Shown here: piece by piece, positions 1-64,000 of the stretch
How positions within the stretch are numbered: the stretch's first letter is position 1
How the letters are laid out: each line of letters starts with the position of its first letter
Assembly (NCBI GenBank): GCA_016794365.1
Contig: JAEUKB010000025.1
Span: 244,693-308,692, forward strand
Source of the DNA: Myxococcales bacterium
GTDB lineage: Bacteria > Myxococcota_A > Polyangia > Palsa-1104 > JAEUJZ01
Direction: 5' to 3'
DNA length: 64,000 bases
The notes under the pieces: model-generated
What the model saw: only the letters and a program-made list of their open reading frames with translations
Database searches by the model: none
What the model was told of the DNA's origin: nothing
Translations under genes and position numbers: made by a program

Positions 1-135
1 GTAGCGGGAGATCTTGAGTAGGAATCAGAACAGAACAGGACGGAGCCCGGGCTGATGAAGGCACTTCGGCATCAGATTGGGAACCCATGTTCGCAATGCT
101 ACATGCACTGGCTCTGCGTCGGCAAGCTTCGCTGA

Positions 136-897
136 TTACATCGGCGGAGTCGGCTCTGGCTGTGCGCAGAGCTGCTGAAGGACCGTGACCGGAATCGGAT
201 TCACTTTGCAGGTCTGACTGCTCGCATCGCAGAAGCCACTCGCACAAAATCCACTCTGCGTACAGGCTGCATCCAGGGGAAGCGGCGGACCGCACAGACC
301 ACTGGGCAAGCAGAGCAGACCTTGGGATGGATCGCAGCGGCCCCCTGTCGTACAGGACTGTCCAGATCCAAGATAGGCCACGCAGACATACGAGGAAGTG
401 ACAAGCATGCAGTAGGAGCCTGTCGCACAGGGCAGTGAGGAACCCGGGGTGCAGGTCTGTCCGACCTTGGCGGTTGGAGCACAGCGGTTGCCCGAGCAGA
501 ATCCATCGGCAATACAGGAGGCAATGCCACTCTCACAGGGGCCCCCAATCGGAGATCGCGGAATCAGTATTCGATCGCAGCCGGGCAGCGTAGTGGGAAC
601 AGCTGCATCACAGCGCTCAAAGCGCTTGGCTTGCGATGCCAGACACTCCTTCGCCGCCTGTGGGTCAAAGGCCATGTAGCCACGGGAAATGTAGTCCTGG
701 GTTCTAACCGTCAGCTTGTAAAAGCTGCTGTCATTTAGATCACTACAGAGCGTGCTACAGCAGCGCAAGCGTGCTTCGCAGGTCTGCTGATACAGCAGCT
801 TCAGATAGTCCGAATAGGAAGCGGGTGTCACAGACTCTGCTTCAACCGTACAGCTGGCAGTCAGTAGCAGTGCCGCGCAAAGAAGCGAAGATCTCAT
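136..897 (-). CDS. Cys-rich secreted protein (signal peptide MRSSLLCAALLLTASC; start taken at the internal Met of ORF 136..936)
   Basis: N-terminal hydrophobic signal ending in a Cys (possible lipobox), then ~30 Cys in CxxC/GxC-rich modules. No catalytic motif recognised. Confidence 0.5.
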   Translation of the reverse strand: MRSSLLCAALLLTASCTVEAESVTPASYSDYLKLLYQQTCEARLRCCSTLCSDLNDSSFYKLTVRTQDYISRGYMAFDPQAAKECLASQAKRFERCDAAVPTTLPGCDRILIPRSPIGGPCESGIASCIADGFCSGNRCAPTAKVGQTCTPGSSLPCATGSYCMLVTSSYVCVAYLGSGQSCTTGGRCDPSQGLLCLPSGLCGPPLPLDAACTQSGFCASGFCDASSQTCKVNPIPVTVLQQLCAQPEPTPPM

Positions 898-935
898 GAT
901 CACACCCCGAAGGTTCTTGATGCAAAGGAACTGCA

Positions 936-2438
936 TTAAAAAACTCCCAGCACACCCAGGTTCGCAAACAGACCCAGCTTGAACTGACTGTCTGCGCGCA
1001 GACCGGATGGACTGTCTTGCGTCGCCCAGAAGTGATCTCCAGAGACTCCAGAGACCAGCTGAAACGCAAACTGCTTGATCGCATACAGACGCAGGCCGGG
1101 TCCGACTTGATAGTTCAAATGCAGGCTACTTGCAGGAAAGCTGGTTGCGCTGGTTGCCACTGCTTCTGGTTCTTGGGTGCGAAGGACCACGCTGCGACCG
1201 ATTCCTAGCTGTACAGATCCAAGCAGCTCCATTCGTCCAGCCGCAGCCCGCACGACTGCGACTTGCAGCAGCGGAGACACAAGAAAGCTGAGCTGATCCG
1301 AGGTGACGGTAGACGAGCCTGCCAGTGCTACAAGCTGGGTCTGCGTTTGGAAGTAGTCGAGTGAAAAGCTGATTCCTAGCAGCACCCGATTCCGCTTTAC
1401 GCCCACCGCAATCAAGCTGCCAATGCTGCTGGTCGCAACAGCAGTGCTGCCAGTCATCTGCACAAACGGATGACGGGCTCCCAGACCAACCAGGAGTACG
1501 GCTCCGTTGCGCTTCTGCTTGTCAGGAGCCTTCCCTTCCCGTTCGAGCTGCTCTTCATCTTCCGGGGTACAGCGCGGCGGCGGAGGCGGAGGAGGAGGCG
1601 GCGGCGGTGGCGGTGGTCCCGGTGGTGGCTCGTAGTCAGACTGCGCCTGATACAGATACTCCTGAACCTTCTTCGTTAGCTCTGGATCGTCTTGCGCATC
1701 GCTGCTGGATAGGTATTGACGGTAGCTTTCGATCGCAGCGGGAAGCTGCTCTAGCTTCTGCTGGGCGCGACCAATGTTGACCAGCAGCCACGGAGCCGGA
1801 AACTGAGCGTAGGCATTTTGGTACAGCGACAGCGCGGCTTCCACTTGACCCAGCTTGGACAGACTGCGCGCCGTTTCGTTTAGCTCTGTACACTTCGGAC
1901 TGGACAGACAGACATCGACGACTTGGGACTGCGCAGCTTGCAGGTACTCTTGCGCCTTTTGGGTCAGCAGTGGATCGCCAGTTGTCTCGATGCTGGCCAG
2001 GTATTGACGATAGCTGTTGATGGCAGCAGGAAGCCGACCTAGACGCTGCTGCATCATGCCAATGCTGATCAGAAGCCACGCAGCCGGATACTTTGCATAC
2101 GCACTTTGAAACAGAGACAGTGCAGAAGGAATCAGCTCTGCTTTGGCCAGGTTGTTGGCGGCATGAAACAGCTCTACGCACTGGGGATCAGATAGACAGA
2201 CATCACCGTTTGCGACCTTCGGCATCGGGGTCAAGGGAAGTCCCTTGGTGGCTGCGGCGCTGGGCGATTGCTTGGGTGCAGCGACAGAAATAGGAACCGT
2301 AAGTGACTGAAAGGGAGTCCAGTCAGACAGTCCACCAAACAGCCACACACACAGGAAAACATAGACAGACACAGCGCGTGCAGAGTCACGGTGGAAGAGC
2401 TGAACAGACATGCGATGCAGCGTCCTTTGGATGGCCAA
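936..2438 (-). CDS. TPR-repeat protein with poly-Pro linker and C-terminal outer-membrane beta-barrel-like domain
   Basis: Two TPR-like modules (AYAKYPAAWLLISIGMMQQRLGRLPAAINSYRQYL and a second copy). A P15 run is encoded by GGN repeats at ~1573-1625. The C-terminal ~200 aa has alternating hydrophobic residues and ends in ...GVLGVF (terminal Phe, typical of OMP barrels). Confidence 0.5.
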   Translation of the reverse strand: MAIQRTLHRMSVQLFHRDSARAVSVYVFLCVWLFGGLSDWTPFQSLTVPISVAAPKQSPSAAATKGLPLTPMPKVANGDVCLSDPQCVELFHAANNLAKAELIPSALSLFQSAYAKYPAAWLLISIGMMQQRLGRLPAAINSYRQYLASIETTGDPLLTQKAQEYLQAAQSQVVDVCLSSPKCTELNETARSLSKLGQVEAALSLYQNAYAQFPAPWLLVNIGRAQQKLEQLPAAIESYRQYLSSSDAQDDPELTKKVQEYLYQAQSDYEPPPGPPPPPPPPPPPPPPRCTPEDEEQLEREGKAPDKQKRNGAVLLVGLGARHPFVQMTGSTAVATSSIGSLIAVGVKRNRVLLGISFSLDYFQTQTQLVALAGSSTVTSDQLSFLVSPLLQVAVVRAAAGRMELLGSVQLGIGRSVVLRTQEPEAVATSATSFPASSLHLNYQVGPGLRLYAIKQFAFQLVSGVSGDHFWATQDSPSGLRADSQFKLGLFANLGVLGVF

Positions 2439-2448
2439 AGCCGTTCCT

Positions 2449-3870
2449 TTAGTCTTCGATGTGAAGTCGGCGATTGTTGACTTTGCTCGGTCGAGTCTTC
2501 TTGCTGGTTGATGGCACAGGCTTCTTTGTGCCAGCGTCGCTTCGCTTGCTGCTGACCGCGCTGCTGTTGGCCACCGGACGGGTCGGTGTGCTCTGCGCAG
2601 CGACGGGCTGCGGAGTCGGCAAAGGAGTCGGTTCCGGATCAGGAATCACCGCTTTCGCTGGGCTCTGTTCCTGTGGCTGCGCGGGCAGAATCACCGCTGG
2701 CTGCGGTGGTAGCTGCATCGCTTCCTTGCGCCGATTGAGCTGAAGCGTTGCAAGCACCAGCACCACACTGAGGACTCCCAAACCCACAGAGGCCAGCAGG
2801 ATTCTGCGCGGCTTGCGTGCGTGCGCTTGACCGGCTGCGCGACCGATTGTCGATGGAAGCACTGGTTCATCGCTGACCAGTGTCACCCCGCGAATGACCT
2901 GCATCCCTTGGCTCAGCCGTCTGCGCGGACGCGGATGTCGCTCACGCATCGCTTCCAGAAGCTCTGCTGCTTCCAGCATGCTGGGCCGCTTGGTGCGATC
3001 TTTTTCTAACAGCCGCAGCACAAGCTGAGAAAGCTCCGCAGGACAGCCTGGCGCACGCTCTGCGATGGGCGGAGGCGGTTCGTTTAAGTGCTTGACGATC
3101 AGCTCTCCGATTCCTTCTCCCTCAAACGGAGGCTTGCCGGTGATCATCTCGTACAGGATCACACCCAGCGAATAGACATCGGTCTTGGCATCAACTTTTC
3201 CAGATCCCTGCGCCTGCTCTGGAGACATATAAAACGGAGTCCCAATCATCGCGCTGGTCTGGGTCTTGACGCTTGCGCGATCACTTTTTCCGGCCAGCTT
3301 GGCGATTCCGAAGTCCAGCACTTTGGTCCGTTCTCCCGTCGCCATCTGCCGATCAGGAACGACCATGATGTTGTCTGGCTTCAAGTCTCTATGAATGATG
3401 TCGCGCGCATGTGCGGCGGCCAAAGACTCTGCAACCAGTGCGGCCAGATCAATGCACTCACCAATCGCGAGCGGCGCGTTGCGATGGATGCGTGTGCGCA
3501 GAGACTCTCCCTGCAGCAGCTCCATCACGATGTACGCGGTTCCGTCTTCTAGTCTTCCGTGATCAGAGATCTGGACCACGCCCGGATGATCGATGCGATT
3601 GGCTGCGCGCGCTTCATTGATGAAGCGAGTCGCGGTGTCTGGATCATGCGAGTAGCGCGCATGCAGCATCTTGATCGCGACCTTGCGCTCGATGGCTTCA
3701 TTGAAGCCTTCATAGACCGCACCCATCCCACCTGCGCCCAGCTTGCGGATGATTCGGTACGGACCGATCCGCTCCGGCATGGGCGGCTCTTGGCGGCGGA
3801 CAAAGTCTTGGCTTTCCGAAGACTCGGTAGGAACCGGACTCTGTCCCGAGGTTTCATCTAGGTCGGCCAT
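2449..3870 (-). CDS. Hanks-type Ser/Thr protein kinase, membrane-anchored, Pro-rich C-terminus
   Basis: Motifs GAGGMGAVY, AIK, HRDLKPDNIMV, DFGIAK, GTPFYMSPE, then a TM helix (ILLASVGLGVLSVVLVLATL) and a Pro/Gln-rich tail. Start placed at the MADLDETSGQ Met upstream of the glycine loop. Confidence 0.85.
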   Translation of the reverse strand: MADLDETSGQSPVPTESSESQDFVRRQEPPMPERIGPYRIIRKLGAGGMGAVYEGFNEAIERKVAIKMLHARYSHDPDTATRFINEARAANRIDHPGVVQISDHGRLEDGTAYIVMELLQGESLRTRIHRNAPLAIGECIDLAALVAESLAAAHARDIIHRDLKPDNIMVVPDRQMATGERTKVLDFGIAKLAGKSDRASVKTQTSAMIGTPFYMSPEQAQGSGKVDAKTDVYSLGVILYEMITGKPPFEGEGIGELIVKHLNEPPPPIAERAPGCPAELSQLVLRLLEKDRTKRPSMLEAAELLEAMRERHPRPRRRLSQGMQVIRGVTLVSDEPVLPSTIGRAAGQAHARKPRRILLASVGLGVLSVVLVLATLQLNRRKEAMQLPPQPAVILPAQPQEQSPAKAVIPDPEPTPLPTPQPVAAQSTPTRPVANSSAVSSKRSDAGTKKPVPSTSKKTRPSKVNNRRLHIED

Positions 3871-4217
3871 CAGTTCCGCTGATATGCATGTGCCGCGCCA
3901 CGCTCTCTGATTTGCGAAAATTTGTGCTGGACAGCGACGAAAACGGATGGTGTCGAAGTGCTCTGGAAGACTGATTCCTATCCTGCGACTGCGTTGTAGA
4001 AAAGTGCGCGCAAGCAGTGTGCGAGCAGTGCGCGCGCAGTCCCAAAGGAAGCCGTCATACAGGCTGTTCACGAGCTAGATTTTTCGTCGCTGACAACCAA
4101 CTGTGCGCAGCACATTCTGTGGCCCCAGATGGTGGCTCTCGTACGTGGTCGAGAACTTGCAATGTATCTGGTGACAGAGACTCGCACGCACGAGTGCTCC
4201 GTACGGTTGGACATGTG

Positions 4218-4635
4218 ATGGACGGACTGGATCAGATCTTTGGTAGTTATCAGGTCGTACGGCTGCTCGGTAAGGGTGGGATGGGCTCTGTCTATGAAGC
4301 TCGTCACACGACACTGGAGCGTCGCGCCGCAATCAAGGTCTTACACAAGGAATTTTGTGAAGACCCCGAGGTACTCAAGCGCTTCATGAACGAAGCGCGC
4401 GCGGTGAACATCATCGGACACGCGGGACTCGTCGCAGTGTCCGAGTTCGGCCAGACCAAAGAGGGTGCTCCCTACATTGTGATGGAGTACATCGATGGCA
4501 TCACGCTGCGCGAATACATTCGTCGCGCCGGTGGCCACCTGAGTGTCGAGCAGGTGATTCGACTGTCGCGTCAGATTGCTTCTGCACTCGCTGCCGCGCA
4601 CGCCAAGAAGATCGTCCACCGAGACCAAACGCCAG
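4218..4635 (+). pseudogene. N-terminal half (subdomains I-VIb) of a Ser/Thr kinase, truncated immediately after HRD
   Basis: GKGGMGSVYEA, AIKVLHK, YIVMEY, AKKIVHRD, then non-kinase read-through (QTPADFPSRSEC...) into foreign AT-rich DNA. The complementary C-terminal half is at ~10230. Confidence 0.8.
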
Positions 4636-4717
4636 CGGACTTTCCGTCGCGAAGTGAATGCCAGATCCGGGCAGGGGAAACGCTGCAAAAATCGCCAATA
4701 CGATCCCGGCACAGCGC

Positions 4718-4816
4718 GAATGAATACACATTCAGTAAAATGATTGAAAGTTCATTTTGATGAGCAAATATTCATTGTGATGAGCATGGCTTCAGTATAC
4801 TGAGTGAGTATTCAGT
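4718..4816. promoter_or_regulatory. Putative TetR operator/promoter region: AT-rich with palindromes
   Basis: Perfect 12-bp palindrome TCAGTATACTGA (4792-4803). GAATG-N6-CATTC (4718-4733). TGAATAC/GTATTCA inverted copies (4721-4727, 4807-4813). All lie just upstream of the tetR start at 4831. Confidence 0.4.
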
Positions 4817-4830
4817 CTGGAGCCCATGTG

Positions 4831-5469
4831 ATGCGCAAGAGTGATCCAATCGCTGTTCAGCTGGCCGATGCGAGGAAGAACCAGATCCTAGACGCTGCAA
4901 CCCAGGTGTTTGCGGATCGCGGCTTCCATGCTGCGACCATCAAGGACATCGCCCAGCAAGCCGGAGTTGCCGACGGAACGATCTACCTGTACTTCAAGAC
5001 CAAGGCAGATCTGTTCGTTGGCATTCTCGATCGGCTCAATGAAACAGAGCGTCGCGCCGTGGACCTATCGGCAGCGGTGCCAACAGAAGCAGACTTCCGC
5101 GAGTTCTTTGCGACGTACATGCGGAAGCGCCTGTCGCTGCTGGAAGAGAACCTGCGGACGTTTCAGGCGGTCATCCCGGAGCTGCTTCAAAACCGAGAGC
5201 TGCGCGAGCGCTACCTGACCGAGATCCTGGAGCCGAGCTTTCGGATCGCTGTGCCGCTCATTGGCAAGCGCCTTCAGCCTGCACTCAAGCGCAAGGTGAG
5301 CGTCGAGCTGGCTGTTCGTACCATCCCGAGCATGGTGCTGGGCATGCTGATCTTGCGAATGCTTGGTGATCCTACCGTCGAGAAATCATGGGCGGAGCTG
5401 CCAGACCTTTTGACGACGATGCTGTTCGATGGCTTCTGGTCCCAGTCACAGAGGGGGAAAAAGAAATGA
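4831..5469 (+). CDS. TetR-family transcriptional regulator
   Basis: N-terminal HTH ILDAATQVFADRGFHAATIKDIAQQAGVADGTIYLYFKTKADLF is the TetR_N signature. Its stop overlaps the P450 start (ATGA). Confidence 0.85.
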   Translation: MRKSDPIAVQLADARKNQILDAATQVFADRGFHAATIKDIAQQAGVADGTIYLYFKTKADLFVGILDRLNETERRAVDLSAAVPTEADFREFFATYMRKRLSLLEENLRTFQAVIPELLQNRELRERYLTEILEPSFRIAVPLIGKRLQPALKRKVSVELAVRTIPSMVLGMLILRMLGDPTVEKSWAELPDLLTTMLFDGFWSQSQRGKKK

Positions 5470-6719
5470 CCGCACTGTCTGTTGAACGAGTTCTGTCTTC
5501 ACAGCCTGGCAACCTGGTCGATATCACAGGGTCCGATTGGAAGGCCGATCCGTTTCCGTTCTACGCACAGCTTCGACAGCACAAGCCGGTGCTGCGCGTA
5601 CGAATGGGACGAATGGAAGGCTGGCTGATCACGCGCTATGACGATGTGGTTTCGGTGCTGCGTGATCCTCGGTTTGTCAAAGATGTACGGAAGATTGCAG
5701 CGGCGGCAGAGCTGTCGCGGCGACCGTGGGTTCCGTCGTTTCTGCATGCGCTCGAACAGAACATGCTGGATCAGGATGCGCCGAACCACACGCGGCTGCG
5801 GACGCTGGTTCACAAGGCGTTTACTCCGACGCGAATTGAGCAGCTACGGACGCACATTCGATCGCTGTCAGAAGGAATCCTTCATGGGCTGAAACAGAAG
5901 CCGAAGTTCGATCTGGTGGCCGACTTTGCGCTGCCGCTTCCGCTCACGGTGATCTGCGAGCTGCTTGGGATTCCTGAACAGGAAAGGAGTCTGTTTCAGC
6001 GTCTGTCCCAGCAGGCGTTGCTGCCTCCTACTACGCTGAACATGGTGCGGCTGATGCCCGCAATGTGGCGGCTGATTCGCTACATTCGTCGTCTGCTCGC
6101 GCTGCGCAAGCAGTCCCCCCAAGATGATCTGCTGACCGCGCTGTCCCATGCAGAAGCAGCGGGTGACACGCTGAGCGAAGATGAGCAAGTGGCCATGGTG
6201 ATGCTGCTCCTGATTGCTGGACATGAAACGACGGTGAACCTGATCTCGTCGGGAATGCTGGCGCTCCTTGATCATCCAGAGCAGCTTGCATGGCTGCGCG
6301 CGCATCCAGAAGGAATGAAGACAGCGGTCGAGGAATTGCTGCGCTACTGCAATCCGGTAGAGACTGCGACCGAGCGCTACGCAGCAGAAGCGATGACGAT
6401 TCAGGGACAGCCGATTCGCCAAGGAGAGCTGGTCATCGCGTCGCTGGCATCGGCCAATCGCGATGAAACGCACTTTCCGAATCCAGAAGTACTGGATCTG
6501 AAGCGCGAGCCGAATCGCCACTTGGCGTTTGGTCAGGGCAGTCACTTTTGTTTGGGCGCGCCGCTTGCGCGGATGGAAGCTCAGATCGGGCTGGGAGTCC
6601 TGATCGAGCGGTTTGCAGCGCTGAGACTGGCGGTTCCTCGGGACAAGCTGCGCTGGCGGAACACGCCGGTGGTGCGCGGGCTCAAGGCGCTGCCGCTCAT
6701 GCACGCGATCACGCGGTAA
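5466..6719 (+). CDS. Cytochrome P450 monooxygenase
   Basis: Heme-binding loop FGQGSHFCLGAPLA, I-helix AGHETT, ExxR (EELLRY), about 417 aa. Confidence 0.9.
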   Translation: MTALSVERVLSSQPGNLVDITGSDWKADPFPFYAQLRQHKPVLRVRMGRMEGWLITRYDDVVSVLRDPRFVKDVRKIAAAAELSRRPWVPSFLHALEQNMLDQDAPNHTRLRTLVHKAFTPTRIEQLRTHIRSLSEGILHGLKQKPKFDLVADFALPLPLTVICELLGIPEQERSLFQRLSQQALLPPTTLNMVRLMPAMWRLIRYIRRLLALRKQSPQDDLLTALSHAEAAGDTLSEDEQVAMVMLLLIAGHETTVNLISSGMLALLDHPEQLAWLRAHPEGMKTAVEELLRYCNPVETATERYAAEAMTIQGQPIRQGELVIASLASANRDETHFPNPEVLDLKREPNRHLAFGQGSHFCLGAPLARMEAQIGLGVLIERFAALRLAVPRDKLRWRNTPVVRGLKALPLMHAITR

Positions 6720-6845
6720 TCGCTGGCGCGGTTCATCGTTTCACGCGCTGCAACAGCACCTTTCATGGACTTGCGTTGTGGGTCGCTGCGACGTGCCCTA
6801 CCTTTGAAAGGAGTCCAGACAGACAAAGGAAGGAGAGCACGGACA

Positions 6846-7481
6846 ATGAAGATTGCATTCATTGGGGCGGGAAGAGTCGGAGCCCCGTTGGCCATTCGAC
6901 TGGCCGATGCAGGACATCAGGTTGTACTGGCGCAGACTGCGGATGGTTCCGAGACGGTGGCTGCGGCGCTGTTGCGGAGTCAGAGACTCTCTGCACAGCC
7001 ACTTGGTGCAGCGATACAGGATGCAGAGGTTGTGTTTCTTGCGACGCCCTTTCCGGTGGTCGAAGCGCTGCTTGCTCCACTTGCGGATGCGCTTGCGGGC
7101 AAGGTGCTGGTCGATTGCACCAATCCCGTCGGGCCCGGACTGTCTCACGGACTGGGAAGTCAGCGATCGGGCAGCGAGCTGATTCAGTCGCTTGTCCCGC
7201 GTGCGCACGTCGTCAAAGCCTTCAGCATCTATGGATTTGAAAACCTGGAAGATCCTTCGTATCCGGCCTACAGCACCAAGCCGGTGATGCTCTTTTGCGG
7301 AGACGATCCCAGCGCCAAGCAGATCGTTCGTACGCTCATCAGTGACTACGGGTTTGAGCCGCTGGATGTCGGGCGACTGGTTCAAGCGCTGCACCTTGAA
7401 CACATGACGCTTCTGTGGGTTCGCATGGTCCGCGCAGAAGGTCACTCTCCGCACATGGTCTGGGCTTCGCTCCGACGATAA
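6846..7481 (+). CDS. NADP-dependent oxidoreductase, F420-dependent NADP reductase / pyrroline-5-carboxylate reductase-like Rossmann family
   Basis: MKIAFIGAGRVGAPLAIRLADAGHQVVL dinucleotide-binding fold at the N-terminus. About 211 aa. Confidence 0.6.
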   Translation: MKIAFIGAGRVGAPLAIRLADAGHQVVLAQTADGSETVAAALLRSQRLSAQPLGAAIQDAEVVFLATPFPVVEALLAPLADALAGKVLVDCTNPVGPGLSHGLGSQRSGSELIQSLVPRAHVVKAFSIYGFENLEDPSYPAYSTKPVMLFCGDDPSAKQIVRTLISDYGFEPLDVGRLVQALHLEHMTLLWVRMVRAEGHSPHMVWASLRR

Positions 7482-7580
7482 TTTCCTGCGCTGATTCCAT
7501 TCCCTTTTCCTCTGGAAGACACTCCTTTTCCACCAGGTGTGACGGCGTGGAAAAGTCGCCCGCTGCTTCTCGACGCAGTG

Positions 7581-7606
7581 CTGATCCACCGAGATCTGAA
7601 GCCGGT
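7581..7606 (+). other. Orphan kinase catalytic-loop remnant (encodes LIHRDLKPV) in intergenic DNA
   Basis: ctgatccaccgagatctgaagccggt translates to LIHRDLKPV. No other kinase subdomains are present on either side. Sits between the oxidoreductase and esterase genes. Confidence 0.6.
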
Positions 7607-7757
7607 AAAGCTTATATTCCGTCGAGAATTGGCTTCCTGACTTCCGCGCGCTCGTCTCTTTGGCAAGCGGAACTGGGTCTGCGATTCCTTGTGTGCGTGG
7701 ACAGTGCTGGCGTCTTTCTGGCTTCGCAGGTAGGGTTCGCTCTCAAAAGGAGTCTGT

Positions 7758-8663
7758 ATGATCCACGCTGCTCGAAGTTGTCTGTTGGTGGCTGGGCTCT
7801 CTGTTGGGCTGCTTGCGTGCGACGCTGCATCTTCTGTGGATGCTGATCCCGCTTTGAGCATGGCTCCGAGCCGAGAGACTTCCAGGCTGATCATGTCGCG
7901 TCCGTACAAGTACAAAGTCCCCAAAGGATACGATGCGACAAAGCCCACTCCGCTTGTGGTGATGCTGCATGGTCTGTCTGCCAGCGGAGAGCTGAACGAG
8001 CTGGTCCTGCACCTGTCCCCTCTTGCTGATGAGCGAACGTTTCTGTACGCATATCCCGACGGCACCAAGAATCCTGTTGGCGCGCGCTTTTGGAATGCCA
8101 CCGATGGCTGCTGCGATTTTTTTGGTAGCAAGGTGGACGACGTTGCGTACTTGACTGCGGTCATCGATGATCTCTCGAGTCAATACAATGTCGATGCCAA
8201 GCGGATCTTCTTAGTGGGACACTCGAACGGTGGCTACATGGCGCATCGCATGGCCTGCGATCGCAGTCCGAAAATCGCTGGCATCGTCAGCTTGGCTGGC
8301 GGTCAGTGGATCGACTCGAGCAAGTGCCGTCCAAGCAGCAAAGTGTCGGTGCTACAAGTCCACGGTACTGCCGATACCAATGTTGCGTATGAGGGCACAC
8401 CACTGACTCCTTCTGCGCATCAGACCGTCGCCATCTGGGCCGATCGCAATGCCTGTCTTGGACCCCTTACATTTGGCGGAATCCGAATCGATATTGAGTC
8501 CACACTGGCCGGTGCAGAGACCAAGGTCGAGTCCCATTCCGGCTGTGCGAAAGAGGGCGCTGCCGAGCTGTGGACCATTGAAAAGGGAGGACATATTCCC
8601 TCTTTCAACACCAAGTGGCCTGGTGCCATCTATGACTTTCTGATGGCGCATCCGAAGCCCTGA
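7758..8663 (+). CDS. Secreted esterase/lipoprotein of the PHB-depolymerase-like alpha/beta-hydrolase family
   Basis: Signal peptide with a lipobox-like LLAC. VVMLHGLSASGE and the nucleophile elbow LVGHSNGG. Acidic and His residues downstream. Confidence 0.7.
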   Translation: MIHAARSCLLVAGLSVGLLACDAASSVDADPALSMAPSRETSRLIMSRPYKYKVPKGYDATKPTPLVVMLHGLSASGELNELVLHLSPLADERTFLYAYPDGTKNPVGARFWNATDGCCDFFGSKVDDVAYLTAVIDDLSSQYNVDAKRIFLVGHSNGGYMAHRMACDRSPKIAGIVSLAGGQWIDSSKCRPSSKVSVLQVHGTADTNVAYEGTPLTPSAHQTVAIWADRNACLGPLTFGGIRIDIESTLAGAETKVESHSGCAKEGAAELWTIEKGGHIPSFNTKWPGAIYDFLMAHPKP

Positions 8664-8895
8664 TATCTGCATCGCTACGCAGCCAGAAGAGGAGTCGTTT
8701 GGATCGCAATAGGAATGGTTTGATGTGATGACAGCGACGTGGAGTCCTGGCAGCAGGATGCGTACAGGTGATGAAACAGGAGTGCTGGACTGCGCTGTAG
8801 GAACTGCGCGTTAAAAAAAGCTACGCAACCAACGCGCTGAGTACGCGATACTCCTCATGTTTCGCCACGCTGCAAGCATTTCAGGGGACTGATCC

Positions 8896-10083
8896 ATGTC
8901 GTTTGACAGTGCGCTCAAGAAGGCTGCCGTACACCCCTTTGGCCCATCGAATGGGGCGGTTCCCAAGTCTGTCGCTCCACCTCCCTCTGCACTGCAACCG
9001 ACCGCTGCGCCACCGCCCGCCGCAGCGTCCTTTGTGCAAGCCAAGACGAGTCAGGCACTCTCTAGCTTGTTTGGATTTATGACGGACACGGCAGGTGCTG
9101 CCAAAGCGGCTCCGCAGGCACTGGCCAAGCAGGGACCGTCGCTGGCCTCGAAGGCTGGATCGACCCCTGTTGGGGAGTCTGTTTCCCAAGCTGCGCCCAG
9201 TCCACAGAAGGCTGAGCAGGCCGCCAAGATGGCAGCGCAGACGCTCGGAAAAGCGTCTCCTCCTGATCAGAAAGTCGCGCTGGCTGCGAAGATGGCCGCG
9301 AAGGCTACGCATCCAGAAGCGCCCTCCGAACAGAGAGCCGCGCTCAAGGAAAAGCTCGCAGCGGCGGTCAAAACGGTTCCTGATGGAAAGAAAGCAGAGC
9401 TGGCAAAAAAAGTTGCAGCAGCGACGGCAGAAAAGGACGCTCCTTTCGCAAACAGAGTCGCTCACTTTGCATCGAACCTACGTGGTGGCGCACCAGCATC
9501 CGCACAGGCTCCGCTGCCGCAGACGGTCGGCGCTGGCCCAAATGCAGAGGAAGAGGATCGCAAAATCCTCGATGTCGATTTCCAGCAGCAGGAATGGGGG
9601 CACTGGTGTGGGCCTGCCTCGACGCGGATTGCACTGTCAGCGCGGATGGACAATCCACCAAGTCAGCAAGCGCTGGCTGATCAGCTGGGTACACACGGGG
9701 GCGGAACAGATCACATCGGACTGATTACCTCGGTGCTCAACGATCAGCTGGGCACTGGCTATTACGAAAACAAGCTGATTCCTGGTGCAACTGCGACGGA
9801 TGAAGAGCGCGATCTGCTCTGGAAAGACATCGTCACAGACATCGACAACAACTATCCGATCGTTGCCAACATTGTCGCACCACCGAGCAATCATCCCGAT
9901 GGTTATCCAGACGACGAGACGATTTATCACTATGTAAGCATCATTGGATACGACAAGAGTGATCAGGCTGCGCTCGTCGCTGATCCGGCCAAATTCAATC
10001 ATCGCCCTGGCTTTCAGTCACAGTACTGGATGGGGATCGATAAGCTGGCAGACTTGATTGCGCGCAAGGGCTATTCCGCGTAA
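8896..10083 (+). CDS. Protein with Ala/Lys/Pro-rich repeat N-terminus and C-terminal papain-like (peptidase C39-like, PF13529-type) domain
   Basis: The C-terminal ~170 aa contains QQEWGHWCGPAS (candidate Cys nucleophile) and ETIYHYVSIIGYD (His). The N-terminal 220 aa are low-complexity A/K/P with repeated KMAA/KVAA units. No signal peptide. Confidence 0.5.
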   Translation: MSFDSALKKAAVHPFGPSNGAVPKSVAPPPSALQPTAAPPPAAASFVQAKTSQALSSLFGFMTDTAGAAKAAPQALAKQGPSLASKAGSTPVGESVSQAAPSPQKAEQAAKMAAQTLGKASPPDQKVALAAKMAAKATHPEAPSEQRAALKEKLAAAVKTVPDGKKAELAKKVAAATAEKDAPFANRVAHFASNLRGGAPASAQAPLPQTVGAGPNAEEEDRKILDVDFQQQEWGHWCGPASTRIALSARMDNPPSQQALADQLGTHGGGTDHIGLITSVLNDQLGTGYYENKLIPGATATDEERDLLWKDIVTDIDNNYPIVANIVAPPSNHPDGYPDDETIYHYVSIIGYDKSDQAALVADPAKFNHRPGFQSQYWMGIDKLADLIARKGYSA

Positions 10084-10229
10084 CGCAAGACTGCGCGCGA
10101 AAATGCCGAGGCTCTGCTTATCGGCAGGTGCTGCTTGTCCGCCCAGGTCTGGATTCGCAGCGCATTCCCACAGACTTCCGCAGTGCTGCCAAGAATGATG
10201 ATTTTCCGTCGAGCAGACTGCGATCAGAG

Positions 10230-11099
10230 CTTCAGCCGGTGAACGTCATGGTGGTGACGGATGAATCGAGCGGACAGCAGGATCTGGTCAAGGTGCTCGA
10301 CTTCGGGATTGCCAAGCTCAGCGCCGAATCGACCAGCCAGACCAAGTCGGGCGTGCTGATGGGAACTCCCACCTATATGTCACCAGAGCAGTGCCGGAGC
10401 GGGCGCAATGCGGTGGATCGCAGCGACGTGTATGCGCTTGGTATCATCATGTACGAGATGCTGGCCGGAGCGACTCCGTTTCGGGGTGGACCCGCTGCGC
10501 TGATGATCGCGCATCAGACCCAAGATCCAGCGCCGCTTGCATCGAAAGCTCCGCATGTCTCTGCGGAACTGTGCGCGCTCATCCATCGAATGCTGGCCAA
10601 GAGTCCCGCAGAGCGTCCGACTGCCAGTGAAGTGGTACGGAGTCTGTCTCCGCAAAGTGGACAGATGTCGCAGATCTCGCAGTCGCATCCGCTGATCAGT
10701 AGCAGCATCCAAGCCGTTGCGTTTCAGGATCTTCCGACGGCAATACAGGGAACAAATCCCGCCAGTGCTTCTCTGCTGGGATCGATTCCCAGACAGCGCA
10801 GAGGAACGCTCATCGGAACGGCTGCGGCCTTGGTGCTGATCCTGGGACTTGGTGGACTGTTTGTGCTTCTGACGATGACAGGAAAGGGAAGCGGAGTCTC
10901 TACCTCAGACCTTGGGATGCGCAAAGATGCGGTCATTGTTCCTTCAGATCTTGGGGTTCCTGCTGGATTGTCAAAGCCAGATCCTACAAAGGAAACTGGC
11001 CAGTCCGATCCAGCTCTGCATGGCAAAGCAGAGCGAACCAGCCTCAACAAAGGGAATCGCAGCAAGACTAAGTCGGGACTTCGCCGCTCCACAAAATGA
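10230..11099 (+). pseudogene. C-terminal half (subdomains VIb-XI + TM tail) of the split Ser/Thr kinase
   Basis: LQPVNVMVV, VLDFGIAKL, GTPTYMSPEQ, DVYALGIIMYEML, then TM LIGTAAALVLILGLGGLFVLL. Begins exactly where the 4218 fragment stops. Confidence 0.8.
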
Positions 11100-12021
11100 T
11101 CGTGCGTGCGCTGCGCGGCTGCATTGAAGGACTCGGTCCGCTGTATAGCGGAACGTAGCCCAGGAACTGATTGGGACGCAGCACCATGAAGCTGCGCTGA
11201 TCGCGCAAGATCAGCGATACTTCCAGATACACACCATGACGAGCCAGCAGGGGAAACACCTGCTTGAGCAGGCGCTCGCTGGCTTCCTTGGCCCACGGCG
11301 TTCCGTTTCCGGTCACTGCATCGTCGCTGAGCAGCTTGATCGCAATGGCAGAGACAGGCACAAACGCCACGGCTCCCAGCACAGCACCACTACCAATGGA
11401 CCAGGTTCCCACTTGGATGCCGCGCGTTCGGACAGGACGCTGAAGAGTCGTGCGCGCAATCGAAACTTCCAGCTCGGGATAGAGCTGTGAAAAGACAAAG
11501 TGAACCGTAGACAGACTGCGGATTCCGAGCAAGCTGCGCAGCTGTCCCACGGTCTGGGTGAAGTCAGCAAAGAGGCTGGGATCGCGCTCTGGGAACTGTG
11601 CTTCTACGCTTCCGCGCAGCAGCCGGTGCGCAAAGAAGTTCAGAAAGTCGGTCAGCGTTCCTTCATGCTGCGCATCCAATGCGGCGCGAAAGTAGGAAGG
11701 GAGCAAGCTCTGGGAAGACAGTAGACCCAGGTTGAGCGTGACAATGACTCGTCGCTGCGGGGTCTCGGACCACTCTACTTTGGACACCACCGCAGCCTGA
11801 TGCGTCTGGGTCGCATGACTGCGGAACTCGATCTGATCGCTCTGATAGCCCAGCTCATGCAGTGCATCCAGAAGTGCTCCCAGAGAAAAGCGAACAGCTC
11901 GTTCGCTAATGATGCGTCGCTTGCGATCAAACACTGACTCTGGAACAGGAGCCGCGATTCCTGCTTGGGCGCTGCGTGGTCCTTTGACGATGTCCTTGGG
12001 CGGACGTGGTGGCTGCGGCAT
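11068..12021 (-). CDS. tssG: T6SS baseplate protein TssG (ImpH family)
   Basis: VTLNLGLLSSQSLLPSYFRAALDAQHEGTLTDFLNFFAHRLL matches the TssG core (tvnF.GL.G..g.LP..yte......dg.l.dFld.F.HR). About 317 aa. Confidence 0.7.
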   Translation of the reverse strand: MPQPPRPPKDIVKGPRSAQAGIAAPVPESVFDRKRRIISERAVRFSLGALLDALHELGYQSDQIEFRSHATQTHQAAVVSKVEWSETPQRRVIVTLNLGLLSSQSLLPSYFRAALDAQHEGTLTDFLNFFAHRLLRGSVEAQFPERDPSLFADFTQTVGQLRSLLGIRSLSTVHFVFSQLYPELEVSIARTTLQRPVRTRGIQVGTWSIGSGAVLGAVAFVPVSAIAIKLLSDDAVTGNGTPWAKEASERLLKQVFPLLARHGVYLEVSLILRDQRSFMVLRPNQFLGYVPLYSGPSPSMQPRSARTIILWSGEVPT

Positions 12022-12024
12022 GAC

Positions 12025-13485
12025 TTATCGCTCACTGTCTGCAACAAAGCGATGCACATCGGATCGACACAGGAGCCGCAGCATCTCTGTCTCGAGATCT
12101 TCGCTGGGCTTTAGGTGTGGCTCTAGCTTGCTGCTGTGCTGGATGAGCGCCAGCAGATAGTCAATCAAGAGCGTAGGAAAGTAGCGCGACGGCTCAAACC
12201 CTTGGAGCTTCTTTGCGATGTGCTGTTGCAAGATGGCGGCTCTGCGATAGCGCTGCTTGTTGACCAGCCGCACAAAGCCCGCCAGTTCTGCGAGCAGTAG
12301 CTTCAGCTCTGACCCGAGCGGAATGCTGAGCGTCTCTGCGGCATGACTGGATGGAGCAAGCGCGCTCGGAGCAGCTGCTGGATCCGCTGCCGATGCGGTG
12401 GTCAGCACTTGTGGTACAGGCGATGTACTTGCTTTGTGCGGATCGGCTGCGGATGCATCTACGCTGTCATCATCGCTGTCATCATCGCTGTCATCATCGC
12501 TGTCATCATCATCGCTACGACTTTCCGGTTCGGCTGACTGGTCGCTTCGGCTGTCTTCCGGTTCAGAGTCTTCTTCCTCTTCCTCTTCCTCTTCCTCTTC
12601 CTCATCGCGGGCTGCGTCTTCTTCGTCCGCATCGGTATTGTCTCTTGACTTCGTCTCTGCATCATCGGAGTCCTCGTCCGATTCCTCGTCCGACTTGTCA
12701 TCGTCATCTGAATCGTCATCGGAATCATCATCGGAATCGTCGTCGGAATCGTCATCGGAGTCATCATCTGAATCGTCATCGGAATCATCATCGGAGTCAT
12801 CATCGGAGTCATCATCGGAGTCATCATCGGAGTCATCATCGGAATCATCATCCTTCTTGGGCTCGTCGTCTTCTCCAGGTGGTGGCGGCGGAGCAGGAAT
12901 CTGCGTGGCTCCTTTCAGATCCCAGCCCGCGTTGGCTGCGGGCGCTTGCGCAAGTCCCTGTAGGAGCGATTGAAGGTGGAGCAGCGGCTGCTTGCTGCGT
13001 GAGCCCGGAATGAACTGATCCAGCGTCTCTAACAGCTTGTTGCAGTGCTCCAGAGCTTGCGCTTGCGCGGCATGCTGCCAGTCATGATTCCACTTGGTCC
13101 ACAGCTCATCTTTTTGACGTTCATGAAAGCGAACCTGCGACACGATGCTGTCAAACAGCCAGCGCAGCGAGACATCCAGATGGCGTTCTTTTTTGATCGT
13201 TGGACTCAGGTACGCAAGGTTGTCTGCGATGGCGCGACGAATGCATTCAAACAGCAGACTGAGCGACGCAACACCTCGCTCGACAAACACGCCGAACAGA
13301 TAGCAGCCGATCGTGCGGACATCGTAGATCTGCTGCTGCCAGAGCTTTTGGGCGCGCTCTGCTGCGGGAAGATAGCGATTCTGACTGGTCAGAGACAGGA
13401 TCTCATCCAGCTCGCGATCTTCGATCCCCAACTCGCGCTTTCCCGGCGCTGAGAGGATCTGCTCAAGTGGCTCCGTAACGATCAT
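12025..13485 (-). CDS. TssA-like (ImpA_N-like N-terminus) protein with giant poly-acidic (DDDS)n/(E)n insert
   Basis: The N-terminal EPLEQILSAPGKRELGIEDRELDEI resembles the ImpA_N motif LL.PIS...P.G.DL..D.EF. The central ~130 aa are DSDDDSDDD... and E12. The C-terminus is helical. Tightly linked to tssG. Confidence 0.35.
   Translation of the reverse strand: MIVTEPLEQILSAPGKRELGIEDRELDEILSLTSQNRYLPAAERAQKLWQQQIYDVRTIGCYLFGVFVERGVASLSLLFECIRRAIADNLAYLSPTIKKERHLDVSLRWLFDSIVSQVRFHERQKDELWTKWNHDWQHAAQAQALEHCNKLLETLDQFIPGSRSKQPLLHLQSLLQGLAQAPAANAGWDLKGATQIPAPPPPPGEDDEPKKDDDSDDDSDDDSDDDSDDDSDDDSDDDSDDDSDDDSDDDSDDDSDDDSDDDDKSDEESDEDSDDAETKSRDNTDADEEDAARDEEEEEEEEEEEDSEPEDSRSDQSAEPESRSDDDDSDDDSDDDSDDDSVDASAADPHKASTSPVPQVLTTASAADPAAAPSALAPSSHAAETLSIPLGSELKLLLAELAGFVRLVNKQRYRRAAILQQHIAKKLQGFEPSRYFPTLLIDYLLALIQHSSKLEPHLKPSEDLETEMLRLLCRSDVHRFVADSER
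12440..12850. repeat. 12-bp tandem coding repeats (tcatcatcggag / tcatcatcgctg) plus (ttcctc)n
   Basis: Visible runs of 12-bp units at ~12459-12520 and ~12700-12850 and (ttcctc)n at ~12560-12600. They encode the poly-acidic tract on the minus strand. Confidence 0.8.
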
Positions 13486-13876
13486 GACGGCTCCTTTTCA
13501 GCGTATCTTCACGTAGCGTTGCGTCCTTCTGTCCGGGATCTACTACAGAGATCGTTCCAGCATAGTCACAGCGTAGTGTGGCGCTTTCTTCGACGAGCTT
13601 CTGACCTTGCAAAAGGATTCCTTCTACTTCGTCAGACCATGCATTACCGATCCGAGGCGTACACGGCTTCTGTCCACTCGGGCTCTGTGGGTTCGGATTG
13701 GCTGGCGCTTTGCAGAATCGAAACGGAGGGATGTTCACAAGCGGCAGATGATCATCAATGGTCGCCAGGGATCCATCGCCGCCATGACTGACTCCGCGTC
13801 GCGAGATGCTAAGCCGGACTTCTCCCTGTCCGTACGAACACTGAAGCTTTGCGCCATCACAAACCAACGATGACAT
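13463..13876 (-). CDS. DUF4280 (PAAR-like) protein
   Basis: LVCDGAKLQCSYGQ, NIPPFRFCKAPANPN, PCTP..GNAWS, LRCDYAGTISVVDPGQ. This is the characteristic DUF4280 Cys pattern found with T6SS spikes. Confidence 0.7.
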   Translation of the reverse strand: MSSLVCDGAKLQCSYGQGEVRLSISRRGVSHGGDGSLATIDDHLPLVNIPPFRFCKAPANPNPQSPSGQKPCTPRIGNAWSDEVEGILLQGQKLVEESATLRCDYAGTISVVDPGQKDATLREDTLKRSRHDRYGAT

Positions 13877-13885
13877 CGCGGACTC

Positions 13886-15709
13886 CTACTTCCGAAGGGA
13901 TGCTGCGCGCATCGCGATCAGACCCGCTGGCGTACTGATGCGATGACACGCAAGGATCAGTCGATCAATCAAGTTGAGCGCTGGGTCTTGCGCCCGCTTA
14001 TCCAGCTGTCCTTCTCGATGCTGGCCGGCACACCAGCCGTAGTCGATCGCGCCGTCTTTGGTACGCGGCAGCGCAGCCAGCAGCCGAACGGAGTTGGGCT
14101 CAAAAGACGGTCCCAGGCGCTGACGAATCTGTTCCCGGATCTTGTGCTCTACCTGTATTCGCTTGGTCGCTGTCATACGCCGCATGTGTGGTCCCAAAAA
14201 CACCAGAAAGCTCGCCCTTCCTTTGTCACTCTGTTCGGGAACCAGGACGGCTCCAGCGACGTAGGGAAGCTCTTGGGTGACTGCTTCTACTTCGGTTGCA
14301 CCCAGGCTGTGTCCGCCACTGGAAGGCCAGCGCGTTCCTCCGTACAGATAGCCTCCGTTGTGTTCATAGAGCAGCAGCCCGCAGGCCCCCGGAATCGGTC
14401 GCAGGATTCCGTTTGTACCGCGCGCGGGCTGATCTTCGGCTTGGGGATCGCACAGCGAAAACGGACGACCTGGCGACGGATAGACAAGCTGTGGGGGCGT
14501 ACCCCGCTGCGGCAGAGAGAACAGCAGACAGCCCGCACTTGCTGCATCGTAGTGCCAGCAGCGCACAGGCGTTTTCTCTAGCTCATACTGCGCAGACCAG
14601 TCCTTCCAGTTCAGTGTGTCACTGGCTTCTGTAAAGGCACACAGCCATGATCGCACACCCCGCAGCGGAGCCGCTCTGTGCAAAAGCAGTTGGTCGCGTA
14701 GTAGCGGCTCCACCAGCAGAATATCGACGGGCGGCAGCCGACTTCCCAAAGAGACAAGCTGCGCTGCATCCAGGTGAAGGTAGGTTCCGCCATGCAGCAA
14801 AACCAGTAGAAGGAGTGTCGGCTGATACTGAAGGAGTCGATGCTCTGGCGCGCACACCACGGTGCCAAACTGCGCGGGCTGAATCCCCAGAATCAGTCCA
14901 TCACAGAGCGCACCCAGATAGGCAGAGGACGCATTGACAGCAATGGGAATCCAGCCCGGATCGCGCTGCGGAGAAAACAGCGCAAACAGCGCATCACTGG
15001 CTCCGTAAGGACGCGATCCAAGTGATGTGGTAGCAGGGCTACTTTCCAGCTCTGCGGCGGCTGCCATCGTCTGTTCGGCTTGCTGCGGATGAATGATGAT
15101 CTCTTCGAGCAGTGCATCAGCGAGCGGAACCGCTTGCGGTCCGTACCACTCCTTGAGCAGCGGGTGATAGCGTCGAGCCGTGACAATGTGCTGCGGTCGC
15201 AGTGCGCGCAAGCGATTCGCCAGAAAGTCCGCACCTTGCGGTGGCAGAACCGAGACAACGGCGCCCACACGCAGCGCTGCACACAGCGCCAAAAGCAGCT
15301 CTGGACCCAGGGGATAGATGATGCAGAGGATGTCTCCTGCTTGGACCCCGCGCTTGCGAAAGGAGTCCGCGACAAGCGCTGCTGCGGCATGCAGGTGGCC
15401 ATAGGAAATGGCGCAGAGCGGCTCTGATTCCTTCTGTCCTACAATCGGTCCTTCCGTCGCATACAGCATGGCTGGGCGGCTTCCGTATGGACCCAGTGCG
15501 TGCCGTGCGACTGCATCATGATACAGATCAAAGGCCATCCCAAGCTGGCTCTTGGCTGGCGCTACGCTCAGTCGCGCGGCCTGCTGCATCAGCGCTTCCG
15601 CAAAGGCCGCTGGACTGCGCAGACTCTCTGCCAGCCAAATTCGGTCACGCATGACACCATCGCCAGGCTGCTGTAACTGCAAACGAACTGCATCAAGAGA
15701 GATCATCAT
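13886..15709 (-). CDS. Divergent ANL-superfamily adenylate-forming (AMP-binding) enzyme-like protein
   Basis: The C-terminal subdomain motifs are recognisable: YGGTRW..GGHSLGATEVEAV (Y-G-x-T-E), VLVPEQSDKGRASFLVFL, LPRTKDGAIDYGW (A10-like PKTxSGKI). The N-terminal substrate region LCIIYPLGPELLLALCAALRVGAVVSVLPPQG is present. The P-loop (TSGTTGxPKG) is degenerate. Confidence 0.5.
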   Translation of the reverse strand: MMISLDAVRLQLQQPGDGVMRDRIWLAESLRSPAAFAEALMQQAARLSVAPAKSQLGMAFDLYHDAVARHALGPYGSRPAMLYATEGPIVGQKESEPLCAISYGHLHAAAALVADSFRKRGVQAGDILCIIYPLGPELLLALCAALRVGAVVSVLPPQGADFLANRLRALRPQHIVTARRYHPLLKEWYGPQAVPLADALLEEIIIHPQQAEQTMAAAAELESSPATTSLGSRPYGASDALFALFSPQRDPGWIPIAVNASSAYLGALCDGLILGIQPAQFGTVVCAPEHRLLQYQPTLLLLVLLHGGTYLHLDAAQLVSLGSRLPPVDILLVEPLLRDQLLLHRAAPLRGVRSWLCAFTEASDTLNWKDWSAQYELEKTPVRCWHYDAASAGCLLFSLPQRGTPPQLVYPSPGRPFSLCDPQAEDQPARGTNGILRPIPGACGLLLYEHNGGYLYGGTRWPSSGGHSLGATEVEAVTQELPYVAGAVLVPEQSDKGRASFLVFLGPHMRRMTATKRIQVEHKIREQIRQRLGPSFEPNSVRLLAALPRTKDGAIDYGWCAGQHREGQLDKRAQDPALNLIDRLILACHRISTPAGLIAMRAASLRK

Positions 15710-15766
15710 GACAGAGCTTCCTTGTTGGCTTGTTGGCGCGATGCACAGAGGCTCCGCTTCTTTGTG

Positions 15767-16198
15767 CTACAGCAGCCTGCGACACTCCCGTACTTCGCTG
15801 GCGCGGACTCCACTGCGGCCAAGGGGAATCGTTATTCTCCACGGCAGAAGTGGTGCGACCAGCATCTTCCAGCTTGCCGCAGGTGTGGTGTACAGAAAGT
15901 ACAGACCCAGCGGCTTTTCTTTGTCGTGCTTGATCCAAACGCTGCGATATCGACCGGCCTGTGGATCGATGATGACTGAACGCAAAACAGTTGCATCTGG
16001 CGTCACCACCAGCGCGGACACAGAGGCGTGAGACTCACTGCGCTGCTGCTGCTCATCAACCGAGCGAACCAGCACGCGCAGCGGTCTTCCTTCATTGGTG
16101 CTTGGATCAGACAGCAGCGTCAGTTTGACATAGCCGGGATAGCAGCCGCCAAGGATCAGCACAGCCAAGCCGAACAGCCGTAGCCCAATAAGAGGCAT
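15767..16198 (-). CDS. tssJ: T6SS outer-membrane lipoprotein TssJ-like
   Basis: About 143 aa. Signal plus lipobox LAVLILGGC, then the beta-rich region YPGYVKLTLLSDPSTNEGRPLRVLVRSVDEQQ typical of TssJ/SciN. Start placed at MPLIGLRL to avoid overlap with tssM. Confidence 0.55.
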   Translation of the reverse strand: MPLIGLRLFGLAVLILGGCYPGYVKLTLLSDPSTNEGRPLRVLVRSVDEQQQRSESHASVSALVVTPDATVLRSVIIDPQAGRYRSVWIKHDKEKPLGLYFLYTTPAASWKMLVAPLLPWRITIPLGRSGVRASEVRECRRLL

Positions 16199-16211
16199 AG
16201 AAAAAGACTCT

Positions 16212-19200
16212 TTATTGCGCATGTTCGCCAAACAGCTCCCAAGGATCAGGTGTGATCGCAAAGCGAATGATCTGTGTCTCATCCGGGCCATCGCCAATGA
16301 TGCGCCAGGTGCTGACTCCTGTGCCATCCAGCGTCGAGCGCTGAAGCAAGCGATACAGGCTCCAGGCAGAGTCCGTGACCTCTAGTGTTTGGGTGTGCTT
16401 GCGTCCGGTCTTGGCCACTGTGCGCTCCACCCCGATGACCGCCGCGCCTTGTGCCCACCACTCTACTTGCAGCGTGGTTGCGCTGCTCTGCTGGTTGAAA
16501 CCATAGGCGCTGGCTTTGCCAATCTGCAAGTAGGCCAGTGCGGACTGGGCCGTGCTTCCGCTGCTTGACTGGGGACCAGGCAGACCGCGAATCGCCAGCT
16601 GGAGCGGCTGCCGATTCCCATCCGCAGAAAACAGTGCGCGCGACAGCTTGGCCAGCTTGTTCATCGTCGGAAGCATGTCTTTGGGAAGCCGCAGAGTGCC
16701 CAGCGCTCCGCTCTTTGCAACGTATGATTCCCCGCGCTCTGTTACGGCCACTGCATACAAGCTGCGGAGATCTGCAAACAGGGGTCCTCTGCGCTCGCTG
16801 AGCACATCCAGATCGCTCGGTGCAACCTCACGCTCCGCACCGCGCTGAAACGGAAAGCGACTCATCAGCGGAGTGATCTGCGGCTGCATCACCTCTTTCC
16901 AGTGCTGCGCAAACACCTGCTCGATCTCGGTAGAGCCAAGCTGATGAACCGCTAAAAACGGCGCGAGGAACGGTCGCCGCAGCGGACCCGCAATGCCTGC
17001 GCGATCGAGGAACTGCTCTGCTTTGGCCAGGCTCGACTCTTCGCTTCCTTCATGCATCGCGAGCGCACTGCGGGCCAGCGCAGAGAGCTTGCTAGTCAGC
17101 ACGGCAGACTTGTCTTGCGTCGCAGCGGACTTGTCTGCTCTGTCCCCCTTGTCGCTTCCTGAACTCGACTTGTCTGTGGATGCTGTGGGCGCACGATCCA
17201 GATCTGCGATCAGCTTGGCCACCGCTTCATGAAAGGTCGCAAGTCCTTCGACCTTGCTCGATGCAGTGTCACTTGTCGGACGCGTTCCTTGCGCTGCATC
17301 TGGCTGTCCTGCCGCTTTGGGATCGCTCTTGGCTGCGGGGGCCTGACTCTTGGGAGTCATCAGCTCCACGATCGGACGGAAGTCCGCAATGCAGGTCGCA
17401 AGCGGTCGCAGGTAGGGTTCCTCTAGTCCTTGGAGCGTGACGTTATCGACCAGCGTTTTGAGGCGCGCCACAAAGCGCGATCCTGGCTTGATGATGTCCA
17501 CCAGCTCGGAGTGAAGCTGCGACGGAGATACGGCGCTGATGCGATATCCCAAGTGATACTCCAGCAGCGCTGCACAGTAGCCTTGGGAATAGCGCGCCAG
17601 CTCCTTTTGCACGGCCCGCGACAAAGAGATCCGCTCTTCTGCACTGAGGTTGCGATGTCCTCCCAGCGCCTTCTTCAGCTCGGTCACCAGCGGCAAGACC
17701 TCGCGATGATAGACCACGCGGTTGTAAACATCCGATAGACCCACAGCAGGCAGCTCATCGCCGGTTAGGAGTGCCGCGAGCTTGGGCGTAAACTCCTCCT
17801 GGCTCCACAGCGGCAGCGCAGTCGGTCGATCGATCAGCTTTTTGGCAGAGCCGCTGGAAGCCGGGCTGCGTGCTGTCACTTTGCAAGGCGGAAGCAGTCC
17901 GCGCTTTTTGCCAAGCTTGCTACATCGCTTGGTACGCACTGGTCCTTCGGTGGGATGCGGTGCAGACTCATCCATCGAAAACGTCCGCTTGCGACTGCGT
18001 GTAAGCAGCTCTTCCCAGTCTCTGCGGCTGATGTCGATGGCGCTTCCTTCCGCAGGAAACAGAAAGCGATAGGAATCCGAAAGCAAGTGCTCGGAAGACT
18101 TTTTTGCCGACGCTGATTCACTGGTTTCATTGAGCCAGCGCAGCAGCTGATACAGGCTCTTGGTTCCGGCTTGTTCGGTGGTGATGTTGGAATCGCTGAC
18201 CATGCGCAGCAGGCGCTCCATCGGATCTTTTTGATCGAGCAGCCATGGATCAGGGGTTAGGATTCCTACCTCTTGACCGAACAGCTTGAGCATGTCGAGC
18301 GGAGACTCTTCCGCGAGGTTGCGATACCACTGGCGAAGCTGCGCGGCTCGACGCAAAGCCAGCATTCCTTCGATCAGACCGGCACTCCGCTGCTGAAGCG
18401 CAGAAAGCTCTGCTCGGGTGATGTAGGGACGTGCGATCGCATTGTGAACATCGTAAATGAACGCCTTCCACGGACTTAGATCACTGAGCGAATAGCGCAG
18501 GCTCTCTGGTGGAAAAGGAGGCAACGTAGCGATGGCAACCTCTGTCCACGGATCCGTACTGTACTGAATGTAGTCCAGCAGTGTATCGCGTGGGACATTC
18601 AAGTCCGTGGACCAGTCGGTTGCCGATGCCTTGATGAGCGATCCCAGCGTGTTGTCCTTGGTTGCGTACAGCGCCACGAGTGCTCCCAGGATCTTGTCGC
18701 GCGCACGCTGTCGAATCGCTCGCTCCAAGCTGGGCAACAGATAGCCCTTGCGGATCGACTCAATAAAGAGTCTTTCAGAATGCTTCTTATCGGTTCGATA
18801 GATCAGATGAAACGGACGGAAGCGCTGCTCTGCTTCACTGGTGGCAAGCAGCGACTGACTGGCGCTGCGCTCGGCTCTGCGGACGACATCCGATTCACCA
18901 CTGTTGTGCGCAGTCTGAGCGCGAACCACGGCCTGATCAAACGTCAGGTTGGCTTCGCTGGCGGCTTCAACGACCACATGATGGCGACGGGTGACATAGG
19001 TCAGTCCGAACAGTCCCAGACACAGCATCAGCAGCGCCAGCATCGCGTGTACAGGACGAATCCCAAAGGGACGAAGCCAGCGAGCCAGCCGCGATCCCAG
19101 CGCAGTGCTTCTTACTTGGGGCGGGGGCGTAAAGGGGTTGCTGATCTGTTCATCCGCAGCCAGCGATGCAAAGTAGATCCCCTGCACTTCAGGACGAAGG

Positions 19201-20135
19201 GAGCCAATCGCAAGATCGGTCAGTGCAGAGACAAAGCTGGCCGTCGGTGATAGGAACTGATCGGCACCACGCAGAAACTCGACAATGCTCTCAAAGGAAG
19301 ACACCGGCAGCGTCGTCAACGCACGCGGCAGATAGCGCTCATAGTGCGTCATCGACTCGCTTAGATCGCTGTGTGGATCCGCACCAACAGAGAGCTCTAG
19401 CGGGGCCTGTTCTTTGGCCAAAAAGCGCGCCAGATCCGAATAGCCACGCAGTCTGTCCATATGGGTCAGACAGATGCGAACGCGGCCAGTGCTGCCATAG
19501 GTTTCAGACAGCACATTGATCTTGCCGCGCAGAAGCTGGGCTTGCTGACGCAGCTGATCGGGGGGCTGGGTGATGAGCAGAGGCGCAGACAGAACTACAA
19601 TCACCGTCGGAATCTGCTCGACTTCCAGGCTCTTCCACAGCTTGGTCAGCGCGTCGTTGTAGCTCTGCGCAGTGCCATCCTGAATCGCAGAAGAGAACTC
19701 CTCAACCAGGACTTGGCTGCCCAGATAAAGCTGTAGGAGTGGGTCTGCGGTGTAGCTCGGAATGAACTGACTGGTCTGTCCTTGCCAGTCTACTTTGCGA
19801 CTGATGAGCGCACTCTTTCCTGCACCTGTGTTGCCAAAGACAACGAAGTGCGGAAGCTCTGGTGTCGTCGCCCGAACACCGCTGGGAAGTCGAGACTGGA
19901 AGCGTTCCCAGATGTCGCTGAGCCGCGTCTTGGTCATGCTCTGCGCTGGGGTTACGTACGCGGTTCCTTCTTCGCGACGCTTGCGCAGCTTGAACCACCA
20001 AAATAGTAGGACGGCTCCGGCCACAATCAGCAGCACAAACAGAGCCGCCAGGACATAGACATAGGTCGGTCGGGAAGTGGCTCCTGCCGATCCGTCCGTC
20101 GAGGCTGTGGCCAAAGGAAGAAGCACAGACAGCAC
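16212..20135 (-). CDS. tssM: T6SS membrane complex protein TssM (IcmF family)
   Basis: 1307 aa. N-terminal TM helices, Walker A FGNTGAGKSALISRK, a long periplasmic IcmF-like region. Sits immediately after tssL. Confidence 0.85.
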   Translation of the reverse strand: MLSVLLPLATASTDGSAGATSRPTYVYVLAALFVLLIVAGAVLLFWWFKLRKRREEGTAYVTPAQSMTKTRLSDIWERFQSRLPSGVRATTPELPHFVVFGNTGAGKSALISRKVDWQGQTSQFIPSYTADPLLQLYLGSQVLVEEFSSAIQDGTAQSYNDALTKLWKSLEVEQIPTVIVVLSAPLLITQPPDQLRQQAQLLRGKINVLSETYGSTGRVRICLTHMDRLRGYSDLARFLAKEQAPLELSVGADPHSDLSESMTHYERYLPRALTTLPVSSFESIVEFLRGADQFLSPTASFVSALTDLAIGSLRPEVQGIYFASLAADEQISNPFTPPPQVRSTALGSRLARWLRPFGIRPVHAMLALLMLCLGLFGLTYVTRRHHVVVEAASEANLTFDQAVVRAQTAHNSGESDVVRRAERSASQSLLATSEAEQRFRPFHLIYRTDKKHSERLFIESIRKGYLLPSLERAIRQRARDKILGALVALYATKDNTLGSLIKASATDWSTDLNVPRDTLLDYIQYSTDPWTEVAIATLPPFPPESLRYSLSDLSPWKAFIYDVHNAIARPYITRAELSALQQRSAGLIEGMLALRRAAQLRQWYRNLAEESPLDMLKLFGQEVGILTPDPWLLDQKDPMERLLRMVSDSNITTEQAGTKSLYQLLRWLNETSESASAKKSSEHLLSDSYRFLFPAEGSAIDISRRDWEELLTRSRKRTFSMDESAPHPTEGPVRTKRCSKLGKKRGLLPPCKVTARSPASSGSAKKLIDRPTALPLWSQEEFTPKLAALLTGDELPAVGLSDVYNRVVYHREVLPLVTELKKALGGHRNLSAEERISLSRAVQKELARYSQGYCAALLEYHLGYRISAVSPSQLHSELVDIIKPGSRFVARLKTLVDNVTLQGLEEPYLRPLATCIADFRPIVELMTPKSQAPAAKSDPKAAGQPDAAQGTRPTSDTASSKVEGLATFHEAVAKLIADLDRAPTASTDKSSSGSDKGDRADKSAATQDKSAVLTSKLSALARSALAMHEGSEESSLAKAEQFLDRAGIAGPLRRPFLAPFLAVHQLGSTEIEQVFAQHWKEVMQPQITPLMSRFPFQRGAEREVAPSDLDVLSERRGPLFADLRSLYAVAVTERGESYVAKSGALGTLRLPKDMLPTMNKLAKLSRALFSADGNRQPLQLAIRGLPGPQSSSGSTAQSALAYLQIGKASAYGFNQQSSATTLQVEWWAQGAAVIGVERTVAKTGRKHTQTLEVTDSAWSLYRLLQRSTLDGTGVSTWRIIGDGPDETQIIRFAITPDPWELFGEHAQ

Positions 20136-20147
20136 GCTACACTCCTG

Positions 20148-20732
20148 TTACTTTCCGGCCACTCGGCGAAGGCCGCGCAGCGTGTCTTCCAAGCGATACA
20201 GTAGTTCAAACACCGTACCTGCCGAGGCATGACGCATCGGATGATAGGGTGGCGGAGTCGCTCCCGGGGTGAGCCTGGCGATGCGAACACGAAGCGGCTC
20301 AATGATTCCTGACAGCATCGAGACGCGGGGTCCCAGCTCTGTACGCAGAACGAACAGGAGCTTTTCGAGCAGCTCCTCTGGATTTTCCTGCGGAGCATCT
20401 GCCAGATCGATCAGCTCTTCGGCATCTTCGAGGTTCTCAGGATCGGAAACCTCATCCAGGATCTCGTCTACCTCTTCCTGATCAAACCCTTCTTCGGAAT
20501 CTGTCTTCAGCGTGTCTGCATCCGCAGCCTTTGGAGCGTGCTCAGTTGGATCGCTGCCGTCGGTTTTGCGCTGGCTCTGTTTGCTCTTTCGCTTTTTCTT
20601 TCCTGCGCTTGCTGTTGTCTCTCCCGCGATGATGTGATGGAGCGTATCGACCGCGTTGTGCGGCTCTGTCTTCCGTCCCCACAACGGACCCACACGCTGA
20701 CTGTTTAGTAGCTCACTGAAGTTCACTTTCAT
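20148..20732 (-). CDS. Hypothetical charged protein between tssL and tssM
   Basis: 194 aa, with a Lys-rich (KKKRKSKQSQRK) then strongly acidic (EEVDEILDEVSDPENLEDAEELIDLADAP) centre. No TagF (GxFGKLP) or FHA motifs found. Confidence 0.3.
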   Translation of the reverse strand: MKVNFSELLNSQRVGPLWGRKTEPHNAVDTLHHIIAGETTASAGKKKRKSKQSQRKTDGSDPTEHAPKAADADTLKTDSEEGFDQEEVDEILDEVSDPENLEDAEELIDLADAPQENPEELLEKLLFVLRTELGPRVSMLSGIIEPLRVRIARLTPGATPPPYHPMRHASAGTVFELLYRLEDTLRGLRRVAGK

Positions 20733-20795
20733 CGCTTGCCCCCCGCTGTGCTGGCACTACATATGGCCTCTTTGGTCTTGCAGTCCTTTGTGCGA

Positions 20796-21557
20796 TCACA
20801 GGTTGCTCAGCACGATGATGGCCAGTGCTGCCAGTGACAGCGTCGTCAGCGCCACACCGTAAGGAATCAGTCCGCGCCAGTTGACGCGCTTCCGCAGAGG
20901 CGTCACCGCTTGTGGACTCTGCTCTGGACTCTGCGCGGCTTCGATCGGACGATCGGTCTGCACGCTCGCTTTTGATCCAGCAGATCTGCGCTCACTGCGG
21001 ACTCTGTGGCTTCTGCGCCTGCGCTTTCTGCTGCCGTCGCGGGTGCTACCAGTACCAAGCTGTTCGGCCAGCAGGGTCCGATAGCGCTGGACCTTGCCTC
21101 CTGACTCTCCGAACTTGCCAACGAACCCAGCGGCCAGACAGAAGTACAGCACTTCAAAGACCATCGAAGGAGTGTCTGGCTTGTCTAGTCTCTCATCGAC
21201 AAAGTCGTAAAATACATCGCCGCCATAGTTGATTTGAAACAGCTCAGATTGCAGCAGTGGCCAGCTTGTCTGCTGAGCTTTGGGAAGACGAATCATGACC
21301 ATCTCATCGCAGAGCAGAACCAGAGGAAACATCACCAGATACGTCTCATTTTCAGTCAGTTCGCGGTGCAGCTGATCGCGCAGCGTATCGAGCTTGCTAC
21401 GCAGCTCGCCATGCAGTCGTTGCAAGATCGATGGTTCGATCGGAAGCGCAGCAGAGCGCTCTCCAAATCGGGTGCTTTCGACGGACAGAGAGCGCTCCAG
21501 CAAGCGATGAATGTCGATCCGAAGCGATAAGATGCTGTTCCAGTGACTAAGCTTCAT
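20796..21557 (-). CDS. tssL: T6SS membrane protein TssL (DotU family)
   Basis: MFPLVLLCDEMV, FEVLYFCLAAGFVGKF (DotU signature LEvyylcLslGF.G.y), C-terminal TM VALTTLSLAALAIIVL. Start overlaps the tssF stop. Confidence 0.8.
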   Translation of the reverse strand: MKLSHWNSILSLRIDIHRLLERSLSVESTRFGERSAALPIEPSILQRLHGELRSKLDTLRDQLHRELTENETYLVMFPLVLLCDEMVMIRLPKAQQTSWPLLQSELFQINYGGDVFYDFVDERLDKPDTPSMVFEVLYFCLAAGFVGKFGESGGKVQRYRTLLAEQLGTGSTRDGSRKRRRRSHRVRSERRSAGSKASVQTDRPIEAAQSPEQSPQAVTPLRKRVNWRGLIPYGVALTTLSLAALAIIVLSNL

Positions 21558-23200
21558 CGTCCGTTTTGCCTTTCACTGGGAAGCTGTTCGCGGCTGTGAT
21601 GACGAACCACTTCCGCGCGTCCTTCATAGTTCCATGCATCCAAAAGGCGCTGAAGCTGCTGACAGAACATGTGCCACAGCGGCTCTTCTTCTGCGCGAAC
21701 ATCGGGAACCAGCGCGTGATAGATGTGACGGATTCCTGCGCCGCGCACTGTCTCGTCGGGAGTCAGCTCAACCACCCAGTCGCGAATGCGCGAAAGGAAG
21801 CCGCGATACGGTCCACTTGATCCCGCTTCTAGCATGACAAACAGGGCGTTCAGATCTTCCAGATCAAGCACCGCTTTCATCTTCAGCGAGAGCAAACGCA
21901 GCAGCGCTGCTGCATCCTGACCTAGTTGGGAGTCTGCTCCGCGCTGCATCGGACCCAGTGCGGAAAGCTCGACCCCAAGCATGCTGCGCTCGCGAAGGGT
22001 GATGCTCAGTCGTCCACTTAGATGCTCGCTCAGCGACGGTTGATGCCAGACTCCTTCCACCGCGATGCGCACAGGTTGAAGCAGTGCTTCTGGCATCCGC
22101 AAGATCAGTGCAGCGCGTGGTAAGGATCCTCGCTCATCGGACTGCTGCTCCAGCTCAAAGCTTGGAGTCTTGTTGCTAAGAGTGACCGGAGGAATCGGAA
22201 CCAGTCCATCATCACTTGCTGCAAAAACGCCGGTGATGTGATGCAGTGCGTAGCTCTGATCCGGATGCACAAAACGAACCGGATAGGAGTCCTGGGTTCC
22301 GTCGCAGTCTATCGGCTGCGCAGGTGCCTTCCGTAGTGCCGAAATAGGGACCGTAAAGGGCCTAAAGATCTCGCGATACAGCACAGGACGATGTGGGTAG
22401 TCTGCATCCAGATCAAAGCACAGAGACATCCGGGTAAATGGTCGCGGCGATGCCGGAATCGCAACATGAATGGTTAGCTCTTGCTGCGGAAAGTGTAGAA
22501 AGCTACGAACCGCTGCGAGTGGATTGCGATCATCTGCTTCATATGGTTCATCATGGTACGTTCCAAAGTGAACCGGACAGGTGGGACCGTCTGCGCGATC
22601 ATGAACCGGCTGATCGTACAGCACGAACGCGCGCTGCATGTGTCTCTGTAGCTGCTGATGAACCGTGAGCGCGGCGAGATAGTCATCCAGATAGTGAATC
22701 CCAAGTCGCATCCGTCCCGGTGGTTCACTGCGCGGAATCCGCGAAGAGAAGGTCAACACCAAGCGATAGCCTGTCCCACCGCGCAGCAGCTCACAGCGAT
22801 CGAGCGTCAGTGGAAGCACGCGCAGATCCATTCGGGTCATGAAGCTGGCTAGAAATCCGTCCGCACACTGGACTTGCAACTCGCTTCCAGCGGGCAGATA
22901 GACCGGCTCTGTCATCCGCGCTGTGACTTGGGCTTCCAGGATTCCCATCGCAGGAAGGGGCTGGAGCAGCGACTGAAAGTAGCCACCTAGGAGTCGTCGC
23001 CACGTTGCGCTCAGGTTGCGCAGGACCGCATGTCGAGTCCGCACCGCAGAAAATGCCAGCACCTCGATCAACCGCTGCACATCGGGGTCTTGGGGATCGA
23101 GTACACCGATCCCCTGACTGCTGCTGTAGTTCCGTCGAAAAGACTCCAGTCCGCGTAGCTCATCTAGGAGTCCGAGATCGAGCGTGTGATTAGCTGCCAA
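21554..23200 (-). CDS. tssF: T6SS baseplate protein TssF (ImpG family)
   Basis: The N-terminal LDELRGLESFRRNYSSS...LDPQDPDVQRLIEVLAFSAVRTRHAVLRNLSATWRRLLGGYFQSLLQPLPAMGILE matches the TssF consensus (Y.rEL.yLRe....F...P.....DP.VERLLEGfAFL.AR). 548 aa. Confidence 0.75.
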   Translation of the reverse strand: MAANHTLDLGLLDELRGLESFRRNYSSSQGIGVLDPQDPDVQRLIEVLAFSAVRTRHAVLRNLSATWRRLLGGYFQSLLQPLPAMGILEAQVTARMTEPVYLPAGSELQVQCADGFLASFMTRMDLRVLPLTLDRCELLRGGTGYRLVLTFSSRIPRSEPPGRMRLGIHYLDDYLAALTVHQQLQRHMQRAFVLYDQPVHDRADGPTCPVHFGTYHDEPYEADDRNPLAAVRSFLHFPQQELTIHVAIPASPRPFTRMSLCFDLDADYPHRPVLYREIFRPFTVPISALRKAPAQPIDCDGTQDSYPVRFVHPDQSYALHHITGVFAASDDGLVPIPPVTLSNKTPSFELEQQSDERGSLPRAALILRMPEALLQPVRIAVEGVWHQPSLSEHLSGRLSITLRERSMLGVELSALGPMQRGADSQLGQDAAALLRLLSLKMKAVLDLEDLNALFVMLEAGSSGPYRGFLSRIRDWVVELTPDETVRGAGIRHIYHALVPDVRAEEEPLWHMFCQQLQRLLDAWNYEGRAEVVRHHSREQLPSERQNGR

Positions 23201-26200
23201 GCGGTCCTCCCTTCTTCGCTAGCGCTGCGCTGATTCCTTGGGTCAGACTGCTGACTGTGATTCCTACAGCACTTGGCACGACGGCGTCCTTGGCCGACTT
23301 GACATCTCCTTGCATTGCGCTCTGTCCGCTCGAAGCCAGTGTCTGTTTGAGAGCTGCCTTGGCATCGCTTGCGAAGGGAATCCCAGCACTTGTGACAGCG
23401 CTTGCAGCCGTGACAGCAGAAGAGAGCCCACTTGTGGCTGCGCTCTGCGCTGTACTGCCCAACGCAGAGCTTGGTGCCGCAGACTTCGGATCACTATTGG
23501 CCAACGGAGCGCTCTTGGCTTGAGAGTCCGTCTTGGCTTGGGAATCCGTCTTGGCTTGGGAATCTGTCTTTTCTTTGGCGTCCGTCTTCGACGCTGGCGC
23601 GCTCGACTTGGAGCCTGTCTTGGTCAGCAGATCTTTCATGAACGTGACCAGCTGCTGCTGCACTTGCAGGACATTCTGTCCGTAGTTGAGTAGGCTGCTC
23701 AGCTCTGTCTCGGGCAGGACAGTCTTCGGCTTGCTGGCCATCGAAAAGGCACCCGCTGTCTCATAAGGCTGCTGACCAGGAATCATCATTCCTTGAAACA
23801 GAGAGCTCATCAGCGTCATGGTATCGATCGGATTGAGTGTGACGCTGAGTCCTTTGGAGGACGTGCCATAGGTCTTTTCCAGCACCTTCGCAAACTGCGT
23901 TCCGTAGTCTCCCGCAAACAGAGAGCCTTTCTTCTTCATCTCATCCAGCAGCGTTCCTCCCCCGCCGCCCATGCCTGCTTTGCTGCCGAGCTGATCCATT
24001 CCTGGCATTCCGCTCGCTCCGTTCATGCCAGGAACTCCACTCGCTCCGTTCATGCCAGGAATTCCGCTCGCTCCGTTCATGCCAGGAATTCCGGACATGG
24101 GACTTCCTGTCATGAAGGAAGACTCTGATCCGCCGCCCCCAAGGAGCGATGCAGTCGGATTCCCATTCATCAGCAGAGAGGCTGCTCCCGCACCAGACAG
24201 CGCAGCGTTTCCCGCCGGTAATGATGTGAGTCCGCTTCCGCCCATTCCGCCGCTGTTTGGCTGTAACGTCGCTGCTGCCGCAAACGGATTGCTCAGTCCG
24301 CCGAATCCACCGGCAGCACCAGCGAGACTTGCGACTCCTGCACCAGCTTGTGCCATGGATGATGCAGCGGAGCCACCTGAAGCGAAGCCACTGCCTGAAG
24401 CGAAGCCACTGCCTGAAGCAGAGCCACTGCCTGAAGCAGAGCCACTGCCTGAAGCTGTCGGTGCTTTGGCGGCGGAACCTCCGGTGGAAGGAGTCATTCC
24501 CGGAAGTGTTGTCAAGCTAGGAAGCGTGGCCGCAGTGGCCGTCGGATTGAATCCTTCGGTTGCAAAGAACGGACTGCCTGTGCTCAGTGCGCCGCTGCTT
24601 CCGATTGGTGACGCTCCGGTGAACGATCCGGCTCCTCCCATTCCACCTGCGGGCTGTGTACTGCTCGATCCGAGCTGCGCAGCGGAGCCACCCAATGCGG
24701 AACCCGCAGTCGATGCGGATGGCGCAGCTTGCGCAGACGATGGCATCTGTGAAGCAGACTGTGAAGCAGACTGTGATGTAGATGCAGCGGACTGTGACGC
24801 CGCAGCAGGAGATGAAGACGATGCAGAAGAGGAGCCCGAAGACTCCTGACCCGCAGCGAGTCCTCCCAGAGCGGACAGACCGCCTCCGATCAGACCCAGC
24901 GTGCCACCCAAAAAGCTGGCATCTGGGCGCAGCAGCTTGAGCGCACTCTGCGCCGCAACACCAAGCGGTCCCAGCGCGGTAAATGTCGATTGAAACGCAT
25001 AGTTTACCGCGTCATCAATTCCGCCATCATCCGCTGCACTGCCCGAACCGCTGCCCGAACCACTGCCCGAACCACTCGCAGAAGGAGTCGAAGCTCCTGG
25101 AGCAGCTGGACTTACGGACTGTGAACCAGGCGATGAACTGTTTTGTGAACTGTTTTGTGAGCCGCTCTGTGAACCGCTCTGTGAACCACTCTGTGAACCG
25201 CTCTGTGAACTTTGCGGAGAGCCAGAGCCCGTCGCACCAGGCAGTAGCTCACCCAGCAGTCCTTTGGGCAGAAGTCCTGGCAGAACCTGTCCCATGTTTG
25301 GCATCCCAAGCTGCCACTGATTGCGCAGAAGACCACCCAAGGTAAGCAGCGTATTGAGCTGCGATTCCGTCGGTGCTTCACTTCCGCCTGTGCTGCCTGC
25401 ACCCTGTCCTCCGGCCTGGCTGGTTGCTGGGGAAGGACTTGCTGGCTGGCTCTGTAGGGTGGTTCCTGGAATCGCCGCACCAGCCAGCGCTGCGGTGCCA
25501 CTGGGTGATGAGGACGGACTCTGGCCCATGCTTTGGCCCACGCTTTGGCCCATGCTTTGGCCCATGCTTTGGCCCATGCTTTGGCCCGTGCCTTGACCGA
25601 CTCCTTGTGCCGCTCCCGGTGTTGCACTCTGCGCTGTGCTCTGCGTCGAGTTCTGCGCCGGACTCTGTGCTGATCCCTGGGTCTGGCTTTGCGTTGCGCT
25701 GGCTGAAGACTTGGCATCTGCCGTCGGCAAAAAGCCCGGTGGCAGGAGAGCTGCGGCCAAGACGCCCAGCTCACTTGATGCCGACAGCAGGCTCCCGATT
25801 CCCGGCACTTGACCAAGGACAGACACAAAGCCCACTGGCCCAAGCAAGTTGGACATTCCGGTCAGTAGCTGCGGCATCAGCTGTGGAGTCAGCGCGGCAA
25901 GCTGCTTTTCATCCAGCTGGGAAATCAGGCTCTGTACAGACGGAAGATCGCTGGATCCACTGGCAGTCTTGCTGGCCCCAGATGTGCTCTGGCTGGATGT
26001 ACTGGATGGTGTACTGCCTGGACCGCTCAGGCTCTTTTGCGTACTTTGAGAGTTTTGACTACTTTGAACATTCTGACTGCTCTGATTGTTCTGATTGCTC
26101 TGAATATTTTGAGAATTTTGAACATTCTGACTGCCCTGACTCTTACTCTGGCTACTCTCACCGTTCTGGCCACTCTGGCTGCTGTTGGTACTGCTCTTTT

Positions 26201-27896
26201 CGGACCCTGACTGCGCACTCTGTCCAGAGTCGAGCTTCTTTTTTTGGACCTTTCCCAAGATGGTCGCCAGGATCGAGTTGTTGTCCTGTAACAGCGTGCC
26301 CGACATGCTGTTGCCTGCCGTGCTCTTCGGCGGAATCATGGCATCCATCAGAGAAGAGACTGCATCAGAGTCCCCCGGCTTGAGCCCTGGCAGCAGCGTG
26401 GTGGTGTCATCCTGTCCACCGCCCAGCAGCGGTGTATCCAGCATCTTGATTGCAGCCATCGCAACATCACCGATCGTTTTGGTGAGTACGTTGACGCCGC
26501 TTAGCATGTCGCCTGCCGTCAGGTTTCCGCTCTGAATCTTGGACATCATCTTGCTGCTGTTGTCCAAGTAGTTCGATGCAAAGAACCCAACTGCGACCAG
26601 CGGAAGAAGCTCGGGATAGGCCATGGCCAGTGGCATGGCGGCGTTGCTCAGGCTCTTGATCTGCGTGCTGGCGGACTTGGCGGCGCTGCTTCCGAACTGC
26701 AAACCTGTTGCACTTGGATTCATGCCGCTGGAAAACGGATTGCTCAGGCTGTCGCCGAAGCTGACGTAGTTGCTCCAAGAGTTCATCGGTGCCGACATGC
26801 CACCGATTTGCATCATCGAGCTGGCGCTGGACATGCCCGGAATCGCAGACATCCCAGAAGTGGGAGAGCCGGACATACCACTCTGTCCGCTCATACCACT
26901 CTGTCCAGCCATGCCACTCTGTCCGCCCATCCCGCCCATGCCACCAGGACTGCCGACGCCAATGGTGGGACCGAGGGTTCCGGTGGCTCCCATGTTGAGG
27001 AGTCCTCCGGTGTCCGGGGTTCCGCTCTGTCCGCCCATGCCTGCGCCGCTGTTCATTCCGTAGGTGTTGCCACTGCTCGATAGTGAGTTGGCACTTCCTA
27101 CGCCCGCTCCGGCCCCTGCTTGCGCACCACCTTGGGCACTCTTTCCTGCGCTGTTGCCACTGCTTGCCGCAGAGCCTTGTGGCGGCCCAGGAATCGCTCC
27201 GAACTGTAGATTGGCAGAGGTAATCGAAGTCGTGGGTGCAGAGATCGAAACAGAGACTCCGGTCAGGCTGATGTCCGATCCAAGGAGCTGAACACCTGTA
27301 GCACCACCGACGACAGCGACACCGCCTCCTACTGCGAGCATGGTGACGCTCTGCATGGCGTTCATGGACACCGAAAGACCGTTTAGACTGACTCCGTTTA
27401 GTCCTGATGCTGTGACCGATCCGGGCGAGCTAAGCGACAGATCCGCAAGGCTGGAAACGCTGGTCTGTCCCATGCTCTGTAGGCTGGTTCCCAGCGTAGA
27501 AGTCATGCGGATGTTTTCCGCTTGGACTGAAAAGTTGCGCGCATCGATCGAGACAGAGTCCGCAGTTTGGGTGATGACGCTGTCCCCCTGTGCGCCACTT
27601 ACGCGCGTGGTCAGCTTGACACCATCCATCGTGATCGACTGCTGATTGATGCCGCTCGCATCCAGCACTTCGATCGTCAGTCCGACCGTCTTGTCCATGA
27701 ACATGCGCAGATACAGCGGAAGCTGGGCGACCGGCTGCGCAGTGCCACCTTGAGGGGGAGTCGATCCACTCTGCGTCGATCCACTCTGCGTACCGGGGCC
27801 GGTCGTATTCTGCGTCGGTCCACTCTGCGTACCGGGGCCGGTTGTATTCTGCGTCGGTCCGCTCTGCGGAGACGTGGTGTTCATTGGGTCCGGCAT
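23190..27896 (-). CDS. Giant (1568 aa) Ser/Gly/Gln/Met/Ala-rich repetitive protein of unknown function
   Basis: A single uninterrupted ORF between tssF and the 704-aa gene. The N-terminus has a beta-solenoid-like stretch (VSLNGLSVSMNAMQSVTML..GVSVSISAP). Long tracts of GMGGQSGMSGQSG, SQNxQS, GSGSGS and PEAKPLPEAKPL follow. The last ~250 aa are non-repetitive. Confidence 0.6.
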   Translation of the reverse strand: MPDPMNTTSPQSGPTQNTTGPGTQSGPTQNTTGPGTQSGSTQSGSTPPQGGTAQPVAQLPLYLRMFMDKTVGLTIEVLDASGINQQSITMDGVKLTTRVSGAQGDSVITQTADSVSIDARNFSVQAENIRMTSTLGTSLQSMGQTSVSSLADLSLSSPGSVTASGLNGVSLNGLSVSMNAMQSVTMLAVGGGVAVVGGATGVQLLGSDISLTGVSVSISAPTTSITSANLQFGAIPGPPQGSAASSGNSAGKSAQGGAQAGAGAGVGSANSLSSSGNTYGMNSGAGMGGQSGTPDTGGLLNMGATGTLGPTIGVGSPGGMGGMGGQSGMAGQSGMSGQSGMSGSPTSGMSAIPGMSSASSMMQIGGMSAPMNSWSNYVSFGDSLSNPFSSGMNPSATGLQFGSSAAKSASTQIKSLSNAAMPLAMAYPELLPLVAVGFFASNYLDNSSKMMSKIQSGNLTAGDMLSGVNVLTKTIGDVAMAAIKMLDTPLLGGGQDDTTTLLPGLKPGDSDAVSSLMDAMIPPKSTAGNSMSGTLLQDNNSILATILGKVQKKKLDSGQSAQSGSEKSSTNSSQSGQNGESSQSKSQGSQNVQNSQNIQSNQNNQSSQNVQSSQNSQSTQKSLSGPGSTPSSTSSQSTSGASKTASGSSDLPSVQSLISQLDEKQLAALTPQLMPQLLTGMSNLLGPVGFVSVLGQVPGIGSLLSASSELGVLAAALLPPGFLPTADAKSSASATQSQTQGSAQSPAQNSTQSTAQSATPGAAQGVGQGTGQSMGQSMGQSMGQSVGQSMGQSPSSSPSGTAALAGAAIPGTTLQSQPASPSPATSQAGGQGAGSTGGSEAPTESQLNTLLTLGGLLRNQWQLGMPNMGQVLPGLLPKGLLGELLPGATGSGSPQSSQSGSQSGSQSGSQSGSQNSSQNSSSPGSQSVSPAAPGASTPSASGSGSGSGSGSGSAADDGGIDDAVNYAFQSTFTALGPLGVAAQSALKLLRPDASFLGGTLGLIGGGLSALGGLAAGQESSGSSSASSSSPAAASQSAASTSQSASQSASQMPSSAQAAPSASTAGSALGGSAAQLGSSSTQPAGGMGGAGSFTGASPIGSSGALSTGSPFFATEGFNPTATAATLPSLTTLPGMTPSTGGSAAKAPTASGSGSASGSGSASGSGFASGSGFASGGSAASSMAQAGAGVASLAGAAGGFGGLSNPFAAAATLQPNSGGMGGSGLTSLPAGNAALSGAGAASLLMNGNPTASLLGGGGSESSFMTGSPMSGIPGMNGASGIPGMNGASGVPGMNGASGMPGMDQLGSKAGMGGGGGTLLDEMKKKGSLFAGDYGTQFAKVLEKTYGTSSKGLSVTLNPIDTMTLMSSLFQGMMIPGQQPYETAGAFSMASKPKTVLPETELSSLLNYGQNVLQVQQQLVTFMKDLLTKTGSKSSAPASKTDAKEKTDSQAKTDSQAKTDSQAKSAPLANSDPKSAAPSSALGSTAQSAATSGLSSAVTAASAVTSAGIPFASDAKAALKQTLASSGQSAMQGDVKSAKDAVVPSAVGITVSSLTQGISAALAKKGGPLGS
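24371..24456. repeat. 18-bp tandem repeat (gaagcgaagccactgcct, ~4.7 copies) inside the giant gene
   Basis: Direct reading of the sequence. Other tandem arrays are nearby: 21-bp x3 at ~24020-24090, 12-bp x6 at 25525-25596, and (ctgN)n-type units at ~26040-26140. Confidence 0.85.
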
Positions 27897-27899
27897 GAC

Positions 27900-29937
27900 T
27901 TACTGCGGACCTCGCGGAGTAGACGGAGTAGTGGGTCCACTCGGACTTGGCGAAGGTGTACTACTTGGCGGAGTCGTAGACGGACTTGTCTGTGGACTTG
28001 TCTGTGGACTTGTCTGTGGACCTGTCTGTGGACCTGTCTGTGGACCTGTCTGTGGACCCGGTGGGCGCGGTCCGCTTGTACCCGGCTGCGTCGTGGCTGG
28101 GACTCCTCCCGGTAGCGGCGGAGAGCCAGTAGGAGGCACTGCGGGCATTCCCAGCGGCACCACAATCTTGCGTCCAACCAGGGTTCCTGTTGTAACGCCA
28201 ACCGGAGGGATTCCCACCTGAAGCAGCAGGTTCCCTTCCGCAATCTTGACCAGCTCACTGTCGAACTGATTCAGTCGCTCGATCTCAAAGACCGGCTTTT
28301 CATTTTCATAGGAGTGCTGAACCGATGTGCGATTGATCGGCGTCTTGCCCAGCAGGAGCTGATCTCCTTGCGTCTCCATCGGGAGCTGCGCGGTCGCTCG
28401 CCACTCGCGGAACTGACAGATTTCTGCGCGATCAAAGTACAGCTCAACCAGGATGCGCTCGTATTTATATAATGGAAAATAGAACTGCCCAGGAATGGTG
28501 TTCGGGTGATATGGTGTTGTAATGATTTGATTCGCAAATAGCGGGATCATGACTTTGTACTTCGGCAGCATATTGCGAGGGTCAGGATAAAACTGATACG
28601 TCTCCTCTGTGCTGGTTCCTACTTCGCTAACGACGCGGCCTTCGATGGCTACTGGATATTTTGGTAGAATATATGGAGGAATGCGAAGCTCGGGATCACT
28701 TGCCAGCTCTAAAAATACAATTGTGTGGCAATGAAACTTGGCTGGAACCAGGCCATCATACACTTGGCGAATGTCTGTTTCGTCGCTGCGTCCGCTGAGT
28801 GTGATGCGATAGACACGACATAGCTCGCGCTGTGCTTCAAATGGAATTGCAATATCTTCTGCTGAAAAATCAAGCAAATCGAGCTGAAAATCAACACCTA
28901 CATTTGGGAAATATGGCTTGCTTGGAAATGTTCGATAATGAATCAAAAACTCTGGGCGTGGCATCATGAATGCCTTGGTTCTTTTCTGAAACTCACTTTC
29001 AAATTCGCTTTGAATTTCTGTGTTGAACAGATGATCGTGGCGAATTCCTAGCACTTTGTCGATATTATCTATCGGACGATTCTGGACCGCGCTTACAAAG
29101 TCGTTTAGGACGTTTTTTTGATATCTTGGATAGGATGGGTAATACGCATAAATACGATCAACATCGTGCGGAATGATGTCGAAGGGAGTCGGTCGCGGCT
29201 TGATTCCGTGAATCTGATAGACCTTGCGGGTGTAGTCGTACTGCCAGACCTTCCCCATCTCATCCAGACGCCACATCAGCAGGTCGTAAAAGCTGGCGCG
29301 CTCACTTTTGCGATGTTCGGAGTCACAGCCCAAAAAGATCATGGGCTGCACGATTCCTACATCCAGATCGGGATACTCCACCATGATGTGGGTGGTGCGA
29401 TGCGCATCGATCACTTGACGGAGAGACTTCTGCGTAAACAGCTCGCACGGAAAGTGTTGTCGCCACAGCACCTGCGCAGGATCCGCAAAGCGGAGAAAGT
29501 AGCGCCGATAGGACAACAGATCGTTTCCGAGCTTGGCAACATGCTCGGTCAGTGCGCTCTCTGTGACCAGTCCGTTTACCTCGATCGGAGTCGGTGGAAT
29601 ATTGAGATCTTGATCCGCGCGGAAGGCCTGAATCGTCATCCGCAGCTTGAGCATCGACTTCTGGCGAAACATCGTGATGATGCCATCGCGATCATCGCTC
29701 TGTAGCTCTGCGCTATCGGATACCAAGATCGTGAGCGATCCGGAAAAGCCACTGCTGCGCAGATCGAGATCAAAGTCGATCACGTTGTGACCACTTAGCA
29801 GGATCGGACGCGGAAGGGTGACAGAGCTTAGCTCGATGCGAAAGATGAGTCCTTCGCGATAGCTCTTGGCCGCGTCACACAGCGCATCAAACAGCGGTCT
29901 GTCTTCACGGATGGTATTACGCGCCACGACGCACCTC
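27900..29937 (-). CDS. Large unknown protein (~679 aa) between tssE and the giant gene; Tyr/Phe/Lys-rich body with Pro/Thr-rich C-terminal tail
   Basis: The ORF track gives 27900..30014. A GTG at 29937 preceded by GAGAGG gives a 21-nt overlap with tssE instead of 98 nt. The body is visibly more AT-rich (28300-29200) than its neighbours. The tail is (GPQT)6 then SPQTSPQTSPSTTPPSSTPSPSPSGPTTPSTPRGPQ. No family motif recognised. Confidence 0.5.
27981..28052. repeat. 12-bp x6 tandem repeat ggac(t/c)tgtctgt encoding the (QTGP)n tail
   Basis: Direct reading of the sequence. Confidence 0.9.
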
Positions 29938-30342
29938 TCGCTCGGTGTCTGGCTCGATCTGTACGTCGCCGCTGCACAGATGAAACAGGATCTTGAGCTG
30001 GCACGGAACCGCACCCTTGCGGGTCTTTAGGGAGCCGCGCAGATGGATGTGAAGACGCAGCTCTGCATCGCGACCTTTGCAGGACAGATCACGCAGTCGC
30101 AGACGTGACTCTAGCCGGAAAATGACATCTTCAATCTCACGCAAGATGGAAAGCTGCGCACCTTTGTTGCCCTGCTGCGCCAGATAGTCAGCGACGCCAT
30201 ACTGAATCAGTCTTGAGCTGTATCCTGGCCGCGCGCAGAGCAGGTTCTGTAGGTTCCGCATGACAGACTGCAGCTCATCATCTTGCGGAGGCGACTCTAG
30301 GAATCGGTTGAGGAATGACATGCGCAGCCTTCCTATCGCCAA
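29917..30342 (-). CDS. tssE: T6SS baseplate protein TssE (gp25/GPW lysozyme-like)
   Basis: 141 aa. SFLNRFLESPP...LQSVMRNLQNLLCARPG...YGVADY matches the gp25-like pattern, with tssK immediately upstream. Confidence 0.7.
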   Translation of the reverse strand: MAIGRLRMSFLNRFLESPPQDDELQSVMRNLQNLLCARPGYSSRLIQYGVADYLAQQGNKGAQLSILREIEDVIFRLESRLRLRDLSCKGRDAELRLHIHLRGSLKTRKGAVPCQLKILFHLCSGDVQIEPDTEREVRRGA

Positions 30343-31577
30343 AACAGAAAGAGGTTGGCTCGCTCCAGAACCGGATGGACATACGCAGACAGAGATCCTT
30401 CACGCATCGCGTGATCCCACTCTTCACCGCCTTGCAGAAGATAGAAGTCAACCTCTGGACCGAAGGTGTGCTGAAACGGCGGACGCTCGACCAGCTTGAA
30501 CGGAACGCCACGCAAGACCAAGCGATGCACCAGCGCAAGCCGCGAGGTACACGACAGCTTGATATCATCCATCACAATGCGATCGTGCAGCGTGGGACGC
30601 TGAATCAGCAGATAGACTTCCTGCGCATCTTTGACTTCTTGCGGAAGTCCGCTGCATGTAAACAGACCGTTGCTCTTCTGAAAGCGCAGGTGCGTAGATC
30701 GAACGTACACAGGCCGCAGTGCTTGCTGAAGCAGACGGAAGACCTGTCCCATCGTCCGTCCCAGATCATCATGGGAATAGGGCAGGGCAGTGTGATCGGG
30801 CTGCACTTCATGGAAGCAGCAGGTCTCAAAGTACAGCTCGCGCAGCGCTTGATGCAGACAGTACGGATGAAGCGATACGCGATTGGATAGATCACCAAGC
30901 AGGCTCTCTACTTTGTAGATCGCTGCCAAGCTGCGCCGAATGGTCGCCAGTCTGTCCGGTCGCAAAAAGGTGTCCTGAAGCTGCGCGGCAAGCTGCGGAA
31001 TCAGGGCTCTTAACTGCGCAGACAGAAGCTGTAGGGACGGCTGAAGATGTGGCGTGTTTCCGACGCTGAGAAGAGGCGGAATGGCTGACGCTTGCAGGCT
31101 CCAGCTTCCTGCGACTCCTTTTTCAAACTCACCCAGTCGCAAGGATGCAACGCTGCGCTCGATTTGATCGCTGATGCTCAGGGTTGCGCGCGAAAGGACT
31201 CGCTCGACCGTGCGCGGATCACTGTCATAGACGCGATTCCCTTGCGCAGAGACTGCATCAGACAGAAGGTGCAGATACACGCTGACTCGCGTGGCAGATG
31301 TGGCAGCAAGCGACAGCGGAGCCACCGTGCAGCTACCCGGAACACTGATGACAATTCCTTCGGGAAGGACTGCGGTCAGCTCTCCGATCGACAGCACGCC
31401 ATCACGTAACAGCGACTCATGAAAGGAAAGCTGCGCAATCCCGTAGTGAGGAAGTCCTCCGACCCGTGCGCGAAGCTCACTGGCTGATGCCGTAAGCTCC
31501 TGCAAGGCCACAAAGTGCTCGGGCAGGACCGTCTGCCCCAGATACCATCTTACGGGTGCGATCTTCAGCGTGCTCAT
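30333..31577 (-). CDS. tssK: T6SS baseplate protein TssK
   Basis: MSTLKIAPVRWYLGQTVLPEHFVALQE matches the TssK N-terminus (M.K..W.EG..L.PQHFQQ). About 414 aa. The alternative start at 31670 adds 31 non-conserved residues. Confidence 0.75.
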   Translation of the reverse strand: MSTLKIAPVRWYLGQTVLPEHFVALQELTASASELRARVGGLPHYGIAQLSFHESLLRDGVLSIGELTAVLPEGIVISVPGSCTVAPLSLAATSATRVSVYLHLLSDAVSAQGNRVYDSDPRTVERVLSRATLSISDQIERSVASLRLGEFEKGVAGSWSLQASAIPPLLSVGNTPHLQPSLQLLSAQLRALIPQLAAQLQDTFLRPDRLATIRRSLAAIYKVESLLGDLSNRVSLHPYCLHQALRELYFETCCFHEVQPDHTALPYSHDDLGRTMGQVFRLLQQALRPVYVRSTHLRFQKSNGLFTCSGLPQEVKDAQEVYLLIQRPTLHDRIVMDDIKLSCTSRLALVHRLVLRGVPFKLVERPPFQHTFGPEVDFYLLQGGEEWDHAMREGSLSAYVHPVLERANLFLFWR

Positions 31578-31685
31578 CGCTTTGCTTGCCACTCGCCACG
31601 CGAGTAAGCGGTCTATGTAACGCGCCACAGAACAGGGAATCGGATCCAAACGGAACGACTCCCGACACACAGATTCCGACTCTGC

Positions 31686-32327
31686 TTACGTCGCTGGACC
31701 CTGTCGTCCCCAGTTCTTGGTGACCTTGCGAGTGGCCGAGGTCGCAAACAGCAGCGACTGAACCTCTGGCTTGGGAACCACCTTGAGCGTCAGCTTGTAG
31801 TTCTTCGGCGACTCGACATCGGTTCCGGCCTCTGCATCGATCTCCAGTCCGAGCGCTTCGCCGTCTTTCTGAATCTGTCCGCGCACCGATCTTCCAGCTG
31901 CGGCATCGGTTGCAGCCTGCGCAGAGTTTGAAAATGCAGCGTAGTACTTTTTGGAAAGCGGATCGTATTCATAGACCACGAATCCCACTTCACAATCGAC
32001 ATCGATCATCGATGCGTAGACCAGAGCGCTGATCGCTTGCTTGCTGGCAATCGAGACCTGCGCTTCAAAGATCAGCGGATCGGTATCACCGAGCGCCCAG
32101 GTGACGTTGGCCAGGACGCCAACAACGGTGAGCGCACCGATGGTTGCGGTGGCATTTGCGGTCAGTCCGGTTCCGGTGACTGCGGCCATCGGGCTGTTCA
32201 CCGTGAAGTCTGGCGTAAACGTCTCCATACCGATCTTGAGCGAAGTCAGAAAGCCAATCGTTGCTTGCTGATCTTTCTTAAAGTCGAAGCCCTGCTTCAC
32301 ATTCATCGCGCGGTTGTACTCGGCCAT
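31686..32327 (-). CDS. Candidate inner-tube (Hcp-like) protein, divergent, 213 aa
   Basis: Occupies the position directly downstream of tssB-tssC where hcp usually sits. Beta-rich, no TM. No Hcp motif could be confirmed by eye. Confidence 0.3.
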   Translation of the reverse strand: MAEYNRAMNVKQGFDFKKDQQATIGFLTSLKIGMETFTPDFTVNSPMAAVTGTGLTANATATIGALTVVGVLANVTWALGDTDPLIFEAQVSIASKQAISALVYASMIDVDCEVGFVVYEYDPLSKKYYAAFSNSAQAATDAAAGRSVRGQIQKDGEALGLEIDAEAGTDVESPKNYKLTLKVVPKPEVQSLLFATSATRKVTKNWGRQGPAT

Positions 32328-32389
32328 CGTGTGCTCCCATTCCTAACGAATGATTGAAACCATCAAGGTGTCTCTGCGAGCGATTCCGG

Positions 32390-33880
32390 CTATCCCAGCC
32401 GTGACTCCAGCCGCAGCTCGACATCCATTCCTTCAAACTGAATGTGCGGCAGGATCGAGATCTTGCAGTCGTAGTATCCGAGCCGACCGGGCATCGGATT
32501 GACCTGGACTTGTGCGGCGCGGAAGGGGAAGGTCCGCATCGTCATATCGTCGGGACGGACTTCGGTGGTGACATACTGCTCAAGCCACGTTGACAGCACG
32601 CTCTGTACGTAGCCTGCGGTCGCGACATCACCGATGTTGTCACGCATGATGCTCTTGACGTAGTGCGCGATGCGGGCAATCGAAAACGTATAGGACAGGT
32701 TGCAGACAAGCTGCGCGTTTTCAGAGTCCTTCGGATCCTTGAACTTCTTCGGACGCTTGATGGACTGTGCGCTAAAGAACGTCGCTTCACCGGCTCCCTT
32801 GCGATAGACAAGGGGAATGATTCCGTTTCGCGAGTACTCCAGTTCGCGGTAGTCAGGAATGCAGATCTCGACGGGAATCCGCATCTCATCTTCGCCCCGG
32901 ATGTTGAACATATCAACCGGCAGACCGCTGATCATTCCGCCGCCTTTGGGACCGCGAATGTACTGACACCAGCCGGTGTTTTCAAACGAGCGAATTACAT
33001 TGCGCGCAAACAGCAGTGCAGAGCTTCCCCACAGATAGTTGCCGTGCTCTCCGCTGGTCTGTTCATGAAACGGAAGACCTGGACTGGGATTGGTTTCCGG
33101 GCTCCAAGGGAGTCGCACCACGTAGCGCGGGAAGGTCAGACCGATGTACGCACCCTCTTCGGATTCACGCAGAGACTGCCACTGAGAGTAGCGCGGCTGG
33201 CTGAGCAGACCGTCGAGATCTTTGATCGCTTCGACCTGCTGCATGTTGCCACAGCCCAAAAATTGCGGAGAGATCGATCCAATAAACGGTGAGTGACTGG
33301 CCGCCGCGATCTTCGACATGCTGCGCAGCCAGAACAGATCACGCGCTTGGGTTGTGAAGTCATACAGACCAATCAGCGCGCCGTAGGGACGACCACCGTA
33401 CTGATCGTACTCTGCGATGTAGACCTTCTCGAACAGCGCACTGCCAAAGATGTCGCTCGAGTTGTTTTCAAAGTCTTCAAACAGCTCGTCTTTGCTGACA
33501 TCAAGCAGCTCGACGGTGACGTTCGACTGGAAGTTGGCGTTTTCGACCAGCTGATCGATTCCGCGCCAGGTCGCTTCCATGTGCTGAAACTGTTGATGGT
33601 GAAAGATCTCGTTGAGCTGATCATTTACCATCGTGTCGATCTGGCGAACGACATCCAGGACTTTTCCTTTTTCGTAGCGACCACCGCTGTGATCGGTGTT
33701 GTACAGAATCGCTGCGAGTCCCGAGAGCATGCGATCTTCCAGCGAGACATCTTCATGCACCTCGCCAAACGTATCGCGAATCATCGGAACCAAGCTCACG
33801 TTCTTGGACTCCATATCCATGGTTGCGACAATCCGCTTGAGGATGGAGCCACTCTCTGTTGCGACGGGGGGTTGTGCCAT
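32390..33880 (-). CDS. tssC: T6SS contractile sheath large subunit TssC (VipB)
   Basis: 496 aa, directly downstream of tssB. Conserved-looking core (FENANFQSNVTVELLDVSKDEL..., GRPYGALIGLYDF, LTFPRYVVRLPW). Confidence 0.8.
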   Translation of the reverse strand: MAQPPVATESGSILKRIVATMDMESKNVSLVPMIRDTFGEVHEDVSLEDRMLSGLAAILYNTDHSGGRYEKGKVLDVVRQIDTMVNDQLNEIFHHQQFQHMEATWRGIDQLVENANFQSNVTVELLDVSKDELFEDFENNSSDIFGSALFEKVYIAEYDQYGGRPYGALIGLYDFTTQARDLFWLRSMSKIAAASHSPFIGSISPQFLGCGNMQQVEAIKDLDGLLSQPRYSQWQSLRESEEGAYIGLTFPRYVVRLPWSPETNPSPGLPFHEQTSGEHGNYLWGSSALLFARNVIRSFENTGWCQYIRGPKGGGMISGLPVDMFNIRGEDEMRIPVEICIPDYRELEYSRNGIIPLVYRKGAGEATFFSAQSIKRPKKFKDPKDSENAQLVCNLSYTFSIARIAHYVKSIMRDNIGDVATAGYVQSVLSTWLEQYVTTEVRPDDMTMRTFPFRAAQVQVNPMPGRLGYYDCKISILPHIQFEGMDVELRLESRLG

Positions 33881-33921
33881 CGATCACTCCTTACAGCGCA
33901 CAATAGGAACCGTTCGGTTCG

Positions 33922-34545
33922 TTAGGTTTCCTGCGTCGGCTGCGTGAGCGCTTTTTGCGAGCTAGGCAGCTTGTAGTCCGATAGCGCAGCCAGTTCCTTT
34001 TGCAGGGTCTTGAGCTGCTCTGGACTGCTCCAGATTTCTTGGATGACGCGACGTAGATCTTTGCGATTGTCGATGTTCGACTGCATCTCTAGCAGGAGCT
34101 TTCGTAGCAGCAGCAGGGAACGAATCTTGGGAACGTTGTCCGCGACATTTCCCGGTGTGAAGGAGCGGCGATTCTTGATCGGAATGCTCACTTCAAGGGT
34201 GGAATCGCTGCCTGGATCAATGCGGTTTGCCACCTTGAAGTTCAGGCTCATGCGCATGTTTTCCATGACGCTGTCCAGGTTCTTGTCGGTGAGCGAGCGC
34301 AGCCTGCGCGACTCCAGATCGACCTCGCGATCGGTGGCAGAGCCGCTGGACAGATCACCCAGTACCATCACGCGGAACGGCAGCTCCAACATCTGAGCGG
34401 TGCCTTGGATCTCTGTACGGTAGCGAAGGTTGATGCGAGAACGTGGGATGTCATCTTGAATCGACACGCCGATACTCCTACGAAGTGGTGTTTCCTTTGG
34501 GATTGCAACCGATATGCCAGCAGTTCGGAGTGCCCAAGGAATCAC
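33922..34545 (-). CDS. tssB: T6SS sheath small subunit TssB (VipA); GTG start
   Basis: INLRYRTEIQGTAQMLELPFRVMVLGDLS matches the TssB core (ELPFkmLVlGDftg). About 207 aa. Confidence 0.8.
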   Translation of the reverse strand: MIPWALRTAGISVAIPKETPLRRSIGVSIQDDIPRSRINLRYRTEIQGTAQMLELPFRVMVLGDLSSGSATDREVDLESRRLRSLTDKNLDSVMENMRMSLNFKVANRIDPGSDSTLEVSIPIKNRRSFTPGNVADNVPKIRSLLLLRKLLLEMQSNIDNRKDLRRVIQEIWSSPEQLKTLQKELAALSDYKLPSSQKALTQPTQET

Positions 34546-34616
34546 TGACAGCGCCAGGAGATCGTGTTGAATGAAGGCTGCGCTCAGTGACTGTTGCGAG
34601 CGAGCGCAGAGCGGAC

Positions 34617-34722
34617 GCTGCGCGCGAGCAGCGTGTCGGTTGGGAGTGTGTCCGTGCGGGTGATTTCGTCTTCACTGTGCGCGCGAGCAGTGCGCGAGCA
34701 GCGCGCGAGCACGGAGCGAGCA
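34617..34722. promoter_or_regulatory. Cluster of 4-5 GCGCGAGCA(G) repeats in the tssB / regulator divergent intergenic region (candidate enhancer/UAS sites)
   Basis: tgcgcgcgagcagcg at 34617-34631 and gcgcgcgagcagtgcgcgagcagcgcgcgagcacggagcgagc at 34677-34722. Confidence 0.35.
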
Positions 34723-34791
34723 TCCGCGCACAGGCTCCCAATGCCGTCGCTACGAGGCCGATCTCCGTTCGTCCTACGTGCTGCACTGCGC

Positions 34792-34807
34792 TGGCACAAA
34801 GACTGCT
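34792..34807 (+). promoter_or_regulatory. Sigma-54-type -24/-12 promoter candidate (TGGCAC-N5-CTGCT) upstream of the regulator gene
   Basis: TGGCACaaagaCTGCT has GG-N10-GC spacing. Predicted TSS is ~34818. GGAGG at 34832-34836 precedes the GTG at 34841. Confidence 0.45.
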
Positions 34808-34840
34808 ATTTCACCAAAGTAGGATGGTTCTGGAGGTCTT

Positions 34841-36454
34841 GTGAAGACCGCGCACAGTGATATTTCTCCGTCGGCACGAACGGCTCCCAATCCACTGGCA
34901 GAGCAGTTTGATTCTACTGAAGCAGATGTCCTTGCACTGGTGGTGCTGTGGTCCGCGCGTGAGCCTTCTCGCGTAGGAGAAGTCGCACTCCTTCCCGCAG
35001 AGTATCCAGTGTGGCTGTTCGGTCGCGATCCCGAGCAGCCGATCACAGAGTCTGTTCAGCGCACCAGCGCAGCCAGTGGCTTTGCTGATTCAGAAGAAGT
35101 ACGTCCTTCATCCAGCAGTCCGGCCAGTCGTGCGCAAGGCGTTGTGCGCTTTGTCAGACAGCGACCGGACGGCGTGTCTTCTGGAGAGCCTCCGCGCGCG
35201 CTCGCTGGAGAGAGCATTTCCCGACTTCAGCTTCATATGAGCCATCGTGAAGAGGGACTGTTTACCCAGAACGTCGGACGCTGCGCGCTGCTGGTGAATG
35301 GTCAGCCAACTCAGGCGGCGATGATTCATCCTGGGGATACGCTGTATCTGCGCAATCAGCTGCTGCTGTTGTGTATTCGCAGACCGATTCGACTTCAGCC
35401 GCTGCGCGCGTATCCCAGAGACAGGCTGCGTGATTTCGGGATTCCTGATGTAGACGGAATGATAGGAGAAAGTCCTGCGATGTGGCATCTGCGCGAGCGG
35501 CTCGCCGCGTGTGCGCGCAGTGATCAGAATGTCCTTGTGGTGGGGGAAAGCGGAAGCGGAAAGGAGCTGGCTGCGCAGGCGATTCATGCGATGTCTGTTC
35601 GTCGTGACAAGCCGCTCGTGGCCGACAACATCTCTGCGATTCCGTCCAGCTTGGCGGTGGCACTTTTGTTTGGTAACAAGCGCAACTTTCCAAACCCTGG
35701 CATGGAAGAGCGCGTGGGACTCATCGGTGCGGCAGATGGATCAATGCTGTTTCTTGATGAAATCGGAGACATGCCCGAAGAAGTTCAGCCGATGTTTCTG
35801 CGGGTGGCTGAGCGCAACGGAGAGTATTTTCGACTGGGTGAAGAGGGTCGAATTCGCCGCTCTGACTTTCGCTTGATCGGGGCCACCAATCGTCCAGAGC
35901 GGATGCGCTACGAGCTAAAGCGTCGTTTCCAGCGAGAGATTCGCGTTCCCAGCTTGAACGAACGGAAGGAAGACATTCCGCTGCTGATTCGTCACCTCCT
36001 GGAAGTACAAGCGCGCCAAGGTGATCCCAATGTCCTGAGCTTTTTTGATCCACAGACCCAAAGACCGCGTGTGCATCCGCTCTTGATTGAGCAGCTTGTG
36101 CGGCACACCTACGTGACCAATGTCTCGGAAGTGGAGTTTCTGCTGGGCCATGCGATGGCAGAGAGCGCAGGGGATGTGCTGACCCCGATTCGCGGTGCGC
36201 TGCCACAGCAGGGACGACCGATGCGTCCAGAGCTGGCTCCGCATCTGCCGCTGCATACCGCGCCACTCCGTCGCTTGGTTCCTGCGATTCCTTCCCCTGA
36301 GCGCGCGCAGCAAGCGCTAGATGACGCGCAAGGCAACGTGGTGAGAGCCGCTGCATCGCTTGGGATCAGCAGACATCAGCTCAACCGCATCATCCGGCGA
36401 CATGCTTTGGAAAAAAAACGCGGACCCAGATCGTCGTCGGCGATCAGCTCCTAA
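34841..36454 (+). CDS. FHA-domain AAA+ enhancer-binding-protein-like transcriptional regulator (NtrC/VasH-like) lacking the GAFTGA motif
   Basis: FHA-like GRCALLVNGQPTQAAMIHPGDTLYL. Walker A VVGESGSGKE, Walker B MLFLDEIGDM, RLIGATN. C-terminal Fis-type HTH. Where GAFTGA should be, the sequence is ALLFGNKRNFPNPG. Confidence 0.75.
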   Translation: MKTAHSDISPSARTAPNPLAEQFDSTEADVLALVVLWSAREPSRVGEVALLPAEYPVWLFGRDPEQPITESVQRTSAASGFADSEEVRPSSSSPASRAQGVVRFVRQRPDGVSSGEPPRALAGESISRLQLHMSHREEGLFTQNVGRCALLVNGQPTQAAMIHPGDTLYLRNQLLLLCIRRPIRLQPLRAYPRDRLRDFGIPDVDGMIGESPAMWHLRERLAACARSDQNVLVVGESGSGKELAAQAIHAMSVRRDKPLVADNISAIPSSLAVALLFGNKRNFPNPGMEERVGLIGAADGSMLFLDEIGDMPEEVQPMFLRVAERNGEYFRLGEEGRIRRSDFRLIGATNRPERMRYELKRRFQREIRVPSLNERKEDIPLLIRHLLEVQARQGDPNVLSFFDPQTQRPRVHPLLIEQLVRHTYVTNVSEVEFLLGHAMAESAGDVLTPIRGALPQQGRPMRPELAPHLPLHTAPLRRLVPAIPSPERAQQALDDAQGNVVRAAASLGISRHQLNRIIRRHALEKKRGPRSSSAISS

Positions 36455-36540
36455 CGCAATCGGCAGCCGCGCGCTGGAGTGATGCAGGTGTGTCGATTGG
36501 GAATCGATCAGGAGTCGATTGGGAATCGATTGGGAGTCAG

Positions 36541-37398
36541 CTACGGGGAACGAAAGACGTAGAACGGAACGCCTTCGGAGGAATAGCCGTACTTGCTGAC
36601 CGCGTTATCGCGCTCGGGTTCGCTGGTTGTATAGAAGTGATCATCCGATGCACCGGAATACAAGCGATGCAGCGGCTGCGCGTCACAGCGTGCGTCGGGC
36701 GCAACATATCCCAGCAGCGTTCCTGCGGTATTTAAGACTTCGCAGGTTGCGCTGGTGGTCAGAAAGTACAGACCGCTTGCCTTCTTACACAGGTACAGAC
36801 CCGTCAGTCCCTCTGCCGCGCTGCGATAAATGTAGAAGTAGTTCGCCGCTTCGATCGAAAACGGCGGAGTGCTCGCTGCGGTCTGATCCGTGGTGTAAAA
36901 GTGTCCTTTTCCCGCTGCGCGATGGACTGCGATGCGACAGCCTGCGATCGCACCTTCATCACAGACACCGTTGCAGTCATCGTCTTTCGCATTGCAGCTC
37001 TCTGCGGGCTGCTTACAGCTCTGGATTCCGTCGGTGCAGACCGTCTTCCCAACCGATTCGCAGCTGGTCTTACAGTCCGAACCTGCGATGCACAACGACA
37101 TGGACTCGCAGCCGTTGGCAACGCTCTTGTCTGAATCAAAGTAGCCGCTGCGACAGCTTGCGATCACGCACTCTCCGCGCTGACAGCCTGCTGTTGCGTT
37201 GGGAATCACGCAGGTGCGATCACAGCTTCCGCAGCTCTGTGGATCGCTCTGCAAGTCAACGCACAGACTACCGCAGCGCGAAAGCGAACCACACGATGGA
37301 TCCGTGGTCTTTTTTTCTGTGACCGGACGCGGAACCACCGGCGGTGGCGAGCACGCAGACAGGATCGCAAGCGCGAAGAGAGAGAGGTGTCTCATCAT
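36541..37398 (-). CDS. Cys-rich secreted lipoprotein with myxobacterial-type Cys repeats
   Basis: Signal + lipobox ILSACSPP. Modules such as CNAKDDDCNGVCDEG and paired Cys throughout. Start overlaps the upstream stop (ATGA). Confidence 0.55.
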   Translation of the reverse strand: MMRHLSLFALAILSACSPPPVVPRPVTEKKTTDPSCGSLSRCGSLCVDLQSDPQSCGSCDRTCVIPNATAGCQRGECVIASCRSGYFDSDKSVANGCESMSLCIAGSDCKTSCESVGKTVCTDGIQSCKQPAESCNAKDDDCNGVCDEGAIAGCRIAVHRAAGKGHFYTTDQTAASTPPFSIEAANYFYIYRSAAEGLTGLYLCKKASGLYFLTTSATCEVLNTAGTLLGYVAPDARCDAQPLHRLYSGASDDHFYTTSEPERDNAVSKYGYSSEGVPFYVFRSP

Positions 37399-38753
37399 GT
37401 CAGCATTCCGCGTAGGGGGTTGGATGTCTCGGCGCCGTTGAAGCCAAAGCTGGTCACTGGAAGTCCCAGCGCTTGCAGCGCAGTCAGCTGGGCTTTGCAC
37501 AGATTTCCGCCCGGTTCGCGCAGGTGAATGCCGGACTTTAGCCGTCCACAGCCGCCACCTGCCAGCAGGATCGGGTGTTCCTTTTCACCGTGCTGCCAGC
37601 CTTCTCCGTATTCGCTGGTGGCGTAGATGACGGCGCGCGAAAGCAGCGATTTTCCCGACGGTGAAGTGACTTTGGAAAATGCATCCAGAAACAGCGCGAA
37701 CGCTTCCATTTGGTACAGCGTGATTTTGCGGATGTTCTCCCAGTTCCCATCGTGACAGACCTTGTGCATGTCGTCTCCCACACCGAGGTTGGAAAAGACA
37801 TGGGTTGTCGCGGGAGAGGTCAGCATGAAGGAAAACGCGCGCGTCAGACCACAGTTGACCGCAATCGCCAGCAGCTCTGCCATCTGCGTGGTCTTTTTGT
37901 GGAGATCTGTTTCATCGCGCGGGCGGCCCGGCATCTTGCACGCTCCGGCGGTCATTTGCAGTCGGCGCTGAATCTCTGCAAGCTGTTCCAAGTGCGCTTC
38001 CAGCCGCATCGCATCGCGCGTTCCCAGCTGTCCCTTGAGCTGCTTGGCATCCGCGAGCACAGCATCCAGCGCTTTGGCTCTGCGTCCCAGCTCGGGCGAC
38101 TCTCCCGGTATGGAAAAGAGCTGATCGTACAGCTCTGCGGGACTCTGGATTGGCGGATTCACAGAGTCTGGACCGTTATAGGAGATCGCGTTCCAGTGTC
38201 CGTAGTCATGAAAGCGCGAGCGGCTCACTCCCACATGAAGGGAACGAAAGCGCGGCGCGGACGAGTAGAACTTCGGATGCTTGGCCACCACCTGATCAAG
38301 CGAGGGTCGCAGCGCAGTCAGCGTGTGCGTGGGATGATCGAAGCCTTCGGGACGTGGCCGATCGCCGGTCATCGCAACCATGAAGCCGCGCATGTGTCCA
38401 TCGCTCTGTCCGGGCGGAGCGGAAGGAATCTCTGTCTTGGGTTCCAGTCCAGTGGCAACACAGACTTTGTGTCGTTCCAGCGGCTTTAGGAGTGGACTGT
38501 ATCCAAACCCTTCTCCAACCTGCGACGGAGTCCACAGATCTTGACCGACTCCTTGCATGCCTCCGTGCTTGCCATTCCAGGGCAGTCCGTTGGCCCAGAA
38601 AAACAGTCCGAAGAACGGATCCTCTGGCATTCCGTCCGCGTACGCACCGTTGCCATCGAACATGGCTTCCAGCGGCGGTAGCGCCAACGACACCGCGAGG
38701 CCATACGCCGTACCCCGCAAAAAGCTTCGACGAGACAGTTGCATGCGCTTCAC
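37395..38753 (-). CDS. DUF1552-family Tat-secreted protein
   Basis: Tat signal SRRSFLRGTAYGLAV. The DUF1552/DUF1592 pairing with the next gene is a known co-occurring pair in Planctomycetes, Acidobacteria and Myxococcota. Confidence 0.55.
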   Translation of the reverse strand: MKRMQLSRRSFLRGTAYGLAVSLALPPLEAMFDGNGAYADGMPEDPFFGLFFWANGLPWNGKHGGMQGVGQDLWTPSQVGEGFGYSPLLKPLERHKVCVATGLEPKTEIPSAPPGQSDGHMRGFMVAMTGDRPRPEGFDHPTHTLTALRPSLDQVVAKHPKFYSSAPRFRSLHVGVSRSRFHDYGHWNAISYNGPDSVNPPIQSPAELYDQLFSIPGESPELGRRAKALDAVLADAKQLKGQLGTRDAMRLEAHLEQLAEIQRRLQMTAGACKMPGRPRDETDLHKKTTQMAELLAIAVNCGLTRAFSFMLTSPATTHVFSNLGVGDDMHKVCHDGNWENIRKITLYQMEAFALFLDAFSKVTSPSGKSLLSRAVIYATSEYGEGWQHGEKEHPILLAGGGCGRLKSGIHLREPGGNLCKAQLTALQALGLPVTSFGFNGAETSNPLRGMLT

Positions 38754-40384
38754 GGCATCACCTCACTAGACGCGGCAGTTCGGAATCCTTCACTCTTGAC
38801 CAACTCGACGAGCAGCTCACGGAACTGATAGCCCGATTCCGCAAAGCGCTCTGTAAGTGCGGACAGCACCGCTTCGTCTCCTTGTCCATCCAGTCGCGCG
38901 CTGGCATGACGGAATACTTGTTTGACCAGACAGCTTCCGACGCGCGGATCAAAGGCCAGCCGCGCTGCCAGATCGCGTGAGTCTGACATCGACTCTCCTT
39001 CAATCACGGCATCTGTCTGTAACGGAGCCCCATCGATGTTGGTACGGAACTGACCGATGGCATCGAAGTGCTCGAAGAGGAATCCGGGCGGATCCATCAG
39101 TGCATGACAGCTATAACAAGCGGGATTTTTGCGGTGCTCTTCCAGTCGCTCACGCAGGCTCTTGGGCATGCTTCCCATGTTGTCAGCAAGCGCTGGAACA
39201 TTGGGCGGAGCAGGCGGCACCACCAAGCACAGCACGCGCTCTCGCAGATACTTTCCGCGTCGCGTGGGCGAGGTATCGGTCGGATGCGCATTCATCGTCA
39301 GGATGGCACCAAAGGACAGGACTCCGGCGCGCTCTCCTTGAGGGGGAAGGTTCACTGCCGCGAACGCCACTTCGCTGGCATCGGGCGCATCGACTTGATA
39401 CAGCTTCGCCAGCTCTTTGTTTACAAAGGTGCGACGGGTGGAAAAGATGCCGCGAATGTCAGTTTCCCGACGGAACACAAAGTCATCAACCAAGAGCTGA
39501 ACTTCCGTTCGCATCGCACTGATCAGGGACTTGGTATAGGCCGGATAGAGCTTCGGATCGCGCTCCACATGCGACAGCGCGCTTAGCTCGAAGTACTGAT
39601 CGAAGAAGCTCTGCACCGCTTCGCGTGCGCGCGAAGATCCCAGCATTCGTCGTGCTTGTGTCTCTAGGCTCTGGGAATCGAGCAATTCTCCGCGCTCTGC
39701 CGCTGCCAGCAGCTCTTCATCGGGAACGGTGTTCCACAGCAGAAAGGACAGCCGCGAGGCCATCTCATAGGAGTCGTAGCGCCGACGAGAAGCTGGCTTT
39801 TCGGGGTCGGGTTCACCCACGTCCATGCGATACAGAAAGCGCGGCGACTGAAGCATTCCGTACACGACCAGACGCAGCCCGCGATAGACATCACCTTCAG
39901 CAGTATCACGGACAACAGAGAGCCAGCGATCGACATCCGCTTGCGCAAGGGGACGACGAAACAGCTGCCGACCGAGCTTGCGTACAAAGCCACTTACGCA
40001 GTCATCGCTGACGGTCTTGGGAGCGCAGCCGATCAGCGCATCGCGGCGCTTGGTGTCCGAAAAGATCGCAGAAGAGATCTGCGCAGCGGACTCTGCATAC
40101 TGCTGCGTTCCTTGCTCCGAAAGCTGCGTTGTTGCGGCCCCGATCGAATGGAACAGATAGGGATTGGTATCGGGCTCCAGCGCGGTCTGCGGTAGGCCTT
40201 GGCCCAGCACATCGGCGATGGCGTTGCGGTACTGCGTGGTCGTCAGCCTCGGCATCGTGGGTGCCGACGGCTCAAATGGCGCCGTCGCTTGCGGCTGCCC
40301 CTGCTCCGTAGGCTTGCAGTGAAGGGATGAAAGCGGCAGAGCCGCACAGACCAACCAGAGCGCTCGCTTCATGATGCGCAACAT
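38750..40384 (-). CDS. DUF1592/DUF1588/DUF1585-family protein with haem-binding CxxCH motif (partner of DUF1552)
   Basis: Signal peptide and CYSCHALMDPPGFLFEHFDAIG (a CxxCH haem-binding motif). 544 aa. Confidence 0.55.
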   Translation of the reverse strand: MLRIMKRALWLVCAALPLSSLHCKPTEQGQPQATAPFEPSAPTMPRLTTTQYRNAIADVLGQGLPQTALEPDTNPYLFHSIGAATTQLSEQGTQQYAESAAQISSAIFSDTKRRDALIGCAPKTVSDDCVSGFVRKLGRQLFRRPLAQADVDRWLSVVRDTAEGDVYRGLRLVVYGMLQSPRFLYRMDVGEPDPEKPASRRRYDSYEMASRLSFLLWNTVPDEELLAAAERGELLDSQSLETQARRMLGSSRAREAVQSFFDQYFELSALSHVERDPKLYPAYTKSLISAMRTEVQLLVDDFVFRRETDIRGIFSTRRTFVNKELAKLYQVDAPDASEVAFAAVNLPPQGERAGVLSFGAILTMNAHPTDTSPTRRGKYLRERVLCLVVPPAPPNVPALADNMGSMPKSLRERLEEHRKNPACYSCHALMDPPGFLFEHFDAIGQFRTNIDGAPLQTDAVIEGESMSDSRDLAARLAFDPRVGSCLVKQVFRHASARLDGQGDEAVLSALTERFAESGYQFRELLVELVKSEGFRTAASSEVMP

Positions 40385-40572
40385 ATCGAAAAGACACGCG
40401 CTGGCTAGTCCTTATCAATTCGGAATCGTACAGATTGATTTTGTGGAGCGTGGACGAACCGGGATGTTCCGCCCATGATCGAGGATGCAGATCCGCTGAA
40501 GATGCAGATCCGCTTTCGTGCGCTCGCGCGCAGCGTCAACCGAGCGCTACATCACCATTGGAGGGAGCTTAC

Positions 40573-41205
40573 ATGGTCTCACACAAGCTTACTGTGCTAT
40601 CGGGAACGGCAGGAACGGCAGGAACGGCAGGAACGGCAGCAATGGATCGTCGGAGCGTGCTCAAAGTCGGACTGGGAGTCCTGGGTGGACTGACCGCTTC
40701 GGGACTTGCCCTTTCGCTGTCTGGCTGTGGCGCGCTGCGCTTTGACATCAACCAGCCGATCGCTGAACAGAAGATCACTGGAAACATCTTGGCCGGAGCG
40801 CTCGGAGTCTTTCTTCCGACTCCGTTTGCGCTGACCGTGAACTTGGATCAGGAAACCAAAGCGCGAGGAACCGGACCCGCGCAGTCTGCCGGACTTGTCG
40901 CGCTGTCGTTTCAGCTGACCAGGCTTCCGAATCCGCCGCGCAGCACAGACAACTTCGACTTTGTCGATCGCATCGAGATCTTTGTCGAGAGCACCAAGTC
41001 CGGCACTGCGCTGGCGAAACAGAAAGTCGCGGATCTGATTCCGGTTCCCAAAGGACAGACCAAGATCGAGCTGCAGTGCTATCCGAGCGTGGATCTGGTT
41101 CCGTACATCAATGAAGGTGCGCGGATCTCATCCAACGCGTCGGGACGTGTGCCTTCAAACGACATGACATTCGATGGTCTGGTGACGATCGAAGTTCGGG
41201 TTTGA
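40573..41205 (+). CDS. Tat/Sec lipoprotein of unknown function (candidate immunity protein)
   Basis: GGAGGG SD upstream, MDRRSVLKVGLGVLGGL, lipobox LSLSGCGA, (GTA)4 encoded by a 9-bp x4 repeat, about 210 aa, beta-rich. Confidence 0.5.
   Translation: MVSHKLTVLSGTAGTAGTAGTAAMDRRSVLKVGLGVLGGLTASGLALSLSGCGALRFDINQPIAEQKITGNILAGALGVFLPTPFALTVNLDQETKARGTGPAQSAGLVALSFQLTRLPNPPRSTDNFDFVDRIEIFVESTKSGTALAKQKVADLIPVPKGQTKIELQCYPSVDLVPYINEGARISSNASGRVPSNDMTFDGLVTIEVRV
40603..40638. repeat. 9-bp x4 tandem repeat ggaacggca
   Basis: Direct reading of the sequence. Encodes GTAGTAGTAGTA in the lipoprotein N-terminus. Confidence 0.9.
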
Positions 41206-41282
41206 TGTTCACTTGTTTCGCACCTTTAGCGTGTGTGCTGCCGAAAACTCCGTGAAGACCGCGATCAAACGGAGATCGTTCG

Positions 41283-42449
41283 ATGCAGCTACTGAACAAG
41301 CTAAAAAACGCTCTGCATCCGCAGCAAAACAAGAAACCAGAGACGGACGTAGGACACATCCAGCATCCGGTGGCGCAGCCTGTCACCAAGCAAAGTAGTG
41401 CTGGAGTGACCTCGAAAGCGGCCAATCAGGAAGCCGCAAAGGTACTCGATCACTACGCAGATGCAAAGAGTCCCGCCGTCGCTGCCAAGAAAGAACCACC
41501 CAAGCCGGAAGGACTGTATCCGGGGGTTACAGATTTGACGGGAACGTACGGAAATCTGGCAGCCGGAAAGCGCGCAGAGACAAACGGAGTGGTTCTGCAT
41601 CGTACAGATACCTCTACTGCGAAAGGCGCGCTCAATGCCTACAACGAGCGCATCAAAAAGGGAGAGCACGTTGGCGCGCAGTATCTGATCGATGAAGCAG
41701 GAAAGACGGATCTGATCGCGCCTGCGGATTCCTTGATGTACCACGCCAAGGGATTCAATAGCTCTGCCCTTGGGATCGAAGTCGTCGGAGACGGAGTCCA
41801 CTTGGACCGAACCGCAAAGGACAAGTCGCTGCGTCAGCAAGTGACAGATCTAAACTTGTCCCCGGAATTTGAAGCACGACTGCTTGGTTATTCTGACAAG
41901 CAGCTAAACAACGTCGTGAAGTGGAACGGCGACACGATCTACGAAGACATCAGTGGCAAGCAGAAGCGATCGGTGTGGAACCTGACCAATCAGCTTGCAC
42001 AGACATACAACCTGGATATGTCGTCGCTGTCGCAGCATGGCAAAGATGAATCGGGTAGCAACAACTACACGCCGCAGACCATGCCGGACTTCTCTGCACA
42101 CGAGCACATCAATCCCAAAGCGCTCGGGGAAGGAGAGGCGATGACAGAGTTTTTGGCAGCGCGACAGCAGTATCCCCACATGATCGATGCGGCGGCTGCG
42201 CAGATCGAAAAAATGAAAGCTGCGGGCGCAAAGCCGGAAGAATTGCAGCAGAAGATGGCCATCCTACAGCGCGAACAGGAAACGCTGGGAGCCCTAAATC
42301 TCGACGGAAATCAGCAAGAGCAAGCGCTGCTTGAAGCGGAGCGAAAGTCAGGAAAGCCAGGCGATGCCACGCATCGGGAACAGCTGCGAACAGAGTACTA
42401 TGATGACTTCTATGATCGCATCGCAGAGCTGAAGGGAATCACCAAGTAG
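41283..42449 (+). CDS. N-acetylmuramoyl-L-alanine amidase-like (Amidase_2/PGRP fold) protein without signal peptide; candidate peptidoglycan-targeting effector
   Basis: NGVVLHRTDTS and MYHAKGFNSSALGIEVVGDG match the Amidase_2 Zn-ligand regions. The N-terminus is hydrophilic. An extra ~200-aa C-terminal domain of unknown function follows. Confidence 0.55.
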   Translation: MQLLNKLKNALHPQQNKKPETDVGHIQHPVAQPVTKQSSAGVTSKAANQEAAKVLDHYADAKSPAVAAKKEPPKPEGLYPGVTDLTGTYGNLAAGKRAETNGVVLHRTDTSTAKGALNAYNERIKKGEHVGAQYLIDEAGKTDLIAPADSLMYHAKGFNSSALGIEVVGDGVHLDRTAKDKSLRQQVTDLNLSPEFEARLLGYSDKQLNNVVKWNGDTIYEDISGKQKRSVWNLTNQLAQTYNLDMSSLSQHGKDESGSNNYTPQTMPDFSAHEHINPKALGEGEAMTEFLAARQQYPHMIDAAAAQIEKMKAAGAKPEELQQKMAILQREQETLGALNLDGNQQEQALLEAERKSGKPGDATHREQLRTEYYDDFYDRIAELKGITK

Positions 42450-42482
42450 GCTGCGTGAGGAAGTGTTGGAGTCTTTCTGGGA

Positions 42483-45400
42483 ATGTTAGATCGAGAACGG
42501 GAAGATGCTCTGCTTGCGCGAGCGGTAGCCAGTGGGCTGCTGTCCGCTGCGGATCTATCGCAGTCCCTAGAAAGTGATCTTCCGACGCTGTCGCAACCAG
42601 AAGAGGCGCAAGGGAGTCCTTCTGTATCCGGTTTGGCAACGCTGCGCTTTGGTCCTCGTCTTCATCGTCTGATTCAGCAAGGCAAGCTGTCTACCGAACA
42701 GATCGATCGACTGAATGCAGAGCTGGCTGCGCTGGATCGGACCTTGGATGGCAGTGCGCTCTCTGCTTCTCCGCATCCGGTTCGGGTGTCTGTGAAGCGT
42801 CCCGATTGGCTGGATGGCTGGCCACAGTACGAAGTGATCGAGCAGATCGGCCAAGGGGGAATGGGAACGGTCTATCGAGGCAGAGATCTCCGTCTGTCGC
42901 GAGAAGTTGCACTGAAGTTCATCAGCGTGACAGACGAGCAGCTCCGGAAGCGATTCCTTACCGAAGCGCGAGCGCAGGCACGACTAAACCACGAACACAT
43001 CTGCAAGGTCTTTGAAGTCGGTGAGGTCAGCGGGCATCCCTACATCGCGATGGAGCTGGTCAAAGGGAGTCCTCTTTCGCAGCTTCATCCGCAGCTCAAT
43101 CGGGAACAGAAGCTGACCTTGATGCGAGACATCGCGCTCGCGATTCATACCGCGCACAGCCAGGGAATCATCCACCGGGACATGAAGCCTTCCAATGTCA
43201 TGGTGGAAAGTCAGGAAGACGGTCGGTTGCGACCTGTGGTGATGGACTTTGGACTGGCGCGCGATCAGCGCAGCGAGGAACACCTCACCATGACGGGAAT
43301 GGTGATGGGAACTCCTGCATATATGTCGCCAGAGCAGGCGGCAGGAGAAGTGGCGCGGATTGATCGGCGCAGTGATGTCTACAGCTTGGGAGCGATGCTG
43401 TACGAGCTTTTGTCTGGACAGCTTCCGTTTGCTGGATCGACGACCGTTGCGATGATTCTGCAAGTGCTTCAGACCGATCCAGCTCCGCTGCGGAAAGTGA
43501 ATGCAGAGCTTCCGCTGGATCTGGAAACGATGGTCTCGAAGGCCATGGCGAAAGAGCCACATCGTCGCTACGAAACGGCAAAGGCACTGGCAGAAGATCT
43601 GGATCGATTCCTAAACGGAGAGCCGATTCTGGCGCGCAAGGCATCGATCTTGTATGTCGCGTATCGTCGCGCGCAGAAACACAAAGCACTGGTTTCGATC
43701 TCGGCGTTCGGCATCCTGACCGTGATGGTTCTATTGACGCTGTTTGTGCGCGGTCGGATGCTGGCTGCGCGTGATCGTGCGCGAGCAGAGCAAGCAGCGC
43801 AGCTATCGCAGCAGCTTGGTCAGGACATCACGCAGATGGAGCTGTTTATGCGTGCGGCGTATCTGCTTCCGGCGCATGACATCTCGCGTGAGCGTGCGGT
43901 GATTCGGAATCGGGTGGCGCAGCTGGCTACGCAGCTTCAGACCCTGGATCAGGATCTGCGCGGACCGGCTCACTATGCGCTTGGTCGGGGCCACTTGGTG
44001 TTAGAAGAATTCGAGCTTGCGCGGAGCCAGCTTGAGGCTGCGCTGCGTCTGAAATACGATCGACCAGAGGTCCATTATGCGCTCGGTTATGCGCTGGGAC
44101 AGCTCTATCAAGTGCGGCTGCAAAAGAACAAGCAAGAGTACGATCCTGCGGTGCGAACAGAGCGACGCAAACAGATCGATGCAGAGCTGCTGATTCCTAC
44201 GCGCGAGCACCTGGCACAGAGTCGAACTGCGCGACTGGATTCCAACTTTCTCGCAGAAGGATGGCTGTTTTATTATCAAGGAGAGCTGGACAAAGCGCGC
44301 AATGCGGCCCGGTCTGCGCTGGCCCAGTCGCCTTGGGATTATCAGCCGCTACAGATCCTCTTGTCCGTCGAGATTCAGGAGTTTGTAAGCTTTTACTTTC
44401 AAGGGAAGCGCACGCAGACAGAGCAGGCCGCACAGCGCGTACAAGAGAGCATTTTGCGGCTGAAAGAGACAGCGCGGAGTCTTCCCTTTGTCTATTCCAT
44501 TCAGTCCCTGTTCTATCGAGAGCGCGTGTTTCAGGATCTGTTTGAACATCGTCCACTTGATCAGAGCCTACAGCTGATGTTGACAGCCAGCAGAGAACAG
44601 GAAGTGGTGACTCCCTTCGAGCTGGACATTCTGATCGATCGCGCAGTGGGATACAGCTATTTGGCGCGACAGAAGCAAGAGCTGGGACAAGATCCTCGTC
44701 CTGCTGTTCGCGAGGCGGAAGCGATTCTGGCTGCGCGCGAAAAGCGAGGCGCTACGTCATCCATGGTGAGCCTGCTGCGCAACAACTTCCAGCTCACGCT
44801 GGCAGCCTATGCAGAACAGATCGGAGACGATCCGCGTCCGTATCTGCGTAAGGCTGCGGTGATCTTGGAAGACACGATACGCAGCAGTCCTCCGTCCTTT
44901 GTGATGTGGAATGATCTGTGCGCAACCCAGTGTGAGCTGGGACGACAGCAGACCTTGTTTGGGGAAGACAGCAGTGAGCATCTGTCACGCGCAAAACAAG
45001 CGTGTGCGCGCACCATCTCCCTTACGCCGCAGTATTACATTGGCTATCAGAATCAGACCTGTGTTCTGCTGGAAGAAGCCAAGGCAAGCTTGCGTATCGG
45101 TCAGCCGATGGATCTCTCTGCTGCACAGCAGTCTCTGACGCTGAGTCTGGCGCGCAAGCCCGACGACTCTGCATCGCTGGTGCAGGAAGTGGATCTACAT
45201 CTTTTGTCCGCGCGGATGCTGCACTTGCAAAAGCAGAGTCCCCATCCTGCGCTGACACAAGCGAAGCAGAGTGTGCAGAAGCTACGGTCACTGCATCCTT
45301 CGCTGGCTTCGATTCCGCTTCTGAATGCGATGCTCCTGCGTGCGCAAGTTGAGCTGTCTGTGGACTCTGTTTCCGATGCAGAGATCGCGCAGGGTCTGGC

Positions 45401-45632
45401 TGATCTCACGGCTGCGATTCAGCGTCAGCCGCATGAGGCTACGCTGCGCTTTGCCAAAGCATGTATTTTGCTTGCGCGCAGCCTGGCCGGTCGCAGTCCC
45501 AATCGCAGCGCAGATCTGCAAGCGGCGCAGACACTCTTGATCGATGTACGATCCGTCCTTGGCAAGCAAGCAGAGTATGCGCGGACTTGGTCGCTCCTTA
45601 CCACGTTGCGGCTGCCTGGAAAGAAGCCGTAG
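42483..45632 (+). CDS. Ser/Thr protein kinase with TM segment and long TPR/helical-repeat C-terminal region (1049 aa)
   Basis: GQGGMGTVYRG, ALKFI, HRDMKPSNVMV, DFGLAR, GTPAYMSPEQ, TM ALVSISAFGILTVMVLLTLFV, then ~600 aa of TPR-like helical repeats. Confidence 0.85.
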   Translation: MLDREREDALLARAVASGLLSAADLSQSLESDLPTLSQPEEAQGSPSVSGLATLRFGPRLHRLIQQGKLSTEQIDRLNAELAALDRTLDGSALSASPHPVRVSVKRPDWLDGWPQYEVIEQIGQGGMGTVYRGRDLRLSREVALKFISVTDEQLRKRFLTEARAQARLNHEHICKVFEVGEVSGHPYIAMELVKGSPLSQLHPQLNREQKLTLMRDIALAIHTAHSQGIIHRDMKPSNVMVESQEDGRLRPVVMDFGLARDQRSEEHLTMTGMVMGTPAYMSPEQAAGEVARIDRRSDVYSLGAMLYELLSGQLPFAGSTTVAMILQVLQTDPAPLRKVNAELPLDLETMVSKAMAKEPHRRYETAKALAEDLDRFLNGEPILARKASILYVAYRRAQKHKALVSISAFGILTVMVLLTLFVRGRMLAARDRARAEQAAQLSQQLGQDITQMELFMRAAYLLPAHDISRERAVIRNRVAQLATQLQTLDQDLRGPAHYALGRGHLVLEEFELARSQLEAALRLKYDRPEVHYALGYALGQLYQVRLQKNKQEYDPAVRTERRKQIDAELLIPTREHLAQSRTARLDSNFLAEGWLFYYQGELDKARNAARSALAQSPWDYQPLQILLSVEIQEFVSFYFQGKRTQTEQAAQRVQESILRLKETARSLPFVYSIQSLFYRERVFQDLFEHRPLDQSLQLMLTASREQEVVTPFELDILIDRAVGYSYLARQKQELGQDPRPAVREAEAILAAREKRGATSSMVSLLRNNFQLTLAAYAEQIGDDPRPYLRKAAVILEDTIRSSPPSFVMWNDLCATQCELGRQQTLFGEDSSEHLSRAKQACARTISLTPQYYIGYQNQTCVLLEEAKASLRIGQPMDLSAAQQSLTLSLARKPDDSASLVQEVDLHLLSARMLHLQKQSPHPALTQAKQSVQKLRSLHPSLASIPLLNAMLLRAQVELSVDSVSDAEIAQGLADLTAAIQRQPHEATLRFAKACILLARSLAGRSPNRSADLQAAQTLLIDVRSVLGKQAEYARTWSLLTTLRLPGKKP

Positions 45633-45662
45633 TGAAGTTAGCAGTGGGATTCCGCGTGCAGG

Positions 45663-46172
45663 ATGATTAGGATGCAGCGCATGTCTGTGAAGCTTCTGCT
45701 GACTCCGCGATCGCGTCGTGAATCGATGACAGAAATGACAGAGTACGTGTTGCCGCAGCATGCCAATGCGCTCGGAAACGTCTTCGGTGGTCAGATCATG
45801 GCTTGGGTGGATCTGTGTGCTGCGATCACCGCGCAGAGACATGCTGGACATATGGCTGTGACTGCGTTTGTGGATGATCTGATGTTTGAAAATCCGGTCA
45901 AAGTGGGGGAAGTCGTACACCTGCGCGCGCAGCTGACTGCGACGTTCCGAACCTCGATGGAAATTGAGGTCACAGTGAGCGGAGAAGATCTCTCGACCCG
46001 TCGTCGCTGGCCCTGTGTTCATGCCTATCTGACGTTTGTCTGTATTGATGAGGATCGGAAGCCGATTCCGGTGACTCCGCTGCTGCTGGAATCGGATGAG
46101 GTGCGCGCATCGCAGTTGCTGGGGGAAGAGCGTCGCGCCCATCGCTTGAAGCGGAGTCGTCCTCCCTCGTAA
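45663..46172 (+). CDS. Acyl-CoA thioesterase (hotdog fold, YciA-like)
   Basis: YVLPQHANALGNVFGGQIMAWVDLCAAI is the hotdog thioesterase active-site region. Confidence 0.7.
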   Translation: MIRMQRMSVKLLLTPRSRRESMTEMTEYVLPQHANALGNVFGGQIMAWVDLCAAITAQRHAGHMAVTAFVDDLMFENPVKVGEVVHLRAQLTATFRTSMEIEVTVSGEDLSTRRRWPCVHAYLTFVCIDEDRKPIPVTPLLLESDEVRASQLLGEERRAHRLKRSRPPS

Positions 46173-46181
46173 TGTGAGGGA

Positions 46182-46616
46182 CTACGTACCTGCGGTACAG
46201 CCGGTTTCATCCATGCTCGGATCCATCCACGCCGGTTCCCAGTGGTGTCCGTCCAGATCGTAGAAGCTCCATCCGAACATGACGCCGTGATCTTTGGCGC
46301 TCTGCGCGGGTCTTCCGCCGTTTGCAAGCGCTGTTTCGACCACGCGCTTGACCTCTTCCTTGCTGCTACAGGAAAAGCACATCAGCGCTTCCGTGTGCGT
46401 CGTGGTGTCGCAGATTTTTTGCGCAGTGAAGGTCTGGAAAAACGGCTCCTCCAGCAGCATCACATACGTGGTGTCATTGATCTTCATGCAGGCCGCGACT
46501 TCATTGGTGAAGCGCGGATTGAACGTGAAGCCGAGCGCTGCGAAAAAGTCCATCGAGCGCTTCAGGTTGCGGACACTTAGATTTACATACAGCATGCGGG
46601 GGGCTTGGGTCGTCAT
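46182..46616 (-). CDS. VOC/glyoxalase-bleomycin-resistance family protein
   Basis: MLYVNLSVRNLKRSMDFFAALGFTF shows the characteristic N-terminal beta-alpha-beta unit. Confidence 0.65.
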   Translation of the reverse strand: MTTQAPRMLYVNLSVRNLKRSMDFFAALGFTFNPRFTNEVAACMKINDTTYVMLLEEPFFQTFTAQKICDTTTHTEALMCFSCSSKEEVKRVVETALANGGRPAQSAKDHGVMFGWSFYDLDGHHWEPAWMDPSMDETGCTAGT

Positions 46617-46740
46617 GGGACAGCGTCTCCTTTGTGAGTGTACGGTACAGATAGACTGCTGCTTCGCTGACAAGTCATCGGTCGCCGCCTAAAAAATTGC
46701 AAAAAAGCGACGTTTTCGACGGAAATAATCGATCAGCAGA

Positions 46741-47709
46741 TCAGGGTGAAGCCGCTTCCGCAGGCAGGTGAAGTGGCAAGCCAAAGCGTGGGAACAGCGC
46801 TTCCGTATTCAGAAACGAACACCAGTCCGCGATGTGATCCTGATCGATCGAGAGCACCACCAGCGCCCACGCAGCGTGTCCACCATCGGGACTGCGACGA
46901 TACTGACCGAACGCGGGGGAGCCACAGGCTGCCGTCGGAATCAGCCGAGAACCTTGACAGCCGATGCCGCGACCCGCAAGCCACAGCTTGACAGACTGCG
47001 GACCTTGCAGCCACAGCTCGTACGGAGGCATCGAGAACGTCACATCTTCTCTACACAGAGACGCGAGTGCATCGGTGTCGTAGCGATGAAATGCTTCTAC
47101 GTAGCGTGAAAGGAGTCGTGTTTGTTCGTCGCTGAGTGTGACAGACTGTGGCTCATCAAGCTGGGAGTGCTGCGCCAGGGTTGTGCGTGCGCGCTGGAGT
47201 GCGCTGTGAATCGCGGTCACTGTGGTATCCAGACAGTCTGCCACTTCAGAAACAGACAGTCCCACCACTTCGGTCAGGAGCAGTGCGGCTCTCTGTCTGG
47301 CGGGCAGGCGCTGAAGCGCTGTGACAAACGCAAGCCGGATGCTCTGCTTGTGAAGGACGTAGTCGGCAGGATCTGTGTTGGAAGGAAGTGCGAGTGCATC
47401 GGGAATCGGCTCGATCCAGTGTGTCTGCGGCTGTGCAGTCAGCTCATCGTGGACGGTTCCGGCGCGCTGCTGCTCGAACGGACGGAAGCGACGGCGAACG
47501 CTGCGAGCATCCAGACAGACATGCGTTGCGATGCGATACAGCCAGGTTCGCAGCGACGAACGACCATCGAATCCAGCCAGCGATCGCCACGCGCGAAGCA
47601 GCGTTTCCTGAACCGCATCTTCGGCCTCTGTGATCGATCCAAGCATGCGATAGCAGTGTCCGGTGAGCACGGTTCTGTGCGCTTCCAGTTGCTCCATGTC
47701 TTCTGTCAT
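46741..47709 (-). CDS. ECF sigma factor with C-terminal SnoaL-like extension (SigJ/ECF41-like)
   Basis: Region 2 [15 protein letters not shown], region 4 [31 protein letters not shown], and a ~100-aa C-terminal extension. Start taken at MTEDMEQ. Confidence 0.7.
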
Positions 47710-47744
47710 TCCGGCACTGTATTCGCTTGGATGAAGCGCAGCAA

Positions 47745-48755
47745 TCACCACAGACAGTGATGCGTTTCGACCACTCCGAACAGACCATCGACAGACAGCG
47801 GAGGATGCCCAGATTCCGTCGAAAAGACCGTTCCTTGATAGCTTCCGTAGGGCTGGATAAAGCGGCTCATCACAAGCCCCAAGTTGAGCTGTTCTTCGCG
47901 CGTTCCGTATGGTGTAAACACCAGATTGATCTCGCTGCGGTGGGGATCTTTGCTGCGAATCTGCCAGGGCTCTGTACGCGGATTGTCCGGTAAGGAAAAC
48001 GTCACACCACCGAGTGGATAGACACGTCCATCGATCCACAGCGCGTTTTCTTGGGAGTCTCCCGCTGCGTCATCGTACACCAGCGCAGACAGGTTCAGTC
48101 CGACGCGAACCGCACCACGATATCCTTGCAAGGAACACCACAGCCAGCGCGTCTCACGCAGCGCCACAGAGCGCGTCCAGTCCAGGCTGGCCACTGCTTC
48201 CCGTAGATCGATCGCGGTGTCGTTGACAAACAGACTTCCGTGTACACGCAGTCCGGCTGCTTTGTGCGTGTAGGCAGGATGTCCAGTTGGGAGCCTGAAC
48301 AGGAGTGCCAGTGCTTCGTCATTTTGGACGGAGACTTGACCATGAACGCGCACCTTGCCAAGCCGCAAGTCGATCGTCATCTGCCAGCCATTTTGATAGG
48401 ACACAGCCAGCCGGTTTGCGCCGTCTTGCCACGCAGTCTGTCCCTGGACAGAGCTGTCTGCAAACTGAAGTCCTCGTCCGAGCGGAGACAGAGACGTGTA
48501 TTCGTGCTTTTCCGTAGGACGCGATCGATCGATAAGATACGCAAACACTTTCGCTGCGTAGCCCAGATCCACCAGCGCGAACGCGAAGAAGTGTTGCGGG
48601 GTTGCGATGCTCTGGTAATGCCAGCGCTTGAGCTTCCAGCGCGACAGAAGTCCCGGTGCATCAATATTAGGCGTATGAATTGCCTCTTTATAGCGACCAA
48701 ACAGATAGGAATCCCCGTGCTTTGCGCAGTCCGGTGCGGTAGGTAGGATCGTCAT
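47745..48755 (-). CDS. DUF2804-like hypothetical protein
   Basis: 336 aa, no TM. Assignment is by overall resemblance only. Confidence 0.3.
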
Positions 48756-49152
48756 GGCTCCTTCATATCAGCTTCTGGTCGCAGTCGGGTGCTGACGTGC
48801 GATGTCGGTGTTTAGAAGGTGTTTACAAATGAAACACTTTCTAAGCAAAAGTACCGGCGCTATTTGGTTCGTGGTGCGGACGTTGGCGCAGCATTCGGTG
48901 TTGCTGTGGTCTTTGGGATGGACTCCGCTTTGGCGGCTGGAACGGGCTCTGCCGCACTGGGAAACAGCGATCCTGTCTCCCCCAGACTGAGCTGTAACGG
49001 AAGACTACTCGCAGGGTTTCCCAAAAAGACCAGCTTTGCGTTCGGGGACTTGGCGAACTCGCTTGTGACCTCGAGGCCGCGCCAGCGCAGCATGAGCTCT
49101 GCATTCTTCCCTGCAATCTGACTGAACCGAGCGCTTCGTTTCCACCTGGCCA

Positions 49153-51045
49153 GTGCGGATCGCACGGGAGCTGGCTCCGTTTGCGCTGACCGACGGAGCT
49201 TGGCTGGAAGGTGCGGCGCGCGCAAACGTCATCGAGAGTCGAGTCGGAATGTTGCTTCTGCGCCAGCTGATGATCCGATTCGGCGATCCGGGTACCCGTG
49301 AGTCTTATGCGGAGCGATATGCCCAGCTCTTGCGCAGCATCGGCACCGTGCCAGAGAGCATCACGCGCTGGGAACACAAGGAGTCTGTCTCCTGCTGTGA
49401 CATGTCGTATGAGTACGCGCTGCTCGGACACTGTCTGAGTCTGTTCCCTTCTGTGCTGTTTCCAGAGACGGTTGGGTTCAATCTGTGGGCTGCTGTGAGC
49501 GGTCCAAGTCCGCTGCTGCGATCACTGCAAGCTCGGTTGGGAGCGAACGCCTGCACGCGCTACTTCGATCGATATGAGGTCGATGCGCTACGCGCGCTCG
49601 CGATCCAGGCTGCGGTCGAGCTGCTTCAGTGGTCAGCATCGAAAAGCAGCACGGTGATGGAACGACTCGCCAGTGGATTCATCGCCGCTCGGCGCGCCCA
49701 GCTTCGCTGGGAACAAGCCATGTGTGGCGGCGCAATTCCGATCTCAGCGCAGGATGCCGTACTGGAGATGATCCAGCGAAAGGCACGATTTGCAGCGGGA
49801 CACCATTCCGCCGTGTATTTGCAAGGAGAGAGTCTGGAAGGACTCCTAAACGGACAACAAGCGTGCCACCAGCGGATCTTGCAGCACCTGGCCAGCTCGT
49901 CGCTGATCTCACCGGGGAGACCGGATGAAAGTCCGCTGCTTACGCACTCTGTATCGGTCACTGGGCCGATGTTTGAAGCGTTCACTCAGACAGAACTCCG
50001 AGAGCTTCGGGAATGGATCGAAGGTCTTGTCCAGGACACCCCGTCCGTTGCTCCGCAGCCTCGCTTCGATGTGGAAGGGGTGTATGTTCCGCCTCTCGAT
50101 CTCGAAGCCGCAGCAGAGAAGGAAACCGCGCAGATCGCTCGCATGAAGCCGTACGAGGTTCTGTTTCGCTTCGTCAATGCGGATCGGTATCCGCTCTTCC
50201 GAATCTATGCAAAACGCTACGCGGAGTCCGTCCTTGCGCAGATCGATAAGGTGTTCGCTACCGAGCCGTTGTTTGCGGAAGAAAAGCCACCGACGTACAC
50301 GGAATCCGCCGTCGCACAGCTTGTATGGAAGCACCATGAACGGAACCTCCGCTGGCGTACACAGAGTCAAGAACAGCTGGAAGCACTCTGGCAGCAGATG
50401 TTCCGTACCGAACCGATGATGCTGCCCCTGGATGGTTGTTGGTTACAGGGCTTTGTGGATGTCTATCGCTCTGGTCTGGAGGAATACGGTTGGCTGTTTC
50501 GGATCTATGCATCCGAGCAGGGAGACGGTCAGATCGACTGGAATCACAACCGGATCTATCGACTCTGTTTCACGGAAGATGACCCCAAGTTCCATGCCCC
50601 GACAACGTCGCTGGAGCTGTTCGCAGCCTATCGTGATCACTTTCTTTCTGGGGTGCTTCTGAAGACCGCGATGTCGCTCCACACCTCGTATTTTCTGCCT
50701 GAGCTGCTGGGTCTGAACCTGGCCAATGAAGCATCAGGAGTCGGCGGAACATATCTCTACTATGCGCATCGCTATGCAGAAGCAGACAGTCCGTATCGCT
50801 CGCTCGATTTCAAGCTTCACAACAGCATCGATAACTATGTCTCGGGTCACACCAAGTGGTCCCTGTCTGCCGTTCAGGCGTTCATGAACCGCGTCCGGGC
50901 AGTCGCGCCATCCCTTGTGGATGCGCAGTGGCGACGGATCTGGCGCTTTCTGCGACTAGGGCAAGTCTTCGATCATGGCTCCCCCGCAGAGCAGCGTGCC
51001 TTTGCCGGAATCTGGTTCCCTCCAGCATCTGCTCAGCTATTTTGA
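49153..51045 (+). CDS. Large hypothetical protein (630 aa) with three internally repeated ~200-aa helical modules
   Basis: Repeated motifs xRYPLFRIYAKRYAE / ESYAERYAQLLRSI / WLFRIYASEQGDG. No catalytic motif confirmed. Confidence 0.3.
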   Translation: MRIARELAPFALTDGAWLEGAARANVIESRVGMLLLRQLMIRFGDPGTRESYAERYAQLLRSIGTVPESITRWEHKESVSCCDMSYEYALLGHCLSLFPSVLFPETVGFNLWAAVSGPSPLLRSLQARLGANACTRYFDRYEVDALRALAIQAAVELLQWSASKSSTVMERLASGFIAARRAQLRWEQAMCGGAIPISAQDAVLEMIQRKARFAAGHHSAVYLQGESLEGLLNGQQACHQRILQHLASSSLISPGRPDESPLLTHSVSVTGPMFEAFTQTELRELREWIEGLVQDTPSVAPQPRFDVEGVYVPPLDLEAAAEKETAQIARMKPYEVLFRFVNADRYPLFRIYAKRYAESVLAQIDKVFATEPLFAEEKPPTYTESAVAQLVWKHHERNLRWRTQSQEQLEALWQQMFRTEPMMLPLDGCWLQGFVDVYRSGLEEYGWLFRIYASEQGDGQIDWNHNRIYRLCFTEDDPKFHAPTTSLELFAAYRDHFLSGVLLKTAMSLHTSYFLPELLGLNLANEASGVGGTYLYYAHRYAEADSPYRSLDFKLHNSIDNYVSGHTKWSLSAVQAFMNRVRAVAPSLVDAQWRRIWRFLRLGQVFDHGSPAEQRAFAGIWFPPASAQLF

Positions 51046-51276
51046 TAAGCAGCGAGTCTAGCTCACCGACTCCCGCAGTGATAAGTAGCTGCCCGCAGCG
51101 TCGAAAGCCACAGCACATCTCTGTCACGGATAGATGTGCGGCTCCATTGCTCAGCTTGACAGTCAAACGCCTACTTCAAGTAGGCCGTGATGCCAAGCAA
51201 CAACAGGTCCGAAACCCAGATCCTCGTCCGGCGGACCGGACATTGGAATATGTGAAAGCGTTGCGACCCCCGGTTG

Positions 51277-51978
51277 CTACTCGGTAGGCGACGCTTTTTC
51301 CTGCCGCAGTGCCTCAAGGGGCACTGGCCGGTAATACAAGGCGTTCCACATCGCTGGACCGATCAGGGGCACCAGCAGTAGCGCACGCGCCCACGCGGGC
51401 TCGCCGATCAGATCCTCGGGGCGCCGCAGCTTGACGATGAGGTAGGGCAAGAGCGCTGCGCACAGCAGCAGATCGAGCGTCATGACATGCACCAAGCGCG
51501 CATGCCAGAACAGCTCCGCGAAGCCGTCGATGCTGCCCCGCGCCACCGCATATCCAAAAAGACCGAGCAGTCCAACGACGATGCCCCAACGGAACACGGC
51601 GCTGCGAACCAGTCGCATGCCGAGTGCAAAGCGACGCGCTGCGCTGTCCTCCTCGGTACGCAGCAGCAGCCAGGGAACCAGCGCGAAGGCACCACCGGCC
51701 ATCATCAGCAGCCCAAACGGCCACGACCAGACGCGCTGGCGTCGGCCATCCGGTACCAGCAGCGACAAGTAGAGCAACGGCACCACGCCCAGGGTGTTCC
51801 ACACGGCGACCACCGTCGCGTCCAGCCCACCGAAAGAGCCACCAAAGCTGCCGGCGAGCAGGTGGCGCGTCACCGTGGCGTCCTCAGGCGGCGCAAAGGC
51901 AAACGCATAAACGAGCAACCCGGCCCACACCGAAGCAATCAGCAGTTTCGCCAATCGAGAAGAGCGCATCGCCTCCAT
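51277..51978 (-). CDS. Integral membrane protein (about 6 TM)
   Basis: Hydropathy of the translated ORF. Confidence 0.4.
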   Translation of the reverse strand: MEAMRSSRLAKLLIASVWAGLLVYAFAFAPPEDATVTRHLLAGSFGGSFGGLDATVVAVWNTLGVVPLLYLSLLVPDGRRQRVWSWPFGLLMMAGGAFALVPWLLLRTEEDSAARRFALGMRLVRSAVFRWGIVVGLLGLFGYAVARGSIDGFAELFWHARLVHVMTLDLLLCAALLPYLIVKLRRPEDLIGEPAWARALLLVPLIGPAMWNALYYRPVPLEALRQEKASPTE

Positions 51979-52041
51979 ATGTAATCGATTGCCTGGCCAT
52001 GCTCAACGGCTGCGCGATCTGTGGGGGCGTGTGGCGGAACA

Positions 52042-52190
52042 GCGAATAACCTCCGTTTGCGGCTGAGTCACATCACACCGAGGCCGCATAACACGCGGAG
52101 TCACGACGACAATCAAGTGCGCGAGCGGATTCTGGCGCTGCGCGCGAACGGTCATACGCTCAAGCAGATTGCGTCGATTCTGAATGCTAG
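52042..52190 (+). mobile_element. ~150-bp remnant of a serine recombinase gene (~93% identical to 59021-59170)
   Basis: Encodes NLRLRLSHITPR(P/S)HN(T/A)RSHDDNQVRERIL(A/E)LRA(N/K)GHTLKQIASILN, shared with the recombinase fragment at 58.6-59.4 kb. Confidence 0.7.
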
Positions 52191-52386
52191 TGAGGAGACA
52201 GAAGGGGAATAGGAAATCACCGACGGTTTTTTCCGATTTCACGACAACCGGTTGCGCAGATAGCGCACCCGTGGGCGCTCTACGCGCGCTGCTGTGGAGC
52301 CGCCTCCGGTCATGAAGGGAGAGCGTCGTCTCCTCGAACTCCGTTCATCCCAGCATCGACCTTCGGGGAATGAGAAGCTGTAGGGA

Positions 52387-52731
52387 TTAGACCAGCGTGA
52401 AGATTTGCTGCGACTTCGACATCAGTGACGGATCGCCCGAGACCCGCATTCTGCCGCTAAAATAAAGCTGTGAGCCGACCTGCGGGTCGCCATTCCAGAT
52501 GACGAAGTCCTCGCTGGATACAGTGATGGTACACCCCGCCTCGGGCAGTATCCCTTGGCTGATTTTCGGAGCGGACGAAGCGAGGTGAACGGTCCACTCT
52601 CCACCTCCCTCCCCGCTGATCTTGAAAGCGTGGATTCCACCGATTGCACAGGCATCGGCAGGACGTGCAGCAAGGGCGGCAGGAAGGAGCTGGTTGAAGA
52701 ACTGGCTTGCAGAGGTTGCTCTCGTGGTCAT
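52387..52731 (-). CDS. SCP2 sterol-carrier-like domain protein
   Basis: 114 aa. GGEWTVHL ... pattern of SCP2-like small proteins. Confidence 0.4.
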   Translation of the reverse strand: MTTRATSASQFFNQLLPAALAARPADACAIGGIHAFKISGEGGGEWTVHLASSAPKISQGILPEAGCTITVSSEDFVIWNGDPQVGSQLYFSGRMRVSGDPSLMSKSQQIFTLV

Positions 52732-53102
52732 CGGGTTCTCCTTGAGCGCTGCGTGAGGAGGTGCGGGCCCGATTGGACATCCTCTCGGCAGAACCCATCA
52801 CGGCACGCAATACGCATGACAAGTGTTGGTCTCACCGAGAAGTGTTTCCATTGGTGAAAAACCGATTGACAAGCGCCGTGAGTCGTCTTCAGCGCTGGTT
52901 CTCTGTTGAGACTCTTTCCAGGAGCGTCAGCAGTTTGATGAGATCCGCCACGTTCGCGCGCCCGGAATGCAGGCAAAAGCTCGTCGGAGCATCTGCATTG
53001 GGCTACTCGCGAGCAGTCCGAGCAGCCGAGTCAGCTCAGGACTTGGGTTGCACCAAGACGACAGGTAAGCCCCGTCGCGCAATCGTCTGTCGCTTGGTCT
53101 GC

Positions 53103-54110
53103 TCAGCGGACCAGCGCCTTCTGTTGGCGGGCGCTGGCTCGAATTGCGGCAGCCAGCGTCGAGGACGCCGCCCGATCAATCGAAGCCGACACTTTCCCGC
53201 CAAGCCAAGTGACGCGGTCGGCAACCGATTCCAGTCGCTTCGCCAGGCGCTCGTCCCCCATCGCGCGGGCTGCGGAAATGCCAAACGCGCTGGCTGCCGC
53301 GCCGATGCCCGACACGACTGGACCGGAGTCCGCATCTTCGGCCCGCTCGACGCCCACCGGCCACTCGCGAAACCCCGTCACCAGCACGCCATCGACCAAG
53401 TAGCCCGCGACATACCGCTGCCACAGCGCCCTCGCACGCTGCGGATCGACTTCTGCCAGGTAGCGCACGGAAAAGGAAAGCGCGCAGCCTCGGGGATAGC
53501 GCCCTGAGTCCGTCACATGAGCCACTTCCGAGCGCGGCAGTCCGTCTTTGCCAGCGGAACGCTCCACGACGGTGAAGTAGCGCTGGGTGGGCTCTGTGGA
53601 AAGCGTGCCCCCATGCGCGACATCGTAGCGGTGCAGCGATGCCAGCGTCGCACTCTGATCCGCCGGCCAGCGCGCACGCACGCCAGGATAGGACGGCACA
53701 TGCGCCAGCGGCTCTGAAAGGCTCCGTCGCGCCAGCTCCACAGCGATCCGCTTATGCAGTCCCTCGTCGAGACACTTCCCCGTCCGATCCGTCGCCCCCA
53801 GCACAAGCGCCAGGTGCGAAAGCCACAGCCCGTGATTGCTATCCGGGTGCATAAGGTCCAGCGCGTTGGGCCGCGTCGCCAGCGCAAGCTCATAGGTTCG
53901 CTCAAGACAAGCCCGCGCCTCACGCGGCGACGAGGACGCCAAGCCCGCGCAAGCGTCCGCCACATTCGACAGCGCGATGATCCGAAACTCCGATTTCGTC
54001 GCGACGAAGCGACCGTTCAGAAGCAGACTGGTCACGGGCGACGGTAGCTCCGCCGGATACATGCCAAGCAGCGCAGGCAAAAGAAGCGTCGGCGGAAGCG
54101 GAAACACCAT
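53103..54110 (-). CDS. Hypothetical protein
   Basis: 335-aa ORF in the ORF track, N-terminal hydrophobic segment. No motif recognised. Confidence 0.25.
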   Translation of the reverse strand: MVFPLPPTLLLPALLGMYPAELPSPVTSLLLNGRFVATKSEFRIIALSNVADACAGLASSSPREARACLERTYELALATRPNALDLMHPDSNHGLWLSHLALVLGATDRTGKCLDEGLHKRIAVELARRSLSEPLAHVPSYPGVRARWPADQSATLASLHRYDVAHGGTLSTEPTQRYFTVVERSAGKDGLPRSEVAHVTDSGRYPRGCALSFSVRYLAEVDPQRARALWQRYVAGYLVDGVLVTGFREWPVGVERAEDADSGPVVSGIGAAASAFGISAARAMGDERLAKRLESVADRVTWLGGKVSASIDRAASSTLAAAIRASARQQKALVR

Positions 54111-54184
54111 CTGTGTTCATCATACCGGCGAATGAGCGCCGTTCACGAATGGGGACGCCTCAAGCATCGACAGAGCTACGCTAA

Positions 54185-55108
54185 TTAAGAGGCGTTTTGG
54201 CCCCAGTTGAGGGGTTCGCGGGCGGCGAGCCAGCTTGGCGGGATGCTGCTTGGGCCACTAATGAGAGCGACGATGCCTCCCACGATGGCGCAGGTGGTGT
54301 CGCGGTCGCCCAGGCCGGAGACAGTCAGCCACAGCGCCGCTTCGTAGTCGGTCGGGTGCTGGGCGACGCACCACAGCGCAAACGGCACGGTATCTTCCGA
54401 TAGGATGCGACTGCCTGACCCCAAGGCGCTGACGGCCAGGTCGATGGAGCAGCGTTTTGGCAGGGCGCGGGCCTTGTGAAGTCCCTGCTGCGTCGGGCCT
54501 GCCGGGGTATGTTCGATGGCCAGGTCGAGAAGCTGCCACCCCAGGCTCGGATGCCGAGGCAGTGTGCAAGCTCCGGCAGCAGCGATGGCGACCGCGATGG
54601 CTCCGGCCTGTCCATCGGGATGAGCGTGGGTCACGGCGGCAGAGTCGCGAGCCTGTGCAATCACCGCGACGAGGTCATCGGCAAGGTACGCCCCGAGAGG
54701 TGCCACGCGCATTGCCGCACCGTTGCCCATCGAGCCCATGCCCGAAAACGCACGGCCTGCGGCGACCTGCCACGGGGTTCCTTCCGAGATAGCGCGCAGG
54801 ATCTGGTGAGCAGTGCCACCGTAGCCGCGTCGGGGCTCACGGCAATAGCGCTCGGCGAATCGGCTCGCCAAGCGGTCCTTGTCGATGTGTCCCGCATGCT
54901 GGAGAACCTCGACCACGGCCAGCGCCATTTCGGTGTCATCAGTGTAGTACCAAGGCGATGGTGGCAGCGTTCGCACGGACCGAGCGAGTTGCAAGACCTG
55001 AGCAGGGCCAAAAAAGCACTCACCAAAGGCATCGCCGACTGAGAGTCCCATAAGGGCCAGGCGGGCACGCTCCATCCGTTCAGGATGATCGGGTCGCATT
55101 GTTTCCAT
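54185..55108 (-). CDS. ADP-ribosylglycohydrolase family protein (DraG/ARH-like)
   Basis: LALMGLSVGDAFGECFF, YYTDDTEMALAV, GMGSMGNGAAMRVAPLGAY. Start taken at METMRPD. Confidence 0.7.
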   Translation of the reverse strand: METMRPDHPERMERARLALMGLSVGDAFGECFFGPAQVLQLARSVRTLPPSPWYYTDDTEMALAVVEVLQHAGHIDKDRLASRFAERYCREPRRGYGGTAHQILRAISEGTPWQVAAGRAFSGMGSMGNGAAMRVAPLGAYLADDLVAVIAQARDSAAVTHAHPDGQAGAIAVAIAAAGACTLPRHPSLGWQLLDLAIEHTPAGPTQQGLHKARALPKRCSIDLAVSALGSGSRILSEDTVPFALWCVAQHPTDYEAALWLTVSGLGDRDTTCAIVGGIVALISGPSSIPPSWLAAREPLNWGQNAS

Positions 55109-55539
55109 TATCTCACGCCCGGCCAGCAGAAGTTTGGGGTTAGAGCCGCAGCGGACGCACTGCTCCAAGCGTATCCAGAATTTCTGTACTGGCATGCGAC
55201 TCGGTGAGTTAGGGACGGCGGTCGGAGTGCGTCCGTAGCCCATTCGCCTGCTTGCTCGGGGGGTCGGAACAAGAATGCAGATTGACTCCGGTTCGGAAAG
55301 TGTTCCTGGGCAGCTTCTCACATCGTCCCTGAACGCGAACGTGCAGCCGTCGAAGGGAATCCCTGCGGCGCACCGCACGCATAACACCCAAGATCGCTCG
55401 CGATCGGGCCGTTGGTGGGCAGAGGCACCACGCTGTCTGCATCCAGCGACTTGAGCAGTGACTTGCGTAGCGTCTGGTCCGAGGCACTCGGTTCACATCG
55501 CGCATGCGCCGAATAAGCCGACCCCCATTCCGTTCAGGG

Positions 55540-56037
55540 TCAGCAGGCTGGCGATAGAGAAAACTCGCGATAGAAGACATCGATCAACAGCGCATATACG
55601 CGCCGGTTTGGACGAAAGCGCGCGAAGAAAGCTTGGTCGTCTCCACATAGGACGTTGGAGAGGGCCGCTGCGACGCCGGGGGAACGGCTCAATCCGGCGC
55701 TGCAGTGCAGTACGATGCAGCGCAACTTCGTGCGCAAGGGAAGGATGAAGCGCCAGATCTGTCTTGCATCATCACGGGAAAACAGACCCTCTGGACCGTC
55801 TTCCTCTGCTGAAAGATCGCTGTCGAAAAACGCGAGACGTAGAACGCCCAAGCAGTGCGCAGAAGGAGGAATCCGTGCCTCATCGAAGGGGCTGGTGGTG
55901 ATCGACACCACGACGAACGGAACATCAGGCATCGCTGCGGATTCCATTGCTTTGCGGCTGTGAATGACAAAGTCCACGGACTCGTGCTGCGGTTCCATCA
56001 CGGATTCCTTTTCAGACAAGATACGCCCAAGCGACAT
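55540..56037 (-). CDS. Protein-tyrosine/dual-specificity phosphatase-like protein
   Basis: CX5R P-loop VLHCSAGLSRSPGVAAAL. Start codon uncertain (55998 or 56037). Confidence 0.55.
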   Translation of the reverse strand: MSLGRILSEKESVMEPQHESVDFVIHSRKAMESAAMPDVPFVVVSITTSPFDEARIPPSAHCLGVLRLAFFDSDLSAEEDGPEGLFSRDDARQIWRFILPLRTKLRCIVLHCSAGLSRSPGVAAALSNVLCGDDQAFFARFRPNRRVYALLIDVFYREFSLSPAC

Positions 56038-56142
56038 CAGATCGGAGCGCAACCATCGACCGACCCGCGACGACGCAGCGCTGCTCCAGACAAACAACCG
56101 TTCGCAACTTCGCCCTTTGCAGAGGGTAAGAGGGTAAAACTG

Positions 56143-56670
56143 TTAAGGGTTAGACCGCACAATACGAAAGCCGAGGCTGTAGATGCGATTCGTAGGCGCG
56201 TAGTAGTCGCGCTCCGCAACGCGCGCGTACGCCGCATTGTAGTATATGGCACCGCCACGCATTACACGGTTCGTTCCTGTCGATGGTCCTATCGGATCGC
56301 TCGATGGCAGCGCTTCATAGTTCCCCTGATACCAATCCCACACCCACTCCCATACATTCCCGCTTAGATCGTACAGTCCTCTTCCGTTCGCCGTCTTCGT
56401 CTTCACTTCGTGCGTCGTGTTTCCTGAGTTCCCGCTGTGCCATGCCACAGCGTCTGGACTGTCTGCCCCCGCATACACCGTCCGAGGCGGACTCGCGGGG
56501 TTCGCTGCGTATTCCCACTCCGCTTCCGTTGGCAGCCGGTATCCCGTACATTTCACTCCGTCTGCCCATCCCACCGTCGTTCCATTGATTTGATAGCACG
56601 GCGGAAGGTTCTCTTTCACCGACAGCGCGTTGCAGTACGTCACTGCATCAAACCAGCTCACTTGCTCCAC
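56143..56670 (-). pseudogene. C-terminal fragment of a formylglycine-generating-enzyme (FGE/SUMF1) domain gene; N-terminus missing
   Basis: SWFDAVTYCNALS, GYRLPTEAEWEYAA, GNVWEWVWDWY, RVMRGGA. The upstream ~100 aa of the domain are absent and the frame closes at the intron boundary. Confidence 0.6.
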
Positions 56671-56689
56671 AGGAAGATCGTCTCCCTTA

Positions 56690-58610
56690 AAACTGGAGGG
56701 ACTACTTGTGCCACGAAGCTGAACCGAGGTCGTGACCTTGAAACAGCATGCTGCACAGTTGATGAGGGAAGGCCCCTCGGAGTCGGGGAGCAGGCCCAGG
56801 CTCCAAACCGCCCGGAGCTGCGCGAGGGTAACAGCTCGCGTGGTGAGCGTCCGTGGAAAAGTCGAGCATCAAGCTCGGCAGGTGACGCCCCAGAAGACGA
56901 ACGCAAGTAAACCGCCGATGAGGTGTCGAAATCGAATTGTAGATGCCATCGAAACCGGGCTTCTTAGTCTGGCCCGGGACTCAGTCGAGGAGGAGCCTGT
57001 GTTCTGCCTCGACGGTGGCCGGCATAGAGGCCACTGTGCAGAACGTGGGAACCTAGCGCGGGGATGCCAAGGGAGAATCGCAAGGGGGCACAAGACACCC
57101 TCAAGCGAGAGAGTACCGATGTCCAGCGCAGGGACGGATCCGCTTGTAGTAGCGATGAAGCCTGCGAAAGCCGGTGGAGCGAAGGGGCGGACATGTCCAA
57201 GCCGAAGGAGTTGGCCAACTCGGCCCGATGGGACGAGGAGGAGCCGATGACGGAGGCAAAGCCATATTCGATTGGGAAGGTGGAGGTGTGGGAGGCGTAC
57301 AAGCGGGTGAAGGCGAATCGCGGAGCGGCTGGGGTAGACCAGCAGTCGCTGGCGGAGTTCGACCAGAATCTGCGGGGAAACCTGTACAAGATCTGGAATC
57401 GGATGTCTTCGGGGAGCTACCTACCCCCGTCGGTGAGGCGAGTTAAGATTCCCAAGAAGGGAGGCGGCATCCGGCCTCTCGGAGTCCCGACAGTCGCGGA
57501 TCGAATCGCGCAGACGGTCGTGGCGAAACGGATTGAGGAGAAGGTGGAGGGAATCTTCCATCCAGACTCCTACGCGTATCGCCCGAACAAGAGCGCGCTC
57601 GACGCAGTTGGGAAGGCGAGAGAGCGATGCTGGAGACATTCCTGGGTGATCGACCTGGACATCCGCGCCTTCTTTGACAGCCTCGATTGGGAACTGCTGA
57701 TGAAGGCGGTTTCTGTGCATGTCAAAGAGGCGTGGATGCTGCTGTACATAAAGCGCTGGCTGATGGCTCCGGCTATCGGCAGCGACGGCGTAGAGCAGTC
57801 ACGGTCCAGCGGGACGCCGCAAGGTGGCGTGGTAAGTCCAGTGCTCGCAAATCTGTTTCTGCACTACGCGTTCGATGCGTGGATGAAGCGGACGTATCCC
57901 GAGATTCCGTTCGAGAGATACGCCGATGACATCGTCATTCACTGCGCGAGTGAAGATCAGGCAAAGAGCGTGCTGGATGCGGTGAGACAGAGACTGAAGG
58001 AATGCCGACTGGAACTGTCCGAACAGAAGACAAAAATCGTCTACTGCCGAGACAGCAACCGCAAAGGGAAGTATGAGCAAGTATGCTTCGATTTCCTGGG
58101 CTACACCTTCCGTCCTCGTCGAGCGCAGAGCCACAGCGGGAACCGACTCTGGAGCTTCCTGCCCGCGATCAGCAGTGCTGCGGCCAAGCGAATCCGGCAG
58201 ACGGTGCGAGGGTGGCACATCCCATCCCGAGCGCACAAAACGCTGGAGGAGATGGCGCCGTGGATCGACCCCGCCGTACGCGGATGGATGAACTACTACG
58301 GGCGGTATTGCCGCTCGGAGTGTGTTCGGGTGTTGCGGTACATCAACCTGGAGCTGGCGAAGTGGGCGCGGAAAAAGTACAAGAACCTCCGCAAACACGA
58401 CCGTCGGTCAGAGCACTATCTTGGGCGTCTGTCACGAAGACGCCCAGACCTGTTAGCGCTCTGGAAACTCGGGGTGTATGGCCGGTGTATGCACCAACCG
58501 AAATGGCAAGGACATGAAGAGCCGTATGAGCCGAGAGGTTCAAGTACGGTTCTGTGAGAGCGTGCGGGTGCGATTCCCGTGCGCTACTCGACGCCGTTCG
58601 ATCAAGCACT
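56690..58610 (+). mobile_element. Group II intron (boundaries approximate) with intron-encoded RT/maturase
   Basis: The IEP ORF carries RT motifs. Domain V gagccgtatgagccgagaggttcaagtacggttct lies at 58519-58553, matching the GAGCcGUAUG...CGUACGGUUC consensus. The 5' end is placed ~500 nt upstream of the IEP start. Confidence 0.55.
57193..58557 (+). CDS. Group II intron reverse transcriptase/maturase
   Basis: RVKIPKKGGGIRPLGVPTVADRIAQ (RT1/2), SYAYRPNKSALDAV, YADDIVIHC (RT5 YADD), C-terminal maturase/X domain WMNYYGRY. Confidence 0.85.
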   Translation: MSKPKELANSARWDEEEPMTEAKPYSIGKVEVWEAYKRVKANRGAAGVDQQSLAEFDQNLRGNLYKIWNRMSSGSYLPPSVRRVKIPKKGGGIRPLGVPTVADRIAQTVVAKRIEEKVEGIFHPDSYAYRPNKSALDAVGKARERCWRHSWVIDLDIRAFFDSLDWELLMKAVSVHVKEAWMLLYIKRWLMAPAIGSDGVEQSRSSGTPQGGVVSPVLANLFLHYAFDAWMKRTYPEIPFERYADDIVIHCASEDQAKSVLDAVRQRLKECRLELSEQKTKIVYCRDSNRKGKYEQVCFDFLGYTFRPRRAQSHSGNRLWSFLPAISSAAAKRIRQTVRGWHIPSRAHKTLEEMAPWIDPAVRGWMNYYGRYCRSECVRVLRYINLELAKWARKKYKNLRKHDRRSEHYLGRLSRRRPDLLALWKLGVYGRCMHQPKWQGHEEPYEPRGSSTVL

Positions 58611-59431
58611 TCTGCGAACTGTATGAAACGTACTTCAAAGACGGGACGAAGGAACTGATTGCGATTCGGGAATCGATCCGGCTTGACTCGTCGCTAGGAC
58701 GAGCGCTGGTGGGAATCCTCTTGGTGTTCGCACAGATGGAACGGGAAGCGACAGGAGAGCGTACGAAGGAAGCGATTTCTTATATTAGGCGCAGTGGATA
58801 TCACTTTGGAAAGGTGCCCTATGGGAAGCGCGCGGTCGCTGCGCCGGACCATCCAAAGCGCAAGATTCTCGTCGAGAATGAAGCGGAACAGAGCGTCATC
58901 GCGCAGCTTCAGGAGTGGGCGCAGACTGGTGTGAAAGTGACGGAGATGGCGCGGCGACTGAACGCGAAGGGAGTGCTTCCGCCGCAAGGAAAGGAGTGGA
59001 CGAAGAGCCTGGTCTACAACCTCCGTTTGCGGCTGAGTCACATCACGCCGAGGTCGCACAACGCGCGGAGTCACGACGACAATCAGGTGCGCGAGCGGAT
59101 TCTGGAGCTGCGCGCGAAGGGTCATACGCTCAAGCAGATTGCGTCGATTCTGAACGAACAGGGATGGCTTCCGCTCAAGGGTCGCTGCTTTACGGAGCGG
59201 AGTGTGCATGGACTCCTCCGATCGAGTGACGCCACGAAGATTCTGAGTCCCAGACAGTATTTGCAGATGATGCTGACGAAGATGGAACGCGCGCACGCAG
59301 CGGAGAATCCAAAGGAACCGTTCGAGAGTCCGAGTCTTGCGGAGTTAGCGAAGCTGCTCGACGAGGCAGGATACAAGACGCCGAGAGGAAAGGAACACTG
59401 GTGGCCTGCGCAAGTGGCGCAGGTGATGTAA
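58600..59431 (+). pseudogene. Serine recombinase (large resolvase/invertase type) lacking its N-terminal catalytic region; 5' end replaced by the group II intron
   Basis: SIRLDSSLGRALVGILLVFAQMEREATGERTKEAISYIRRSGYHFGKVPYG is the end of the catalytic domain plus the recombinase domain. No catalytic Ser region is present. Confidence 0.55.
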
Positions 59432-59662
59432 GGGCGGTTTGAGGGGTATTATCGAACACAACATGGCGAGGCTGCTCAGTTCGACTGAAGGGCTGGCTTC
59501 GCCGTGGAGCAAATTGCACCCGCTAAGTCGAGAGTTCGCCAGCGTAAGATACCAACCGCGGCGCAGTGCAGAAAGAACCCGAACCGTACTGACTGAATTG
59601 AATGTGCGTCTTTCGCCCGAGGACGAATTGACATCAGCCAGTTAATAGGATTATGTTCCGGC

Positions 59663-60016
59663 ATGGTTTGTTCCTCACCTACAATGTCCAGGGCAAGCGT
59701 GAGTCGGGTACCACATCCGCTAGTACTACAACTATTTTTAGTATTTTCCTTTACGGGAATCTCTTTAGCTGAACCACAATCAGCAAGTCAATTTTGTCAA
59801 GCAGCCAAGAAGCAGACCGCACAGAAGTCCAAGATAGGTAGAGTATTTGGCTTCGTGGAGAAGAGCACCGAGGACTCAGCACAGGCTTCGCTTAATGGTA
59901 ATTGGTTAGAGTTCCCAGATCTGGGAACGCTTCGCAAGATGGCTAGGGGCAGCGCCATCTACGAAACCGCCGAAGTCTGGACGCTCCCCTCTGGAATCTT
60001 GTTCGTCAGCATGTAG
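59663..60016 (+). CDS. Small secreted hypothetical protein in an AT-rich island
   Basis: Signal-like HPLVLQLFLVFSFTGISLA. Local GC is visibly far below the window average. Confidence 0.3.
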   Translation: MVCSSPTMSRASVSRVPHPLVLQLFLVFSFTGISLAEPQSASQFCQAAKKQTAQKSKIGRVFGFVEKSTEDSAQASLNGNWLEFPDLGTLRKMARGSAIYETAEVWTLPSGILFVSM

Positions 60017-60088
60017 CTGACAAGTTCATCGGGGGACTGGAGTAACTTCATCGACTACTGCTACAGGCCTAATGGCTCCTTAGCTTGG

Positions 60089-60328
60089 ATGGAGTCAGAC
60101 TATCGTTTTTTGCCAGGTGAAGGCATTCGTCGTATACGAACACGAGTGTTTTCCCTCGATGGTAAAGTATCATCACAAGATATTCGATTTATTCATCTTA
60201 GCACTGGTAAGCCGACAACCAACGCTCGGTTAGTTATGGATTATGAGAACCCAGTGTACCTTACACCAACCCATCTTCCTTTTACGTCCCAACTTGCAAC
60301 TGTTTATGATAATCAGCGAGCACACTGA
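60089..60328 (+). CDS. Small hypothetical protein in the same AT-rich island
   Basis: ORF in the ORF track in a low-GC region. No motif. Confidence 0.2.
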   Translation: MESDYRFLPGEGIRRIRTRVFSLDGKVSSQDIRFIHLSTGKPTTNARLVMDYENPVYLTPTHLPFTSQLATVYDNQRAH

Positions 60329-60405
60329 TGAAGCGAGTTTTTCTAGCTAGCTAGCTGGCTTCCTATCCTTGGTCTTATTGGAGTGTAAGCGTACCCAACG
60401 AGGAA

Positions 60406-61611
60406 CTACCGTCTTCGACCCGAGCCGCGCGTATGGGAGCGAACATAGGTTCCATCCCTTCGGGTGTAGGAATGGACATACACAGAGCCGCCGGAACCCC
60501 GCTGACGACCACCGCTGCCGCCCCCAACCGACCCGGCATCCACGTCATCTGAATCCGCCGAGGACTGGGCTTGGCGTCGCTCGTCGGCCTTGCGCAGTGA
60601 ATCCGCTTTCTTCGACAGAGCTATCGCTGTGGCCGAAAATGGTGAGTTCGGCGGAACGTGGGCCAGATGGGCGGTGGCGAGTACGTAGGCTCGTTCCTTG
60701 ATGGCAGACCGAGCAGCGCTCAGCCGCAGCAGCGCTGCGCGACGTTGCCACTTTTTCTGAAGCGAGTCTGCCAGGGGTCGTTCGGGGGTGTCGGTGGGTA
60801 TCTTCTGAAGATGGTCATCGGCAGCTTCCAGTCGTTGGAAGATGGTGTCATCCGTGGCCAAGTCGACTTCTTTCTGAGCTGCCGCAAGGCGTTCGCTTGC
60901 TTCCCGCTGCCGCCAAGTCCGAATCAACTCTTCTCCGATGGCATGCTCCGGCACACTTGCGGGAATCTTGCGAAGCATGTCCCTGGCAAGGCCCAGACGT
61001 CGAAAAATGTCCTCACCTGTACCCGATTCCACCTCGTGCTCCGCAGCGAGGATCAACGCACGAGCGGGCCTTGATGCACATTCCAAGAGGAGTGCGTTCG
61101 CCAACGGAGCTTCTGATGCCGAACCGGGGATGGCTCGAAGGTGGCACTCAGCGAGCGTGAGCTGTCCTCCTGTACGAGTTGCGGCATCGAAGCCCTCGTC
61201 CATGGCGGTTCGCGCTGCGTCCAAGTGACCTGCCGACGACATCGCCCGAAACTTGGCCTCAGCGGCTTCCTGCTCTGCCGCCGCCCGTGCGACCGCCGCA
61301 GCCTGATCGCTACGCTTCTTGGCTTCAGACCATCCGGCGGCCAGTCCTAAACCCGTCAATCCTAGCGCAGTAAGAACCATTCCCATTCGTGACCGTGCGA
61401 CACGGCTGACCTTCGCAATGGGCGAGTCTGCCGCGGCGAAGAAGCCACCGATGATGACGACAACAGCCCCGATACAGCCCAGCGTGAGGAGAAGTCGAAA
61501 GGCCAGGCTCTCGGTCGACAGCGCGCCCACCGCGCCAACGTAAAACACGAGTGCAAGCGCAATCAGCCACGGCGAGACTTTGCGAGAAGAACGTCTTCGC
61601 GAACGACCCAT
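60406..61611 (-). CDS. Membrane-anchored hypothetical protein (3 N-terminal TM, long helical periplasmic/cytoplasmic region)
   Basis: Hydropathy of the translated ORF. Arg-rich N-terminus and Gly/Arg-rich C-terminus. Confidence 0.35.
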   Translation of the reverse strand: MGRSRRRSSRKVSPWLIALALVFYVGAVGALSTESLAFRLLLTLGCIGAVVVIIGGFFAAADSPIAKVSRVARSRMGMVLTALGLTGLGLAAGWSEAKKRSDQAAAVARAAAEQEAAEAKFRAMSSAGHLDAARTAMDEGFDAATRTGGQLTLAECHLRAIPGSASEAPLANALLLECASRPARALILAAEHEVESGTGEDIFRRLGLARDMLRKIPASVPEHAIGEELIRTWRQREASERLAAAQKEVDLATDDTIFQRLEAADDHLQKIPTDTPERPLADSLQKKWQRRAALLRLSAARSAIKERAYVLATAHLAHVPPNSPFSATAIALSKKADSLRKADERRQAQSSADSDDVDAGSVGGGSGGRQRGSGGSVYVHSYTRRDGTYVRSHTRGSGRRR

Positions 61612-61813
61612 GTCAGCCTCTCTGCTGGTTGCAGCCAGCGCCGCAAAGTGAAGCGGTGCCAGACCTGTCGGTCAACGCACACAATCGTCTGCTTACAATG
61701 GTGTGTTGAGGGTGGTCAAGCCGTCGTCATCGCTCTCTGCGGAAATCGTTTGGGGAGAAGCGCACTCGGAGCGGGTGCAAAGCGAGTCGGCGGAAGAATG
61801 ACTGGGCGAAGCG

Positions 61814-63064
61814 TCAGGCCCGACCGGCCTCGCGACGCTGGATCAGAAGCCAACACAGTCCTGCCGCAACCAACGTCCAAGTCGCCAGCACCGCAAAATA
61901 GCTCGTTGGCGTTGTCCTGTCCCAATAGCTTCCAGCGATCCCGCCGAGCCAGAAGCCGAGTGCTTGAGCAGCGAACGACAGTCCGATTGTAAACCCAGCC
62001 CGATGCGACGGGACCGTGGTGGCAGCCAGCGCCAGTCCCGAAGGCAGCACTAGCATTTCACCTATCGTCAGACCGAGCTTGCCGCTGAGAAGCCATAGCG
62101 CGCTGACGGGATGAGCGCCAGCTATGAACGCGGCGAGCACCATCACTCCGTATCCAGCGGCCATGAGAAGGAGGCCGATGCGCAGCTTGAGTGAGTCCGA
62201 CGGCTCTCGGTTGTGGCGCTGCATCGATCGCCACACTGCCGACAGGACAGGCGTCAGAATTATCACGATGAGCGATGGAACCGATGCAAAGAGGTCGGGC
62301 GGGATCTGATATGAGCCAATGTTCCTGCGGGTGTGATCGCGAGCCCAGAGCAGCAGCGTCCCCGCACTCTGCGAAAAAGCCAATCCCAGCATCGCGAGCG
62401 CAAGCATCACTCCGATCAGAGCCAGCAGGCGTGGACCTTCGGAATGCCGATTCGGCGCAGAATCCACGGGATCTATGTGCGTCGGCGTCGTGCGCACCGA
62501 GGAACCCCCGATTAGAAGCGAAAGCAGTCCCAGCAGTGCAGCAGCGGTTGCCGTTGCAAAAGCGTTCGCCCAGCCAAACTGGGTACGCAGCAGACCTCCA
62601 ACGATTGGGGCCGTGAAGCCAGCGAGGTTGACCGTCAGATAAAACCAGCCAAAGCCGCTGCTGCGACGAGGATCTCCTGGTTCATAGATCGCGGAGAGCA
62701 GCGCCGTCACCGAAGGCTTGAATAGGCCATTCCCCCCAATCAGCAGAGCCGCCGCGAGTAAGCTCCCCGTTCGCGACTCCAGCGACAGCAGTGCCAGGCC
62801 GATGACCAGTGCGAGCAGACCGGACACCACAGACCGACGGTAGCCGATTCGATCGGCCAGCAAGCCACCACCGATCGCTGCCAAATAGCCGAGCGCCTGC
62901 CAGTACCCAGCAGCTCGTGCCGCATCACCATCAGATAGTTGCCACCGATCGCCTAGGTACAAGACCAGTAGCGACGACAGAAGGAATCCCGCGAACCGCT
63001 CGCAGAACTCAACCACACAGATCGCAACAAGACCGGACGGCTGACGCAAAAGTGCCGAGGACAT
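61814..63064 (-). CDS. MFS transporter, proton-dependent oligopeptide (POT/PTR2)-like
   Basis: N-terminal EFCERFAGFLLSSLLVLYL...GYWQALGYLAAIGGGLLADRIGYRRSV resembles the POT signature region. About 12 TM. Start at MSSALL. Confidence 0.55.
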   Translation of the reverse strand: MSSALLRQPSGLVAICVVEFCERFAGFLLSSLLVLYLGDRWQLSDGDAARAAGYWQALGYLAAIGGGLLADRIGYRRSVVSGLLALVIGLALLSLESRTGSLLAAALLIGGNGLFKPSVTALLSAIYEPGDPRRSSGFGWFYLTVNLAGFTAPIVGGLLRTQFGWANAFATATAAALLGLLSLLIGGSSVRTTPTHIDPVDSAPNRHSEGPRLLALIGVMLALAMLGLAFSQSAGTLLLWARDHTRRNIGSYQIPPDLFASVPSLIVIILTPVLSAVWRSMQRHNREPSDSLKLRIGLLLMAAGYGVMVLAAFIAGAHPVSALWLLSGKLGLTIGEMLVLPSGLALAATTVPSHRAGFTIGLSFAAQALGFWLGGIAGSYWDRTTPTSYFAVLATWTLVAAGLCWLLIQRREAGRA

Positions 63065-63213
63065 GGCTCTCCCTTCCATGCGTATAGACGCACGAGCGAT
63101 GTCGGCAGTGCGCGCGCTCCCGCGGGCAGACGTAGCCCGAGGACATGCCTTTGATGCCCGTAGTGAAAGGTGGCATGATGCCACCGCTTCGACAGCTCGA
63201 AGAATAGTCCGCC

Positions 63214-63522
63214 ATGACCGATAGTCAACCAAAAAGTCTTAATTCAGCTCAAAAGGCCAACATTTCGCCAGGCCAGTGCCGGGCAGCTCGCGGCTTGCTC
63301 GACATCTCGCAACGTCAGCTTGCCGAGGCCGCAGGCGTCAGCCTCACCGCCATCAAGGACTTCGAGTCCAACACCCGAACCCCACGCCCCGCCACCCTGA
63401 AAGCGATCCAAGACGCCATCGAACGCGCCGGGATCATGCTCATCCCAGTAAATGGCGGCGGGGAAGGCGTAAGGCGAAGCACGTCATCTGTGTCATCAAC
63501 CAATGAAACAGAACCGAGGTAG
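63214..63522 (+). CDS. XRE-family helix-turn-helix transcriptional regulator
   Basis: LLDISQRQLAEAAGVSLTAIKDFE shows the HTH_XRE pattern. Confidence 0.6.
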   Translation: MTDSQPKSLNSAQKANISPGQCRAARGLLDISQRQLAEAAGVSLTAIKDFESNTRTPRPATLKAIQDAIERAGIMLIPVNGGGEGVRRSTSSVSSTNETEPR

Positions 63523-63526
63523 AGAA

Positions 63527-64000
63527 AATGTCGACTAAATCTGATGAAATGACATCCAACCAACTTCCAGAACCGTCTGTTGTCATCAACGAAGAGAAGC
63601 TAATTGAAGATTATGTGGCACGCCAACAGTCTATAGCAATTCAGAAAAAGCGTGGCGAACTGAAAGAATCATTCAGTGAAGCCAATCTGCTTGAAATCGC
63701 AAGAACCTGGAACAACAAACTAGCCGCAGCCAAATGGCATTTGAAGAACTTCGGCAGCTTTAGAAGGGAATTAGAGCAAAATAATGGCTCATTGAGCATC
63801 TCCGATATTGAGAGTTGGTTTAGAAGGTCGGAGTTGGACGGGCTATACTTGAAAACAAAGGGCCTAATCCAAGGACCGTTGTATAGTGATTTTCTAGGAC
63901 AAGGACAGGGCTCGCCATCCCATGGGGTAGATACCATTGATGTCTTGAAGATCAGAATGGGAATATATCACTATATATACGATGAAGCCTCAAGAGAATT
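63527..64000 (+). CDS. Hypothetical protein, partial (runs off the window end), AT-rich foreign-looking gene
   Basis: Open frame from ATG 63527 (MSTKSDEMTSNQLPEP...) with no stop before the window end. GC is visibly low. Confidence 0.3.

Follow-up and report, generated by a model that had tools for sequence, protein, structure and literature searches.

A predicted needle-type VgrG with a giant C-terminal extension beside a PdpA-like hub in a myxobacterial T6SS cluster

The window (the whole stretch of 64,000 nucleotides of DNA that was analysed) contains a T6SS cluster with a giant gene, whose predicted product is a VgrG of the needle type that continues into a long C-terminal extension. The same cluster holds a PAAR-like cap gene and all other machine genes (Table 1). 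The sheath proteins TssC and TssB have their best PDB matches in Francisella IglB (389 bits) and IglA (102 bits), respectively, above canonical sheaths. TssF scores 78.9 bits with the TssF model of NCBIfam and 37.4 bits with the IglH-type model, both under the cut-offs. The 213-aa protein assigned to the tube-gene position has no family match and no PDB match, and a conserved gene of 190-219 aa occupies the equivalent place in three related loci (L007, L009, and L011). The original prediction had placed the giant gene between tssE and tssF. It does adjoin tssF, whose TTG start at 23200 lies behind a AAGGGAGG Shine-Dalgarno sequence and overlaps its last codons by 11 nt, but the 675-aa hub gene stands between it and tssE. 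The hub gene starts with GTG at 29927, in an 11-nt overlap with the tssE stop, and ends with a TAA located 3 nt before the ATG of the giant gene.

Table 1. Genes of the T6SS cluster and modules of the giant protein, in order of transcription
Feature	Position (nt)	Strand	Residues	Basis
tssB, sheath	33922-34545	-		Pfam VipA
tssC, sheath	32390-33880	-		Pfam VipB
213-aa protein at tube-gene position (hcp/iglC)	31686-32327	-		Position only
tssK	30333-31670	-		Pfam T6SS_VasE, E 8.7e-40; NCBIfam TIGR03353, 295 bits, above cut-off
tssE (gp25-like)	29917-30342	-		Pfam GPW_gp25, E 2.2e-9
PdpA-like spike hub (gp27 + OB part of split VgrG), 675 aa, Pro/Thr/Gln repeat tail	27900-29927	-		Profile; AlphaFold2 and Foldseek
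Giant gene, predicted needle-type VgrG with long C-terminal extension	23190-27896	-	1-1568	ORF/translation; strain comparison; orthologues
Low-complexity leader, TQSGPTQNTTGPG repeats (39-bp array)	27732-27896	-	1-55	Translation; Tandem Repeats Finder
Predicted VgrG needle domain, gp5-like beta-helix, short Francisella type	27213-27710	-	63-228	HMMER family; profile matches
Linker 1, Gly/Ser/Ala/Met-rich, including (GQSGMS)n	26691-27212	-	229-402	Translation; repeats; composition
Island I1, conserved helical bundle with hydrophobic segment of ~25 residues	26229-26690	-	403-556	Orthologue identity; AlphaFold2
Island I2 (LGPVGFVSVL...LLPPGFLP), conserved, helical	25749-25949	-	650-716	Orthologue identity; AlphaFold2
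Island I3 (LLTLGGLLRNQWQLG...), conserved	25281-25382	-	839-872	Orthologue identity; AlphaFold2
Island I4 (DDGGIDDAVNYAF...LGPLGVAAQ), conserved	24927-25031	-	956-990	Orthologue identity
Long low-complexity stretch I4-I5	24006-24926	-	991-1297	Orthologue lengths; repeats; AlphaFold2
Island I5, conserved, helical	23616-24005	-	1298-1427	Orthologue identity; AlphaFold2
(KTDSQA)x4, then Ala/Ser-rich tail, non-conserved	23193-23615	-	1428-1568	Translation; repeats; orthologues
tssF, 548 aa	21554-23200	-		Pfam T6SS_TssF, E 1.1e-17
tssL/DotU	20796-21557	-		
194-aa ORF	20148-20732	-		
tssM-like	16212-20135	-		
IglE_N lipoprotein-like	15767-16327	-		
AMP-binding enzyme	13886-15709	-		
DUF4280 PAAR-like (IglG-type cap)	13463-13876	-		
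486-aa protein with acidic repeat insert	12025-13485	-		
tssG	11068-12021	-		

The giant ORF runs from ATG to TAA without an internal stop, as had been read from the DNA at the outset, and 1568 stop-free codons would not be expected by chance. Its product is rich in Ser (18.9%), Gly (15.7%), Ala (11.9%), Thr (7.7%), Gln (7.5%), Pro (6.0%), and Met (4.1%), and has six Arg, two Trp, and neither Cys nor His. The gene makes up 7% of the window and harbors 13 of the 25 tandem-repeat arrays that Tandem Repeats Finder located there. The periods of its arrays are 9, 12, 15, 18, 27, 36, and 39 bp, all divisible by 3; the 12- and 18-bp units described originally are thus among them, but no 21-bp array was found. 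The frame is intact in five independent metagenome assemblies from strains ~99% identical. Comparison of 785 codons among near-identical strains yielded 16-17 synonymous and 6-7 non-synonymous changes, and the only clean indels, of 39 and 12 bp, are both in frame. Because synonymous changes prevail and the indels keep the frame, the giant ORF is a real coding gene.

The giant protein is composed of a leader, a needle domain, and a tail in which five conserved islands (I1-I5) are separated by low-complexity sequence. The leader corresponds to the hub-needle linker of two fused homologues (P0017 and P0059), and its copy number in L001 differs by 39 bp. Linker 1 keeps a length of 159-174 aa in four orthologues while its sequence diverges. 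I1 is 53-55% identical in the L007, L021, and L018 orthologues, with helices at aa 403-487 in the AlphaFold2 model and pLDDT of about 89-91 across aa 409-468. Its hydrophobic segment reaches 1.5-1.9 on the Kyte-Doolittle scale (19-residue average) in each of the four orthologues, which is borderline, and no clear transmembrane helix was found in the giant protein by this measure. Among the orthologues, I2 is 40-48% identical (helices at aa 670-717, pLDDT 72-75), I3 is 47-63% identical (a single helix at aa 844-858, pLDDT 53-68), and I4 is 57-68% identical (pLDDT < 50). The stretch between I4 and I5, which includes 12-, 18-, and 27-bp arrays and is modeled with pLDDT < 50, is the most length-variable part, with 307 aa here, 400 in L018, and 32-42 in L007 and L021. 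I5 is the best-conserved tail module (63-68% identity in L007, L021, L018, and L013), and its helices lie at aa 1316-1426 with pLDDT 47-70. The last ~250 residues were initially described as non-repetitive, which holds for I5 but not for the (KTDSQA)x4 repeat and the Ala/Ser-rich tail behind it. The counterpart of aa 1428-1568 is 45-148 aa long in the complete orthologues, two of three lack the Ala/Ser-rich tail, and pLDDT is < 50 in this region. Over the modeled C-terminal part (aa 369-1568), 982 of 1200 residues (82%) have pLDDT < 50, which partly reflects a shallow alignment of six sequences, and confident helices occur in the islands only. None of the five islands matches a Pfam, NCBIfam, or PDB family, and no toxin, enzyme, or known adaptor fold was found among them.

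An exhaustive HMMER search collected 127 relatives of the needle domain, most of which are separate proteins 160-220 aa long. When 47 stand-alone needles of ~200 aa were made into a profile, with the clade of the window left out, this profile scored 112 bits on aa 63-228 of the giant and matched Francisella VgrG (6u9e_B) with E 1e-7. The full needle-family profile matches the VgrG structures 8gra (E 2.8e-10), 9gtr, and 6u9e_B in PDB, and of 49 family members, 40 match NCBIfam NF041249 (T6SS_TssI_Fran) and 18 match Pfam DUF2345. The giant's own needle has no match to NF041249 at E <= 1, a profile of the extension clade only finds no VgrG in PDB, and hhalign of this clade with Francisella VgrG is negative (E 0.088). 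The link to the VgrG family is therefore transitive, through a chain of profile matches, and it argues strongly for membership. Judged by sequence, aa 63-228 are a short VgrG beta-helix domain, the core component TssI/VgrG, in agreement with the beta-rich, needle-like stretch first noticed at the N-terminus. To call the gene foreign to canonical T6SS loci, as the original prediction did, is misleading for this domain and apt for the ~1,340-aa tail.

The gene immediately upstream encodes a PdpA-like gp27/OB hub. A profile built from 31 homologues has a single PDB match, Francisella PdpA (6u9e_A, E 2.6e-5). The AlphaFold2 model of the hub (pLDDT 71.7) likewise has PdpA as its top Foldseek match (E 5.8e-23), followed by VgrS, VgrG1, and gp27. 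In fused homologues (P0017, P0059, L043, L045, and L085) hub and needle are one polypeptide with the hub N-terminal. Given the fused forms elsewhere and the tight packing here, both genes encode pieces of a single component of the machine. The giant protein belongs to the T6SS machine, as proposed, rather than to unrelated surface proteins.

We then compared the needle gene across relatives. Its product stops exactly at the domain end in about 60 related loci, and the C-terminal extension is confined to the clade nearest the window. The extension is hence an add-on gained at the 3′ end of the needle gene in one clade of uncultured Myxococcota. Full-length orthologues at the equivalent position have 1101, 1219, and 1587 aa in L007, L021, and L018, respectively, with extensions of 876 to 1387 aa. 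Uninterrupted ORFs with identical module order are found in independent assemblies (L004, L005, L014, L007/L008, L018, and L021). The islands keep a fixed order at 40-68% identity, and the linkers of 32 to 400 aa are fast-evolving, repeat-generated, and of low complexity (Ser/Gly/Ala/Gln/Pro/Met). Helical motifs resembling "G-L-L-P-P" recur in insertions and extensions of two distant fused spikes (P0037 and P0051).

The giant protein probably forms the needle of a central T6SS spike built from two pieces, with its disordered tail riding at the tip as cargo in the manner of an "evolved" split VgrG. The needle would trimerise on the hub and thereby place three tails at the distal tip, next to the PAAR-like cap, and sheath contraction would expel them together with the spike. 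Disorder may let about 127 kDa per chain pack around or thread through the baseplate and membrane complex without unfolding. The islands would be the working parts; once delivered, they would most likely act on a target structure by inserting into it or binding it. Since the conserved islands are taken to act after delivery, the tail itself would be the cargo. This is the best remaining reading and an argument from architecture. Of the roles suggested at first, spike, tape measure, or cargo, the first agrees with the needle assignment and the second is not supported.

A possible but rather doubtful alternative is that the tail acts as a tether or adaptor with several docking sites: each island would fold when it binds an effector or chaperone encoded elsewhere, and one spike would carry several cargos along a flexible chain. 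In canonical T6SS, effectors are known to dock on C-terminal extensions of VgrG, and islands that are short (30-150 aa), helical, and rich in hydrophobic motifs within disorder have the usual look of binding motifs; the similar motifs of the distant fused spikes would also fit. No candidate partner was identified, however, the adaptor folds TTR, DUF4123, DUF1795, and DUF2169 were not detected in the tail or adjacent to it, and plain-needle systems evidently function without a tether. It is improbable that the tail stays in the producer cell and serves there in structure or regulation, for instance as a spike plug, an anchor in the membrane complex, or a timer of assembly. The gene does sit in the middle of a structural operon in translational coupling with tssF, and the fixed linker between needle and I1 might reflect a set distance within the machine, but about 60 homologous systems with equivalent structural genes have no tail, and linkers other than this one vary up to 12-fold among close relatives, which is hard to fit to a fixed structure.

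A tape measure, that is, a chain in the tube lumen setting tube and sheath length, is very improbable. Like Afp14 and other proteins of this kind, the giant is long, variable in length, and encoded among tail and baseplate genes, but it matches no tape-measure family. As the hub precedes the needle in the fused homologues, the tail leaves from the needle end facing away from the tube, which is the wrong end of the spike and makes the role topologically unlikely. It is also predicted to be mostly disordered with no long or continuous helix, it is dispensable in most homologous systems, and no T6SS is known to use a tape measure. Least credible of all is that the ORF is chimeric through misassembly, is a pseudogene in decay, or encodes a serine-rich adhesin of the cell surface unrelated to the locus: metagenome assemblies break within the repeats, the L009 region is split into ORFs of 463 and 741 aa in different frames, and the serine-rich model NF033849 matches weakly (18 bits; cut-off 650), but the independent assemblies named above all give an uninterrupted ORF, synonymous changes prevail, indels keep the frame, the needle and tail share one reading frame, and the gene is coupled at both ends with its neighbors.

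Spikes of this split kind are otherwise known from Francisella alone, which is also the only organism for which the structure of such a spike (PdpA plus VgrG) has been solved. The Francisella FPI T6SS (PDB 6u9e/f/g) shares with the window a hub and a short needle-only VgrG (164 aa) without gp27/OB; the window hub best matches PdpA by both sequence and structure, and the needle family matches Francisella VgrG and its model. Also shared are the IglA/IglB-like sheath, the IglE_N protein, and the DUF4280 cap. Different from Francisella, the hub and needle genes are adjacent, canonical-type TssK, TssE, and TssG are recognisable, and the DNA comes from an uncultured myxobacterium. The VgrG of Francisella lacks a C-terminal extension (PMC5924787), whereas the window needle continues far beyond its domain. 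VgrGs with effector extensions at the C-terminus and the division of the spike into PdpA and VgrG have both been described (PMC5924787; PMC9600919), and delivery of such an extension with the spike is the principle of evolved VgrGs (PMC5924787). Evolved VgrGs, such as V. cholerae VgrG1 with its actin cross-linking domain and VgrG3, resemble the giant in carrying extra C-terminal sequence at the needle tip. In known evolved VgrGs a single chain includes the gp27/OB head, which for the giant is a separate protein. What they add at the C-terminus is a folded domain, a few hundred residues long, with an enzymatic or binding role, whereas the extension of the giant is low-complexity sequence with ~82% predicted disorder and five small helical islands, none matching a known effector domain. 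The stand-alone needles of ~200 aa beside PdpA-like hubs in Archangium, Corallococcus, Myxococcus, Polyangium, Sorangium, Methylococcales, and Syntrophobacteraceae share the giant's domain (E down to 1e-14 from a single-sequence search) and, like it, are encoded between hub and tssF. Their chain closes with the final residue of the domain (consensus ...LVKLG), where the window protein runs on for ~1,340 aa.

The giant, a 1568-aa open reading frame (ORF), is rich in Ser (18.9%), Gly (15.7%), Ala (11.9%), Thr (7.7%), Gln (7.5%), Pro (6.0%) and Met (4.1%), contains neither Cys nor His, and is nearly devoid of Arg and Trp. It holds 13 of the 25 tandem-repeat arrays that Tandem Repeats Finder detected in the window, with periods of 9, 12, 15, 18, 27, 36, and 39 bp, each divisible by three. 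The ORF was confirmed as the original prediction had described it, with three details corrected; for a 21-bp unit listed among its repeats, no array was detected in the giant. The locus is covered by six metagenome contigs from strains about 99% identical to the window. Over 785 common codons, they differ from the giant at 16-17 synonymous and 6-7 non-synonymous codons, and two clean indels between strains, of 39 bp and 12 bp, fall within the giant. As the assemblies are independent and the substitutions follow this pattern, an artefact or a pseudogene is excluded, and the giant is, judged by its codon differences, a real coding gene. The exact full-length protein has no record in a large protein collection, because the strain contigs end within the repeats. 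A serine-rich surface protein (NCBIfam NF033849) was rejected as an identity for the giant, as its score, 18.2 bits where the cut-off is 650, reflects composition only.

A word-indexed search with the needle domain, the beta-helical part of VgrG, returned two fragments only. When aa 56-239 of the giant were searched exhaustively with HMMER, 127 relatives were collected, mostly stand-alone proteins of 160-220 aa. The profile of 49 of these relatives (alignment A1) matches VgrGs of known structure at their beta-helical ends (8gra, E 2.8e-10; 9gtr, E 1.4e-7) and the 189-residue Francisella VgrG chain 6u9e_B (E 2.2e-7). NF041249, the NCBIfam model of Francisella-type TssI/VgrG, is matched by 40 of the 49 members and Pfam DUF2345 by 18. 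To avoid circularity, a control profile was made from 47 stand-alone needles, leaving out the window sequence and its nearest relative. It has a single match in the giant, at aa 63-228 with 112 bits, and recognizes 6u9e_B with an E value of 1e-7. The window needle sequence alone does not match NF041249 at E <= 1, and a profile restricted to the extension-bearing clade retrieves no VgrG from the PDB and is negative against the Francisella VgrG as well. Hence, the stand-alone needles were needed as intermediates, and aa 63-228 are assigned as a VgrG needle by a strong but transitive chain of profile matches. The 112-bit match bears out the suggestion that the beta-rich N-terminus is a spike. The statement that such a gene has no place in canonical T6SS loci does not hold for the N-terminal domain, which is a VgrG needle by this assignment. 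The giant has one needle domain only, and the rest of the protein matches nothing. A canonical VgrG, with gp27, gp5-OB, and beta-helix in one chain, was rejected: a low-complexity leader precedes the needle, which begins at aa 63, and the hub is a separate ORF.

The hub gene lies directly upstream of the giant. The profile of its 31 homologues has a single match among PDB sequences, which is Francisella PdpA (E 2.6e-5). The AlphaFold2 model based on that alignment has a mean pLDDT of 71.7; the ~100 Pro/Thr/Gln-rich residues at its end are disordered. Its top three Foldseek matches are PdpA entries (E about 6e-23), followed by VgrS, VgrG1, eCIS spikes, and phage gp27. In Francisella, VgrG is unusually short, and its gp27/OB head is provided by PdpA (PMC5924787; PMC9600919). 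Profile and predicted structure both identify the hub gene as the missing head of the giant's spike. Moreover, hub and needle are one polypeptide in two related proteins, P0017 (855 aa) and P0059 (756 aa), and at three related loci, L043, L045, and L085, the hub always being N-terminal. These fusions indicate that the two window genes are functionally linked and fix their polarity, so that the giant's tail would leave the needle at its distal tip. The hub ends and the giant starts with low-complexity repeats flanking the exact join that is a linker in the fused homologues; the gene split thus lies within the former linker.

The needle is followed by ~1,340 residues, in which alignment of the giant with its orthologues revealed five conserved islands (I1-I5) whose order is fixed. 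The linkers between islands have a composition common to the orthologues, but not a common sequence, and their repeats are peculiar to each lineage (GQSM, GSQS, and GIPGMNGAS in the window versus TN, GVPNS, GTPQ, and MPG in L018). An AlphaFold2 model of aa 369-1568, based on six sequences, predicts helices with confidence in I1 (aa 409-468 at a pLDDT of about 90) and with moderate confidence in I2, I3, and I5. The pLDDT is below 50 at 982 of the 1200 residues, and the linkers are probably disordered. Foldseek with this model returned nothing from the PDB at E < 1, and its weak resemblance to small helical membrane subunits is not evidence. I1 contains a conserved hydrophobic segment of ~25 residues, the Kyte-Doolittle 19-residue average of which (1.5-1.9) is borderline for a membrane helix; a transmembrane scan of the giant gave borderline hydrophobic segments only. 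Searches with the whole giant and six separate pieces against Pfam, and with the whole giant against NCBIfam, gave only GS-linker and serine-rich compositional matches. The matches of the whole giant to PDB sequences in phmmer were likewise only compositional, and the islands matched no Pfam or PDB family. Against 5.8 billion protein clusters, the five concatenated islands retrieved only fragments of close orthologues (P0158-P0160), and the islands are therefore absent from other contexts within that collection. Two distant fused hub-needle proteins from other metagenomes, P0037 (2210 aa) and P0051 (1474 aa), carry repeated helical A-x-x-G-L-L-P-P motifs in hub insertions and in extensions after the needle. 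The G-L-L-P-P-type motif of these proteins and of the window islands is a candidate that may represent a shared binding motif.

Coordinates and dimensions of the giant, its gene neighborhood, and related loci (L numbers); identities of needle and islands are to the same orthologues, and linker lengths are from four full-length orthologues
Feature	Position	Description
Giant ORF	23190-27896 (-)	ATG to TAA, 1568 codons
Giant N-terminal repeat	27732-27896	55 residues, TQSGP type
Needle	aa 63-228	72-80% identity
Needle-I1 linker		159-174 aa
I1	aa 403-556	53-55% identity
I1-I2 linker		86-151 aa
I2	aa 650-716	40-48% identity
I2-I3 linker		46-122 aa
I3	aa 839-872	47-63% identity
I3-I4 linker		66-87 aa
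I4	aa 956-990	57-68% identity
I4-I5 linker		32-400 aa
I5	aa 1298-1427	63-68% identity
C-terminal tail after I5		45-148 aa
Motifs in I2 and I3	aa 700-716 and 860-886	LLPPGFLP and LPGLLPKGLLGELLPG
Hub gene	27900-29927 (-)	675 aa, PdpA-like
Hub C-terminal repeat	27900-28200	~100 residues, Pro/Thr/Gln, GPQT/SPQT
12-bp array in hub C-terminus	27982-28058	
Whole locus	11068-34545 (-)	looks like a T6SSii relative
486-aa protein gene	12025-13485 (-)	acidic insert of ~170 residues, (DDDS)n and Glu runs
12-bp arrays of acidic insert	12462-12852	
AMP-binding enzyme gene	13886-15709 (-)	adenylate-forming
AMP-binding enzyme, L011	17189-18901	
AMP-binding enzyme, L013	8918-10753	
Cluster flanks	8896-10083 (+), 10128-11099 (+), 36541-40384 (-)	Peptidase_C39-like, Ser/Thr kinase fragment, DUF5648/CPL1-like, DUF1552 + DUF1585-1595 (PSD/PSCyt) pair
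L007/L008		876-aa extension past needle
L021		994-aa extension
L018		1387-aa extension
L014		>610-aa extension (contig end)
L009	11939-15641	hub 50% identical; 224-aa Gly-rich GGGSPF-type extension, then stop
L023, L038/L041		hub, needle, and 871-1019-aa extension within one ORF

A hub profile searched against one genome per species yielded 174 relatives, 80 of which were examined and the needle located in each. At about 60 of these 80 loci, the needle gene directly follows the hub gene and its protein extends no further than the final residue of the domain. Such plain needles are present in Archangium, Corallococcus, Myxococcus, Pyxidicoccus, Polyangium, Sorangium, Haliangium, Methylococcales, Syntrophobacteraceae, and others. 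The extension-bearing clade nearest the window consists of "uncultured Myxococcales" MAGs with hubs 63-83% identical. At L009, a more distant relative, the extension is followed in another frame by a 741-aa ORF of similarly low complexity, rich in Gly, Ala, Met, Gln, and Pro; either the gene is truly split there, or a GC-rich repeat contains a frameshift error. On this distribution, the tail is a lineage-specific add-on, and in most lineages the machine can do without it.

The minus-strand gene order is tssB, tssC, a 213-aa gene at the tube position, tssK, tssE (gp25), the hub gene, the giant, tssF, tssL/DotU, a 194-aa gene, a tssM-like gene, and the genes for an IglE_N protein, an AMP-binding enzyme, a DUF4280 PAAR-like protein, and a 486-aa protein, followed by tssG. 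A sigma-54 activator is divergently transcribed upstream of the cluster. The giant had been placed between tssE and tssF. It does adjoin tssF, the TTG start of which at 23200 is preceded by a AAGGGAGG Shine-Dalgarno sequence and overlaps the giant's last codons, but not tssE, as the hub gene intervenes. The hub gene, starting at a GTG, overlaps the end of tssE by 11 nt, and its TAA stop is 3 nt before the giant's ATG. Among solved sheaths, TssB best matches IglA (102 bits versus 63 for the next) and TssC best matches IglB (389 versus 358 bits). The IglE_N and DUF4280 assignments have E values of 5.6e-15 and 1.3e-22, respectively; IglG is the DUF4280-type cap in Francisella (PMC5349215). TssK is of canonical type (TIGR03353, 295 bits; its PDB matches are TssK), TssF scores higher with the canonical model than with the IglH model, and both a gp25-type TssE and TssG are encoded. 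By its sheath, hub, needle, IglE_N, and DUF4280 matches, the whole locus looks like a T6SSii relative outside Francisella. T6SSii is said to be confined to Francisella (PMC4793230; PMC12955703), and the literature searched, with incomplete coverage, contained no description of a myxobacterial T6SS of this type. L011, L013, and L024-L093 are related loci. Hub and needle are paired in at least 174 genome stretches, belonging to Archangium, Corallococcus, Myxococcus, Polyangium, Sorangium, Methylococcales, and Syntrophobacteraceae.

Within the cluster, the AMP-binding enzyme gene lies beside the DUF4280 gene, and it is conserved at L011 and L013, persisting even where hub identity has dropped to ~33%. 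The 486-aa protein, for which no family was matched, has its acidic insert between two helical-looking ends, and the 337-aa homologue in L011 is without the insert. The gene for the 486-aa protein is thus a second T6SS gene of this organism inflated by repeats. The PSD/PSCyt domain pair encoded in the cluster flanks is better known from planctomycetes. A planctomycete host, which this pair suggested, was dropped, as the closest genomes are labelled Myxococcales, and the host is a myxobacterium.

The needle would form a trimeric beta-helix on the hub, with the PAAR-like DUF4280 protein as the cap above it. Three tails would thus emerge beside the cap and be fired out together with the spike, in the manner of evolved VgrGs. 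Disorder would allow each chain, of about 127 kDa, to be stored and to travel through the machine with no unfolding step, and the islands would be the functional parts of the tail. Extra C-terminal sequence, which defines evolved VgrGs, is present after the needle (aa 229-1568). No effector or enzymatic domain was found in the tail in Pfam, NCBIfam, PDB sequences, or the Foldseek search of the PDB, and a literature search of incomplete coverage found nothing relevant on disordered evolved VgrGs. We rank first the reading that the tail itself is the delivered cargo, its islands binding to or inserting into a target structure. The spike and cargo roles of the original prediction are both supported, the former by the needle domain and the latter as the reading we infer to be the best. 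A close second is that the tail serves as a tether or adaptor for other cargo. A structural role on the producer side is less likely because the tail is patchily distributed and its linkers vary in length. A tape measure, as had been proposed, is very unlikely, because the tail is on the wrong (tip) end of the spike, is no long helix (low-confidence or non-helical residues make up 82% of the model), and is absent from homologous systems; no tape-measure family was matched.

The delivered-cargo reading can be carried further in a proposal that joins two claims, and we regard the pair as improbable: that the tail is a T6SS payload acting by its physical properties with no folded toxin domain, and that the Francisella T6SS has a large sister group, so far undescribed, across Myxococcota and other phyla, to which the locus belongs. 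Such a payload would consist of three disordered chains of ~1,340 residues fired on the spike, each with a contour length of several hundred nm by rough estimate. The chains could be a leash or adhesive net holding prey to predator, or a gel-forming or membrane-coating polymer, for which the five conserved hydrophobic islands would be anchoring points.

C-terminal add-ons of VgrG are a main route of T6SS effector delivery, and to our knowledge those described are folded domains. Taking homology and structure prediction together, the giant is a split, Francisella-type VgrG needle with an evolved, disordered tail of ~1,340 residues. A needle-only VgrG with ~127 kDa of mostly disordered, fast-evolving repeats and five conserved islands is an unusual solution, and it raises questions about the packing and firing of such a chain and about the action of the islands in the target. 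Repeat genes of this kind are systematically broken in short-read metagenome assemblies, and giant-like genes are hence nearly invisible in protein databases. Aside from this payload architecture, the wide and apparently undescribed distribution of PdpA-type spikes outside Francisella is of interest. Two-piece spikes of PdpA and VgrG, accompanied by more canonical baseplate genes, are common among Myxococcota and are found as well in MAGs that bear the labels Methylococcales and Syntrophobacteraceae. The split spike of Francisella is not unique, contrary to papers that restrict a spike with IglE and an IglG-type cap to that genus. Archangium, Corallococcus, and Polyangium offer non-pathogenic, partly cultivable relatives for studying the split-spike architecture.

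Evolved VgrGs and the giant are alike in having a C-terminal add-on borne at the tip. Different from theirs, the giant's add-on is giant-sized, mostly disordered, and without a recognizable effector domain. Francisella-type needles have ~160-220 aa and end with the domain, whereas ~1,340 of the giant's 1568 aa come after it. The locus resembles Francisella T6SSii in its IglA/IglB-like sheath, PdpA-like hub, short VgrG, IglE_N protein, and DUF4280 (IglG-type) cap. It differs in that TssK, TssE, and TssG are canonical-looking in the window, while the T6SSii type has a divergent baseplate, with IglD for TssK and IglH for TssF. The closest known counterpart of the window spike is the Francisella PdpA-VgrG spike.

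Follow-up and report, generated by a model that had tools for sequence, protein, structure and literature searches.

The question raised by this locus is what is encoded by the long gene that lies between tssE and a giant low-complexity gene in a type VI secretion system (T6SS) cluster of an uncultured Myxococcales bacterium. The gene, called gene X here, is located in a window of 64,000 nucleotides, which is the whole stretch of DNA analysed. A previous sequence-only reading had placed it after tssE; this position was confirmed and the strand is now explicit, i.e., minus. The upstream gene, tssE (gp25-like sheath initiator; 29917..30342, minus strand), encodes TssE, as its product matched GPW_gp25 in Pfam (E 2e-9) and TIGR03357 with E 2.5e-13 and 49.8 bits, slightly below the 53.2-bit cutoff. 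The maximal ORF of gene X spans 27900-30014 on the minus strand (704 aa). The GTG at 29927 is likely to be the start, giving a protein of 675 aa that ends with a TAA stop (27900..29927, minus strand). GAGAGG stands 6 nt upstream of this GTG, and the gene calls of the relatives open on the same residue (M[AP]RN...). The stop of tssE (TAA, 29917-29919) overlaps the start of gene X by 11 nt. At the downstream end the sequence reads TAA-GTC-ATG in a single frame (27894..27902, minus strand), representing the stop of X, one codon and the start of the giant gene, so the 3-bp distance reported previously was correct. The in-frame gap of 3 nt, together with the 11-nt overlaps of tssE with X and of the giant gene with tssF, would fit the coupled translation of X and the giant that had been proposed.

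Searches with family models were not informative for the X protein. No family was matched at E up to 0.1 in Pfam and NCBIfam, the VgrG models (Pfam Phage_GPD / T6SS_Vgr; NCBIfam TssI) included, and the single sequence gave only chance matches against the PDB. However, a family profile built from 35 members and searched against the PDB had one match, PdpA of Francisella (6u9e_A; E 1.6e-5, ~200 aligned residues). The profile aligned to PdpA residues 211-414 with an identity to PdpA of 13-14%, and the most conserved motif of the X family, FADPAQVLWRQHFPC, was aligned with FHDPLKALWTKHKPS of PdpA in the profile alignment. The AlphaFold2 model of X was confident for residues 1-575, with only two short helices at the N-terminus. 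When this model was used in Foldseek, three PdpA entries ranked on top (E 3.5e-27), followed by eCIS spikes (Pvc8-type), Salmonella VgrS, P. aeruginosa VgrG1, the MuSo2 hub and T4 gp27, and the entire folded core of X was aligned to the hub proteins. The TM-score between X and PdpA was 0.64 for the lidless model and 0.54 for the lidded model. The earlier statement that the protein has no recognisable motif therefore stands for Pfam and NCBIfam but fails for profile and fold comparison.

The folded core (aa 1-575; 28203..29927, minus strand) contains a gp27-like hub, an OB-fold and five beta-strands. The OB-fold probably extends from about aa 421 to 510 and the strands from about aa 520 to 572, these limits being approximate, and the strands would start a beta-prism. 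X is thus a gp27-like hub plus an OB domain plus a few beta-strands, i.e., a VgrG 'head' whose nearest solved relative is PdpA, and it has no long beta-helix needle of its own. It is a structural T6SS component and can be regarded as a remote PdpA variant that lacks the putative lid region; its family is unannotated. Aromatic residues (FYW) account for 11.5% of the core and 15.3% of residues 226-500, the maximum of the locus, in agreement with the aromatic richness noticed before; the mean across the X family is 10.4%.

Francisella PdpA (PDB 6U9E/6U9F/6U9G), the hub of the T6SSii PdpA-VgrG central spike, is the best match of X in both the profile and the fold comparison. Like PdpA, X combines a gp27-like hub with an OB region, lacks a needle and is paired with a separate VgrG-type beta-helix protein. 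In T4 gp27-gp5 the OB domain is carried by the needle protein, whereas in X, as in PdpA, it is found on the hub protein. Several differences from PdpA were also present. PdpA has 820 aa and X has 675; X begins at about PdpA residue 200 and lacks the N-terminal region, and the ~200 residues missing in X may hold the alpha-helical lid of PdpA. X bears a Pro/Thr tail, which PdpA is not known to have. The gene lies downstream of tssE, a component for which Francisella has no identified homologue (PMC10653695), and unlike in Francisella the host is an uncultured Myxococcales bacterium. The differences from canonical VgrG/TssI (e.g., E. coli c3393 2P5Z; P. aeruginosa VgrG1 4UHV) are that X has no VgrG match in Pfam or NCBIfam and that head and needle are here on two polypeptides with a TAA between them, being fused in some relatives only.

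The needle is found in the protein of the giant gene (1568 aa; 23190..27896, minus strand), for which no Pfam family was found. Its N-terminus consists of a 55-aa Pro/Thr/Gln-rich leader and a ~180-aa Ser/Thr/Val-rich beta region, and the rest is a low-complexity extension of ~1300 aa, rich in Ser/Gly/Gln/Ala/Met and with many tandem repeats. A profile of the beta region, aligned with the ~195-aa proteins encoded directly after the X homologues, matched spike beta-helices of Anabaena All3320 (2e-6) and VgrG 8gra (4e-6), as well as Francisella VgrG 6u9e_B (7.7e-5) over nearly its full length. This region (aa about 56-235; 27192..27731, minus strand) is accordingly a VgrG-like beta-helix needle domain. 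The extension occurs also in the clade relatives L005, L007 and L008, and unlike in 'evolved' VgrGs no recognised effector domain was found in it. In the majority of the X family, hub and needle are split, with a separate needle gene of ~195 aa next to the hub; the VgrG of Francisella has 164 aa (PMC5924787). Hub-needle fusions also occur, namely P0015/L009 (855 aa), P0035, P0042 and P0051 (757-769 aa) and L010. In P0255 (1955 aa) a single chain contains the hub, a linker, the needle and an extension, and its needle is 35% identical to the domain of the giant (E 8e-26). In addition, a tube-hub fusion (P0146) joins an X-type core to a domain that resembles IglC and shares 31% identity with the 213-aa protein of the window (E 1e-22); in Francisella, PdpA likewise contacts IglC (PMC10653695). 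As far as sequences can tell, these natural fusions confirm the functional link of hub and needle, and would give no more than indirect support for a putative co-secretion and co-purification of the hub with VgrG and the tube.

The distribution of the family points in the same direction. There were 188 homologues of X, all annotated as 'hypothetical' and typically of ~545 aa, and 471 clusters of homologues among 1.84 billion representative proteins. The order TssK-TssE-X-VgrG-like-TssF was conserved in about 55 of the 68 genome loci, which belong to several phyla (Myxococcota, Methylococcales, Desulfobacterota and others); the loci closest to the window are from uncultured Myxococcales. A VgrG-like gene directly followed X in 53 of the 68 loci, the rest being mostly contig ends. 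TssE preceded X in 41, and about 16 more loci had a gap of 370-500 bp after TssK, which is TssE-sized and could accommodate a diverged tssE. Another gene order was seen in seven loci, five of them from marine gammaproteobacteria. Each cluster contains one copy of X, and its structural position is constant.

Based on these results, X is very probably the hub half of a split T6SS spike, with the N-terminal needle of the giant as its partner. By analogy with PdpA, the VgrG head and T4 gp27 plus the OB domain of gp5, X would trimerise in the middle of a baseplate made of TssE, TssF, TssG and TssK, where it would adapt the six-fold IglC-type tube to the three-fold needle. The last beta-strands of X could form a platform on which the N-terminal beta-helix of the giant stacks as the needle, and X would be fired out together with the tube and the needle. 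The arrangement of the two genes as operon neighbours with a 3-nt gap may favour a 3:3 stoichiometry. The previous suggestion of a baseplate-associated protein is therefore supported, with X as the central hub of the spike. The suggestion of a novel protein or effector is not, as X is a distant homologue of PdpA and the VgrG head and no toxin domain was found.

The C-terminal tail of X (aa 576-675; 27903..28202, minus strand) is rich in Pro, Thr, Gly and Ser (28%, 19%, 15% and 12%, respectively) and is disordered in the AlphaFold2 model (pLDDT 30-40). The tandem repeat and the Pro/Thr linker reported by the sequence-only reading were both recovered; TRF detected 6.4 copies of a 12-bp unit with 98% matches (27982..28058, minus strand), encoding (GPQT)4(SPQT)3. 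Pro-rich tails, with lengths of 71-174 aa, were present only in members of the clade of the window (L001-L008 and P0001-P0018), and relatives outside it end 4-8 residues past the end of the conserved core (...LLQV...). The tail evolves much faster than the core, with 41-51% identity compared with ~90% between X and L001. The 12-bp repeat is absent as a perfect repeat in P0001, which is 90% identical, indicating a recent expansion by slippage. In the fused relatives, hub and needle are joined by a low-complexity linker whose length is about 55 aa in P0015 and reaches about 300 aa in both L010 and P0255; it is nearly absent in P0035, P0042 and P0051. Most likely, the X tail together with the leader of the giant represents a tolerated interdomain linker that was split by a stop and a start. 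The 100-aa tail and the 55-aa leader would then be disordered insertions at the hub-needle junction, resized by repeat slippage. A puzzle for the hub model is that three such tails and three such leaders must fit into a tightly packed trimer junction.

The position of the two ORFs in one frame could also mean that X and the giant are one 'evolved VgrG', either pseudogenised or mis-sequenced and cut by a nonsense codon, or joined by programmed readthrough. Fully fused equivalents do exist (P0255, L010 and P0015), and just one in-frame stop stands between the ORFs in the window and in L001 (TAA in both) and in L007 and L008 (TAG). However, X and the giant are in different frames in L002, L003 and L005, and neither readthrough nor a recent nonsense mutation is therefore supported; as a general mechanism, programmed readthrough or fusion can be ruled out. 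P0001, which is 90% identical and represented on 6 contigs, has its stop at an unchanged position; an ATG is available 3 nt past the stop, and most of the family has the separate needle gene. TAA is, moreover, a poor codon for readthrough. A single interrupted gene is thus regarded as very unlikely. It is extremely doubtful that X acts as a secreted effector or cargo adaptor and not as a structural hub. In Francisella, PdpA and VgrG are secreted together (PMC5924787), and many members of the X family have long C-terminal extensions (about 640, 970 and 1350 aa), which would be compatible with such a role. On the other hand, no toxin or enzyme domain was found in X in Pfam or NCBIfam, its whole folded core aligns to hub proteins, and the neighbouring genes are structural, with one copy of X per cluster in its constant place.

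The third alternative is a foreign origin, in which X as a whole, or just its central segment, would have been acquired separately as a gene or cassette and placed behind tssE, as had been proposed from the base composition. The AT-richness of 28.3-29.2 kb was confirmed, since GC was 0.42-0.50 between 28200 and 29400, compared with 0.578 for the window, and 28501-29100, at the centre of X, had the lowest GC of any 600-bp stretch in the 64 kb (0.443, z -4.4). When X was recoded in simulation with its own amino acids and the codon usage of 17 neighbouring genes, the GC expected from the amino-acid composition was 0.508 and the observed value was 0.437; the composition of the protein accounts for part of the dip. 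Codon choice is also deviant, with a GC3 of 0.39 against an expected 0.59 in codons 251-450 (28578..29177, minus strand; z -6.2), which is beyond all 69 control windows. The separate acquisition inferred from this composition is, however, not supported by the other evidence. The slot of the gene is conserved in the great majority of loci across several phyla, as described above, and the identity of the low-GC segment to each clade at the protein level tracks that of the flanks, with no mosaic. The dip is common to the relatives that are 63-83% identical (L001-L008; e.g., GC3 of 0.42-0.50 vs 0.64-0.80 in L008), and it persists down to 63% identity despite nearly saturated synonymous sites; the clade of 49% identity and more distant members do not have it. 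Among the features of a horizontal insert, the composition is thus deviant, but the presence is not patchy and a mosaic signal is absent. A recent foreign segment can be ruled out by the segment-wise identity and by the sharing of the dip in the clade, and the insertion of a foreign gene in general is considered quite improbable. The sequence-only reading had set uniform GC and clear homology to a standard T6SS component against its own proposal; only the second of these holds, as X is clearly homologous to a standard spike component whereas GC is uneven.

The origin of the low-GC3 patch is outside what the hub model explains. The dip and its flanks show equally frequent synonymous differences, which are near saturation in comparison with L005 and L008. 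A conserved nucleic-acid element can therefore be ruled out, and yet the bias persists. No promoter-like sites were found in the patch, and there was no long overlapping ORF in 28580-29180. Possible sources are an old gene conversion in the ancestor of the clade followed by slow amelioration, selection on codon choice, or an AT patch bound by protein. A patch that is maintained in this way might reflect selection rather than history, for instance for pauses in translation while the trimer assembles co-translationally, or for a patch bound by a regulator.

The other genes of the cluster, all on the minus strand, place X in a distinct type of machine. Upstream of tssE are TssB (33922-34545), TssC (32390-33880), an IglC-type tube protein of 213 aa (31686..32327) and TssK (30333-31670). 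Downstream of the giant gene are a TssF-like protein (21554-23200), DotU (20796-21557), a 194-aa protein (20148-20732), a TssM-like protein (16212-20135), an IglE_N lipoprotein (15767-16327), an AMP-binding enzyme (13886-15709), a 486-aa protein (12025-13485) and a TssG-like protein (11068-12021). The best match of the sheath protein of the window was IglB. The identity of the 213-aa protein as an IglC-type tube was given by the fold search alone, and sequence searches of the PDB were uninformative for the 213-, 194- and 486-aa proteins. The 213-aa protein is also 100% identical to one from a Myxococcales MAG in NCBI. Canonical VgrG, Hcp, PAAR and ClpV families were not detected among the scanned ORFs of at least 150 aa in the window. 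Around an apparently split kinase gene, no convincing terminal or target-site repeats were found. Unlike phage and eCIS hubs (T4 gp27-gp5, Mu gp44 / MuSo2 43-kDa protein and Afp8/Pvc8), X is accompanied by the non-phage components TssK, TssM and DotU. As in Francisella, the cluster has an IglC-type tube, an IglB-like sheath and an IglE-type lipoprotein. The machine shares hallmarks of T6SSii, i.e., the IglE_N lipoprotein, the PdpA-type hub and the head-less VgrG domain, and keeps recognisable TssE, TssF, TssG and TssK.

According to reviews, T6SSii occurs only in Francisella (PMC10433429, PMC9600919). No description of PdpA-like or T6SSii-like systems outside Francisellaceae was found in the literature searched, a limited set that is not proof of novelty. 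It is possible, but at present a tentative reading that we consider more doubtful than probable, that X and its neighbours belong to an environmental lineage, large and so far undescribed, that is the sister of the Francisella T6SSii, combines a PdpA-type hub and a head-less VgrG with an IglC-type tube and an IglE-type lipoprotein, and occurs in Myxococcota, Methylococcales, Desulfobacterota and others. The clade of the window would, in the same tentative reading, have a new spike format with disordered Pro-rich chains at the hub-needle junction and a low-complexity needle extension of ~1300 aa.

Members of the X family are markers of a Francisella-like T6SS lineage among environmental bacteria, which is relevant to the evolution and annotation of T6SS. 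The split PdpA/VgrG spike and the IglC-type tube have been treated as peculiarities of Francisella, and here they are found in free-living soil and water bacteria. Clusters that also contain TssE, TssF, TssG and TssK may represent an evolutionary bridge from the canonical T6SS to the Francisella system. The frequent switching between split and fused forms and the disordered insertions at the junction point to plasticity of the spike. About 470 clusters of 'hypothetical proteins' without a Pfam or NCBIfam model could be named as spike hubs, and the small genes after the X homologues as head-less VgrGs. Archangium, Polyangium, Sorangium and Methylobacter would provide culturable hosts for the study of these systems.

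Among homologues of the 675-aa PdpA-like spike hub protein (X), a metagenomic protein of 1119 aa (P0146) naturally joins an IglC-like tube domain to a charged coiled coil of ~350 aa and an X-type hub core in one chain, and it serves as a Rosetta-stone link from tube to hub. Many members of the X family carry, instead of the Pro-rich tail, Ala/Thr/Gln-rich C-terminal extensions of 100-800 aa, which look helical or coiled-coil. The extended members reach about 1350 aa (P0209, P0213, P0214, P0244, P0271 and P0272), 972 aa (P0264) or about 640 aa (P0072, P0086 and P0101), and the family members extended in this way are 'evolved' hubs. The giant protein encoded next to X (23190-27896, minus strand) is extended as well: C-terminal of its VgrG-like domain lie ~1300 aa of low-complexity sequence rich in Ser, Gly, Gln, Ala and Met, with abundant 9-39-bp tandem repeats in the gene and a few hydrophobic islands in the protein. 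No Pfam domain was found in the giant protein; its last ~200 aa are conserved in two close relatives (L005 and L008), and in most relatives the homologous gene encodes only ~195 aa.

An AMP-binding (adenylate-forming) enzyme (13886-15709, minus strand) and a 486-aa unknown protein (12025-13485, minus strand) are conserved cluster members in most related loci, and both are unusual as members of a T6SS cluster. A sigma-54-dependent activator (34841-36454, plus strand) adjoins tssB divergently. Close relatives (L001-L008) keep the activator at this place beside tssB, which suggests that the cluster is under sigma-54 control.

A Ser/Thr kinase domain is apparently split between two plus-strand ORFs, at 4017-4760 (Pkinase profile positions 1-123) and 10128-11099 (positions 124-259). 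The ~5.4 kb between them, with TetR, P450, F420-type oxidoreductase, alpha/beta hydrolase and Peptidase_C39-like genes, looks like an insertion into the kinase gene; a search for terminal or target-site repeats flanking that gene found none that was convincing. Farther along the plus strand lies the reverse transcriptase/maturase ORF of a group II intron (57064-58557), whose 3' end overlaps a serine recombinase ORF (58478-59431); low-GC stretches were seen nearby at 59500-60500 and 63300-64000.

The whole T6SS cluster (11068-34545) combines Francisella-type parts, i.e., an IglC-type tube, a PdpA-type hub, a head-less VgrG domain, an IglE_N lipoprotein and an IglB-like sheath, with recognisable TssE, TssF, TssG and TssK. 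According to reviews, T6SSii is restricted to Francisella (PMC10433429, PMC9600919). However, the mixed type of cluster described here is found outside that genus, recurring in Myxococcota, Methylococcales, Desulfobacterota, Zixibacteria and marine gammaproteobacteria (loci L001-L068), despite the claimed exclusivity.

Follow-up and report, generated by a model that had tools for sequence, protein, structure and literature searches.

The window, i.e. the whole 64-kb stretch of DNA analysed here, encodes TssB (VipA) of a type VI secretion system (T6SS) on the minus strand (33922-34467; 181 aa; Pfam T6SS_VipA, E 2e-39) and, divergently oriented on the plus strand, a regulator of 537 aa (34841-36454), the gene of which has a GTG start and GGAGG at 34832-34836. 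The spacer between the two genes is 373 bp long. We re-assigned the likely tssB start to the GTG at 34467, which has AGGAG at 34479-34475 on the minus strand. The tssB orthologues are called at 181-183 aa, and the mechanically listed tssB open reading frame (to 34545) would swallow the tssB-facing promoter described below.

From the N to the C terminus, the regulator consists of an FHA-like domain, an AAA+ domain of the sigma-54 activator type and a Fis-type helix-turn-helix (HTH), and its full-length AlphaFold2 model has a pLDDT of 87. Pfam matched Sigma54_activat (PF00158; residues 207-355, E 8.8e-35, well over the gathering score), AAA_lid_14 and HTH_8, while none of the NCBIfam equivalog models matched the regulator at or over its cut-off. 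A preliminary description of this DNA had reported a complete AAA+ core and a Fis-type HTH, and both were recovered: the AAA+ domain and lid (35459-36187, +; residues about 207-449) contain Walker A (GESGSGKE, 35543-35566, +), Walker B (LFLDEIG) and RLIGATN (sensor I GATN) as well as arginine fingers in MRYELKRRF, and the C-terminal HTH_8 match (36296-36403, +; GNVVRAAASLGISRHQLNRIIRRH) comprises three modelled helices (residues 486-521). Walker A and B, GATN and MRYELKRRF align to their counterparts in NtrC1 and in ZraR, which is the best PDB sequence match to the regulator (phmmer, E 2e-34), and all are invariant or near-invariant across the family to which the regulator belongs. By tblastn and motif search, the window contains no second sigma-54-type AAA+ gene.

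Two predicted sigma-54 promoters flank a repeat array

A predicted sigma-54 -24/-12 promoter of the regulator gene, TGGCAC-AAAGA-CTGCT, is located at 34792-34807 (+), where the preliminary description had also placed it, and has an expected transcription start near 34818. According to the same description, no such promoter faces tssB; however, we found a near-consensus element on the minus strand (34519->34504; TGGCATATCGGTTGCA, i.e. TGGCAT-ATCGG-TTGCA), which is kept in orthologous loci and lies 38 nt upstream of the likely tssB start with an expected transcription start near 34493. Matches to TGGCAY-N5-YTGCW occur only twice in the 64 kb, both in the spacer, outward-facing and 35-38 nt from the start codons, while chance would give about 0.6 in 128 kb (both strands). 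A scan of 34400-34900 for sigma-70-like promoters gave none, with the proviso that myxobacterial promoters could escape a scan based on the E. coli consensus. Moreover, no terminators were found in the spacer, and Rfam gave no match there at E<=1.

Between the two promoters lies an array of four 11-bp GCGCGCGAGCA-type units (34679-34722; Tandem Repeats Finder, period 11, 4.0 copies), a putative upstream activating sequence (UAS). Its GCGAGCA cores are at 34683, 34694, 34705 and 34716, so that successive units are one helical turn apart. The array is ~90 nt upstream of the -24 element of the regulator promoter and ~180 nt upstream of that of the tssB promoter. The spacer contains four exact copies of GCGCGAGCA (at 34622, 34681, 34692 and 34703), and the GCGAGCA core at 34716 is the fifth; in the whole window, GCGCGAGCA occurs seven times versus 3.0 expected, a number reached in 0/100 shuffles. 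The first of these exact copies (34622-34630) is part of a putative distal enhancer block (34598-34632), about 105 nt upstream of the tssB -24 element, that is kept in the related locus L093. Together, the array and the copy at 34622 account for the four to five repeats that had been described between the regulator promoter and tssB.

Promoters and repeats are conserved in orthologous loci

Both promoters and the repeats are kept in eight related tssB/regulator loci (L081, L088, L090, L092, L093, L094, L095 and L096), the regulators of which are identical from about 64% upward while the remaining spacer is unalignable. The divergent orientation of tssB and the regulator gene was found in the window, L081, L088, L090 and L092 (gene tables) as well as in L093 (syntenic by blastn). 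On the regulator side, seven further orthologous loci have retained TGGCAY-N5-CTGCW at 43-75 nt upstream of where the gene approximately starts, and the -12 half reads CTGCT in seven of eight loci and CTGCA in L092. On the tssB side, an element with GG-N10-GC persists in L081, L088, L090, L092, L094, L095 and L096. The block 34460-34526 differs by two substitutions and a 1-nt gap in the close relative L093 (about 97% identity), and the adjoining spacer is scrambled there; the regulator promoter is also conserved in this locus, whereas the flanks of the 34598-34632 block are not.

L081 has three copies of the GTGCGCGAGCA unit, and L096 has two plus a shortened third one, while L088 and L092 have TGCTCGCGAGCA palindromes. 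Because the repeats are conserved in orthologous loci and their type shifts with the HTH sequence, we consider them very probable binding sites of the regulator, which the preliminary description had raised as a possibility; it is quite likely that the regulator binds DNA here.

The N-terminal domain has a predicted FHA fold

For the N-terminal 206 aa of the regulator, Pfam returned no family, PF00498 included, even at E<=10. Therefore, the divergent FHA-fold domain (34922-35395, +; about residues 28-185, interrupted at about 62-100 by a disordered insertion) was assigned from predicted structure. The AlphaFold2 model of this domain (pLDDT 81), together with the Foldseek comparison, indicates the eleven-strand beta-sandwich of the FHA fold; its top Foldseek matches in the PDB are FHA domains (GarA, OdhI, CT664 and DgcB; target TM 0.74-0.84, E about 6e-5), and essentially every one of the top 50 PDB matches for which the description names a protein is FHA. 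When PDB sequences were searched with a profile of the same domain, only FHA proteins were matched (E 0.07-0.7). At the Arg and Ser-Arg positions of the pThr pocket, the family has the invariant pairs G61-R62 and S127-R128; the His position is an invariant Gln130, and the Ser-x-Asn-Gly position of the regulator reads R-C-P, i.e. the canonical pThr-pocket Asn is missing.

Ser/Thr kinase genes were found within the window, where kinases are encoded at 2449-4071, 10128-11099 and 42483-45632, and also adjoin many paralogues of the regulator gene. The preliminary description had proposed FHA-mediated, kinase-signalled control of this locus. The FHA part of this proposal is upheld by the predicted fold and not by Pfam, and the kinase part is plausible given the kinase genes in the window and beside the paralogues. 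On these grounds, we lean towards gating of the regulator by a kinase through the FHA-fold domain.

An NFPNPG loop occupies the GAFTGA position

The preliminary description had also reported that the GAFTGA motif is replaced. Indeed, at this position the L1 loop of the regulator reads NFPNPG (35684-35701, +). The stretch from LFG to LFLDEIG is ungapped in the alignment to ZraR and NtrC1; thus, the L1 insertion has the canonical length. In the model, the loop and its flanking bridges lie between helices 269-277 and 293-297 with a pLDDT of about 90. All 120 best homologues (identity down to 42%) have an N[FY]PNPG-type loop, and because they share it at canonical length, invariant or nearly so, the loss of GAFTGA is not due to mis-sequenced codons. 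GAFTGA was found in none of 92 representatives of the wider family, in which the loop consensus is [N/D/G]-[F/Y]-P-N-x-G with only F or Y at the aromatic position. In PspF, F-to-Y is reportedly the sole substitution that leaves GAFTGA functional, as Zhang et al. are said to have found in 2009. The column identity of the NFPNPG loop is 0.89 versus 0.90 for Walker A and 0.73 for the whole AAA+ domain, and the loop is the most conserved segment of the family after the Walker motifs. Literature searches for the motifs NFPNPG, NYPNPG and FPNPGM gave no match.

The regulator represents a large family

Judged from sequence comparisons, the regulator is a member of a large, undescribed myxobacterial family with its own conserved loop; this family comprises hundreds of 50%-identity clusters with an invariant loop motif and a dedicated N-terminal domain. 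The metagenome scan for family loci used the 45-aa L1-loop segment as query; a full-length-alignment scan of genome contigs (patterns LFLDEIGD and SGxGKEL) was swamped by ordinary activators of 30-45% identity. In about 45 family loci, there are only two canonical GAFTGA-type genes. Some orthologous loci have a second family paralogue immediately downstream, and both tandem paralogues are of the NFPNPG type.

Over 29 non-redundant family genes, sigma-54-like elements occur at 1.60/kb within 550 nt upstream of the genes versus 0.15/kb elsewhere in the same loci, i.e. they are ~10-fold enriched. In the FGNK clade, 14 of 18 loci have such an element (23 matches versus 1.5 expected). The FGNRR... 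clade (11 loci) showed no sigma-54 promoter enrichment, and this counts against the explanation that we favour below. In the clade of the regulator, the members adjoin conserved predicted sigma-54 promoters with matching repeats. Moreover, paralogues divergent from Ser/Thr kinase genes (L085, L101, L104 and L105) have the same order of promoter, palindromes and promoter; these palindromes are of the TTGTGCGCACA type, and the HTH sequence changes along with the repeat type.

Discussion

We suggest that the 373-bp spacer is a bidirectional sigma-54 enhancer-promoter module in which the regulator acts on both promoters, a reading that we consider to have about an even chance of being correct. The conserved outward-facing promoters, the repeats and the enrichment across the family are what lead us to prefer a sigma-54 module to a sigma-54-independent arrangement. 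In such a module, the minus-strand promoter (34519->34504) would drive the tssBC... type VI secretion operon, and the plus-strand promoter (34792-34807) the regulator gene. The regulator would use its Fis-type HTH to bind the UAS of GCGAGCA-type half-sites, four of which would lie on one face of the helix because of the 11-bp phasing while the fifth copy lies nearer tssB. The N-terminal FHA-fold domain would hold the regulator inactive until a phosphothreonine signal arrives from a Ser/Thr kinase; the AAA+ domain would then assemble as an ATP-hydrolysing ring, and this ring would remodel the sigma-54 holoenzyme at both promoters, resulting in positive autoregulation and T6SS induction. Contact to sigma-54 would be made by the L1 loop of the family, [N/D/G]-[F/Y]-P-N-x-G, instead of by GAFTGA. 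We put direct remodelling of sigma-54 by the variant loop at just under an even chance. Slightly more tentatively, this loop may represent a second, naturally evolved way to engage sigma-54, with which an FHA-gated family of Myxococcota would open such promoters. The missing canonical pThr-pocket Asn and the silence of Pfam on the N-terminal domain are points against the proposed module, as are the sigma-54 independence of every characterised GAFTGA-less homologue of enhancer-binding proteins (EBPs) and the mutational intolerance of GAFTGA.

The two latter points are also the basis of the main alternatives. GAFTGA is almost intolerant of mutation, and in most cases activation is lost when the motif is changed, above all at the central Phe and Thr (PMC3162934); similarly, Thr-to-Pro in GAFTGA inactivated B. 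japonicum NifA (PMC4641369). Thus, the promoters could be sigma-54-dependent while the NFPNPG protein is unable to remodel sigma-54. The protein would be a gatekeeper at the enhancer, and it might act as a site blocker, as an anti-activator or in mixed rings, while a canonical GAFTGA activator encoded elsewhere does the remodelling. Canonical activators are numerous in polyangial genomes; myxobacteria have dozens of them, 73 in Sorangium, and these could serve the two promoters from elsewhere. Moreover, the second family paralogue directly downstream in some orthologous loci suggests hetero-oligomers; however, both tandem paralogues are of the NFPNPG type. A pure blocker would also have no need of an intact ATPase and of a full-length L1 loop that is conserved like Walker A, and the repeat type tracks the HTH of the adjacent regulator while canonical activator genes are nearly absent from the family loci. 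We therefore regard a protein that gates without remodelling as rather unlikely.

The preliminary description had instead taken the missing GAFTGA to indicate sigma-54-independent activation. The regulator would then be an activator or repressor similar to TyrR, HupR or VpsR, it would control tssB by way of a sigma-70-type promoter, and the -24/-12 matches would play no part in its action. All characterised EBP homologues without GAFTGA, e.g. TyrR, DhaR, HupR and VpsR, function in this way (PMC3162934, PMC6158489), and a sigma-70 scan with the E. coli consensus could overlook myxobacterial promoters. However, the conclusion is not supported because it was built on there being no sigma-54 promoter facing tssB, whereas a near-consensus element faces tssB and is conserved at every orthologous locus examined. 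Moreover, the same E. coli consensus scan gave no sigma-70-like site in the spacer, and the repeats are 90-180 nt upstream of the -24 elements, i.e. at enhancer distance and with no -35/-10 overlap. Finally, a clear deletion within the GAFTGA element is seen in VpsR and YplP at least (PMC3162934), while the loop length is retained here. In total, we consider sigma-54 independence improbable. We give almost no credence to the reading that promoter-like matches and repeats arose by chance in a GC-rich spacer and have no regulatory role: the motifs are short and the genome has 58% G+C, but both matches are in one 373-bp spacer and correctly oriented, they are conserved in eight related loci with otherwise unalignable spacers, and the 10-fold enrichment extends over 29 loci. 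The conservation data effectively refute chance.

Like NtrC, ZraR, NtrC1 and PspF, the regulator has Walker A/B, sensor I and arginine fingers in an AAA+ core that is 30-45% identical to theirs, and it also has the lid, the Fis-type HTH and an L1 insertion exactly as long as theirs; as in these systems, the putative enhancer precedes a -24/-12 promoter by about 100-200 nt. Unlike in these activators, five of the six GAFTGA positions differ in the regulator, the aromatic residue is shifted by one, and seven residues are deleted before the arginine-finger helix. The regulator resembles TyrR, DhaR, HupR and VpsR (PMC3162934, PMC6158489) and also Caulobacter NtrC, which is described as lacking the GAFTGA motif in a preprint (bioRxiv 10.1101/2023.06.06.543975), in having a sigma-54-activator-family AAA+ domain without GAFTGA. 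However, proteins of the TyrR, DhaR, HupR and VpsR type act at sigma-70 promoters whereas the regulator adjoins conserved predicted sigma-54 promoters, and its loop is neither deleted nor degenerate. Deviant motifs have been noted before: DVUA0100 of D. vulgaris (GVATGV) is still predicted by comparative genomics to use sigma-54, and Sorangium and Desulfovibrio have Thr-to-Pro variants (GAFPGA) that, like the regulator, have a proline after the aromatic residue (PMC4641369). By contrast with these isolated proteins, which carry one to three substitutions, the variant loop described here is that of a whole family.

V. cholerae VasH is a sigma-54 activator encoded by a T6SS cluster. Similarly, the T6SS clusters of P. 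aeruginosa have their own sigma-54 activators, Sfa2 and Sfa3 (PMC3804575, PMC8855297), both with a canonical GAFTGA (PMC3804575); in these systems, as here, a gene for an AAA+ activator lies in or next to the T6SS cluster and -24/-12 promoters precede the T6SS operons. Unlike Sfa2 and Sfa3, the regulator has the NFPNPG loop and a divergent FHA-fold sensory domain, and its own gene lies behind a predicted sigma-54 promoter that shares one putative enhancer with tssB.

GAFTGA serves as a signature, and surveys of sigma-54 activators drop homologues without it (PMC3162934). Contact of the loop with sigma-54 would widen the range of sequences known to serve in sigma-54 remodelling and would mean that the sigma-54 regulons of Myxococcota are under-counted; a second solution of this kind would overturn the rule that the lack of GAFTGA means sigma-54 independence. 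Without such contact, the family would consist of ATPases of a new class that gate sigma-54 enhancers. The compact 373-bp module, on which both outcomes are directly testable, would join signalling by Ser/Thr kinases to a type VI secretion system that is itself non-canonical.

FHA-domain EBPs of Myxococcus xanthus were reportedly described by Jelsbak et al. in 2005. These proteins have a Pfam-recognisable FHA domain and GAFTGA; like the regulator, they have the order FHA, AAA+ and HTH, are from Myxococcota and are presumed to receive input from Ser/Thr kinases. PexR, a non-canonical EBP of M. xanthus that was considered as a relative of the regulator, is unrelated and carries GAFTGA and a GAF domain. 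The locus L083 holds a canonical-type FHA activator (GAYSGA, Pfam FHA) that is distinct from the NFPNPG family.

Two divergent sigma-54-like promoters flank a repeat cluster upstream of tssB

The finding spans the 373-bp spacer between tssB (minus strand) and the divergent gene for a 537-aa regulator (34841-36454, plus strand), together with the regulator gene itself. In Pfam searches, VipA/TssB matched the mechanically listed ORF at 33922-34545 on the minus strand, and VipB/TssC matched 32390-33880. TssB lengths of 181-183 aa in the gene tables of orthologous loci place the true tssB start at GTG 34467, which follows an AGGAG at 34479-34475, rather than at GTG 34545, where the listed ORF begins.

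The repeat cluster reported in the preliminary description was recovered as four exact copies of GCGCGAGCA, at 34622, 34681, 34692 and 34703, and a fifth GCGAGCA core at 34716; Tandem Repeats Finder resolved 34679-34722 into four 11-bp units. The regulator-side element, TGGCAC-N5-CTGCT at 34792-34807, was likewise found. By contrast, the claim that no convincing sigma-54 promoter faces tssB had overlooked TGGCATATCGGTTGCA, which reads from 34519 to 34504 on the minus strand, scores 10/11 against the sigma-54 consensus and points at tssB, whose start codon is 38 nt away. In all 64 kb of the window, TGGCAY-N5-YTGCW is matched only by this element and the regulator-facing one. A sigma-70 consensus scan of 34400-34900 and an Rfam scan of the spacer region returned nothing. 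A second 11-bp tandem array, GTCGATTGGGA (4.3 copies), lies at 36492-36538 in the convergent gap right after the regulator stop codon, and a related sequence, TCGGTTGGGAG, is present inside the enhancer region at 34636-34646.

The divergent tssB/regulator arrangement is also present in the loci L081, L088, L090 and L092, with regulator identities of 66-74% (gene tables). A metagenome scan added L093, which is syntenic with the window (blastn), and L094-L096, which have spacer elements as in the window. Each related locus keeps a GG-N10-GC element on the minus strand before tssB and TGGCAY-N5-CTGCW on the plus strand ~45-75 nt before the approximate regulator start. Between the two elements lies one common family of repeats in three forms, i.e. 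GTGCGCGAGCA (three copies in L081; two copies and a shortened third unit in L096), the perfect palindrome TGCTCGCGAGCA (L088 and L092) and a GTGCGCGCAC variant (L090, L094 and L095). L093 shares 85-89% identity with the window in coding DNA, and conservation in its spacer is limited to five islands, comprising the tssB leader and promoter, the distal repeat block, the array of 11-bp units, the promoter of the regulator gene, and the segment with the regulator ribosome-binding site and start codon. These islands form a clean phylogenetic footprint of two predicted promoters and one putative enhancer. In total, a reading of the spacer as a bidirectional sigma-54 enhancer-promoter module is well supported.

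The regulator combines an atypical FHA fold with a variant L1 loop

Residues 207-355 of the regulator matched Sigma54_activat (E 8.8e-35), and AAA_lid_14 and HTH_8 were also matched (Pfam); no NCBIfam equivalog model came near its cut-off. The complete AAA+ core described previously was borne out, in that Walker A (GESGSGKE), Walker B (LFLDEIG), RLIGATN and the arginine-finger helix all align to ZraR and NtrC1. Relaxing the Pfam threshold to E<=10 still left the N-terminal 206 residues without a match. A profile of the N-terminal family retrieved only FHA proteins among PDB sequences (E 0.07-0.7), and the top Foldseek PDB matches of an AlphaFold2 model (pLDDT 81) were FHA domains such as GarA and OdhI (target TM-score 0.74-0.84, E ~6e-5). 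Because both searches point to FHA domains, the earlier FHA assignment is right as to the fold; the domain itself is atypical. Its phosphate-binding Arg and Ser-Arg are invariant across the family, while the canonical His is replaced by Gln and the Ser-x-Asn-Gly turn by Arg-Cys-Pro.

The reported loss of GAFTGA also stands: the regulator has NFPNPG where ZraR and NtrC1 have GAFTGA. The alignment is ungapped from LFG to LFLDEIG, and the L1 insertion is therefore of canonical length. Among 5.8 billion proteins searched, 2011 matched at E<=1e-10, and of the matches listed 120/120, down to 42% identity, have LFGN[KR][KR]NFPNPGM[ED]ER or a close variant; a sequencing error in the loop is ruled out by this family trait. 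Column identity is 0.89 for NFPNPG, 0.90 for Walker A and 0.73 for the whole AAA+ domain. With an N-terminal-domain profile against 1.84 billion representatives (639 clusters at 50% identity, E<=1e-10), GAFTGA was found in none of the 92 listed representatives that have an AAA+ region, their loop consensus being [N/D/G]-[F/Y]-P-N-x-G. Source names, where given, indicate Polyangia/Myxococcales metagenome bins. NFPNPG, NYPNPG and FPNPGM had no occurrence in the literature searched.

In several orthologous loci, a second family paralogue (~500-540 aa, FGNRR[N/H]FPNPG clade) lies directly downstream of the T6SS-linked regulator (L088, 7690-9198; L089, 2201-3709; L096-L098); the window has none. 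In the locus L083, a canonical FHA/AAA+/HTH activator with a Pfam-recognised FHA domain and GAYSGA (3573-4997, minus strand) lies near a family member; thus, both types coexist in one organism.

Sigma-54-like elements accompany one clade of the family

The density of sigma-54-like elements is 1.60/kb within 550 nt upstream of 29 non-redundant family genes, versus 0.15/kb in the rest of the same loci. The FGNK clade, which includes the window gene, has such upstream elements in 14/18 loci (23 matches versus 1.5 expected); the other clade showed no upstream enrichment (2/11 loci). In four loci (L085, L101, L104 and L105), family paralogues are divergent from Ser/Thr kinase genes; in each, TGGCACCGnGCTTGCT faces the kinase gene, a CGGCA-type -24/-12 element (CGGCAT or CGGCAC) faces the regulator, and TTGTGCGCACA-type palindromes lie in between. 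The HTH sequences can be sorted into three groups, which match the three repeat types; this correlation is confounded by phylogeny and is the pattern expected if each regulator were to bind its own spacer. We consider it very probable that the adjacent regulator binds the spacer repeats.

In its working, the module would resemble NtrC-type enhancers in general and the T6SS-linked activators Sfa2/Sfa3, which have GAFTGA (PMC3804575, PMC8855297); the regulator differs from canonical enhancer-binding proteins in lacking GAFTGA. Mutagenesis shows GAFTGA to be almost intolerant of change, a Thr-to-Pro substitution in this motif inactivated a NifA, and every characterised homologue that lacks GAFTGA acts independently of sigma-54 (PMC3162934, PMC4641369, PMC6158489). 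Sigma-54-independent activation, as proposed in the preliminary description, would fit this precedent; we nevertheless regard it as unlikely and rank it third among the possible mechanisms, and the regulator has neither the loop deletion nor the sigma-70-promoter feature of the TyrR/VpsR group. That the family may still work with sigma-54 is suggested by a full-length L1 loop under strong constraint, a loop aromatic that varies only between F and Y, and an intact ATPase; moreover, in the FGNK clade conserved -24/-12 promoters lie within enhancer range of family members, and no canonical activator is encoded close by. Among deviant loops tied to sigma-54 promoters by comparative genomics, the closest precedent is GVATGV in DVUA0100 of Desulfovibrio (PMC4641369).

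Weighing the GAFTGA literature against this loop, ATPase and promoter evidence, we tentatively favour, as the likeliest way in which the promoters are fired, direct activation by means of the variant loop. In the main rival explanation, the regulator would be a gatekeeper or partner that occupies the enhancer while a canonical activator remodels sigma-54 in trans; this would accommodate the intolerance of GAFTGA to change, and we hold it to be possible but less probable than direct activation. Only two canonical GAFTGA-type genes were found in ~45 family loci, and none in the window. In total, the preliminary observation is partly confirmed and its interpretation partly supported.

The T6SS cluster and neighbouring genes

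On the minus strand downstream of tssB/tssC, Pfam matched TssK, TssE, a weak TssF, DotU, an IcmF-like protein, an IglE_N lipoprotein (15767-16327), an AMP-binding enzyme (13886-15709) and TssG, i.e. a divergent type of T6SS cluster from ~34.5 kb down to ~11 kb. The cluster (11068-34467) is non-canonical, and TssF, TssG and IcmF matched weakly. ClpV, Hcp and VgrG were not recognised among its scanned ORFs, and its 213-aa (31686-32327), 704-aa (27900-30014) and 1568-aa (23190-27896) ORFs had no family match.

Kinase genes often adjoin family members. The window encodes Ser/Thr protein kinases at 2449-4071 (minus strand), 10128-11099 (plus strand, abutting the TssG end of the T6SS cluster) and 42483-45632 (plus strand), which are candidate inputs to the FHA domain. 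In the ORF at 10128, the kinase match is confined to the C-terminal half of the domain, and the start of this ORF may be mis-set. Elsewhere, the window contains a group II intron reverse transcriptase/maturase ORF with RVT_1 and GIIM (57064-58557, plus strand), an ECF-type sigma factor fused to a SnoaL-like domain (46741-48039, minus strand), and a DUF1552 gene paired with a DUF1592/1588/1595/1585/1587 gene (37395-40384, minus strand), a pair typical of Planctomycetes and Myxococcota.

Follow-up and report, generated by a model that had tools for sequence, protein, structure and literature searches.

A group II intron flanked by fragments of serine recombinase and FGE-sulfatase genes in a Myxococcales bacterium

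Genes and features at the locus

We analyzed a window of 64,000 nucleotides from a Myxococcales bacterium (assembly GCA_016794365.1, contig JAEUKB010000025.1, positions 244,693 to 308,692), and all coordinates given here are those of the window. The segment from 52,042 to 59,431, for which decayed mobile DNA is a fair label, contains a group II intron between two incomplete genes, a second recombinase relic and two context genes (Table 1). The original prediction had named the latter as an ADP-ribosylglycohydrolase and a Tyr-phosphatase. The identity of the first was solid, and that of the second was borne out in part: the translation contains the CX5R motif HCSAGLSRS, but its DSPc match (E 0.0022) was under the cut-off.

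Table 1. Features of the locus, with window coordinates and the evidence used to define them
Feature	Position	Strand	Evidence
Recombinase relic, second family copy, residues 248-293	52048..52184	+	130/137 identity; tblastn
ADP-ribosylglycohydrolase gene, context	54185..55108, longest ORF to 55387	-	Pfam ADP_ribosyl_GH 2.6e-58
Cys-phosphatase-like gene, context	55540..56097	-	weak DSPc; HCSAGLSRS
FGE-sulfatase (SUMF1/EgtB/PvdO family) C-terminal fragment	56143..56705	-	Pfam; full-length homologues
Full-length group II intron, 1887 nt, class D-like, no endonuclease domain	56706..58592	+	copy comparison; Rfam
Ribozyme domain I-IV segment	56764..56883	+	RF01999
EBS2 (UCGAAU)	56932..56937	+	covariation with 5' exon -14 to -9, 11 independent copies
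EBS1 (UUAGUC), hairpin loop	56964..56969	+	covariation with 5' exon -6 to -1, independent copies
Reverse transcriptase/maturase, intron-encoded	57247..58557, longest ORF from 57064	+	RVT_1 + GIIM; TIGR04416
Domain V 58519-58552 and domain VI 58555-58590, branch A 58586	58519..58590	+	RF00029
Serine recombinase 3' exon, residues 107 to about 385	58593..59431	+	403-aa homologues; L009

The group II intron

The intron, predicted from a reverse transcriptase/maturase ORF and a domain V, was confirmed by Rfam, Pfam and NCBIfam. The Rfam models RF01999 (group-II-D1D4-2) and RF00029 (domains V/VI) matched with 99.8 and 60.6 bits, the latter at 58517-58592, and both matches passed the gathering scores (36 and 40, respectively). 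The RF00029 match supports the domain V/VI structure, with a bulged A as the branch point, and places the end of domain V one base before the predicted 58553. The ends of the intron were set by independent copies at other insertion sites: homology to L002, L003-L008 and L157 ends at 56706/7 and at 58592. From nucleotide 1 onward the ribozyme is colinear with its full-length relatives, except that 21 nt are deleted from the distal portion of a hairpin. The intron ends in ...CUACUCGAC and begins with UUGUG, compared with GUGYG in relatives, so that positions 2-5 agree and position 1 is T. The same T was found in two related copies (L001 and L120), and at least eight other copies have G. Base 56706 can be read either as an intron base changed from G1 to U or as the end of an FGE serine codon.

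Pfam detected RVT_1 (1.2e-43), GIIM (1.1e-15) and no other domain in the intron protein, which also scored 409.6 bits with TIGR04416 (cut-off 300), carries a YADD motif in its reverse transcriptase and continues for about 50 residues after GIIM. An 11-nt tandem duplication at 58473-58483, which is missing in strain L093, changes the C-terminal tail of the maturase. The protein is 58% identical to 419-aa intron proteins of S. meliloti, and LGRLSRRRPDLLALW retains 5 of the 8 fixed positions of LX3AX3PXLF[V/A]HW, the C-terminal motif of bacterial class D (PMC4615759). We describe the intron as class D-like, a provisional placement drawn from its domains, the partial motif and the identity to the S. 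meliloti proteins.

This assignment brings the intron close to RmInt1, RmInt2 and Sr.md.I1 of Sinorhizobium (ORF class D, structural IIB), which likewise lack an endonuclease domain, encode reverse transcriptase and maturase only (about 410-436 aa) and home into genes belonging to other mobile elements; an S. meliloti copy shares the 5' sequence GUGUGCCACGAA with this intron. Ectopic insertion at IBS-like sites, such as oxi1, is likewise known for the Sinorhizobium introns (PMC5894124). In contrast to the RmInt1 group, the target here is the DRL/SRS codons of a serine recombinase (the slash marks the insertion point) instead of an IS630-type transposase, the host belongs to a Polyangia/Myxococcota lineage, and this copy has U1 for G, the hairpin deletion and the altered protein tail. 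The targets of the lineage are conserved catalytic-domain codons, including, besides DRL/SRS in recombinases, DNA/xxESF in IS3-type elements and YADD in reverse transcriptases. An intron within such codons of a mobile-element enzyme is also known from Ll.LtrB and Ef.PcfG in relaxase genes (PMC7947834), although Ll.LtrB has the endonuclease domain that is missing here.

The serine recombinase fragment and the 3' junction

As predicted, the recombinase on the 3' side of the intron lacks its catalytic N-terminus. Of the 145 positions of the Resolvase profile, its ORF matched only 77-143; it also matched Recombinase and HTH_62 (PF07508, 3.5e-16; PF20552, 9.7e-08), whereas intact homologues have all three domains. 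Compared with 403-aa homologues, residues 1-106, including the region of the catalytic serine, are missing, and tblastn found them nowhere in the 64 kb window. A premature TAA common to the strains (59429-59431) closes the ORF, and leftover homology extends to about 59482-59497 (tblastn, tblastx). By these comparisons, the ORF is evidently a gene fragment and not a functional serine recombinase gene. Members of the family occur in Polyangia/Myxococcota genomes beside defence or other accessory genes, as seen in three neighbourhoods of intact members (GmrSD/ParE/AAA_15; DndB; NACHT/NB-ARC). Among large/medium serine recombinases such as CcrB, XisF and invertase-like proteins, the best NCBIfam similarity was to CcrB and XisF, with every score far under the cut-off (95 against 900). 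The family is also shorter (about 400 aa) than typical large serine integrases, and the window copy is without its catalytic domain.

Recombinase homology opens at 58593, immediately after the intron. At this point the homologue L009 (93% nucleotide identity) is uninterrupted and reads ...TTCGACAGGTTGA/GCCGTTCG. In a wastewater contig (L001) and in L120, a related intron occupies this very position and the 5' exon is intact; members of the same lineage are found at the corresponding point in other serine recombinases (L106, L114 and L157), and recombinase genes that are otherwise intact carry related introns at the DRL/SRS codons. The 3' junction is thus a native splice junction at the cognate homing site. 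The prediction that the intron was wedged between two truncated genes therefore needs to be qualified, because only its 5' joint is foreign.

Differences from strain L093 were clustered, and the recombinase piece of L093 was identical to the intact L009 across 300 bp. These two features indicate that gene conversion is still overwriting both gene halves in patches, with intact paralogues as the source. Such conversion bears on the idea that the headless recombinase is expressed from an intronic ATG (58478) and retained as a regulator or decoy. The ORF from 58478 to 59431 is indeed open and its pN/pS between strains is 0.12; however, a conversion tract identical to L009 accounts for the low ratio, the premature stop is common to the strains and the first 38 residues are translated ribozyme sequence, which makes retention of this kind extremely improbable.

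The upstream recombinase relic

A copy of part of the recombinase had been predicted upstream, with about 150 bp at about 93% identity, and the region had been viewed as the remains of an integrated element, possibly bracketed by the two recombinase remnants. The two pieces are related, and the repeat was corrected to 137 bp at 95% identity (52048-52184 and 59018-59154, direct, 6970 bp apart). A tblastn search with the recombinase protein P0001 gave E 2.9e-22 for the upstream piece, and no further recombinase homology was found around it by tblastn. The window recombinase piece, L093 and L009 each differ from the relic at 7 positions. The upstream piece comes from within the coding sequence and is the remnant of a second copy of the recombinase, not an element border.

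The bracketing found no support. That 52048-59431 is the decayed body of a single integrated element, with its ends marked by the remnants, we regard as improbable, even though the pieces form direct repeats, G+C swings between 0.48 and 0.68 across 53-60.5 kb, and intact family members lie beside defence and accessory genes. The nearest species-level relative, the Polyangia MAG L012, likewise pairs an ADP-ribosylglycohydrolase gene (protein 94% identical) with a decayed recombinase copy; however, it shares only that gene, and its recombinase copy is a different one. The repeat is an internal coding stretch and not an att site, no other homology flanks it, its upstream copy is placed and oriented like a separate gene relic, and serine-integrase elements are not built with a recombinase gene at each end. 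Besides, the breakpoints among strains (97-99% identical), namely a 593-bp indel at 52311-52903 and a change of context at 54263, do not match the repeats, and no empty site was found in the best 80 genome-contig loci or in the strain contigs.

The FGE fragment and the chimeric 5' junction

On the 5' side of the intron, the headless FGE-sulfatase fragment seen in the original prediction was confirmed on the opposite strand. The ORF (56143-56670) covers profile positions 94-255 of 255 in Pfam, and homology to full-length FGE proteins extends to 56703-56706, so that the cut end abuts the intron 5' end. The 105-145 N-terminal residues are missing, and no N-terminal part was found anywhere in the 64 kb window. 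The fragment also has RGGAIYY where aligned FGE homologues have RGG(S/A)W. These features indicate an incomplete domain, that is, a dead gene half. The 5' junction is accordingly chimeric when compared with homologues on both sides, the foreign joint lying at the first nucleotide of the intron, give or take one or two bases. Since the joint coincides with the first intron base and the other junction is native, an intron-linked rearrangement is indicated rather than independent truncations. All other inspected intron copies with both flanks readable have cognate flanks, which makes the chimera a secondary event. The alternative that a deletion or illegitimate recombination independent of the intron reached its boundary by chance and fused a truncated FGE gene to it would fit an unstable region, as the indel and the context switch among strains imply; however, chance would hardly place a break 1-2 nt or less from the start of a 1887-nt intron, the FGE flank is IBS-like, and we regard this alternative as decidedly improbable.

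The resemblance of the FGE flank to an intron target is as follows. With EBS1 and EBS2 assigned by covariation, the cognate recombinase 5' exon pairs with each at 6 of 6 positions. The flank GACUAC pairs with EBS1 at 5 of 6 positions, with the C at position -1 unpaired, and its IBS2 pairs at 4 of 6 positions in the window and 5 of 6 in strain L093, which equals the pairing of some genuine insertion sites (L106, L133 and L140). With three IBS2 registers allowed, 1.3% of window positions reached the match of the window flank and 0.26% that of the L093 flank, corresponding to P of about 0.003-0.013, a statistic for a single site calculated after the junction had been seen. Because pairing of the FGE flank with EBS1 and EBS2 is about on a par with that of genuine sites, we favor, with roughly even confidence, a scenario in which the intron inserted ectopically into the FGE gene and two intron copies then recombined. 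Against this reading, no FGE-resident copy has been seen (0 of 52 JGI metagenome copies were FGE-flanked, and none was found within an intact FGE gene), position -1 is mismatched, base 56706 is ambiguous, and no mosaic similarity marking a crossover was seen within the intron, which is expected anyway if both copies were nearly identical.

The main rival is aberrant retrohoming with end-joining, which we consider unlikely. Here, a linear intron or an incomplete reaction would have reverse-spliced the 3' end properly into the recombinase target, and the cDNA or 5' end would have been joined by NHEJ or microhomology to a broken FGE end, with loss of the 5' exon, the intervening DNA and G1. The 5' junctions made by NHEJ in linear-intron retrohoming show small truncations or additions; this feature speaks for the rival, as do the joint within 1-2 nt of the intron 5' end, the absence of G at position 1 and an intron protein without an endonuclease domain. 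The paralogue P0242 reads ...ACTGCT/TCC at the joint, so that T56706 and T56707 both fit FGE as well and a microhomology of 1-2 nt between FGE and intron is possible; however, one or two such bases are weak evidence. Similarly, the T for G1 in L001, at an otherwise intact junction, could be a non-templated addition by the reverse transcriptase but, with a perfect 5' exon, is more simply an inherited G-to-U mutation. The IBS1/IBS2 likeness of the FGE flank would also have to be a coincidence. In a broader sense, it is quite unlikely that the junction is the trace, left naturally in a bacterium, of a non-canonical integration of a group II intron, in which a linear or G1-defective intron may have been end-joined to a distant break or may have carried the 3' exon along, and the T for G1 in the window and in L001 would be a scar of non-templated addition. 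To our knowledge, such repair of 5' junctions has been shown only in experimental systems.

Proposed history and implications

The history that would follow from ectopic insertion and recombination between intron copies begins with retrohoming of the endonuclease-less intron into DRL/SRS of a serine recombinase gene of about 403 codons, a step to which the native 3' junction testifies. A sister intron may then have been reverse-spliced into the antisense strand of the FGE gene at the IBS1/IBS2-like site, and homologous recombination between the two copies would have yielded one intron whose 5' flank stems from one site and whose 3' flank stems from the other; copies in direct orientation would give a deletion and inverted copies an inversion, with the reciprocal product at another place in the genome. 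By whichever route, the recombinase 5' exon was lost after homing, and the intron start is joined to an internal FGE position on the opposite strand. What is left is a stranded intron with two dead gene halves, overwritten patchwise from intact paralogues.

Both steps have precedents. The endonuclease-less RmInt1 inserts ectopically at IBS-like sites, and recombination between intron copies leads to genome instability (PMC5894124). Chimeric genes whose exons meet precisely at the intron position, as in the relaxases carrying Ll.LtrB and Ef.PcfG, have been ascribed to homologous recombination between intron copies (PMC7947834). Exons of different origin are joined in the same way here, but the shuffled relaxase exons are orthologous and their product is functional, whereas here the genes are unrelated, on opposite strands and both dead. 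In Wolbachia, as far as the accounts in PMC7947834 and PMC5894124 of Leclercq et al. (2011) go, recombination between dispersed copies similarly produced deletions and rearrangements; that work compared whole genomes with both partners visible, whereas a single product is seen here.

The locus is ordinary mobile-DNA wreckage that includes one tidy case of intron-linked rearrangement, and it leaves current concepts unchanged. Its chief value is for annotation, as the ORFs that would be labeled "recombinase" and "SUMF1-family" are dead halves and not functional genes, and the intron marks the point of rearrangement. It is also a clean natural example of known behavior, an intron lineage homing into catalytic-motif codons of mobile-element enzymes, and illustrates a second one, an intron that has ended up between non-cognate flanks. 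Discovery of the reciprocal junction would make the locus a documented case of genome rearrangement driven by an intron in myxobacteria.

Identity and boundaries of the intron

Exactly two Rfam matches in the whole window passed the gathering thresholds, RF01999 and RF00029. The ORF between them contained the Pfam domains RVT_1 (1.2e-43) and GIIM (1.1e-15) and no other domain, and scored 409.6 bits against NCBIfam TIGR04416 (cut-off 300). These matches supported both the predicted group II intron with an RT/maturase ORF and its domain V/VI structure, domain V having originally been placed at 58519-58553.

Homologous introns were gathered via their encoded proteins. Copies in L002, L003-L008 and L157 were 77%, 81% and 92% identical to the window copy, respectively, and their flanks all differed. 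All of these alignments spanned 56707-58592 and none went beyond, and the first intron base in these copies was a G (GUGUGCC or GUGCGCC) located one position upstream of the alignment. Because differently flanked copies all stop at the same points, the intron was assigned to 56706-58592. Its 5' end reads UUGUG versus the consensus GUGYG: position 1, normally a near-invariant G, is T in the two copies that lie within this recombinase family, namely the one in the window and the one in a wastewater contig (L001, at 396; JGI twin, L120). The 5' exon of L001 is perfect in all other respects. A 21-nt deletion, common to the window and strain contig L093, shortened a long hairpin at its distal end, leaving a perfect stem. 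An 11-nt tandem duplication, present in the window only, changed the C-terminal 8 residues of the intron-encoded protein into a 27-residue tail reading into domain V. The protein shared 58% identity with intron proteins of 419 aa that occur in multiple copies on S. meliloti replicons, had no room for an endonuclease domain, and partly kept the class D C-terminal motif (PMC4615759). Judging from its sequence, we call the intron class D-like.

Coordinates of features in the window
Feature	Position	Strand	Evidence or remark
Tandem-repeat arrays	12442-12879, 23997-24455, 25507-26146		12-, 18-, 27-nt units
Recombinase relic	52048-52184		repeat copy, 137 bp
Strain-variable segment	52311-52903		593 bp
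SCP2-like gene	52387-52731	-	within strain-variable segment
FGE-sulfatase ORF	56143-56670	-	Pfam, profile positions 94-255 of 255 only
Group II intron	56706-58592	+	1887 nt
RF01999 (group-II-D1D4-2)	56764-56883	+	Rfam, 99.8 bits
EBS2 (intron nt 227-232)	56932-56937		UCGAAU, covariation
EBS1 (intron nt 259-264)	56964-56969		UUAGUC, hairpin loop, covariation
21-nt deletion	57028/57029		window and L093
11-nt tandem duplication	58473-58483		window only
RF00029 (group II domains V/VI)	58517-58592	+	Rfam, 60.6 bits
Domain V	58519-58552	+	Rfam alignment
Domain VI	58555-58590	+	bulged A = 58586
Recombinase piece	58593-59431	+	Pfam, Resolvase profile positions 77-143 of 145, Recombinase, HTH_62
Second repeat copy	59018-59154		within recombinase piece
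Low-G+C segment	59600-60500		G+C 0.48-0.50
POT/PTR2-type MFS transporter	61814-63232		opposite strand to recombinase

The 3' junction

Searches with the recombinase piece retrieved hundreds of ~400-aa proteins with Resolvase and Recombinase domains; the few organism-named matches were all from Polyangia/Myxococcota. Identity to these homologues began at ...RSIKHFCELYE, and the piece had no counterpart of residues 1-106, among them the RVSTD catalytic serine region, in agreement with the prediction that its catalytic N-terminus is lacking. This missing part was not found by tblastn over the whole window. An intact parent was sought by BLAST, as had been proposed, and an uninterrupted homologue (L009, protein P0001) with 93% nucleotide identity was detected, which reads ...TTCGACAGGTTGA|GCCGTTCGATC; homology of the window to it starts exactly at 58593. 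In L001 and L120, this position was occupied by an intron of 87.5% identity and the 5' exon was intact; predicted splicing of the L001 intron would restore ...DRLSRSIKHF.... Three further, distant serine recombinases (L106, L114 and L157) were interrupted by related introns at the equivalent position. These shared positions showed that the recombinase site is a cognate homing site of the intron lineage, and sequence comparison identifies the 3' junction as native. Across the lineage (L105-L156 and L158, from metagenomes and S. meliloti), copies occupied conserved-motif codons of other mobile-element enzymes: DRL|xRS of serine recombinases (at least 4 different ones), DNA|xxESF of IS3-type transposases, and YADD of the RT of another retroelement ORF.

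The 5' junction

The FGE-sulfatase fragment was headless and on the opposite strand, as predicted. Full-length FGE homologues (291-358 aa) could be aligned to the minus-strand translation as far as SSPSSFKGDD..., at 56703-56706; the 18 residues adjoining this homology are translated intron and gave no alignment to FGE homologues. The N-terminal 105-145 residues of FGE were not found by tblastn over the whole window. The absence of both N-termini, of the recombinase and of FGE, from the window argues against a simple insertion of the intron and its 3' exon into an FGE gene with both FGE halves kept nearby, and this explanation was disfavoured. In addition, all other inspected intron copies with both flanks readable had cognate exons on both sides, so that the chimera is secondary to insertion in the recombinase. 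Of the predicted placement between two truncated genes, the 5' side therefore stood, with a junction that is foreign, and the 3' side, being a cognate homing site, did not. The closest full-length FGE homologue (P0242, locus L159) was also considered as an empty site and rejected, being a paralogue in an array of a kinase and three FGE genes. In this array (L159 2192-5820), the three FGE-domain genes stand in tandem and are preceded by genes for a Ser/Thr kinase and a TPR protein.

Origin of the chimera

EBS1 and EBS2, the intron segments pairing with IBS1 and IBS2 of the 5' exon, were assigned by covariation with the 5' exons of 11 independent copies. For EBS1, the variants CCAGUC, UGUCAU, CGUUGU and AGUCGU were paired with exons GACUGG, AUGAUA, AUAAUG and ACGACU, respectively; for EBS2, UAGAAU, AGCAAU and GCAUAU were paired with GUUCUA, AUUGCU and AUAUGC. 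When pairs were counted by script, the cognate recombinase exon matched EBS1 and EBS2 at 6/6 and 6/6 positions, G·U wobbles included. The FGE flank (...GGAGGGACUAC) matched EBS1 at 5/6 positions, all Watson-Crick, and EBS2 at 4/6 in the window and 5/6 in L093, which was as good as genuine sites (e.g., L106, L133 and L140). With both strands of the window searched and three IBS2 registers allowed, the match of the window flank was equalled or surpassed at 1.3% of positions and that of the L093 flank at 0.26%.

Because the FGE flank is IBS-like, we favour an ectopic insertion followed by recombination between intron copies. A sister copy would have reverse-spliced into the antisense strand of an FGE gene, and homologous recombination between the two copies, as a deletion or an inversion, would have produced the present arrangement. 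There are precedents for both steps, since RmInt1 inserts ectopically at IBS-like sites and recombination between intron copies leads to instability (PMC5894124), and exons of chimeric origin that meet precisely at the intron site have also been described (PMC7947834). Neither an FGE-resident intron copy nor the reciprocal junction was found (0/52 copies were next to FGE in a JGI metagenome scan with the intron 3' end), and comparison of the intron with L157 and L001 revealed no mosaic or crossover signal within it. In the main rival explanation, a break in the FGE gene was joined to the intron 5' end by end-joining: T56706 doubles as the base that completes a serine codon of FGE, and an FGE paralogue reads ACTGCT|TCC there, so that 1-2 nt of microhomology with loss of G1 is possible; the IBS-like flank led us to prefer ectopic insertion. 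An insertion of the intron after a deletion had fused the FGE and recombinase fragments was rejected, because the deletion end would have to coincide exactly with the natural insertion position. The exact non-cognate 5' junction with its IBS-like flank is the only mildly unusual point of the locus.

Strain comparison and gene conversion

Six metagenome strain contigs (L090-L095) were 97-99% identical to the window and had the same two junctions. Divergence between the window and L093 was ~1% across the intron ORF and the ADP-ribosylglycohydrolase and phosphatase-like genes; 37 differences were found within 56100-56300 (FGE C-terminus), 16 within 56600-56750 and 27 within 58500-59000. Across 58693-58992 (300 bp), the L093 recombinase piece was identical to intact L009, and the window differed from L009 at 18 sites. 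Such patchiness, together with the L093/L009 identity, points to gene conversion from intact paralogues, and the difference clusters resemble tracts converted by FGE and recombinase paralogues. Such conversion also accounts for the recombinase piece's low pN/pS between strains (0.12), with no need to assume function. A premature TAA at 59429 was common to the window and L093, and the stretch reading RGG(S/A)W in aligned homologues has been replaced in the FGE fragment of both strains.

Two structural differences among strains were also observed. The segment containing the SCP2-like gene was missing from the 99%-identical L090 and L092; it had no flanking repeats and resembled a simple indel. 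L094 was 97% identical rightwards of 54263, within the 3' end of the ADP-ribosylglycohydrolase gene, and to the left its sequence was unrelated, high in G+C and contained a different ORF.

The duplicated recombinase piece and its family

The second recombinase piece noted originally was real and related to the first, although its size and identity (~150 bp, ~93%) were revised to 137 bp and 130/137. It corresponds to residues 248-293 and nothing more, and no further recombinase or intron homology was found near it. Seven differences each separated it from the window piece, L093 and L009; of those from the window piece, 4 were non-synonymous. At least two family members were present on one 1-Mb Polyangia contig, and many metagenome contigs with members were only 1.3-1.8 kb long. 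The 137-bp piece is most readily interpreted as what is left of another recombinase-family copy. Between the two pieces, the predicted ADP-ribosylglycohydrolase was confirmed (2.6e-58), and the Tyr-phosphatase had only a sub-threshold DSPc match and an HCSAGLSRS motif.

The suggestion that the recombinase remnants bracket an integrated element was not borne out: the repeat is internal coding sequence only, strain variation (the L090/L092 gap and the L094 break) does not follow the repeats, and neither att repeats nor, in related genomes, an empty site was found for the locus. Among the best 80 loci from a genome-contig scan with the ADP-ribosylglycohydrolase, none was syntenic with the window, and the closest species-level/GTDB genome (L012, Polyangia MAG_MBR_AS.52) had only this gene in common (91% nucleotide identity). 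L012 also contained a different decayed recombinase-family copy (11837-12431, minus strand), convergent to this gene; that copy retained residues 1-200 and 331-362, was frameshifted and had lost ~residues 201-330 through an internal deletion.

Several other features of the window were observed. The long tandem-repeat arrays, e.g., (ATCGTCATCGGA)n, are presumably low-complexity coding repeats. The low-G+C segment directly downstream of the recombinase fragment (0.56-0.68 around it) contained small ORFs only, with no family matches. The MFS transporter had a counterpart (L096 11892-13124) beside an intact recombinase homologue (P0013), both on the opposite strand and 2.4-4.7 kb downstream of the recombinase; as the two are only about 35-40% identical, the shared placement may be a coincidence.

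No evidence of prophage or phage association was obtained from a viral-contig scan with the recombinase (one 54% match on a 4-kb contig, the rest generic serine recombinases), PADLOC gave no matches for the neighbouring genes and recombinase, and all 8 contigs carrying recombinase P0032 represented one locus, from which element ends were not derivable by comparison. In each of the three neighbourhoods that were inspected, an intact family member adjoined defence or other accessory genes (GmrSD, ParE and AAA_15; DndB; NACHT/NB-ARC), which makes an island-integrase role of the family plausible. The locus itself is real but ordinary mobile-DNA wreckage: a stranded class D-like intron whose 3' junction is native and whose 5' junction is chimeric, with two dead gene halves, FGE and recombinase, kept partly "fresh" through gene conversion.
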